From: Octopus sinensis
Taxonomy: Eukaryota
Direction: 5' to 3'
Assembly (NCBI RefSeq): GCF_006345805.1
Contig: NW_021835774.1
Coordinates: forward strand, 1-38,391
DNA: 38,391 nt
Shown: positions 1 through 38,391 of the stretch, one piece after another
How positions within the stretch are numbered: the stretch's first letter is position 1
Layout: each line of letters begins with the position of its first letter
Program-made: the position numbers and the translations under genes
Notes under the pieces: generated by a model
Database searches by the model: none
Told to the model about the DNA's origin: nothing
Seen by the model: the letters and a program-made list of their open reading frames with translations, nothing else

Positions 1-439
1 AGGGAGTAGAATGTGTGTCATTGTGACTACGTATGTGTATAGAACTGTGCAAGTGTGGAAGTATAACAGTGTTAGTGGGAGTGTGAGGGTTTGATGTATA
101 TGTATAATTGTTACATGGGTGGTGTGAATGTATGTGTGTGAGGAGGTGAGAGTGTATACAAGTGTGAGGGAGTAAAAGTATTCATGATGTATATAGTATG
201 GCATGAGCAAGGTGGGAGAAGTTGCTGATGTGTGCGCAAGTGCATAACAAAAGTATGTAGGAGTGTATAGCACATAATAAACAATTTCCAAGCATTGGGC
301 CACATGGAGCCAAAGGGAAATGACCCAAGACCCTTGGTAATATGCTGTGCTTGAGAAGAGACATTAGACGAAGTGAAATCATAGTCATGGCAGATATTGG
401 TGTCACACAATTTCCACCTGTGCCAATGGCACATAAAGA

Positions 440-600
440 CCACCCACTACACTCTCAGAGTGGTTGGCGTTAGGAAGGGCATCAAGCTGTAGAAATCATG
501 CCAAATCAGACTGGAATCCGGTGCAGCTACTCAGCTTATCAGTCCTGATCAATCCATGCCAGCATGGACAACTTACATTAGATGATGAAGACGATGACGA
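440..600 (+). mobile_element. SINE family D 3' portion, ending in a (GAT)n tail
   Basis: Contains ggttggcgttaggaagggcatc...gctgtagaaa...ccatgccagcatgg...gatgatga; the same body recurs at 9587, 18025, 21688, 24600 and 25518. Confidence 0.8.
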
Positions 601-900
601 TGATGATGATGCTGATGATGATGATGATGCTGCTGCTGCTGATGATGATGATGATGACGACGACGACGACTACTACAACGACAACGACGATGATGATGAT
701 TGATGATGCTGTGATGATGCTGATGATGATGCTGATGATGATGATGATGATACTGATGCTACAGATGCTGATGATGATGATGACAATGATGACGACGAGG
801 ATGATGACGACGATGATGATGACGACGAGGATGATGACGACGATGATGATGACGACGACGACGACAACAACACCGACGACGCCGACGAGGAGGAGAAGGA
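576..900. repeat. Expanded compound (GAT/GAC/GCT)n trinucleotide microsatellite
   Basis: Directly visible; continuous with the tail of the upstream SINE. Confidence 0.95.
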
Positions 901-1717
901 GGGAAATTTAGAAAATGGGAGAATATATACAAATTCCATGAAGAGAAGAGAAGTCTAAAGAAATTGGTTGAAGTTGCTAAAAATTACCATTTCATATCAT
1001 CAACTTCTCGTTTCCAAGTATTCTTTTCTGCTGGTGCCATGATTCTGATTAGAAGAGATCCCAATTGCCAGGAAGTGGCCCATGTAGTGTGGTTTCAAAG
1101 ACACATTTCACATGTGACTTGCAGGATCAGGCAACAAAACTGCAATGGACAACCATTGACCATAGCTTGAGCTGTGCCTTCTCAGCCAGTCCATCTGGCA
1201 TTGCTCTCTTTCACTCTTCCACCAGTTCAGCTGTTGAGAACATTTGTTTTGTTGTAGAGGACGTTTGCTATTTTTTCAAGGTATGCCCTTTAGATCTGCT
1301 CAGATTAGAGGAAACAGACCCTCTTTGTGAAAGTTTTAGCAGGGTCAGTCTTGCTACTAAATCAGAGATTCAGGTCTTTCTCTGAACGTGACTAGTCACC
1401 TAGCAGTATAAGAACCAGTATCTGAGGAGAGGCTACATGTTGTGCATCACTCAGGGAAGGGATACTACCTCTGCACTGTTTTTAAACCTGATAAAAATGA
1501 CACAACAATGGTAAAAGATCTGCACAGTTTGCCTGGGTGTCCAGAAGATGATATGAAACTGGTAACATCAAGGAAGGAGAAGATATGCATGAGATGAAGA
1601 GGTGAAAAGCATGATGTACACTCATATTATCGAAAGAAAAGGATGAAGAGAAGAGTGGAGAGTTAGGGGAATGAAACTGAAGATGAAGTAACGTGTGTGA
1701 ATGTGTATGTGTATGAG

Positions 1718-2070
1718 TCATCATCATCATTGTTCGACCGTGGTCGAGACAATGGAATTTACTATGTTGCACCAGACTTCACGGTCCATCAAGGCATTAC
1801 GGAGGTCCTGTTGCTGGATGCCTGTATCCCTGGAGATTACATCAGGGTAGGAGAGTGTGCGCCCTCTGGTATCGCGAGCAGATGGCTTCCAGAAGAGAAG
1901 AGTAGAAATTACCTCGTTTTCAGCTCTACAACAATGTCCAGCAAACTGGACTCTTCTACCTTTCACAAGAGATGACACAGTTGGTAGTTTCCCATATATT
2001 TGTACTTTGGTGGGATGATGCTTCCATGAGAGATTTTGAGTTCTCATAAGGACGCGAGTGTGGATGTCTG
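1718..2070 (-). mobile_element. 5'-truncated RTE-clade LINE: C-terminus of the RT ORF plus (TGA)n tail
   Basis: ORF 2047->1727 reads ...SWKHHPTKVQIYGKLPTVSSLVKGRRVQFAGHCCRAENEVISTLLFWKP..RGRTLSYPDVISRDTG..DLRNALMDREVW..IV, the typical post-RT RTE pattern (GH..R, LLW.P, GR, DR..W). The stop codon runs directly into tgatgatga; a terminal hairpin tcgacc-gt-ggtcga lies at 1734-1747. Confidence 0.85.
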
Positions 2071-2379
2071 CAAGCTAAAGAGTGAGTGGCTGTCAAGCAG
2101 AGGTGATAGGTGGAAGGGAAACGAAATGTGTGATTCAAAGCTGCCAAACAAAACAGGAGTGCCAAAGTGTAAAAGAATGCATGCATGTATGCGAGTGAGT
2201 GTGTCTGTGTATGTAAGCATTTATCTGTGAAGAGTAGACGTGTGTGGTTATGTTGTCTATGTGTCAGAGTACCAATGTGTGTGAGTGTATGAGTGTGTAT
2301 ATGTGCATATAAGTGAAAAATGTAAGATGGTTGGTAAACAGAGTTGAGTGTGTGAATATATGAAGAATAGGTGTGAGCA

Positions 2380-2711
<332 letters not shown>

Positions 2712-2814
2712 TGTGGGTGGGTAGATAAATACATACATTCATGCACATTTACATACATATGCATGCATGCTGAACAAAAGATGCAAGTCATAGAAGGAAT
2801 AAATCATATAAAAA

Positions 2815-3493
2815 TCTTGGCACAGACTATTGACAAGTTTATGACACCCCTACTTTGAAGGTTACCTCCATGCAAAACAAGAACAAGAGATCCCTGCCAA
2901 GAACCTACAGCACAAAAGGCAGAAAACATTGACAAATGACAAATGTAAGCTGAACAAAGTGAAAACTGAAAGTATCAATCATATTATTGCCAACTATAAG
3001 AGAATGTCTCTTAGATACTGCAGTGGCCAGAACAATCTGGAATAGAATAAGAATAAGGAAATAGCAGCACACAAAGTTGGCTATATTGAAATTTGAGAGT
3101 TAAAAGAATACTGGTGGAACTTGAAGATTAAAACAATCACCAAGTTAAGACACAGACAACCTGGTACTGCGTGGGACCATTAGAAAAAATTATGTTCTGT
3201 TGTGGAAATCAGCTAATCCCCACACACTAACATAGTCAGAAAAATACAGAAGTAAACAAGGACATTTATAAACCGGTGATAAGGAATTTGAAAATCCGGT
3301 CCCCAAGGTGATTTACAGTTTCATACCTATTATTACTGGAGCAAAAGTATATATACCAACCCATCTGGAGCAAAGTATGGCTGAATTTGGGTTTTTAGGG
3401 AGGGAGAAGAATTCCTTAATTCATACACTACAAATGATTGCAATATCTGGGACAATAAAGGTCTGCAAGACCTTCTTAACGTTTAAGGGATGA
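2815..3493 (+). mobile_element. Decayed 3' fragment of a non-LTR retrotransposon with restriction-like endonuclease (R2/NeSL/R4/Hero-type group)
   Basis: Across frameshifts: FEGYLHAKQEQEI, a degenerate CCHC knuckle KCKLNKVKTESINHII (2941-2988), EYWWNLKIKT..LRH (from 3106), VVEIS, FIPIITGA, and the terminal GTIKVCKTFLTFKG* (ORF 3308-3493). Confidence 0.75.
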
Positions 3494-3667
3494 TGAACAA
3501 AACAATAGCTGTTTCTTCACAATCTTGCTATACAGCAAGTGACCAGTCAAAATTCATGATGGAAGGAGGTCTTTACCCTTTCTAAAGAATATTTTACTTC
3601 GAGCTGTGCAGATAATACCAGACTGACTTGATGCCTCAACTTAATTTCCTAATTCAACTGAATCTTA

Positions 3668-3681
3668 ATTATTTATATATA

Positions 3682-3719
<38 letters not shown>

Positions 3720-3774
3720 CGCACACACACACACATATATATACATAATATATGTATATATACATATGTGTGTA

Positions 3775-3858
<84 letters not shown>

Positions 3859-3880
3859 ATACATATATTGTGTGTGTATA
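3668..3880. repeat. (TA)n/(CA)n/(TG)n compound microsatellite
   Basis: Directly visible. Confidence 0.95.
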
Positions 3881-3884
3881 CACT

Positions 3885-4032
3885 TAGTCGTATGGAGGTA
3901 ATTATCTCTGCTTGCCATGTGGGAGACCAGGAATTGATTCCTGCCTGAGAGGCATTTCTTCTTTCACTGGTGGTGCCTCAGCCTGGCCACAGCCTTAGGG
4001 CTGAAACATATAAAAGAATAAAAGAATAAAAG
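3885..4032 (+). mobile_element. Short SINE with a tRNA-Asp/Gly-like head and the shared '...ctgaaac..taaaagaataaaaga' tail
   Basis: gtcgtatggaggtaattatctctgcttgccatgtgggagaccaggaattgattcc aligns by eye to a tRNA-Asp/Gly body; it is followed by ggtgcctcagcctggccacag and an (AAAAGAAT)n tail like family A. Confidence 0.55.
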
Positions 4033-4072
4033 AACATACACTCATACACATACACATATCTATCTATACCTA

Positions 4073-4114
<42 letters not shown>

Positions 4115-4178
4115 TAATAATATTTTTATTACCAGTGGCCTAGTGTAAAAAAGTTAGTCAATAGACTATATATTATTC

Positions 4179-4616
4179 ATATAAAATACAGAGTACATCA
4201 AAACACATTAAGAGGCTTCCATCATAGGAATACTTTATGCTAGAAAGAACAGTTAAAACCCAAACCACTAATTAGGGATAAATTCTCGAAGGGAATGATA
4301 AATAGAAACATTTACCATCTAATTCCTGGACCATGGTTTCTGACTTATTTTAGTCGTTATCAACAGGGACGCCATAGATAGATTACTCTATGGCATCCCT
4401 GTTCATAATGACTTCGCCTGGTGGATAATAATTTTTATTTACTAAAATAAGTCAGAAACCATGGTCGAGGAATTAGATGATAAATGTTTTTATTTTTCAT
4501 TCCCTTCGAGAATTTATCCCTAATTAGTGGTTTGGACTTTAACTGTTCTTTCTAGCGTAAAGGATTCCTATGATGGAAGCCTCTTAATGTGTTTTAATGT
4601 ACTCTGTATTTTATAT
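4179..4616. mobile_element. Foldback/MITE-like element with 176-bp inverted arms
   Basis: 4179-4354 is the near-perfect reverse complement of 4441-4616; the spacer contains a second hairpin; flanks are TA-rich. Confidence 0.85.
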
Positions 4617-5099
4617 ATATATAACTATTGTTATATATATATAGCATGTATGTATGTATGTATATATTCATGAATACACAGAGGTGGAGGGATGGGATGA
4701 AGAGAGAGAATAGCAAGCACCACAAGTACATGAATATATGATGTGTTGAATTATGTGATACATGTTTTAAATGCATCTCTAACTTTAGTATAGAATTTTC
4801 TATAGAATGTATGTATAAAGTGTAATTGTATGGAAACATCCTCTGTTTGGAAATGCTGGCATTTTATACAATGACCTAAATTATTCTTCTTAATCCTCGA
4901 GAACAAGAATACTAGGCCAGATCATTTGGAGAGATTTCTAAAAATGGATGGATATTGCAAGCAGAATATTTCTAACAATAGTTAGAATTTTTTCTCCATT
5001 GCCACTTAAGATGTTGCTATGGCATTAGGTAAAGCCTTTTCTAACCACCCAACTTAGTGTTTGCAGATAGACTTATTCAGTGAAAATCCACCACATTAT

Positions 5100-5156
5100 G
5101 TATAAGTATGTGTAAGTGTGTGTATGTGTGTGTGAGCATGTGTGTATCTATCTATC

Positions 5157-5251
<95 letters not shown>

Positions 5252-5524
5252 TATATAAAAATATATTTGTATATGTATATACATACATATATATATATAT
5301 ACATGCATACGTACATACATTATATATAAATATATATATGTATGTACATAACATAGAAATAAATACATATATACATATATACATGTGTGTGTGGATGTGG
5401 GTGTGTGTATGCGTGATGTATATGTGTGTATGTATATTATATGTATATATATATATATACACATACATGTACATACATATATACATACACATATATACAT
5501 ATACATATATATATGTGTAATATA

Positions 5525-5558
<34 letters not shown>

Positions 5559-5610
5559 CTATATATATATATATATTATACACACACACATATATATATA
5601 ATATGTTGTA
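5100..5610. repeat. Compound (TG)n/(CT)n/(TA)n/(CATA)n microsatellite block
   Basis: Directly visible. Confidence 0.95.
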
Positions 5611-6254
5611 TATATGATAATGATATAAGAATAGAAAGCTTTTTGTACAACAATATTGGTTCTCCAGTTTTGGTAAAGAATACAACTAAGTGAGAAGTCC
5701 ATTTCTGTTTGTGTTTAAGGAAAAACAGTAATAAAAAAAAAAATTGAAAATAGATCAATACATAGAAGAAGCCTTTCAACAGAAAATTTTTAGCCATATT
5801 ATTTACTTTTTTTTAATCATTCTTTTATTTTACATATATTTTGTTATTGGTGTTAATCTAAGTATTGGGTGTAAAAATACATAGCTGCCAACACAAGAAG
5901 AATTTTGAAGTCTTATCCCTTTCCATGCTGGAATACAGATAATCCATTCTGTGACAGTCAAGACTAGACATCATTCCATGGCTGACTGGTTTTGTGTTGG
6001 GAAATATATTCAGCTGTAATAATTCAATAATTCTTGCCAAAATTAAATCTGCAGAATTTCGCATTCTCTGCTAGTTATGGAATGATGGATACAAAAGTGC
6101 AAAAGAAAGAAGCATTTCTTTTAGAATGAGAGAAAGAGAGAGAGAGAGAAAGAAGAGAGAGAGAGAGAGAGAGAAAGAAAGAGAGAGAGAAAGAGAGAGA
6201 ATGGTTGGCATATTTCCCAGAATTAGAAATGAGCCAATAGAGAAACCTTTAAAT

Positions 6255-6504
6255 CATTGGTTCTCAGCTGGGGTTTATATGGCCTTTAGGGGTCAATGTA
6301 AGATCTTCTTGTTAATATCTGCAATAAATTGGTTATAATTCTGCAATACACAAAATATTTATAAAATTTTTTAATACATTTTCTGATAATATTTAAGTAT
6401 AAAAATATCATAGAATTTTTAAGCATCAAATGGTTATGTGGATCCAGTAGAGTAAATAGGAACTAAAAGGGCCGAAGGGTAAAAAAAATGGTTGAGAACC
6501 ACTA
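6255..6504. mobile_element. hAT-type MITE
   Basis: Ends cattggttctcagc / gttgagaaccacta (CAGTGGTTCTCAAC-type TIR). Flanking 8-mers ctttaaat and cttaaaat match at 7/8, consistent with an 8-bp TSD. Confidence 0.75.
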
Positions 6505-6738
6505 CTTAAAATGGTTCTTTGACTTTTTAGAAATAACAAACCAAACCTCCTTCGATGAGACACTGAATGTTGTAGTCTTAGATATACAATGGCTGGGAGG
6601 CTTTTGATCATATGGCTTCATAATTAGGATTGATATGTAGCAAACAACAACAACCAGGTGAAGAGGAACTCTATGCAGTCACTTAACTTGCTAGAAACAG
6701 CAGCCAAATTTCTCTCAAGCAACACTTCACCATCTTAA

Positions 6739-6959
6739 CCCTTTAGCATTCAGATTACTCTGTTAAATGTAATACTTATTTATTCATTTTGTTTTGAATT
6801 AATCATGCCTTATGTTGGTAGCTTTGAGATTTCGATGGTGTGTTTGTTTAGATTTAGAATGACATTGTAGGGTAGGTGTAAGAGGCGGAATCTTGCCAGT
6901 TTGAACATAAAACAGCTGGAAAATTTGAGCTGGATATGGCCGGTTTAAACATTAAAGGG
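6739..6959. mobile_element. piggyBac-type MITE (221 bp)
   Basis: TTAA|CCCTTTA ... TAAAGGG|TTAA: TTAA target duplication and CCC/GGG termini. Confidence 0.8.
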
Positions 6960-7531
6960 TTAAACAAAGATAAAGAAGAATATGTTTGGGAATGTATTAA
7001 TACATATCTTCAAAAAAAGGGACGATTGTCACGGATGGAATGCCTTTGAAACAGCTGAGAGACTAGGTCAGTGGTTCCCATATTATAGTCCAGAGAATCC
7101 CTGGTGATTCACAAAGATTCAACAGAAAAGTATGAAGGAATGGTATCTGTGAGCTGTATTCCAAATTTTAAAAGACTGCTCATGTAAAATGCATAAATAA
7201 TTACATATAATTATTCAGTTACATAATTAATAATTACATATATCTATTTAGTTCCTTATGTCTTTCATTACAAAGATGAAAGTGGGAAAACGAGATTGTT
7301 GTTAGTTAATGAAATTAGTTTAATGTGCAAAATGTACTTTCAAAAGACTATGGACTAATGAGAAACTCATTGAAATACGAGGGGTCCTGGATAGTAGAAA
7401 GGTCAGTAGCAGGGGTCACTGACCTGTTACCAGTATTGTATTTTGTTCATAGTCAAGGCTGACAGTACCCAAGTCTGCATAGTTTTCTACGTAGACAAGT
7501 ACAGGTATATCAAATACCAAGTAATTAACAT

Positions 7532-7962
7532 AGGTACAGGTGTGATTGTGTGGAAAGAAGTTTGCTTCTCAACCACATGGTCCCAGGTTCAGTCCCACTG
7601 TGTAGAACCTTGGGCAAGTGTCTTCTGTTATAGCCAAGGTTGACCAGATCCTTGTGAGAGGACTTGGTAAATGGAAACTGAAAGAAGCCTGTTGTATGGG
7701 TGTGTGGGTGTGAGTGTGCATGTGTGTGTTTGAGCATGTGTGTGTGTGTGTGTCTTTTTGTATGTATTTGTCTCCCACCCCCACATGACAAGCAGTGTTG
7801 ACATGTTTACATCTCCGTAACTTAGCAGTTTGGCAAAAGTAACCAATAGAATAAATACTAGGCTTTACAGAAACATAAGTTCTGGGGATAATTCTTTTGA
7901 CTAAAATACTTCAAGGTGGTGTCCAGCATGGCCACTGTCCAATGACTGAACCAAAGAAAAGA
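7532..7962 (+). mobile_element. SINE family A, diverged full-length copy
   Basis: tRNA-like head (gtgtgg..ag...ggttcagtcccactg), ttgggcaagtgtcttct block, internal (GT)n, tail ccagcatggcc...aatgactgaa. Confidence 0.85.
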
Positions 7963-8029
7963 CCACAATAAAGATAATTCTTTGATCTATCAAAATTATC
8001 TTAGAGTTACCAAATCAAACAGGAAGAAG

Positions 8030-8362
8030 AAAGGCCCCTTTCCATCAGGAATGAGCATAGGATTGCACCTAGACGTTCCCCTCCAAGGCACAAGTCCAGG
8101 CAAGGTTGTTTTTTTTATGGGAGACCAAGAGTCGTCCATGCATACCAGCCTCCCTTCTCCATGCCTCCATGTTATCCAAGGGAAAGGCAAAGGCCGATAC
8201 AGCTTGGCGTCAGTGACATCACAAGTGATTTCTACAGCTGAGTGAACTGGAGTCACGTGAAATAAAGTGTCTTGCTCAAGAACACAACACACAGCCCAGT
8301 CCTGGAATCAAACTCACTCCCTCATGAGTGTGAGTCCAACATTCTAACCACTGAGCCATGTG
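8030..8362 (-). mobile_element. SINE family B (tRNA head plus CORE-like block)
   Basis: The reverse complement reads atggctcagtggttagaatg...gtgttgtgttcttgagcaagacactttatttcacg; homologous to 11403-11615. Confidence 0.85.
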
Positions 8363-8409
8363 ACAAATTAAGAACAGCTCCATATTAGAAGAGAAGATAA
8401 TCGCCAGAC

Positions 8410-8563
8410 CTTACAATCTGAATTCAAATGCCATTGGAATTGATTTTTGCTTTTCATCATTTTGAGTTTGATAAAATAACAACCAGTTGGCCACTGGGGT
8501 TGATGTAATTGACTCACCCTCTCACACAAAATTGCTGGCCTTGTGCCAAAATTTGAAACCAAC
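8410..8563 (+). mobile_element. SINE family C, 3' part
   Basis: ctgaattcaaat...gcttttcatc...gataaaataa..actggggttgatgtaattgact...ttgctggccttgtgccaaaatttgaaaccaa, matching the 33041-33667 units. Confidence 0.75.
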
Positions 8564-9170
8564 ATTATTCAGCAAGTTCTTCCAAACATTTACCAAAGTC
8601 GTATTCTTGAAATCCTTATATGCTTTAGGTAAGTGGAGACTTAATGTTGAAGGTTTGTAGATCCTGAGATGTAATGTTCCCTGCTTCACCTCCCATATCT
8701 TCATCCACATCATCTTCATCCTCCAACACAACCATTATTTTGTTCCCCAAAATCTTCCTTATACAGCCTCTTGCCAGCATTAATTATTCTCTAAGCCTGT
8801 GGCTGAATAACTGAAAATCTGTTAGGAGGCAAAAAAAGCCATCTTTACTTAAAAAACTTCTCAGCATTAGGGTAACCAAGAGTGTTGTCAAGACACAAAA
8901 TTACTTTTACATTATTAGATGAAATCTTCAGAACGTATTTCCCTTACTTTGTTTCTATTTTGTGTTTTGCTTTCTTCTGTCTTTCATATTGCTCCGGGGA
9001 ACAGCTCACTCACTCTTTCTCTGTCTCTCTCTCTCTCCTTCTCTCTCTATCTAGTTATCTAGCTATCTATGTATCTCTTTCTTTCTCTTACTATCTCTAT
9101 AAAAGCTATCCATTACGTCAGTAATCAAGAGAATCAGGGTTCATTAAACCAAAGGCTAATTGGATACATC

Positions 9171-9205
<35 letters not shown>

Positions 9206-9271
9206 TAGAGATAGATAGATATATGTGTGTATATGTGTGTGTATGTATGTATATATATATATGTGTGTGTG

Positions 9272-9321
<50 letters not shown>

Positions 9322-9586
9322 CTAGAGACAGCCTGACATCATCATTCTATTGAGCAAGCAGACAAAGTGTTGCTCTGTTCCTGCAGTTCCTCCCATTCTC
9401 AGATCTAGCTGTGTGGTTAAGAAACTCAATTTGCAACCACAATTTCACTCTGTGACAGCTTGTATAATTGTCTTGCACAATAGCTCCAAGTTAATTAATG
9501 CCTTTTGACAGAATTTTGTAGGCAGAAACTGAGTGGAAACCAATCATATGTAAGTGTATGTATGTATGCGTTTGTGTGTGTGTGTA

Positions 9587-9951
9587 TCATCATCATCATC
9601 ATCATCATCGTTTAACATCCGCTTTCCATGCTAGCATGGGTTGGACAGTTCGACCGCGGTCTGGGAAGCCAGGAGGCTGCACCAGGCCCAGTCTGATCTG
9701 GCAGTGTTTCTACAGCTGGATGCCCTTCCTAACGCCAACCACTCCGTGAGTATAGTGGGTGCTTTTTACATGCCACCGGCACAGGTGCCAGGTGAAGCTG
9801 GCAATGGCCATGATCGGTTGGTGCTTTTTACGTGCCACCAGCATGGAGGCCAGTCAAAGTGGCGCTGGCAATGGCCACGTTCGGATGGTTCATTTATGTG
9901 CCACCGGCACTGGTATCACAACTACAATTTCCATTGATTTTTGATCGATTT

Positions 9952-9953
<2 letters not shown>
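9587..9953 (-). mobile_element. SINE family D
   Basis: (CAT)n tail, ccatgctagcatgg palindrome, ggatgcccttcctaacgccaacc block, and internal tandem 'ttttacgtgccaccggca' subrepeats. Confidence 0.9.
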
Positions 9954-9991
<38 letters not shown>

Positions 9992-9993
<2 letters not shown>

Positions 9994-10370
9994 TGGGTAT
10001 TTATCGCCCGTGATGGTCTAATAAATTGTATCAAAAACTAATGCTGCTGATGATTTATAGATAGATATGTGATTATAATTGCATATTATGTTGATAAAGA
10101 AACAATTGTTCAGCATTAATCTATCTTTTCGTTGTATTTCGCTTTCCATACGTTGGAGGTAATGTTATTTCTTTTGTGGAAACAACTTCGGTGGCTATAC
10201 CAGAATAAGGAGCTATTTCTAGCACTAGAGTTAACCACTTAACGGTAACTCTCTTATATTTACGTATAAATTTGTATTGTCTCCCTGGTTTTTTATGTGC
10301 TAGGCCACTTGATGTTAAACTGATGGTATTATTAAATTAATATCTAATTTTTCACCCTCATTTATGAATG
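9992..10370 (+). mobile_element. Penelope-like pseudo-LTR/solo remnant embedded between (TA)n runs
   Basis: A 379-bp unique block bounded by (TA)n on both sides that carries a type I hammerhead motif. The Penelope assignment is inferred from the known hammerhead-PLE association. Confidence 0.6.
10039..10118 (+). ncRNA. Minimal type I hammerhead ribozyme
   Basis: Stem I taatgctg(10039-46)/cagcatta(10111-18), 8 bp; CTGATGA core 10047-53; stem II closed by tttat/ataaa; GAAA 10099-102; stem III AC-aatt-GT (palindrome ACAATTGT); cleavage triplet GUU with predicted cut at 10110|10111. Confidence 0.8.
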
Positions 10371-10699
10371 TATATATATATATATATTAAGGCAATCTTT
10401 ATATCCAACTTAATGTGGATGTTCTTTAAGAACACTAAATACTGCATTATTTACCTAGAGAGGACCTCTCATAAGGATGTATGTTCTGGTGCCTTTAGCA
10501 GATGATTCTCATCTGCCAATGATATATATATATGTGTGTGTGTGTGTTTATGCACCATACAGACATGACTTAATGCCATGGCAAAAAGAGGTCAATGGAA
10601 TACATACTATACTCTAGAAAAATATTTTATGTGGTCGTTTTGTTCAACTAAACACTTCAAGGGGATGCCCCTGCATCATGTATACTAATTTTCAAGTTA

Positions 10700-11000
10700 T
10701 TATCATTATAAAAAAAATTTCATTACCTGATCTGAATGCTTTTATCTAAACTATTTCTTGTCTCATCACAGACGAAACATATATTTTATTTCCTTGTCAA
10801 AGACTCTGTTACTTGATTGAGATATATTCGTGTGAACTAATTTTTTATTCCTATCATTTAAAAAAATTTTATGACCTGACCTGAATGTTTTTATATAAAC
10901 TATTTTTGACTCATCAGAGAAAATACATAAAACCTCAAAATTTTTTCTTATCATTGTCAAAGACTCTATCACTTGATTTGAATACATTTTTGTCAACTAC
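10700..11000. repeat. Two-copy diverged tandem duplication, period about 150 bp
   Basis: atcatt..aaaaaaatt..a.. cctga.ctgaatg.ttttat.taaactatt..tg.ctcatca.aga ... ttgtcaaagactct...acttgatt occurs at about 10700-10820 and again at about 10850-10980. Confidence 0.75.
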
Positions 11001-11153
11001 TTTTTTTTGACACCACAGAGAATACACAAAACCTTACACTTTACTTTTGAAAATCTTTTTAATTAAGTGAAACTGGTTAAGTTAATTAATACTTTTAAAA
11101 GACACCTGCATTTTCAAATTCTTTCCCTTATATCTTTACTCATGCGGTAACAC

Positions 11154-11204
<51 letters not shown>

Positions 11205-11324
11205 GTATGTATATATGTATATATATATGCATATATATAGATAGATAGATAGATAGATAGATGGATATAGATATATATACATATATATTTATACATATAT
11301 ATACATACATATATACATGCATAC

Positions 11325-11356
<32 letters not shown>

Positions 11357-11402
11357 AATATATACATATATATATATACACACATAGAGAGACACACACA
11401 TT

Positions 11403-11615
11403 ATGGCTTAGTAGTTAGAGTGTTGGGCTCACACTCATGAGGTAGTGAGTTCGATTCCCAGACCAGCTAGTGTGTTGTGCTCTTGAGCAAGACTCTTTAT
11501 TTCACGTTGCTCCAGTCCACTCAGCTGTAGAAATGAGTTGCAACATCACAGGTGCCAAGCTGTATCGTCCCCTTTGCCTTTCCCTTGGTTAATATTGTTG
11601 ATGTGGAGAGGGGTA
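11403..11615 (+). mobile_element. SINE family B, 3'-truncated
   Basis: A-box atggcttagtagttagag, B-box gagttcgattcc, CORE-like gtgttgtgctcttgagcaagac. Confidence 0.85.
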
Positions 11616-13588
11616 AGACCTCACTGCACTTATTGAAGTAATGATGAGGGAATCTCTGAGTAGATGCACAAAATTACAATAATATTATAACATGAATAAG
11701 AGTGAAAATTTAGAATAATTAAAAGGATAAATGACTGAGGCTGGTTAATTATTTAGAAATGTCTTCTGTATAAATATGAATTCACCAAGTGCTGAGGAAA
11801 TGATAATATAGCTTGATGTCTCTTTTAATAACTTCAGCTTCTACAATAATGTATCGTCATTTAGTAAACATTATCGTTTCCTACAGTATCATTATTTTTA
11901 ATAAGCATTTTGATGTGTGTTCTATTAAGTCAGTTGATAATAATTTAACTATTGTTGTTTTATGCAGCTGATGTCTCTGAGTAATTTCTTTCCGTTATTT
12001 ATGCTTTTTAATTTAATCACTGCTTTATTCTGCCTAACTTTCAGTTGATTTTAGCCACTAGAACTAAACAAATTTCAATCCAATTTTTAAATTACAAAGG
12101 AACTCTTTGCCCTTTTCCATGACATTTTGATGCTTTTAACAGCCATTCCTTGTTCTCTTGTATTCCCAATATCCCTAAATCTAATCTGCCATATCACATT
12201 CAAATATCATAATAGACAATGGTTATATAAAACAACAGCTGTGATAAAATTTAAGCACTATACATAACAAAAGCTATATAAAACAATAGCTATATGAAAT
12301 GATTGTTATATAAAACAATATCTGGCGGCTATTTGCTCAGTTTTCTCTCAAATTCATTCAAAATTCAAGATAATTTGTTCATTTATGAAGGATTTTTTTT
12401 TCAATAATATTTTCTCAACAAACTTCTCTTCCCATAACTCAAAGTTCATATTCCACTGATATAATACACAGTATTTTGTTATCTTTTGATGCTGGCATTT
12501 ATTATACGTTAGTCGGTTCTGCCCAGGAAATAATATTGAATTGACTTGTTAAACTGTAAATAAATTTCCTCCCAGGAATCTAAGCACTGATGGAAACATT
12601 GAATACAGATTCCTGGCCATACATACTTTACACACAAACAATTCTTGTTAATCTTTATTGTGCACATGTACATATCCTTATTGAGAGATACATATTGTAA
12701 TATTGATCTTAACTCAAATGGAACTAAATAGGATAGCACAAAACTCCCCCAACTCACTATGTTCTCATCTTTAGCTCATCTTATATTTATAAATTACTGA
12801 TGCATGTTTAGATGGAGAATAAAAAAACATCTTAATATTTTAAGTAGTTTTCTCATGAATAAATTATTAACAAGGTTTGCTTTCTACAAAATACAGCTCT
12901 TACACATCAATAAAGATTGCTAATATTTTATAGGGATCTGAATGGAATACATTTCAGCCATCTGAGAGATAATTCCTTTATAGCAATATAACATGAAAAA
13001 AATGCTAAATGGCATATTAACTAAACATATCACAACAAATTACTTTCATTCTATTATTTTCTGAAGCTTACCGCAAATAACAGTTTTGGAAATGTAACAT
13101 TTTCTATTTGGTCAATCAGATCAGATCTAACAGCGTGTCAGATCAAACCTTGGGTCACTGCTATTTTCGGTTCAAACTTCAGATCAGTGTATTCTCAAGT
13201 CTTTTCTAACCTCAGGCCCGTTCTAACCTCGGGTCAGATATAACTTCAGGCAAGACTAGCTTCAGTCGAATAATTCTCTCACAACATTTATCTGAGTCTT
13301 TTCCTTTATTATTTTTAAACAAATTTTTTTTTTTTGGTATCCTTTATTTGAGAAAAAAGAGGAAAGAGCAGGTCAACCTAGATATGACTTAGAGTAATAT
13401 TGAAGATTAAGGTTTTAAAAGAAAAACCCTGAACAGAAAAAGAAGGAGGGTTGGGTTCTAGAGGATTCCTGGTCTGAAGTAAAAGGATTAGTAAAGCAAT
13501 TCAGTATGAGGATCATACGAGACATACAAAAGATGAGGTATGGAAGAGAAGGGTGTATCAAGTCAGTCTGGGCTCAGATACTACATAG

Positions 13589-13994
13589 TTTATTCTTTTA
13601 TTCTTTTACTTGTTTCAGTCATTTGACTGCGGCCATGCTGGAGCACCGCCTTTAGTCGAGCAAATCGACCCCGGGACTTATTCTTTGTAAGCCCAGTACT
13701 TATTTTATCGTTCTCTTTTGCCGAACCGCTAAGTGACGGGGACGTAAACACACCAGCATCGGTCGTCAAGCAATGCTAGGGGGACAAACACAGACACACA
13801 AACACACACACATATATATATATATATATACGACAGGCTTCTTTCAGTTTCCGTCTACCAAATCCACTCACAAGGCATTGGTCGGCTCGGGGCTATAGCA
13901 GAAGACACTTGCCCAAGATGCCACGCAGTGGGACTGAACCCGGAACCATGTGGTTGGTTAGCAAGCTACTTACCACACAGCCACTCCTGCGCCT
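13589..13994 (-). mobile_element. SINE family A, young full-length copy
   Basis: Near-identical to 34291-34703 and to the reverse complement of 19515-19920 and 30104-30500. Confidence 0.95.
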
Positions 13995-14678
13995 TTGTTA
14001 GCAAGTTATTATAATAATGTTAAAAAAGACAGACAGGAGACACAGAACATTGAGAGGGTAGGTGTTTACTCCATGTTGCTGAATGAGTGAATGTCTGAAG
14101 GCTTCTTTACCAGTCCAGTGGTTTTATTTTGGATAAAGTTAAAATGTACGGTGTTATCTGGAAAATTTCGCTATCCTAAATATTTGAACAATAATCTAAT
14201 GTGAGTTATATTTGCAGATGGGTTAGTAACTGCTTTCACAGCTACTGAAATATATTGTTGCTTTGGGGAAATTTCTAGTCTTTGCCCCGGTTATTTTTAG
14301 AAATGATTGATGGATATGAAAGGTCAACAGAAATAATGAAGTCTGGCATTTTGCAGGGAGTTTGAGGGTTTTAGTTGTGTATTATTTACAAATAGGGAGG
14401 CTGTAGTATTTCATGTTTCTTTGATATTTATAGTGGTTATATGACTCATCACACACACTCACCACAGCCTACTCTTGCAGGAATTCTCTAAATGGATTTA
14501 ATTATGCATATACATTCTTTGAACACGTGGATAACCAAATCAATAGAAACCATGTTATTTAATAAATAATGTGTGGTCTAGATTTATTAGTTAGTCGGGC
14601 AGGGTGGGGGACGATTATTGTGCAGTGAAGAAATGCACTTTCAGCGGGTTTTAACTCATATCTCTTTACTTTCAACAG

Positions 14679-14778
14679 TTTGATTTCATTTTTGACAACA
14701 TCCCTTTGTCTCCTGAACTAGACATGATTTTCTCGGCTCCCTTCTACCTAATAATTACATTAAAGGGGAATCAGACTG
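14679..14778 (+). CDS. Candidate upstream exon of the thyroglobulin-domain gene (FDFIFDNIPLSPELDMIFSAPFYLIITLKGNQT-G|)
   Basis: Strong acceptor (ttttaac branch-like motif, then atctctttactttcaacAG), GTATTG donor, and only one fully open frame. It ends in phase 1, so it joins the next exon in frame (G+AA = Glu). No homology recognised. Confidence 0.35.
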
Positions 14779-14843
14779 GTATTGATTCTAGATATATTTC
14801 ATGAAATGTGCAATTTGTGATTTTGAAAACTTTTTAGCTTTTT

Positions 14844-15110
14844 GTTAACATGTAGTGTACTATTAAATACCGTATAACGGGAAACTATAATTTATAGTAT
14901 ATTATCGTTTAACAAGTAATGTACAATTATTTAACATATATTATTCTAGTATTTGTATTATGTATCATTTATAGTGTATATTATGTATAGTGGGCTATCA
15001 TTTAAATTTATAGTGTACTAATATTTAACATGTAGTGTACTACCATTAAACATATCATGTGCTGTAATTTAACATGTAGCATACTATGATTTAACTATAT
15101 AACATCTCAC
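14844..15110. repeat. Degenerate minisatellite built on tttaacatgtagtgtacta-like units
   Basis: The motif recurs several times with irregular spacing in the intron before 15376. Confidence 0.7.
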
Positions 15111-15375
15111 AAGCCATGTAGCCTTCATTTAAATATACATTCTACAGCATTTTGTGAAAACATGATATTTATTTTATAAAATTATGCGCCTGTTTATTTC
15201 CTTATAATGTTCAAGTATTCGACCCAAGACACCAAAATACTTAAGCAAGCAACACAAAGGCTGTAACAGAACATTTCAATTCCGGGATCTCTCATCCAGA
15301 TCCTTCTGCTGCCATAATTCATTTCTGTATTATTTCAATCTTTCACTTCTGATTACTATCATTGTGTAATTCCAG

Positions 15376-15581
15376 AATGTGCCCGTGATCGGCTAAAATA
15401 TCTGAACATGATAAAGGAGAGACCAGACGAGAAAAACGACCGAATATTCCTGTGCGAACGTAATGGAAATTATGCTAAAGTGCAATGTACTGGTTCGGTG
15501 TGTTACTGCGTCGATGAACAAGGGAATGAATTGAGAAGTAGCACAGTTCACATTTCAGAGACTGGTTCAGTGAAGTGTTAA
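15376..15581 (+). CDS. Exon encoding a complete thyroglobulin type-1 domain (six Cys), at the C-terminus of a probably secreted protein
   Basis: ttccAG|AA TGT..., translating to CARDRLKYLNMIKERPDEKNDRIFLCERNGNYAKVQCTGSVCYCVDEQGNELRSSTVHISETGSVKC*. Motifs C...C..nGnY..vQC....CYCVD..G...C match the Thyroglobulin_1 pattern. TAA (15579-81) is followed immediately by GTAAGT. Confidence 0.9.
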
Positions 15582-16454
15582 GTAAGTACTGGTCTCTCTC
15601 TCTCTCTTTCCTTTCCTGCATCTCCCAATCAATATTTTGATAGTGAGATCTTTGCTCTGATATCTGCTACTACATCAATGGACCTCCATGCCTGTTCGTA
15701 CTGGCACCAAAACACATTTACACTGGCAAACATATACCCTACCCTCATAACACCTGTTTCTACCAATAAAAACAATAATTTTTTCAAAATAACACTTTTC
15801 TTTTTTTTTTTCTTTTTTGGTTATATTCTTGCTTAGTTATTCCATGTTTTTATATCACTTTCAAATAATTTCACTATTCAGTAGCAGTTGATTTTATCTG
15901 ACAAGTTTAAGTTAATTATATGCCATTCTGTAGCATCCAACTTGTCTAAAGTAATTTGATAAATCTATTAGCAGGGAATCAAGACATCATTTTACACGGA
16001 AGCCTTACAGACACAGCCTTCAGCACTCACATCAAAGCACACCAATTCCACCATGATAATAACTATCATCTATATAGAAATTTTCATTCAGTAGCCAACT
16101 ATTGTAGCAGCGGAAACACTCCAATTTCCAAACCATTGTTACCATAGATTCACATTTCGAGAGAGAAGTACTTCTAATGACCTTCTTCTTCGTGTACAAA
16201 CATTAAATAGCCTTCAGTGAACAAAGCCAGATATCAATATGTGATACTCAATATAGCCTGTATGGAAGATGCTTGCATTATATTTTATGATAATATTTAA
16301 CGAATTAATTTCTTTTGATGAATCCTTTTGGAAATTTATCTATCTAGTTAACAGAAATTATTTTCGGAAGCCTGTACACTCACACACACACACATACACA
16401 CACACACATACACACCACATACATATTAATTGAAGCATACAGTATTATATATCC

Positions 16455-16518
16455 ATTATAGCCAACAATTTATATGTATTGTATATATATATTATATATT
16501 TGTATATATTATATATAA

Positions 16519-16606
<88 letters not shown>

Positions 16607-16895
16607 ATATATACATAATATATTACTATTATAGTATATATATATATTATATATTATATATTATATATATATATAATATATACATAATATATAATATATA
16701 TAGTATATATATATATATATATTATTATTATATATATATATAATATATACATAATATATAATATATATAGTATATATTATATATATAGATATATATATAT
16801 ATATATATTATTATTATATATTATATATAATAATACATATATATAATATATATATTATATATATATAATATATAATTATATGATATATATATATT

Positions 16896-16991
<96 letters not shown>

Positions 16992-17020
16992 GCATATATA
17001 TATCTATACAATATGTATAT
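16455..17020. repeat. Long (TA)n-based complex satellite
   Basis: Directly visible; includes a repeated ataatatatacataatat block. Confidence 0.95.
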
Positions 17021-17143
17021 AATATGTACATGTATGTATGCATATGTTATACATAATCAGACTTTACAGAAAAAAAAGTGTTTCTGTATGTTAGCACTTA
17101 TACATATTAAGGCAAAATGTGTTTGGATATTGTAAAAAGATGT

Positions 17144-17177
<34 letters not shown>

Positions 17178-17333
17178 ATATATATAGATGAGTGCATTTT
17201 ACCTTGTTAACATATATATATATATGATGTATACATAAATATAAGTGTACTGTATAGAAATCTGTTTACGCACAGCTTATGCATTTTCTACATACAAATA
17301 GCTATTCATTTATATTAACAATGGTCTTTGCAG

Positions 17334-17515
17334 ATGGTTTTCGAAGAAGATATCATTCCATCTCCTCAAACAAACCATCTGCAGTTTTAGCTGGAACTAC
17401 TTCAATCAATATAGAAACTTTTCCAATTAACGAAAGTCACTCAAAATCAAAGTGAAGAAAACATTCCATCTAATGAGTGTCACTCAAAATAAACAAATAC
17501 CAAAATATTTTTAGA
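17334..17515 (+). other. Probable terminal exon (3' UTR, or alternative coding tail) of the thyroglobulin-domain gene
   Basis: Acceptor ggtctttgcAG at 17332-33, non-repetitive sequence, AATAAA at 17488-93. The 3' end is approximate. Confidence 0.5.
17488..17493 (+). terminator. Candidate polyadenylation signal AATAAA
   Basis: Canonical hexamer about 155 nt into the candidate last exon; such hexamers are common in AT-rich DNA. Confidence 0.4.
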
Positions 17516-17587
17516 ATTTTGCAGCCTGCATTTTGTATTTCTCAAGTTTTATGACAAGTATAATCCATGCTAAAGTTGGGAAGTTAA

Positions 17588-17953
17588 TCTGTATATATAA
17601 AAGTAAGGTTGTGTGCTGTCTGTCTCCTACGATTTAGAATCCTAACTACTCCCACATTTATATAGTCGTGATTCATATCGAGCCCTTCTGGGTATTAGCG
17701 CACGTCTACGATGAGTCTACGATTTAAAAAAAAATTTACCATCAATTTTTCTCATTTTAATGCATTTTTGGCATATATAAGGGAAGTAACTCTCTAAAAA
17801 TTTATTATTAAATCTCAGAACGTAAAAAGCTACAGAAACACCCCCACCTTTGTGGTTAACCATATTGAGATGGCTATTATACTTTACATCCCTAAAAATG
17901 CTTATATAGTTATATCCCTTACAAACCCGAGCAACGCCGGGCGATACTGCTAG
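17588..17953 (+). mobile_element. Non-autonomous Helitron (366 bp)
   Basis: A|TC 5' end (tctgtatatataaaag), subterminal hairpin cccgagcaacgccggg (17926-41), CTAG|T 3' end; inserted between A and T with no TSD. Confidence 0.85.
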
Positions 17954-17964
17954 TATTTTCTAAA

Positions 17965-18490
17965 GCAGAGTGAATAATAGCACATCAGACAAAATGCTCA
18001 GTGGTATTTCGTCCATCTTTACAATCATCATCATCATCCTCGTTTAACGTCCGTTTTCCGTGCTAGCATGGGTTGGACGGTTCGACCAGGGTCTGGGAAG
18101 CCAGCAGGCTGCACCAGGCTCCAGTCTGATCTGGCAGTGTTTCTACAGCTGGACGCCCTTCCTAACACCAACCACCCCGTAAGTGTGAGGCTGGCAGCGG
18201 CCACAATTGGTTGGTGCTTTTTATGTGCCACCAGCACAGAAGCCAGTCAAAGCAGCACTGGCATCGGCCACATTCAGATGGTGCTTTTTACGTGCCACCG
18301 GCACAGGTATCACAACTACAATTTCCATTTTATATTTATTTTGATGTTTCAAATTCCATGAAGGCTAACTTTGCCTTTCATCCTTTCCAGGTTGATAAAA
18401 TAAGTACCGGTTGAGCACTGGGGTCGATGTAACTGATTAAACTCCTTCCCTTGAAATTGCTGGCCTTGTGCCAAAATTTGACACCAATAT
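17965..18490 (+). mobile_element. SINE family C split by an inserted family D copy
   Basis: C 5' part 17965-18024 (aaaatgctcagtggtatttcgtcc) and C 3' part about 18346-18490 (ttcaaattcc...gcctttcatcc...aaaatttgacaccaat). Confidence 0.8.
18025..18345 (-). mobile_element. SINE family D nested in family C
   Basis: Same body as 9587-9953, starting with the (CAT)n tail. Confidence 0.9.
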
Positions 18491-18572
18491 TTTCTTAGAT
18501 GTAGGAGTGGCTGTGATAGGCTGGAAGGTCTACATGATCAGGGTTGACCTAAGGCTAAATAACAATAACAAT

Positions 18573-18869
18573 AACAGTAGTTTAGAGTAAAGAATTTTGC
18601 CATCATAACATGGCAGTCCTGGTTTAGGACGAATGTTGCTGTAATTTAGCCCCAGGAGATATCGTCCCCAGCTGGCCATACAACACGATCTGTATCCTTA
18701 TATTTTCGAACAAGGGGTACTAGATTACCTTGTTCAAAAATATAAGGACACAAATCGTGTTGTATAGCCAGCTGGGGACGATATCTCCTGGGGCTAAATT
18801 ACAGCAACATACATCCCAAACTAGGACTGCATGGTATGTTGGCAAAATTCTTTACTCCAAAGTACTGTT
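18573..18869. mobile_element. Fully palindromic foldback MITE (297 bp)
   Basis: The left half aacagtagtttagagtaaagaattttgcca...gaacaagg pairs with ccttgttc...ggcaaaattctttactccaaagtactgtt around a loop of about 12 nt (18716-27). Confidence 0.85.
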
Positions 18870-19425
18870 GCTGAAAATCTCTCGTTGTGAGATTTACAAA
18901 TAGTAATTTTCTAGCAGCAGTTTACCCATATATCAACACAGTAAGCTCTTAGTTGCAAGCTCATTTGCTAAGCTGTTGTGGGGAAACATTTATAAATTTG
19001 ATTTACTTCTGACTGATTTGAAAATGGCAAATGAAGAGACACACAGAAAAATTTAGCAATGCATGGATCCATGTATGTGGTTTGTCAAATGAAACTCTTT
19101 GAGTATTGGCAGAGTGAAATATTGTCTTTCAGTTAACCAAATTAACATCCGAAGGCTGCAACATGTATTACACAGTTATTGTATTTCATACACTTGACAC
19201 AACCCAATGCATGGAAATAAATGAATAACAATATGATGGATGGTGTAATAACAGTAATATAACCAAGAACAGACAATATAAAAATAATGCTGTATACTTG
19301 CTTAATCACTCCTTGAACAGAGTGGCACAGTAGAAGCTTGATAGGCCCCTAATCCAGAGGTCCAGAGATCAAAACTATGCCCTACAAAGAAACAAATTCT
19401 ATTTTTGATATTTATACATCACTCA

Positions 19426-20048
19426 GGGTAGCTAACTGGTTGAATGGTTAGCATGCTGGACAAAATGCTTAGTGGTGTTTTGTTCATCATTACATCTGAG
19501 TTCAAATTCCACCGAGGCGCAGGAGTGGCTGTGTGGTAAGTAGCTTGCTAACCAACCACATGGTTCCGGGTTCAGTCCCACTGCGTGGCATCTTGGGCAA
19601 GTGTCTTCTGCTATAGCCCCAGGCCGACCAATGCCTTGTGAGTGGATTTGGTAGACGGAAACTGAAAGAAGCCTGTCGTATATATGTATATATATATATG
19701 TGTGTGTGTGTTTGTGTGTCTGTGTTTGTCCCCTTAGCATTGCTTGACAACCGATGCTGGTGAGTTTATGTCTCCGTCACCTAGCGGTTCGGCAAAAGAG
19801 ACCGATAGAATAAGTACTGGGCTTACAAATAATAAGTGCCGGGGTCGAGTCTCGATTAAAGGCGGTGCTCCAGCATGGCCGCAGTCAAATGACTGAAACA
19901 AATAAAAGAGAGTAAAGAGAGAGGTCATTTTTGGCTTTTATCCTTTTGGGGTCGATAAAATAAGTACCAGCTGAGCACTGTGGTTAATGTAATTGACTTT
20001 GTCCCTTGCCCCAAATTACTAGCCTCATGCTAAAACTTGAAACCAATA
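19426..20048 (+). mobile_element. SINE family C split by an inserted family A copy
   Basis: C reads ...ttcaaattccaccg| [A element] |gaggtc...ggggtcgataaaataagtacc; the uninterrupted consensus is seen at 33041-33667. Confidence 0.85.
19515..19920 (+). mobile_element. SINE family A, young full-length copy nested in family C
   Basis: aggcgcaggagtggctgtgtggtaag ... gactgaaacaaataaaagagagtaaaga. Confidence 0.95.
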
Positions 20049-20085
20049 TTTATACATCACAGCTGAGTTGTCCACAAGCAATGCT

Positions 20086-20412
20086 GGCACTCCATCAATG
20101 ACGACAACGACAGGGGTTCTAGTTGATCAGATCAATGGAGCAGCCTGCTGTTGAAATAAACGTGCAAGGGACTGAGCATTCCACAGACACATGTACCCTT
20201 AACATAGTTCTCAGGGCAATTCAGGGCAATACACAAAATGTAACAAGGCTGGCCCTTTGAAATATAGGTACAACTCATTTTTTTTCCAGTAGAGTAGACT
20301 GCAGCAATGTGAAATAAAGTATCTTGCTCAAGGACGCAATACATGACTGGGAATTGAACTCTCGACCTTAAAGTCATGAGCTGAATACTCTAACCACTAA
20401 GCCATGCACCTT
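20086..20412 (-). mobile_element. SINE family E body with a B-type head/CORE block
   Basis: The 3' body matches 32527-32720; the head end matches family B (gtgaaataaagtatcttgctcaag...ctaaccactaagccatg). Confidence 0.8.
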
Positions 20413-21687
20413 CACTTGTCCACAAATATATCAACCATATATCTGTGTGATTATACGTACAGGAGTAGGTATATATCATATTGTGCTAAAGGGGTTTATG
20501 CAGGGTCAAGGGGTCACCAACTGACCAGGTTACATCAAAACCCAAGTAGCATAACGAGTAGAGACAATAATGACAATAAGACTTTTTACTTAGTATGTAG
20601 GACAAAGGACTCTCAGATCTGAATGGGATGTCATGAGATCTAAAATCAAAATTTTCATTTTCAGTTACCAGGTTGGTGCCATGAATACACCAAGTTTTGT
20701 CCAGCAGTCTGTCTTGATTGCCGACTTGTCTGTTCAGCTTGCGGCAATACTATACCATATCATGAACGTTCATCTTAAAAGTCAATTGAAGTCTGCATGC
20801 TTTTCATAGTTTGAAAGCAAATTTGTGCCAAGAACAACCACAGATGTTCAGAGAAAGCTACAGAGAACACACATCTTTACCTCTTGCCAAATAATGCCAA
20901 GTTTTCCTTCATTGAATCCAGCTAGAAATTAAAGGAATTCTTCTCCACAAATTCAGACCAACTCCTTCCAACTCCTTGGAGTTTACTAATACTTATTGTA
21001 CAAACTTGTGCCGAAGCTTGATCCTACTCTCTGACATTTTCTAGCAGCAGTTGTTAAAAGTTTATATTCAAATGTTCTGCTGTTCAGTAAATCTTATATT
21101 AAAAATGCACATTTATGATCACATCTGTTCATTATGGTATAACATGAAACCGAAGCAATAACTAACAACAACACACCACTGAACCAGAGACATTGGTGAC
21201 AACATATTTTTTCTGTGGGACAGAATCAAAATTCCTTCTCTACGTTTTACCAAATGTTAGCCAGCTACTACTGTATGCCTAACATCAGATGTTTCTGCTC
21301 AGAAACTGAATTTAACATTTGAGTCTGAAATAAGAAGATAAATAAATGAATGGTATGGTCATAGTTGGAATGTCATTGATCCAAAGGTGTCTATATACAG
21401 TCACTCAGTCTAATAGAAATAGCAGCCAAATCTTCAAAATTACACTACCATTTTAATAACACTAACACATTTTAGGACATGACCCTCAGTACACTGTAAA
21501 TGTTTGTGTGAATTTCTGAGATGAGAAATTATCCTAATTACCAGGGTGGTGCCCCAGCATGGCCACAATCCAATGACTAAAACAGGTAAAAGTAAAAAAT
21601 ACAATGGGATTCTGAAGATAGCCAGATATTGGGAAAGCCAAAATGTGGCTACTACAAGCAAAGTGAGAACACTAGTCCAAATATATT

Positions 21688-21940
21688 ATCATCATCACCA
21701 TCATCATCGTTATCATCATCATGTTGGCATGGGTTGGGTGGTGTGACCAGAGCTGAACCAGACTCCAGTCTGATTTGGCATGGTTTCTATGGATTGATGC
21801 CCTTCCTAACTCCAACAGAGTATGCTGGATGCTTTCTATGTGGCACCACATAGGCACTTTTACATGATGTCACACAGGTGCTTTTACATGATGCCACAGA
21901 GATGTTTTTTGCGTGGCACTGCGATGGGTGCTTGCACAAC
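21688..21940 (-). mobile_element. SINE family D, diverged
   Basis: (CAT)n tail, gatgcccttcctaac block, ttttacatg..gccac subrepeats. Confidence 0.75.
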
Positions 21941-22220
21941 CAGAAGGATCAGTCTTAACACCTCTACTGTGGGATAAAAATATGGAACACTTCATGAATT
22001 TGCATGTAATCCTTGCACAGGGGCCATGCTTATCTTCTCTGTATCATTCCAATTTTTATATATGCACTGCCAAAGCATGCACATTAGTGTATAATAATAA
22101 ATACACTGCAACTGATCACAAAAAAAGGTCAGGATGGTCACAGATGGCAAGCCTTTTCATTAAAAGTCTGCTTGTGGTTAAACAATCACAACAACATCAA
22201 CAACTCAAGTAAGTTTTCCT

Positions 22221-22453
22221 TGGCTGTGTGGTAAGAAGTTTGCTTCCCAACCACATTGTCCCGTGTTCAGTCCCACTGCATGGCACCTTGGGCAAGTGTC
22301 TTCTACAATAGCCTCAGGCTGGCCAGAACCTTGAGAGTGGATTTGGTAGAAGGAAACTGAAAGAAGCTCGACATGTGATTGTGTGTGTGCATGTGCATGT
22401 GGGTGTGCATGCATGCATGTGTGTGTGTGCGTGTGTGTGTGTGAGTGAGTATG

Positions 22454-22484
<31 letters not shown>

Positions 22485-22686
22485 TGTGTGTGTTTATCCC
22501 TCATGACCGCTTGACAATCAGTGTGGTGTGTTAACATCCGCCTAACTTAGAGGTTCAGCAAAAGTGACCAATAGACTAATTACCAGGCTTGGAAAAGCAA
22601 AAATAAATACCAAGGTCAATTCATTCAACTAAAAATTCTTCAAAGGTAGTGCCCCAGCATGGCCACAGTCTAATGACTTAAACAAA
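22221..22686 (+). mobile_element. SINE family A, diverged
   Basis: Head, internal (GT)n and ccccagcatggccacagtctaatgact tail. Confidence 0.85.
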
Positions 22687-23122
22687 CAGTCTCCTGGTTC
22701 AACGACAAGACTACTCACTCACCATTGAGCTACAGCTAATATATTGGCTGAAACAAAAATAGTTTGTATAGTGCATCAATGCACAAACACATTGAAGAAA
22801 TTGGCAACTCTGCTGGAAAAAACAAACCTGATCAACCAAATATAACAGCAACTATTGAGTCATGATGGAATTATTTTAGTCAAAGACTTATTCGAGAGAC
22901 TTGACTTTCAGGTATTTGGTCAATATGGTTCTGCTCGCGTCTCAAACCAGTCGTATAGATATGACAAACTGAACACACTTCATCAACACCAAACACTAAT
23001 TTGTCAGACTCCATTTCGATTCTTATCTTTCTTTTACTGCTTTAGAAACATGTATATAAGTCTGTGTGTGTGTGTGTGCATGTATGTTTGTGTGTGTCTG
23101 TGTGTGTGTGTATATGTACATA

Positions 23123-23174
<52 letters not shown>

Positions 23175-23209
23175 AATAAATCCTCCTTACATATACATCC
23201 ATACATGTA

Positions 23210-23240
<31 letters not shown>

Positions 23241-23805
23241 CGTACCTCTGTGTGTGTGTGTGTGCATATGAGTATACATATATATATATATATATATTTA
23301 CATATATAAACCTTCTTTACATATACATCCATACATATATAACATGTATATCTATATGTGTGTGTATACATACATACATATATATATAAACCTTCATTGC
23401 ATATACACCCAATACATATATATATGTATACCTATATATGTGTTTGAAGGGGGATGTCTATAAGTGTGCTCTCACAAAAGCACAGACACATGTTATAGAC
23501 AAGCACTCATACACACACATACACACACATATATTCATTAGACAGATATAACAGATATCTGTGTGTGGGTGTATACACATATACACATACATTTATGTAT
23601 AGACATATATATATATATATATACACAGCATGTCAGTAGTCTAATGACTGAAACAAGTAAAAGAATAGAAGAATGTGTGTATATGTACATGTATGTGTGT
23701 GTGCACACACATATATACATACACCCACACACATATGTAAATATATGTGTGTACGTATCTATCACACATACACACACATCTATCTATATATATTTATATA
23801 CATAC

Positions 23806-23836
<31 letters not shown>

Positions 23837-23852
23837 ACATATATACATACAT

Positions 23853-23888
<36 letters not shown>

Positions 23889-24323
23889 CATAGATGTGTT
23901 GGCCATCTTGTATCTATAAGATCAAATAGCTGAAACAAAGAATTGTAATTCTATATTACATGACCAATTTTCAAATGAAACACATAAAAAAAAGCATCAT
24001 AAAACTGACAAACAATGCAAATAAATCTAAATACCAAAAAATTAGCATAAACATAGGAAAGTATAGAATAGTGTTAATGTTTGCGTAGGATTGTATAAAG
24101 AATAATAAAATGTCCTAATTTATCGGAACTCTGAAATATCCATCTGTTCGTATCACACGGCAATATAACATGGCAGAGTTCAAGGAATCAATAAAGACTG
24201 TCTATATATTATAATATTAGATGATTAATTGCCATTGAAGTTAATCTCCTAAACACCTTACATATCATCAGTTGCACAAAGTATCAATGACATTTCTGTT
24301 AGTTCTTTAATGCTGACATTCAT

Positions 24324-24847
24324 AGGTGCAGATGTGGCTGTGTGGTAAGAAGCCAGCTTCCCAACTATTTGGTTCAGGGTTCAATCCCACTGTGAAGCAT
24401 CTTAGACAAGTACCTTCTACTAAAGCCTCAGGCAAATGAAAGCCTCGTGAGTGGATTTAGTAAGCAGAAACTGAAAGAAGCCTGTCGTGTATATGTGTCT
24501 ATTGAGCGAAAACGCCTAAAGATCCACGCGGTTCCAGCCAGGGAAATGTAAATATATGCCAGCCTCGCCTGGCCCCCGTGCCGGCGGCACGAAAAAAAAC
24601 AAAAAACAAAAAAACATCCGTTCGTGGCCGTTTGCCAGCTCTGTCTGGCACCTGTGCAGGTGGCACGTAAAAAGCACCCACTACACTCACGGAGTGGTTG
24701 GCGTTAGGAAGGGCATCCAGCCGTAGAAACACTGCCAAATCTGACTGGGCCTGATGAAGCCTCCCGGCTTCACAGACCCCAGTTAAACCGTCCAACCCAT
24801 GCTAGCATGGAAAACAGATGCTAAATGATGATGATGATGATGATGAT
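24324..24847 (+). mobile_element. Chimeric SINE: family A head plus family D body and (GAT)n tail
   Basis: A-type head to aaactgaaagaagcctgtcg (about 24490), then attgagcgaaaacgcctaaag (E/V-type block), then the D body. Confidence 0.8.
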
Positions 24848-25471
24848 ATATATATATATGTAAATATTACATTATATAATTAGGGCTCAGTAAAATAATT
24901 TACTTTACCACACACTGAAACTTTTAGAAATAGCAGCCAAGAAGTTTTTTTATATAACATAAGTAACAAGGATGTCAAGGTATTAGTGCATTACAGCCAT
25001 TTCAGGTGGCTCCATTTAATCGAACAATGCAAGCATTACATCAATTTCAAATACACTGCCTTCTTTGGATGCATATGATCATACGGGTTTTCAACATACA
25101 GGATACTCCATTATAATTTTTTAGCAAATATTTCATCAGAATTAGAGAATAAAAGAATTACATGCTTGTTGCTATTATTGTAGCAGAATGAGCTTAGGGA
25201 GAAAATACTCCAATTATAATTTGGAGTCCTACCACAATATAGTATGAATGTGGCAACTTCCTTGGCATTAAGCAATATGCTTGGAGATCCCCATCAACTA
25301 TATGGTATGACAGAAACATATATGTAGGTTCTGTTTTTGTTTTTTATCTTAATTTTTTTAAGCTGTCAAATTCCAATCAATCTGTTTATTTATTTGTAAT
25401 GTGTTTTTAAAAAAAACAATCATCTTTTTACAAAATGCAAATAAATCAGTAATATCATCCATTTATTCTCC

Positions 25472-25517
<46 letters not shown>

Positions 25518-25518
<1 letters not shown>

Positions 25519-25900
25519 TCATCATCATCATCATTTAACGTTCGTTTTCCATGCTAGCATGGGTTGGACGGTTTGACCGGGGTCTGGTAAGCCATGAACG
25601 CTGCATCAGGCTCAAGTCTGGTTTGGCAGTGTTTCTAAAGCTGGATGCCCTTCCTAATGCCAACCACTCCATGAGTGTAGTGGGTGTTTTTTACGTGCCA
25701 CTGCCACAGGGCCAGAGGAGGCTGCCAAACAGCCAGTATATATATATGATAGGCTTCTTTCAGTTTCCATCTACCAAATCCACTCAAGGCTTTGATCAAC
25801 CTGAGGCTATAGTAGAAGACACTTGCCTAAGGTGCCATGCAGTAGGACTGAACACAGAACCATGTAACTGTGAAGCAAGCTTCTTCCCACACAGCCATGC
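25518..25900 (-). mobile_element. Chimeric SINE: family A head plus family D tail
   Basis: D tail/body 25518-25735 is contiguous with the A head 25745-25900, in one orientation. Confidence 0.8.
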
Positions 25901-26569
25901 TTTATTTAATATTATTTTTCCCCATTAAATGTTATTTTTCTTTATTTAATGTTATTTTCTTCATTTAATATTATATTTCCCCATTAAATATTAATATTTT
26001 TTTTATTCAATATTTTTTTCTTCATTTAATATTTCGCTTCAGTTGATGTTTCTCCATTTAATATTTTAATCATTTAATACTTTTTATCGCCTTTATTGTT
26101 TCTTTATTGAGTACTATATTTCTTTACTCAATATTGGTTTTTTTCCTTGTTTAAATATTACAGCTGAGATTGATTATGTCAATTCTAACAAGTTTACTCA
26201 TTTCTTTCATAAGAAACCTTACCAAAGTCTAAACGTCAATAACAACATTATTATTCCCTACTCTATTACACTCACAAAAAAATAATTTCACAATTTTCTG
26301 GCTGCTGCCACCACCACTACTGCTGCTGTTGTTGCTGTTGTTGTTGTTGTTGTTGTTGTTGTTACACATAGAAATTAAACACCCCAATGTAGAGGCCTGT
26401 AGAACATCTTTACACTTGCTAGAAATAAAAGACAAATTTCCCTCAAATCACACATTACCATCCTTTCCAAGAAAGTCAGAATTATATGGATTGGAACCAT
26501 CAATGTTTTGGATTGAGCATTGCTTACTACTATTGCATTGGAAGTCAAAAATTATCTTTTATCATTTAA

Positions 26570-27010
26570 CTTGCTTCAGTCGTTGAATTGTGGCCATGCT
26601 GGGGCACCTCCTTGAAGAATCTTAATCGAATGAACCAATCTCATACTCATTTACTCTTTTACTTGTTTCAGTCATTTGACTGTGGCCATGCTGGAGCACC
26701 GCCTTTAGCTGAGCAAATCAACCCCAAGACTTATTCTTTGGAAGCCTAGTACTTATTCTATCGGTCGCTTTTTTTGCCAAACTGCTAAGTTACAGGGACA
26801 TAAACACACCCCCACCGGTTGTCAAGCGATGTTGGTGGGACAAACACAGACACACAAACACACACACACATACATATATATATATTCATAAGCTTGATAC
26901 TTATTTTATTAGCCTCTTTTGCCAAACTGCTAAGTTACAGGCACATAAACACACGAACACCAGTTGTTAAGCAGTGGTGAACAACAAGCACAGACACAGA
27001 CACACACTCA
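26570..27010 (-). mobile_element. Cluster of family A 3' halves/tails
   Basis: Repeated tggccatgctgg.gcacc tail blocks and tttgccaaactgctaagttacagg blocks. Confidence 0.75.
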
Positions 27011-27094
27011 TATACATATATATATATATTATATATATATATATATGTATGTATATATATATATATGTGGATATATATATATACATATATATAC

Positions 27095-27126
<32 letters not shown>

Positions 27127-27142
27127 GTATATATATATATGG

Positions 27143-27236
<94 letters not shown>

Positions 27237-27416
27237 GATTAAGGTGGCTAGATGCAATTCAAAACCAAAGAGGGAAAATTTAACCATCACTAAAACTGAC
27301 TAAGGGGACATGGAAGCATCAACATTGCTAGAAATAAGTGTCAAAGATTCTCCTAATACATTTGTTTGTTGTTCTCCCACCTGTCTTCATTTTGTTTCTT
27401 GTAAATCTGAACTAAT

Positions 27417-27702
27417 CAGTGATTAGGGCAGCGGACTCGCAGCTGGAGGATCGCGGTTTCGATTCCCACACCGGGCGTTGGGTGTGTTTATTGAGCAAAA
27501 ACACCTAAAGGTCCACGAGGCTCTGACAAGGGGTGGTGGCAGCCCCTGTTGTACTCTTTCATCCCAACTTTCTCTTACTCTTTCTTCCTATTTCTTGAGT
27601 AACGCTGTGATGGACTGGCGTCCCGTCCAGCTGGGGGAACACATACGCCACAGAAACTGGGAAACCTGGCTAGGCTTGAAAAGGGCACATAAATAAATAA
27701 AA
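27417..27702 (+). mobile_element. SINE with a tRNA-Arg-like head and a V-domain-like 3' body
   Basis: Head agggcagcggactcgc...ggtttcgattccca is shared with 32527-32897; the 3' half contains gctgtgatggactggcgtcccgtccag, resembling the V-SINE central domain (by recall, not by search). Confidence 0.7.
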
Positions 27703-28083
27703 ATATATATATATATAATACAAAATGGGACAAGAACGCAAAACATCTAGACAGTTAGGTGATACAAAAATGGGACAACAAAACATCCAGATAGACGATA
27801 CAAAGAAAACAAGGACAAGTCATTCAAAGTTTTCTTTCCTCAGTCGAGTACCAGATTATCTTCACAATTTCAGCTGATTATACTCGAGATTGCTCATGTC
27901 TGAAAGTCTTTATAAAAAATTTACTTAATCCAGTTTTTAAGCATAAAGGGGATTTTTTAAAAAAATGAATTTTTAAAAAAGTTATAAAATCTATTATCAG
28001 GATGTTACTACCTTTTTGGAAGAAGTTTCTTTTTCTAGTTTGTGAGCACTTTTGATTAACCTTTTCAGACATACATGCTCTTA

Positions 28084-28120
<37 letters not shown>

Positions 28121-28214
28121 TTCATCATTTCATAATGTTGAAATGTTAACCCCAACACTTTTTCTCTATTCGGTTTTGGTGTTTTATGTTTTCTCCCTAT
28201 TTTTTTATCCTTTC

Positions 28215-28345
28215 AATCCATTCTACCGAAGAGCGTAGGCTCAAAACATTAAAGACTTTTCCATTCTACCCAAGCATCAAACTAATACATTTGTTTGTTG
28301 TTCTCCCACATGTCTTCATCTTTTGTTTTTTTTTGTAAATCTGAA

Positions 28346-28350
<5 letters not shown>
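28215..28350 (+). mobile_element. Penelope-like terminal remnant
   Basis: Degenerate hammerhead-like accgaagagcgtaggctcaaaacatt, followed by a tail (28282-28350) that is duplicated at 27353-27416. Confidence 0.5.
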
Positions 28351-28392
<42 letters not shown>

Positions 28393-28414
28393 TATTATAT
28401 ATATATAATATATA

Positions 28415-28450
<36 letters not shown>

Positions 28451-29196
28451 TGTATGTATGTATGTATGTATGTATGTATGTATAATCAACTGAGAAATGT
28501 TTCACTGAAGAAGTATAATAAGACCGAAACATGTCCATTTCTTTCATTAGTTGGCTTAAAAAAAGAACCGGACCCACTACAATTTATATTGTCTATATTG
28601 TCCAAACATTTTAGCTAGCTGCTGTTATTGGAGTTACATCCCTTGGTTATTGTTGGCATATTTTAAAAAACACCCAAAACGAGGTTTTGTCTACTCACGG
28701 CAAGGAATAATCCCAGCTGATCGAAGTTTTTCAACTCATGATATTACATATGCGAGATCCTAGCAAAGAGAAATGTTACCATGGCAATATGAGTTGGTTT
28801 CACTACTTATTCACTCTTCTTCTCCCCACTTCTCTCTCTCTCTCTCTCTCTCTCTCTTTTCCCTTTTCTTCGTTTCTTTCCGTTTGTTGTTTCGCGTCTT
28901 CTTCTCTTTCTTTCTTTCGTCGTTTCTTCTTACTTGTTATCAAAGACTTAGGTAAAGAAATAGATAAATCCACTGCTCGAAGGTTCTGAGGGCAGAACGG
29001 AAGCTGATCTGAACTTATTGATTCTTAATGCCATGTTAAATGAATCAGATGATGTAGCCAGTTGATAGATGAGTATCAGATGATGGTAGAGTTTGAGAGC
29101 AGAGCAAGACGAAGATAAAGCAAGCGAGAGATGTCAAAGTGATGCAAGTTGCTACGTATTAACAAAGATCACTTATATACACTCACATATCCGCAC

Positions 29197-29199
<3 letters not shown>

Positions 29200-29234
<35 letters not shown>

Positions 29235-29770
29235 CATAACATAATGCATACGTACGTAAGTTCGTACATACATACAAAACATACATACATACATACATGC
29301 ATGCATACATACATACATACATACATACATACATACATACATACATACATACATACATACATGCATATATACATACATACATACATACATACATACATAC
29401 ATACATACATACATACATACATGCATACATGACATACATGACATACATACATTCATACGTACGTATGTACATACATATATACATATATACATAACACAAA
29501 TATACATAAGTACGTATGCACATATATATATTTACATACATACGTGCATACCTACGCATACAAATCATACACATGTACGTACGTACATACATACATACAT
29601 ACATACATACATACACAGATACATAAATACATACATACAGGCATACACACACACATATCCACACACACACATATATACACACACAAACAGGCATACATAC
29701 ATGCATACATACACACACATACATAGATATATGCATACACACACACACACGCACACACACACACATGAAG
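29200..29770. repeat. (CATA)n/(CA)n/(TA)n microsatellite block
   Basis: Directly visible. Confidence 0.95.
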
Positions 29771-30103
29771 TGTAAAAATCTGTACAACTTTCCAGAAGTT
29801 TAGCATTTAAATATATATGTGAGCATGTCTAGATATGCAACTATACGCATGAGAATACATACATAAGGCAAAACATACAAATCTGTACACAAATACACAC
29901 AAACAAAAATACAATGTTGTTGATGTTGAAATTCCAATGAAGGAGCCTTGAATCTAGGTTAGAAACCAGCTCTTTCTCTATCAGCAAGAAATATTGAAAT
30001 GAAACTGAACAGCGATATACATACATACATACAACATACATACATACATACATACATACATACATACATACATACATACATACAAAAATATATACATACA
30101 TAT

Positions 30104-30500
30104 AGTCGCAGGAGTGGCTGTGAGGTAAGTAGCTTGCTTAGCAACCAAATGGTTCCGTGTTCATTCTCACTGCGTGGCACATTGGGCAAGTGTCTTCTAC
30201 TATAGCCTTGTGAGTGGATTTGGTAGATGGAAACTGAAAGAAGCCCGTCGTATATATGTATATATATATAAATGTATGTGTGTGTATATGTTTATATGTT
30301 TGCGTTTGTCCCCCCAACATCGCTTGACAACCGGTGCTGGTGTGTTTACTTCCCCGTAACCTAGCGGTTCGGCAACAGAGACCGATAGAATAAGTACTAG
30401 GCTTACAAAGAATAAGTCCTGGGGTCGATTTGCTCGACTAAAGGCGGTGCTCCAGTATGGTCACAGTCAAATGACTGAAACGAGTAAAAGAGTAAAAGAG
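30104..30500 (+). mobile_element. SINE family A, full length
   Basis: Same architecture as 19515-19920. A second, 5'-truncated copy of its 3' half lies at 30701-30892. Confidence 0.9.
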
Positions 30501-31354
30501 TATACATACAAACATACAAACAAAAATGGATACATACATGTTTCGTTTCCTTTACTGCGTTTTCTTAATTTACTTTAACCAGAACGGATTTTCGTCCCTT
30601 GGTCTTTCAATAAGTAACTAGTGTTTAGTGTGCATTTAGTTGTTAAGTGCAAGCTACAGCACCGTTCCTATAAATGAAGCACACATTTTTCACCGAGAAA
30701 CGCTTGACAACCGATGCTGGAGTGTTTACGTCCCGGTAACTTAGCGGTTCGGCAAAACAGACCGATAGAATAAGTACTATGCTTACAAAGAATAAGTCGT
30801 GGGGTCGATTTGGTCGGCTAAAGGCGGTGCTCCAGCATGGCCACAGTCAAATGACTGAAACAAGTAAAAGAGTAGAAAAGAGAGTAAAGAGTATATACCA
30901 CCCTGGCCATATCTCAGCCTACCGGCATTTACATGCGGCATATCTTTCGATATATGTGCTTGGTAATGTTTATTGCTCTATCGCAGCTTCTAAATCATAG
31001 TTGAATTTCTTACGTATGCATTTTCCAGGCATATTCACACACCGTGTGCGCGCTATAAGCATATAACTCGTGGATTGGCGATATGATTCAATTTTCGATC
31101 CCGTTCGGGTCAGTGATGTTGATATGCCACAAAAATGGTGAAGCGTCGATGTCCATCACTCTTAGATGGGATTAGAGGAGGAAAGTCATCTCGCCTTCCA
31201 TAACATCCAGGTGTTGTAACACCCTGCACTGTGAGAGAGTATTCTCCGTCTCTCCAAATCGCAGCCGACCGACAAATACACGAAGCGTATACGTTAAGCT
31301 TATGTGGTTGATGATGTTTACTACACTAGCGCAGCATCTCTTTCATATTTGAAT

Positions 31355-31569
31355 ATACATGCATACATACATACATACATAATACATGCATACATACATA
31401 CATACATACATACATACATACATACATACATACATACACACATGTGTGTGTGCGCCCGCGTGCATGTATGTATGTATGTATGTATGTATGTATGTATGTA
31501 TGTATGTATGTATGTATGTATGTGTGTGTGTGTATGTATGTATGCATGTATGTATGTATGTATGTATGC

Positions 31570-31602
<33 letters not shown>

Positions 31603-32003
31603 TGTATGTATGTATGTGTGTATGTATGTATGTATGCATGTAGGCATTGCATATGCATATATGTATGTATGTATGTGGTGTGTGTATGTATGTATGCAAT
31701 ATAGTATGTATGTCATGTATGTATGCAAGGTATGTATGATACAGTATGTATGCATATGTATGCATGTATGTATGCGATATATGTATGTATGTTATGATGC
31801 TATGTATGTATGTATGTATGATGTATGGCATGTATGTATGTATGTGTGTATGTATGTATGTATGTATGCATGTATGTATGTATGCATATATGTATGTATG
31901 CATATATGTATGTATGCATATATGCATGTATGTATGTATGTATGTATGTATGTATGTATGTATGTATGTATGCATATATGTATGTATGTATGTATGTATG
32001 TAT
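31355..32003. repeat. (CATA)n switching to (TATG)n microsatellite block
   Basis: Directly visible; the orientation flips at about 31440-31465. Confidence 0.95.
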
Positions 32004-32252
32004 AAAAAAATCTATTATCCAGTATGTTCTTCCATTTCAAAGATTACAGAATGTGATTTTGAATGATTTCCTCGTCACTAAGTCGATCAGCCCTGCAGAA
32101 GCTCTCTTCTTCGCTCGTTTTGCTAGCTTTGTAGCATAAAGCTGATAATAGATAAATCTCCTCTGAAACAGAATAGCGATTGTCAAAGGAACAATGGCGG
32201 GGCCTCTACGTGGTCTTTCCACATGCAAGAAATAGCACTCAATTTTCTTTAA

Positions 32253-32473
32253 CCCTTTCGTTACCAACCTGGCTGAAACCGCCTCTGGCTCTGCAGTACA
32301 AATGTCTTGTTTTCATAAGTTTTGAATTAAAATCTTCTACCAAACCTTACTCACAATTTATGTTCCTATCACTAGTTTAATGATAACTAAGTTATTCTAC
32401 TAAATTCTTTGTTATATCTAAAATAATTGAGAGAAAAACAGAACATCTCAAAATAAATACAGTAACGAAAGGG
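32253..32473. mobile_element. piggyBac-type MITE (221 bp)
   Basis: TTAA|CCCTTTCGTTAC ... GTAACGAAAGGG|TTAA: perfect 12-bp TIR plus TTAA TSD. Confidence 0.9.
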
Positions 32474-32526
32474 TTAAAATCCGACCCCCACTGTCTTAAA
32501 AAGATTATCTAAGACATCATTAGATA

Positions 32527-32897
32527 TAGGAGCACTCCGTCGGTTACGACGATGAGGGTCCCAGCTGATACGATCAACGGAACAGCTTGCTCGTGGAATT
32601 AACGTGCAAGTGGCTGAGAATTCCACAGACACGTGTACCCTTAACGTAGTTCTCGAGGAGATTCAGCGTGACACAGAGTGTGACAAGGCTGGCCCTTTGA
32701 AATACAGGTACAACAGAAACAGGAAGAAAGTTTTGGTGAAAGAGTACAGCAGGGTTCACTACCACCCCCTGCAGGAGCCTTGTGAAGCTTTAGGTGTTTT
32801 CGCTCAATAAACACTCACAATGCCCGGTCTGGGAATCGAAACCGCGATCCTACGACCGCGAGTCCGCTGCCCTAACCACTGGGCCATTGCGCCTCCA
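32527..32897 (-). mobile_element. SINE family E with a tRNA-Arg-like head, full length with 13-bp TSD
   Basis: Head tggaggcgcaatggcccagtggttagggcagcggactcgcgg...gtttcgattccc; acatcattagata is duplicated at 32514-26 and 32898-910. Confidence 0.9.
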
Positions 32898-33040
32898 ACA
32901 TCATTAGATAACTAATTTCTGAAAATGAAGTTGCGATCTTTGTGCGTTAAATGAGTTATCAGTTTGTGCAAATGTATACTATATACTGTCTTAAGTTTAG
33001 AATCTTAAGGGGGTAAGTGTTAGTAATATAATTACTGGCG

Positions 33041-33667
33041 AATGGTGGTGAGCTAACAAAACCGTTAGAACGCCCTGCAAAATGCTTAGCGGTATTTTTT
33101 CCGTCGTTACGTTCAGAGTTGAAGTTCCACAAAGGTTGACTTTGCCTTTCATCCTTTCGGTGGGGTCGAAATAAAATAAGTACTAGTTGAGTACTGGTGT
33201 CGATGTAATCGATTTTGCCCCGAAATTGCTGACCATGTGCCAAAATTTGAAGCCTTAATTACTGGTGAATGCGGCGAGTTGGCAGAATCGTTATCATGTC
33301 GGACGAAATGCTTAGCGGTATTTCGTCTGCCGCTACGTTCTGTGTTCAAATTCCGCCAAGGTCGACTTTGTCTTTCATCCTTTCGGGGTCAATTAAATAA
33401 GTACCAGTTACGCACTGGGATCGATGTAATCGACTTAATCCGTTTGTCTGTCCTTGTTTGTCCTCTCTGTGTTTAGCCCCTTGTGGGCAGTAAAGAAATA
33501 GGTATTTCATCCGTCTTTACGTTATGAGTTCAGATTCCGCCGAGGTCGACTTCGCCTTTCATCGTTTCGGGATCTATAAAATGAGTACCAGCTGAGTACT
33601 GGAGTCGCTGTAATCGACTTATACCCTTCCCTGAAATTGCTGGCCTTGTGCCAAAATTTGAAGCCAA
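33041..33667 (+). mobile_element. Three tandem family C SINE units
   Basis: ggtatttc...ttacgtt..gagtt.a.attcc.c..aggtcgactt.gcctttcatc..ttcgg occurs three times (about 33090, 33317, 33501) with alternating tails. Confidence 0.85.
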
Positions 33668-34290
33668 AATAATTACGGGTGGATTAGATGGTGATTGGTT
33701 GTTTAATTTGGAGGAGTCAGAAAAGGCGAAGAAAGTGAGCGAAGTTAACTACAGTAGATTGAGAAAATTAAATATTCTATCGCACTTATTTTGCGTCTTA
33801 ACATACATGAAATACTTGCTTCGGAGATAATTTACTGCTTGATCAAAAGGAGGATTATACCAATTATTATTTCTTTAATTGCTTCCATGGAATATGATTC
33901 ATTGTTGTGTCTTCAATTATTTTCTGTGAAGCAGCTTTGGAAAAGAGCGTCGCAGAAACTGTAGAATCATTAAAAATTTGGGTTCTTTTTCGTTTTCTTC
34001 CAACCCCAAACGTCTGTGGCTTCCGATTGACTAAAACTACCCCGAATTTGCAAACTTTGAAAACTATTAACTTTTTGATTATTAATTTACGGTAAAGATG
34101 AATTTCATTTCTATTATTAATATACGAAACTATATCAATCAATACACTTAATTTGAAATCATTTGGAACAGAATTAAAGGAACTGAAAAGATAAAACCAA
34201 ATAGAAAAAATCCAAGATTGTTACACTTTTCTGACCCCAAACCACAACTTATTCATTTCTACTTTCACTTTCATTTTCATTAAGTTTATT

Positions 34291-34703
34291 CTTCTTTTAT
34301 TCTTTTACTTGTTTCAGTCATTTGACTGCGGCCATGCTGGAGCACCACCTTTTAGTCGAGCAAATCGACCCCGGGACTTATTCTTTTGTAAGCCCAGTAC
34401 TTATTCTATCGGTCTCTTTTGCCGAACCGCTAAGTAACGGGGACATAAACACACCACCAGCATCGGTTGTCAAGCAATGCTAGGGGGACAAACACAGACA
34501 CACAAACATATACATACACATACATATATATATACATATATACGACAGGCTTCTTTCAGTTTCCGTCTACCAAATCCACTCACAGGCTTTGGTCGGCCCG
34601 AGCTATAGCAGAAGACACTGCCCAAGATGCCACGCAGTGGGACTGAACCCGGAACCATGTGGTTGGTTAGCAAGCTACTTACCACACAGCCACTCCTGCG
34701 CCT
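34291..34703 (-). mobile_element. SINE family A, young full-length copy with 12-bp TSD
   Basis: attaagtttatt is duplicated at 34279-90 and 34704-15. Confidence 0.95.
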
Positions 34704-35624
34704 ATTAAGTTTATTAATATCGGTGACTCTAAAATAGATATTATTCTGCCAGTGTGTAAAACTACAATAAACTACAATTCAATTTAGAGTAAATGAACAA
34801 TTTTTCATGTTACCATGGGTGTAAATAACTCGGCTGCAGCAAGGGATCTTAGTAGATTATATTTACTTGCGGGAGGCAGATAACAGTTCGACAAAAAGTG
34901 AACGACAGGAAAAATCCAATGCTTAACAAAGAAATAAGTACTAGGGTCAATTCATTCGACTAAAAATTCTTCAAGGTGGTGCCCCAGCATGGCCGCAGTC
35001 AAATGACTGAAACGAGTAAAAGAAATTTTTTAAAATATTTTAAAGACAATAATCACACCAGAAGATAACTTAATATTACTGAGCTATTATTCTACCAGTG
35101 AATATAGCGAATATAACAAACACAGAGAATACGATACGATTTCATTACCAGCCTGTAACTTCCTTTACCATGTGTATCTTTAGAAATTTAGACTGACTAC
35201 TCCACAACGTTAGTTATGTTGCCTCCTCTACATCACAAATTCCAGTATATTTGCATTTATACTATCAGAATTCGTCCACTCAACTCTCCATATACAATGT
35301 TCTGTCCTGGCTTTTCCCATACTTTATTTCTGTTTCTCTACGTACACTTTTATATCTTCCCAACATGAAATATATTTCTATTAATGTATATTGCGGTTTT
35401 TCACACTTCTCATCTCTATGATTTCATTGCCATCGAAAGCTTAATTTGCACATCCTTTCCATTATTACTTTCGAACAGTTGTATTTTGCCTAATGTTGTT
35501 TTCCCACAAATCTTAGAGAATGTACTATATATTCACTTACGCTTATATAGTACATCATTATTCTATCTTTGCGTAAGAATTTGTGTCTGCATTTGTGCAT
35601 CTCCCTCTCTCTCACACACACATA

Positions 35625-35683
<59 letters not shown>

Positions 35684-35763
35684 TGGGAAAAACGGTAAGA
35701 TAACAAAAGAAAGAAAGAAAGGGACCTCAATATTATGTATATATCTGTAGACACACTCACGCT

Positions 35764-35799
<36 letters not shown>

Positions 35800-35879
35800 G
35801 TATGTATGTATGTATTGTATGTATGTATGAATATACATGTGTGTGTGTGTACGTATATACACATGTACGTATATGTATA

Positions 35880-37034
35880 CAGGGGTTGGACAAAATAATG
35901 GAAACACCTAAAATTTCAAGCAAATTTATGTTGATATGGGGTAGGACCGCCTTTAGCAGTAATTACAGCTCGAATTCTATGAGGTATGGACTCGTACAAG
36001 CTTTGAATTGTTTCCAAAGGAATTTTTGTCCATTCTTCAGCTAAAACAGTCTCCAGTTCTTGTTGTGATGATGGTGGGGGATATAGACTCCTTACTTGTT
36101 TTTCTAAAATGCACCATAAATGATCAATAATATTGAGATCTGGGGATTGTAGTGGCCAGAAAAGATGTTCAACTTCACTCGGATGTTCCTCGTGCCATTC
36201 AGCAATAACTTTGGCTGTGTGAGCTTGTGCATTGTCATCCTGAAAGATTGCGTTTCCATCCAGTAACAGTACCGCAGACAGGAAGAATTTGATCAGATAA
36301 AATGCTTAAATAGTCTTGACTATTAATTCTGCCATGAAAAGAAACCATTGGGCCGGTGGGTTTCCAAGATATAGCCCCCGCTTCCCCGATCATCACAGAT
36401 CTTCCTCCATGTTTAACAGTTAGAAGAAGGCAGTCTGGGTCAAATGCTTCTTTTGGGTGTCATTACACGTATACTCGGCAGGTTGTCGGAAACAAGGTAA
36501 AGGATGACTCGTCCGAGAAAATAACATTCTTCCACTACTCTGGGAACAAATTCGGTAGGTTTTTTACTCTACTCTAAACGTTTTGCAACGTTAGTTTCTG
36601 AGAGATGGGGGTTTTCTGATTGCAGCCCTCCCGTGAAATCCGGCTTCGCGCAGCTCACTGCGAACAGTTTTTGTAGAAACTGGGTTCTCGAGGTGGTCAT
36701 TTTCCCCTCTTTCTCAAAGGCTGTTATTACCTTCGAGACAGTACTTCTTGATACACCAAACATTTCAGCTGTTTTCGTTACGCTAGCGCCTGCCATACGA
36801 GCACTAACAATTTGACCTCTTTCAAAGTCCAATAGATCTGTTATTTTAATAAATTTTAATTGCCTTTTTCTGACGATATCTGAAAAGAAACAGCAATTTT
36901 AGCAAAACATATTCAGTAACACTAATAATAAATCAAAAAAACATAAAAATAAACAAGCTTTTGATGGTTTTATAGATATTTCAATATTATGATGCTATGA
37001 TGCTAGATGTTTCCATTATTTTGTCCAACCCCTG
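35880..37034 (-). mobile_element. Tc1-like DNA transposon (1155 bp), defective, DD36E-type spacing
   Basis: TA|CAGGGGTTGGACAAAATAATGGAAACA TIRs at both ends. Minus-strand transposase remnants: DFERGQIVSARMAG...(HTH), FSDES, FQDDNA...SPDLNIIDHLW, GGPTPY. Internal deletion, frameshifts and stops. Confidence 0.95.
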
Positions 37035-37164
37035 TATATGTGTATATATGTATATATGTATATCCATACATATGTGTGTGTATGTGTGTGTGTGAATGTG
37101 TGTATGTTTGTGAATGTGTGTGGGAGGGTGTATGAATATATATATATATATACACACACACACA

Positions 37165-37705
37165 TATAACTTTGATAGGTTTCGCCCAGTATATGCCCAG
37201 GCCATGTCTAACTTAATAGCACCACCTGGTGAAGTCTTTTAGTCATATATGGGGTACCATGGCCCACTCTAGCAAAGAGTTATTATTATTATTGGAGACA
37301 TATCCGGGTGTAGGAGGTGGGTCCAGGATTTCTTGAAGAAATTTGTCCAGTGAACTTTTGAGTTTTATAGGATCCGTTTTGACGTATTTTGGTATGGTAT
37401 TAAAGAGAGCTGGACCGGTTGAGGTAAAGTAGTTGTAACGTAATGTTGTTATGTGTCCTGAGTTCGATTTTTGTAGAGGGCGGATAGCACGGGTGCCAGG
37501 TCTTGGGTGGATTTTAAAATTTATGCCAACATCATTCGAGCAATACTGATGGAATATTTTCCACGTCACACAAATGATGTGGAGCTCCTGGCGATGTTGG
37601 TCAGTGTAGAGATTGAGTTTTTTAGTCGACCCGCCAATAGTCAATGCCTGTCATGCCGTCTATCGGTTTTTGTTATTGACCTCTGGAGTGCTTCCATTTT
37701 ATAAT
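37165..37705 (-). mobile_element. 5'-truncated CR1/L2-group LINE, C-terminus and 3' UTR
   Basis: ORF 37644->37243 contains KLNLYT..HRQE..WKIF...HPRPG...TGPALFNTIPK...KSSLDKFLQEI.DPPPTPGY...NSLLEW, matching the CR1-type post-RT tail; upstream lies KMEALQRSITK. Confidence 0.85.
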
Positions 37706-37867
37706 GAGTTGATTTGTATGGGGAGACTACAGTGGGCAACAGTATTCAAGGTGGGGTACCATGTGGGACACCACTACTGACTTTGACTCCCTATGTATAT
37801 ATATATATATATATATATATGATATATATGTACATGCATATTATATTATATACACGTATGTATATAC

Positions 37868-37908
<41 letters not shown>

Positions 37909-37947
37909 TACACACACACACATATATATGTATGTATATTCATATGC

Positions 37948-37979
<32 letters not shown>

Positions 37980-38009
37980 GCATGTATATATTTATATATG
38001 TATAATAAT

Positions 38010-38391
38010 AATATTAAGGAGTAAATCCAAACTTACAGGGAAAAATTAGATTTAGGATTAAATCTAATTTCACAGTATAAATATAAATTAAATTAGAGAT
38101 AAAACCACTATTAGGCAAATCAAACAGTGAAAAACATAAACCAAAACATAAAAATAAAAATAATTAATATAATATGCAAAATATATAAAATATAAAATTT
38201 ATAAATTTAAATTTAAAATTAAAATTATTAATTTATATTTATAATTTTTTTTAAATATATATAACAATCAAAAAGTATTAAAAAGTTTATATAAGATAAA
38301 AATACTACGAACGTTTCATGCCCATAACCTAATTCGAATTACAATAATTTAAATTCAATTAATAATTCGAATTATGGTTATAGTCAATTTC
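38010..38391 (-). mobile_element. Penelope-like AT-rich remnant running off the window, with a partial hammerhead-like motif
   Basis: The minus strand shows a long hairpin (38386->38319), then GAAAC-gttc-GTA (38317->38306); the 5' core would lie beyond position 38391. Confidence 0.45.

Follow-up and report, generated by a model that had tools for sequence, protein, structure and literature searches.

A conserved coding exon for a thyroglobulin type-1 domain on an Octopus sinensis contig

Contig NW_021835774.1 of Octopus sinensis (38,391 nt, analysed over its full length and called the window below) carries a short open frame at positions 15376–15581. A preliminary description, made from the letters alone, took this frame for an exon encoding a complete thyroglobulin type-1 (TY) domain, lying in otherwise non-coding DNA. 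Three questions follow: whether the frame is a genuine coding exon, to what gene it belongs, and what the encoded protein might do.

The exon, its conservation and its gene

Direct reading of window positions 15200–15760 showed a pyrimidine-rich run that closes with ttccAG at 15370–15375, so providing the acceptor. The AA at 15376–15377 supplies the final two bases of a phase-1 split codon, and the 67-codon frame that follows translates to CARDRLKYLNMIKERPDEKNDRIFLCERNGNYAKVQCTGSVCYCVDEQGNELRSSTVHISETGSVKC. Its cysteines are spaced C-x24-C-x10-(Q)C-x4-C-Y-C-V-D-x20-C and include the motif Q-C-TGSV-C-Y-C-V-D. The splice-bounded frame, its six cysteines and the QC-x4-CYCVD motif had thus been placed exactly by the preliminary description, which also correctly noted that the ORF track had overlooked the exon: the ATG-initiated ORF at this position (15408–15581) is only 57 aa long, under the default of 60 aa, and lacks the first cysteine. 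Bacterial-style ORF lists overlook short, phase-shifted eukaryotic exons, and this one is an example. The features of the locus are collected in Table 1.

Table 1. Features of the window (NW_021835774.1) and coding exons of the corresponding Octopus bimaculoides locus (L001).
Feature	Position	Strand	Basis
3′ part of intron 3 of the two-TY gene	window 1–15375	+	tblastn with the 153-aa protein; collinearity with O. bimaculoides L001 67788–90446
Pyrimidine-rich tract and 3′ splice site (AG at 15374–15375)	window 15353–15375	+	direct sequence reading
Exon 4 (last coding exon), with the final two bases of the Lys86 codon, 67 further codons and the stop	window 15376–15581	+	translation, orthologue identity, phase
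Thyroglobulin type-1 domain, subtype 1A, six Cys (TY2)	window 15378–15578	+	Pfam PF00086, sequence matches, model, substitutions
Stop codon TAA, immediately 3′ of the sixth Cys	window 15579–15581	+	same position in O. bimaculoides and A. hians
GTAAGT, candidate 5′ splice site	window 15582–15587	+	perfect donor consensus
AATAAA, candidate poly(A) signal for an unspliced 3′ UTR	window 15765–15770	+	direct reading
Exon 1, signal peptide	L001 3001–3058		
Exon 2, first half of TY1	L001 19609–19722		
Exon 3, second half of TY1	L001 52807–52892 (about)		
Exon 4, all of TY2	L001 87238–87446		

The simplest objection is that the frame is open by chance, or is a decayed pseudo-exon that happens to resemble a TY domain. 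Stop-free frames of this length are indeed common here. At the base composition of the window, a run of 87 codons without a stop has a probability of about 0.0015 per start, and there are 612 stop-free segments of at least 35 aa, mostly of low complexity, so that the length of the open frame is by itself no evidence. A look-up of Logan contigs encoding exactly the 57-aa ORF, or the 153-aa O. bimaculoides protein described below, also found none. Real evidence comes from the domain match. The exon product matches Pfam Thyroglobulin_1 (PF00086) with E = 1.6e-11 and 43.9 bits, well above the cut-off of 20.6, over profile positions 1–61 of 67; the match still stands at about 1e-8 after correction for the 612 segments, and all six cysteines are intact.

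Conservation between species points the same way. The collinear blocks shared by the window and the O. bimaculoides locus are 81–95% identical (7–19% diverged over whole aligned blocks), and identity reaches 97% over 625 bases around the exon, the unique sequence being about 3% diverged. At these identities the window stems from a close relative of O. bimaculoides, and the possibility that it is the O. bimaculoides assembly itself was rejected. Within the 201 coding bases there are five substitutions, all of them transitions at third positions and synonymous; given 42 synonymous and 159 nonsynonymous sites, the probability of finding none nonsynonymous is about 4e-4. Compared with Argonauta hians, the exon shows 58 nucleotide differences, 43 of them at third positions, giving a pN of 0.11 with synonymous sites saturated. 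Purifying selection across species is therefore clear. Neither condition that the preliminary description named as refuting applies, since the domain matches Thyroglobulin_1 and the exon is under such selection. In the alignment of the three species, the CAG acceptor and the TAA stop occupy identical positions. When the whole window was compared with 23 kb of the A. hians locus by blastn, a single collinear unique match was found, at 15370–15587, the remaining matches being dispersed repeats. The exon stands out as a sharply delimited conserved island with its splice signals at the edges, and the segment is a real, conserved coding exon; the chance-frame reading is effectively refuted, and the probability left to it is vanishingly small.

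The 57-aa ORF falls into the same 90% cluster as XP_014772371.1, a 153-aa O. bimaculoides RefSeq protein named 'saxiphilin-like', and the exon product is 100% identical to residues 87–153 of this protein, from C87 on. The O. bimaculoides locus lies on chromosome CM046617.1 and has four coding exons over about 84 kb (Table 1), with introns that are all GT-AG and of compatible phases. Exon 3 ends with ...AAC TGT A|GTAAGT, and the AA at the start of exon 4 completes Lys86, so the intron splits the Lys86 codon of the inter-domain junction Cys85-Lys86-Cys87. A tblastn search of the window with the 153-aa protein mapped residues 86–153 only and found no other exon of the gene. Since these residues map to the window exon, and its phase fits exon 3, it is the last coding exon. 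The full-length architecture described here is taken from the orthologue models, exons 1–3 lying outside the window.

The 153-aa precursor has a hydrophobic N-terminus, read as a signal peptide on hydrophobicity and alignment only, followed by two TY domains. This agrees with the preliminary description, in which the exon was proposed to encode the C-terminal module of a small, probably secreted, cephalopod protein. The annotated orthologue of A. hians ('nidogen-2-like') is likewise 153 aa long, 84% identical overall, and alignable with the O. bimaculoides protein over its full length (100% coverage); its precomputed domain assignment is PF00086 only. The two proteins are orthologues, and their genes agree in the four-exon layout and in where the stop codon lies. 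The A. hians gene also hosts, within an intron and on the opposite strand, a gene for a 160-aa histone-fold protein (L011 20297–20779, minus strand, L011 being the A. hians locus).

The O. vulgaris model is different. CAI9734991.1 (P0013) has 117 aa and a gene range of about 122 kb; its exons 1–3 are 97% identical, and it ends in an unrelated 31-residue tail where the second TY domain is expected. This tail is not encoded in the window, and the O. vulgaris model has probably been given a wrong last exon. Exon 4 appears to be missing from at least one public octopus annotation. The description of the exon as 'hidden' holds in part: it is absent from the ORF list and from CAI9734991.1, but it is present in the RefSeq annotation of O. 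bimaculoides and in that of A. hians. The same protein appears in both, so automatic annotation had already captured the feature, and the protein is an ordinary member of the TY/thyropin superfamily.

The automatic names are less satisfactory. An identity as saxiphilin was rejected, as the 153 aa contain no transferrin lobes and Pfam gives Thyroglobulin_1 only; nidogen was rejected because NIDO/G2F, EGF and LDL-receptor YWTD modules are all lacking from the 153 aa. With no transferrin or nidogen domains and a TY match only, 'saxiphilin-like' and 'nidogen-2-like' are misnomers. An IGFBP identity was likewise rejected, there being no N-terminal IB domain and two TY domains rather than one. The significance of the finding is small beyond annotation hygiene and the misleading automatic names given to a two-domain thyropin.

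A homologue of 155 aa (P0017), 53% identical and of the same architecture, is encoded as an uninterrupted CDS on nine Logan contigs of about 1 kb. These contigs are evidently transcripts, because untranslated flanks are found on both sides of the CDS, so that in this homologue the architecture is carried on a single mRNA; they show no nucleotide similarity to the octopus loci. Word-indexed homologue searches with the 67-aa exon product and with the 155-aa P0017 each returned only the query itself.

Domain, predicted fold and family

The proposal that the exon encodes a full type-1A thyroglobulin domain was borne out by several lines of evidence. Besides the Pfam match, the exon product matched thyroglobulin repeats in sequence, as well as saxiphilin and the p41 fragment of the invariant chain. 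The whole 153-aa protein contains two PF00086 stretches (83.6 bits together) and no other domain; the two match each other internally, by tblastn, with 39% identity over 36 residues. In the motif C-[W/Y/F]-C-V, the octopus domain carries Tyr in place of the usual Trp, as does one human thyroglobulin repeat. This CYCV variant, pointed out in the preliminary description as a departure from the CWCV consensus, is typical of the family, the aromatic residue being Tyr or Phe throughout an alignment of 12 sequences.

AlphaFold2, run with an alignment of 12 rows, predicted a helix and a beta-hairpin in each domain (mean pLDDT 85, pTM 0.73). In the second domain the predicted helix spans residues 86–100 and the strands residues 121–124 and 127–131, at pLDDT of about 83–93. 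Foldseek searches of the PDB with this model retrieved the TY pair of saxiphilin (E 3e-8), thyroglobulin, and 1ICF_I, the p41 fragment from its complex with cathepsin L (TM 0.70, rmsd 1.9 Å, 56 columns), on which the predicted octopus fold superposes overall. The second TY domain, for which the exon supplies the complete code, is in the model a wedge of N-terminal helix and beta-hairpin. The p41 fragment is a single TY-1A domain encoded by one exon. It shares the wedge fold with the octopus model and is the structural prototype of three-loop cathepsin L binding; it differs in lying within a membrane chaperone, in having CWCV rather than CYCV, in its shorter L1 loop, and in its vertebrate-specific context.

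An exhaustive HMMER search gave 755 matches at E<=0.001. Among the best were proteins of 146–172 aa with the same two-TY layout, including members from Tubulanus polymorphus (a nemertean, 'equistatin-like'), Owenia fusiformis (an annelid) and Mactra antiquata (a bivalve). The bivalve has two similar proteins, with consecutive accessions, on one contig. Several unnamed metagenomic or transcriptomic sequences are further short members. In the 12-sequence alignment, all cysteines of the second domain are invariant, as are A88, G116, N117, G125, G135, V143 and I145.

The junction between the domains is a recurrent feature of the short proteins. Among 156 retrieved sequences, made up of 150 search hits and six cluster members of these hits, 58 show the pattern C-x-C-A-[RQK]. 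Of the 24 that do not exceed 200 aa, 21 show it, and 19 end on the final cysteine. As judged from the orthologue models, the octopus protein belongs to this short two-domain class, having a predicted signal peptide, exactly two TY domains, a length of no more than 180 aa, and the C85-K86-C87 junction.

The cephalopod proteins stand apart in the L1 loop of the second domain (residues 96–108, window ~15405–15443), which exceeds that of the other members by six residues and is highly charged (IKERPDEKND). At the L1 position, x-G-x-x-G is found in the nemertean, annelid and bivalve members, whereas the cephalopod sequences lack G-x-x-G.

When the family profile was compared with solved structures, the tandem TY domains of saxiphilin and equistatin gave the best matches (E ~1e-18 to 1e-20), and 8R6T, the C-terminal domain of the thyropin IrThy, was also recovered (E 4.6e-5). 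Relatives from the HMMER search include P0050, P0074, P0091 and P0069. In some of the longer ones, the two-TY unit is C-terminal and is preceded, by Pfam, by an amfpi-1 protease-inhibitor domain or a Reeler domain.

Possible function of the protein

The closest characterised architecture is that of IrThy, from the saliva of Ixodes ricinus, in which a signal peptide of 19 residues precedes a mature protein of 147 aa with two type-1A TY domains in succession; the cysteines of its Cys79-Lys80-Cys81 segment pair across the domains (PMC10889554). It is a competitive inhibitor of cathepsins V, K and L, with activity in both domains, and does not inhibit aspartic or serine proteases (PMC10889554). 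The IrThy authors note that mammals lack short two-domain thyropins, which are common among invertebrates, and describe the scientific understanding of invertebrate thyropins as limited (PMC10889554).

The octopus protein resembles IrThy in its predicted signal peptide followed by only two consecutive type-1A TY domains (~135–147 aa mature), in the Cys-Lys-Cys junction, and in a C-terminal domain of ~67–68 residues that closes on the last cysteine. There are also differences. The C-terminal domain of IrThy has an atypical cysteine pattern with an inter-loop D2 disulfide, whereas the octopus domain has the canonical QC...C-Y-C-V, carries no extra cysteine in L3, and is not of the inter-loop D2 kind. 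The sequence relationship is distant, and the octopus L1 is longer and charged.

Tandem TY-1A domains also occur in saxiphilin and equistatin, for which inhibition of papain and cathepsin L is documented. Saxiphilin carries its TY pair within a transferrin scaffold of ~850 aa, and equistatin, from a sea anemone, has three TY domains; in neither is a C-x-C junction reported, and neither protein ends on the last cysteine of its second domain. The TY domains of the p41 fragment, equistatin and saxiphilin inhibit papain-like enzymes, and in the p41–cathepsin L structure three loops of a disulfide-stapled wedge fill the active-site cleft (PMC7863939).

Given the match in architecture to IrThy and the binding mode of p41 with cathepsin L, the most likely function is that of a secreted, competitive inhibitor of papain-like cysteine endopeptidases, an assignment made by analogy and held with moderate confidence. 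The relatives in which the two-TY unit is joined to the amfpi-1 inhibitor module fit this reading. The product would be a protein of ~15 kDa with two consecutive thyroglobulin type-1A domains, that is, a short two-domain thyropin. Each domain would form a small disulfide-stapled wedge, with loop L1 at the N-terminal helix and loops L2 and L3 at the beta-hairpin around the C-Y-C-V core, and the two would be linked through the Cys-Lys-Cys junction. Papain-like cysteine endopeptidases of family C1A, for instance cathepsin L, would be blocked competitively and reversibly by the entry of loops L1–L3 into their active-site cleft. We infer secretion, inhibitory activity, target class and disulfide connectivity alike.

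Many TY domains, such as those of nidogen, the IGFBPs and EpCAM/Trop2, are without demonstrated inhibitory activity (PMC7863939), and the octopus domain could likewise be a non-inhibitory module that binds a growth factor, a matrix component or a glycosaminoglycan. The family profile also matches the C-terminal domains of IGFBP-1 to -6 and of EpCAM/Trop2, and the enlarged, charged L1 loop departs from that of other members. One of the relatives, P0069, has an N-terminal cysteine-rich stretch with a GCGCC-like motif that recalls, by eye, the N-terminal domains of IGFBPs, and no IB domain was matched in it by Pfam. Against this, the octopus protein has neither an IGFBP N-terminal domain nor any other partner domain, and the nearest characterised architecture, that of IrThy, is an inhibitor. 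A purely binding role is considered somewhat unlikely.

A variation on the inhibitor reading concerns the class of protease. Single TY domains have been found to target cathepsin D or other classes (references in PMC7693380; PMC7863939), so that an aspartic target may be envisaged, by analogy with domain 2 of equistatin, or a metallo- or serine protease, which has been reported for the testicans, and the two octopus domains are divergent from one another. IrThy, however, is inert on aspartic and serine proteases, and no sequence feature examined suggests a non-cysteine target; inhibition of another catalytic class is thus quite unlikely.

The protein might instead be a salivary or venom component with a non-protease target in prey, for example voltage-gated sodium channels. 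A spider venom protein with two TY domains is a close homologue of IrThy and a reported sodium-channel toxin (PMC10889554), and a TY protein is present in the posterior salivary gland proteome of O. vulgaris (PMC7693380). The possibility that the latter comes from the same gene was rejected on length and best match: it is a product of a different gene, of ~228–244 aa, with its best match in Pomacea (42.5%). Because the salivary protein is a different and longer one, a salivary role for the octopus two-domain protein is unsupported. The family is, moreover, kept in a non-venomous annelid and bivalve, and also in a nemertean, and selection on the exon is strongly purifying rather than diversifying. 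A venom function is accordingly rated very unlikely.

Two features of the second domain count against the preferred reading, as an inhibitor of papain-like cysteine endopeptidases. The longer, charged cephalopod L1, without G-x-x-G, could narrow or abolish protease binding, and the canonical cysteine spacing differs from that of the IrThy C-terminal domain. A more far-reaching proposal is that the second domain, inherited from an ancient spiralian two-domain thyropin, was adapted in cephalopods to a different target, and that the gene has in addition a conserved intron after the stop codon. Taken together this is unlikely; if the re-tooling were true, the target might be, for example, a prey or pathogen protease, or a non-protease ligand. 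A cephalopod thyropin with an altered L1 would be a reasonable but routine target for protease-inhibitor biochemistry.

The 3′ end and the surrounding sequence

A GTAAGT hexamer abuts the stop codon in both octopus genomes and lies 1 nt past it in A. hians (L011 65137–65142), though the flanking sequences there do not align. The chance expectation for a conserved GTAAGT is about 1 in 1,000, and the conservation island stops at 15587, the last base of the hexamer. Its presence after the stop in all three species suggests a conserved donor and, therefore, a 3′-UTR intron directly past the stop. Nonsense-mediated decay is not expected when the stop lies at the very end of the exon. If such an intron is present, splicing of the 3′ UTR could regulate the transcript.

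Alternatively, the UTR may be unspliced and end past the AATAAA downstream of the exon (Table 1). This hexamer is identical in O. bimaculoides, and no counterpart was seen within ~500 nt of the A. hians stop. A comparison with 10 kb of A. hians flanking sequence gave no conserved downstream 3′-UTR exon, only repeats.

The surroundings of the exon were assessed by tblastn with the 153-aa protein, by Pfam searches of ten longer open frames, and by repeat matches. Over this coverage they yielded only repeats and a decayed transposon, in keeping with the non-coding landscape of the preliminary description. The transposon is of the Tc1/mariner type and occupies window positions 35919–36898 on the minus strand; its parts lie in different frames, namely an HTH_23/Sleeping-Beauty-like HTH at 36572–36898 and a DDE_3 catalytic fragment at 35919–36305.

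A SINE-like repeat of ~250–400 bp occurs in both orientations, at 13594–13989, 19521–19925, 26643–26890, 30093–30504, 30701–30884 and 34296–34697. The O. bimaculoides locus also contains it in many copies, and A. hians has related ones. A second repeat family is located at about 9583–9790, 18027–18178, 24624–24862 and 25509–25710. Simple repeats include a (TA)n-rich microsatellite tract of ~550 bp (16450–17000), the GC fraction being 0.18 in the 16001–17000 bin, and a GAT/GAC-type trinucleotide tract at about 580–950, which gives rise to long poly-Asp and poly-Ser open frames.
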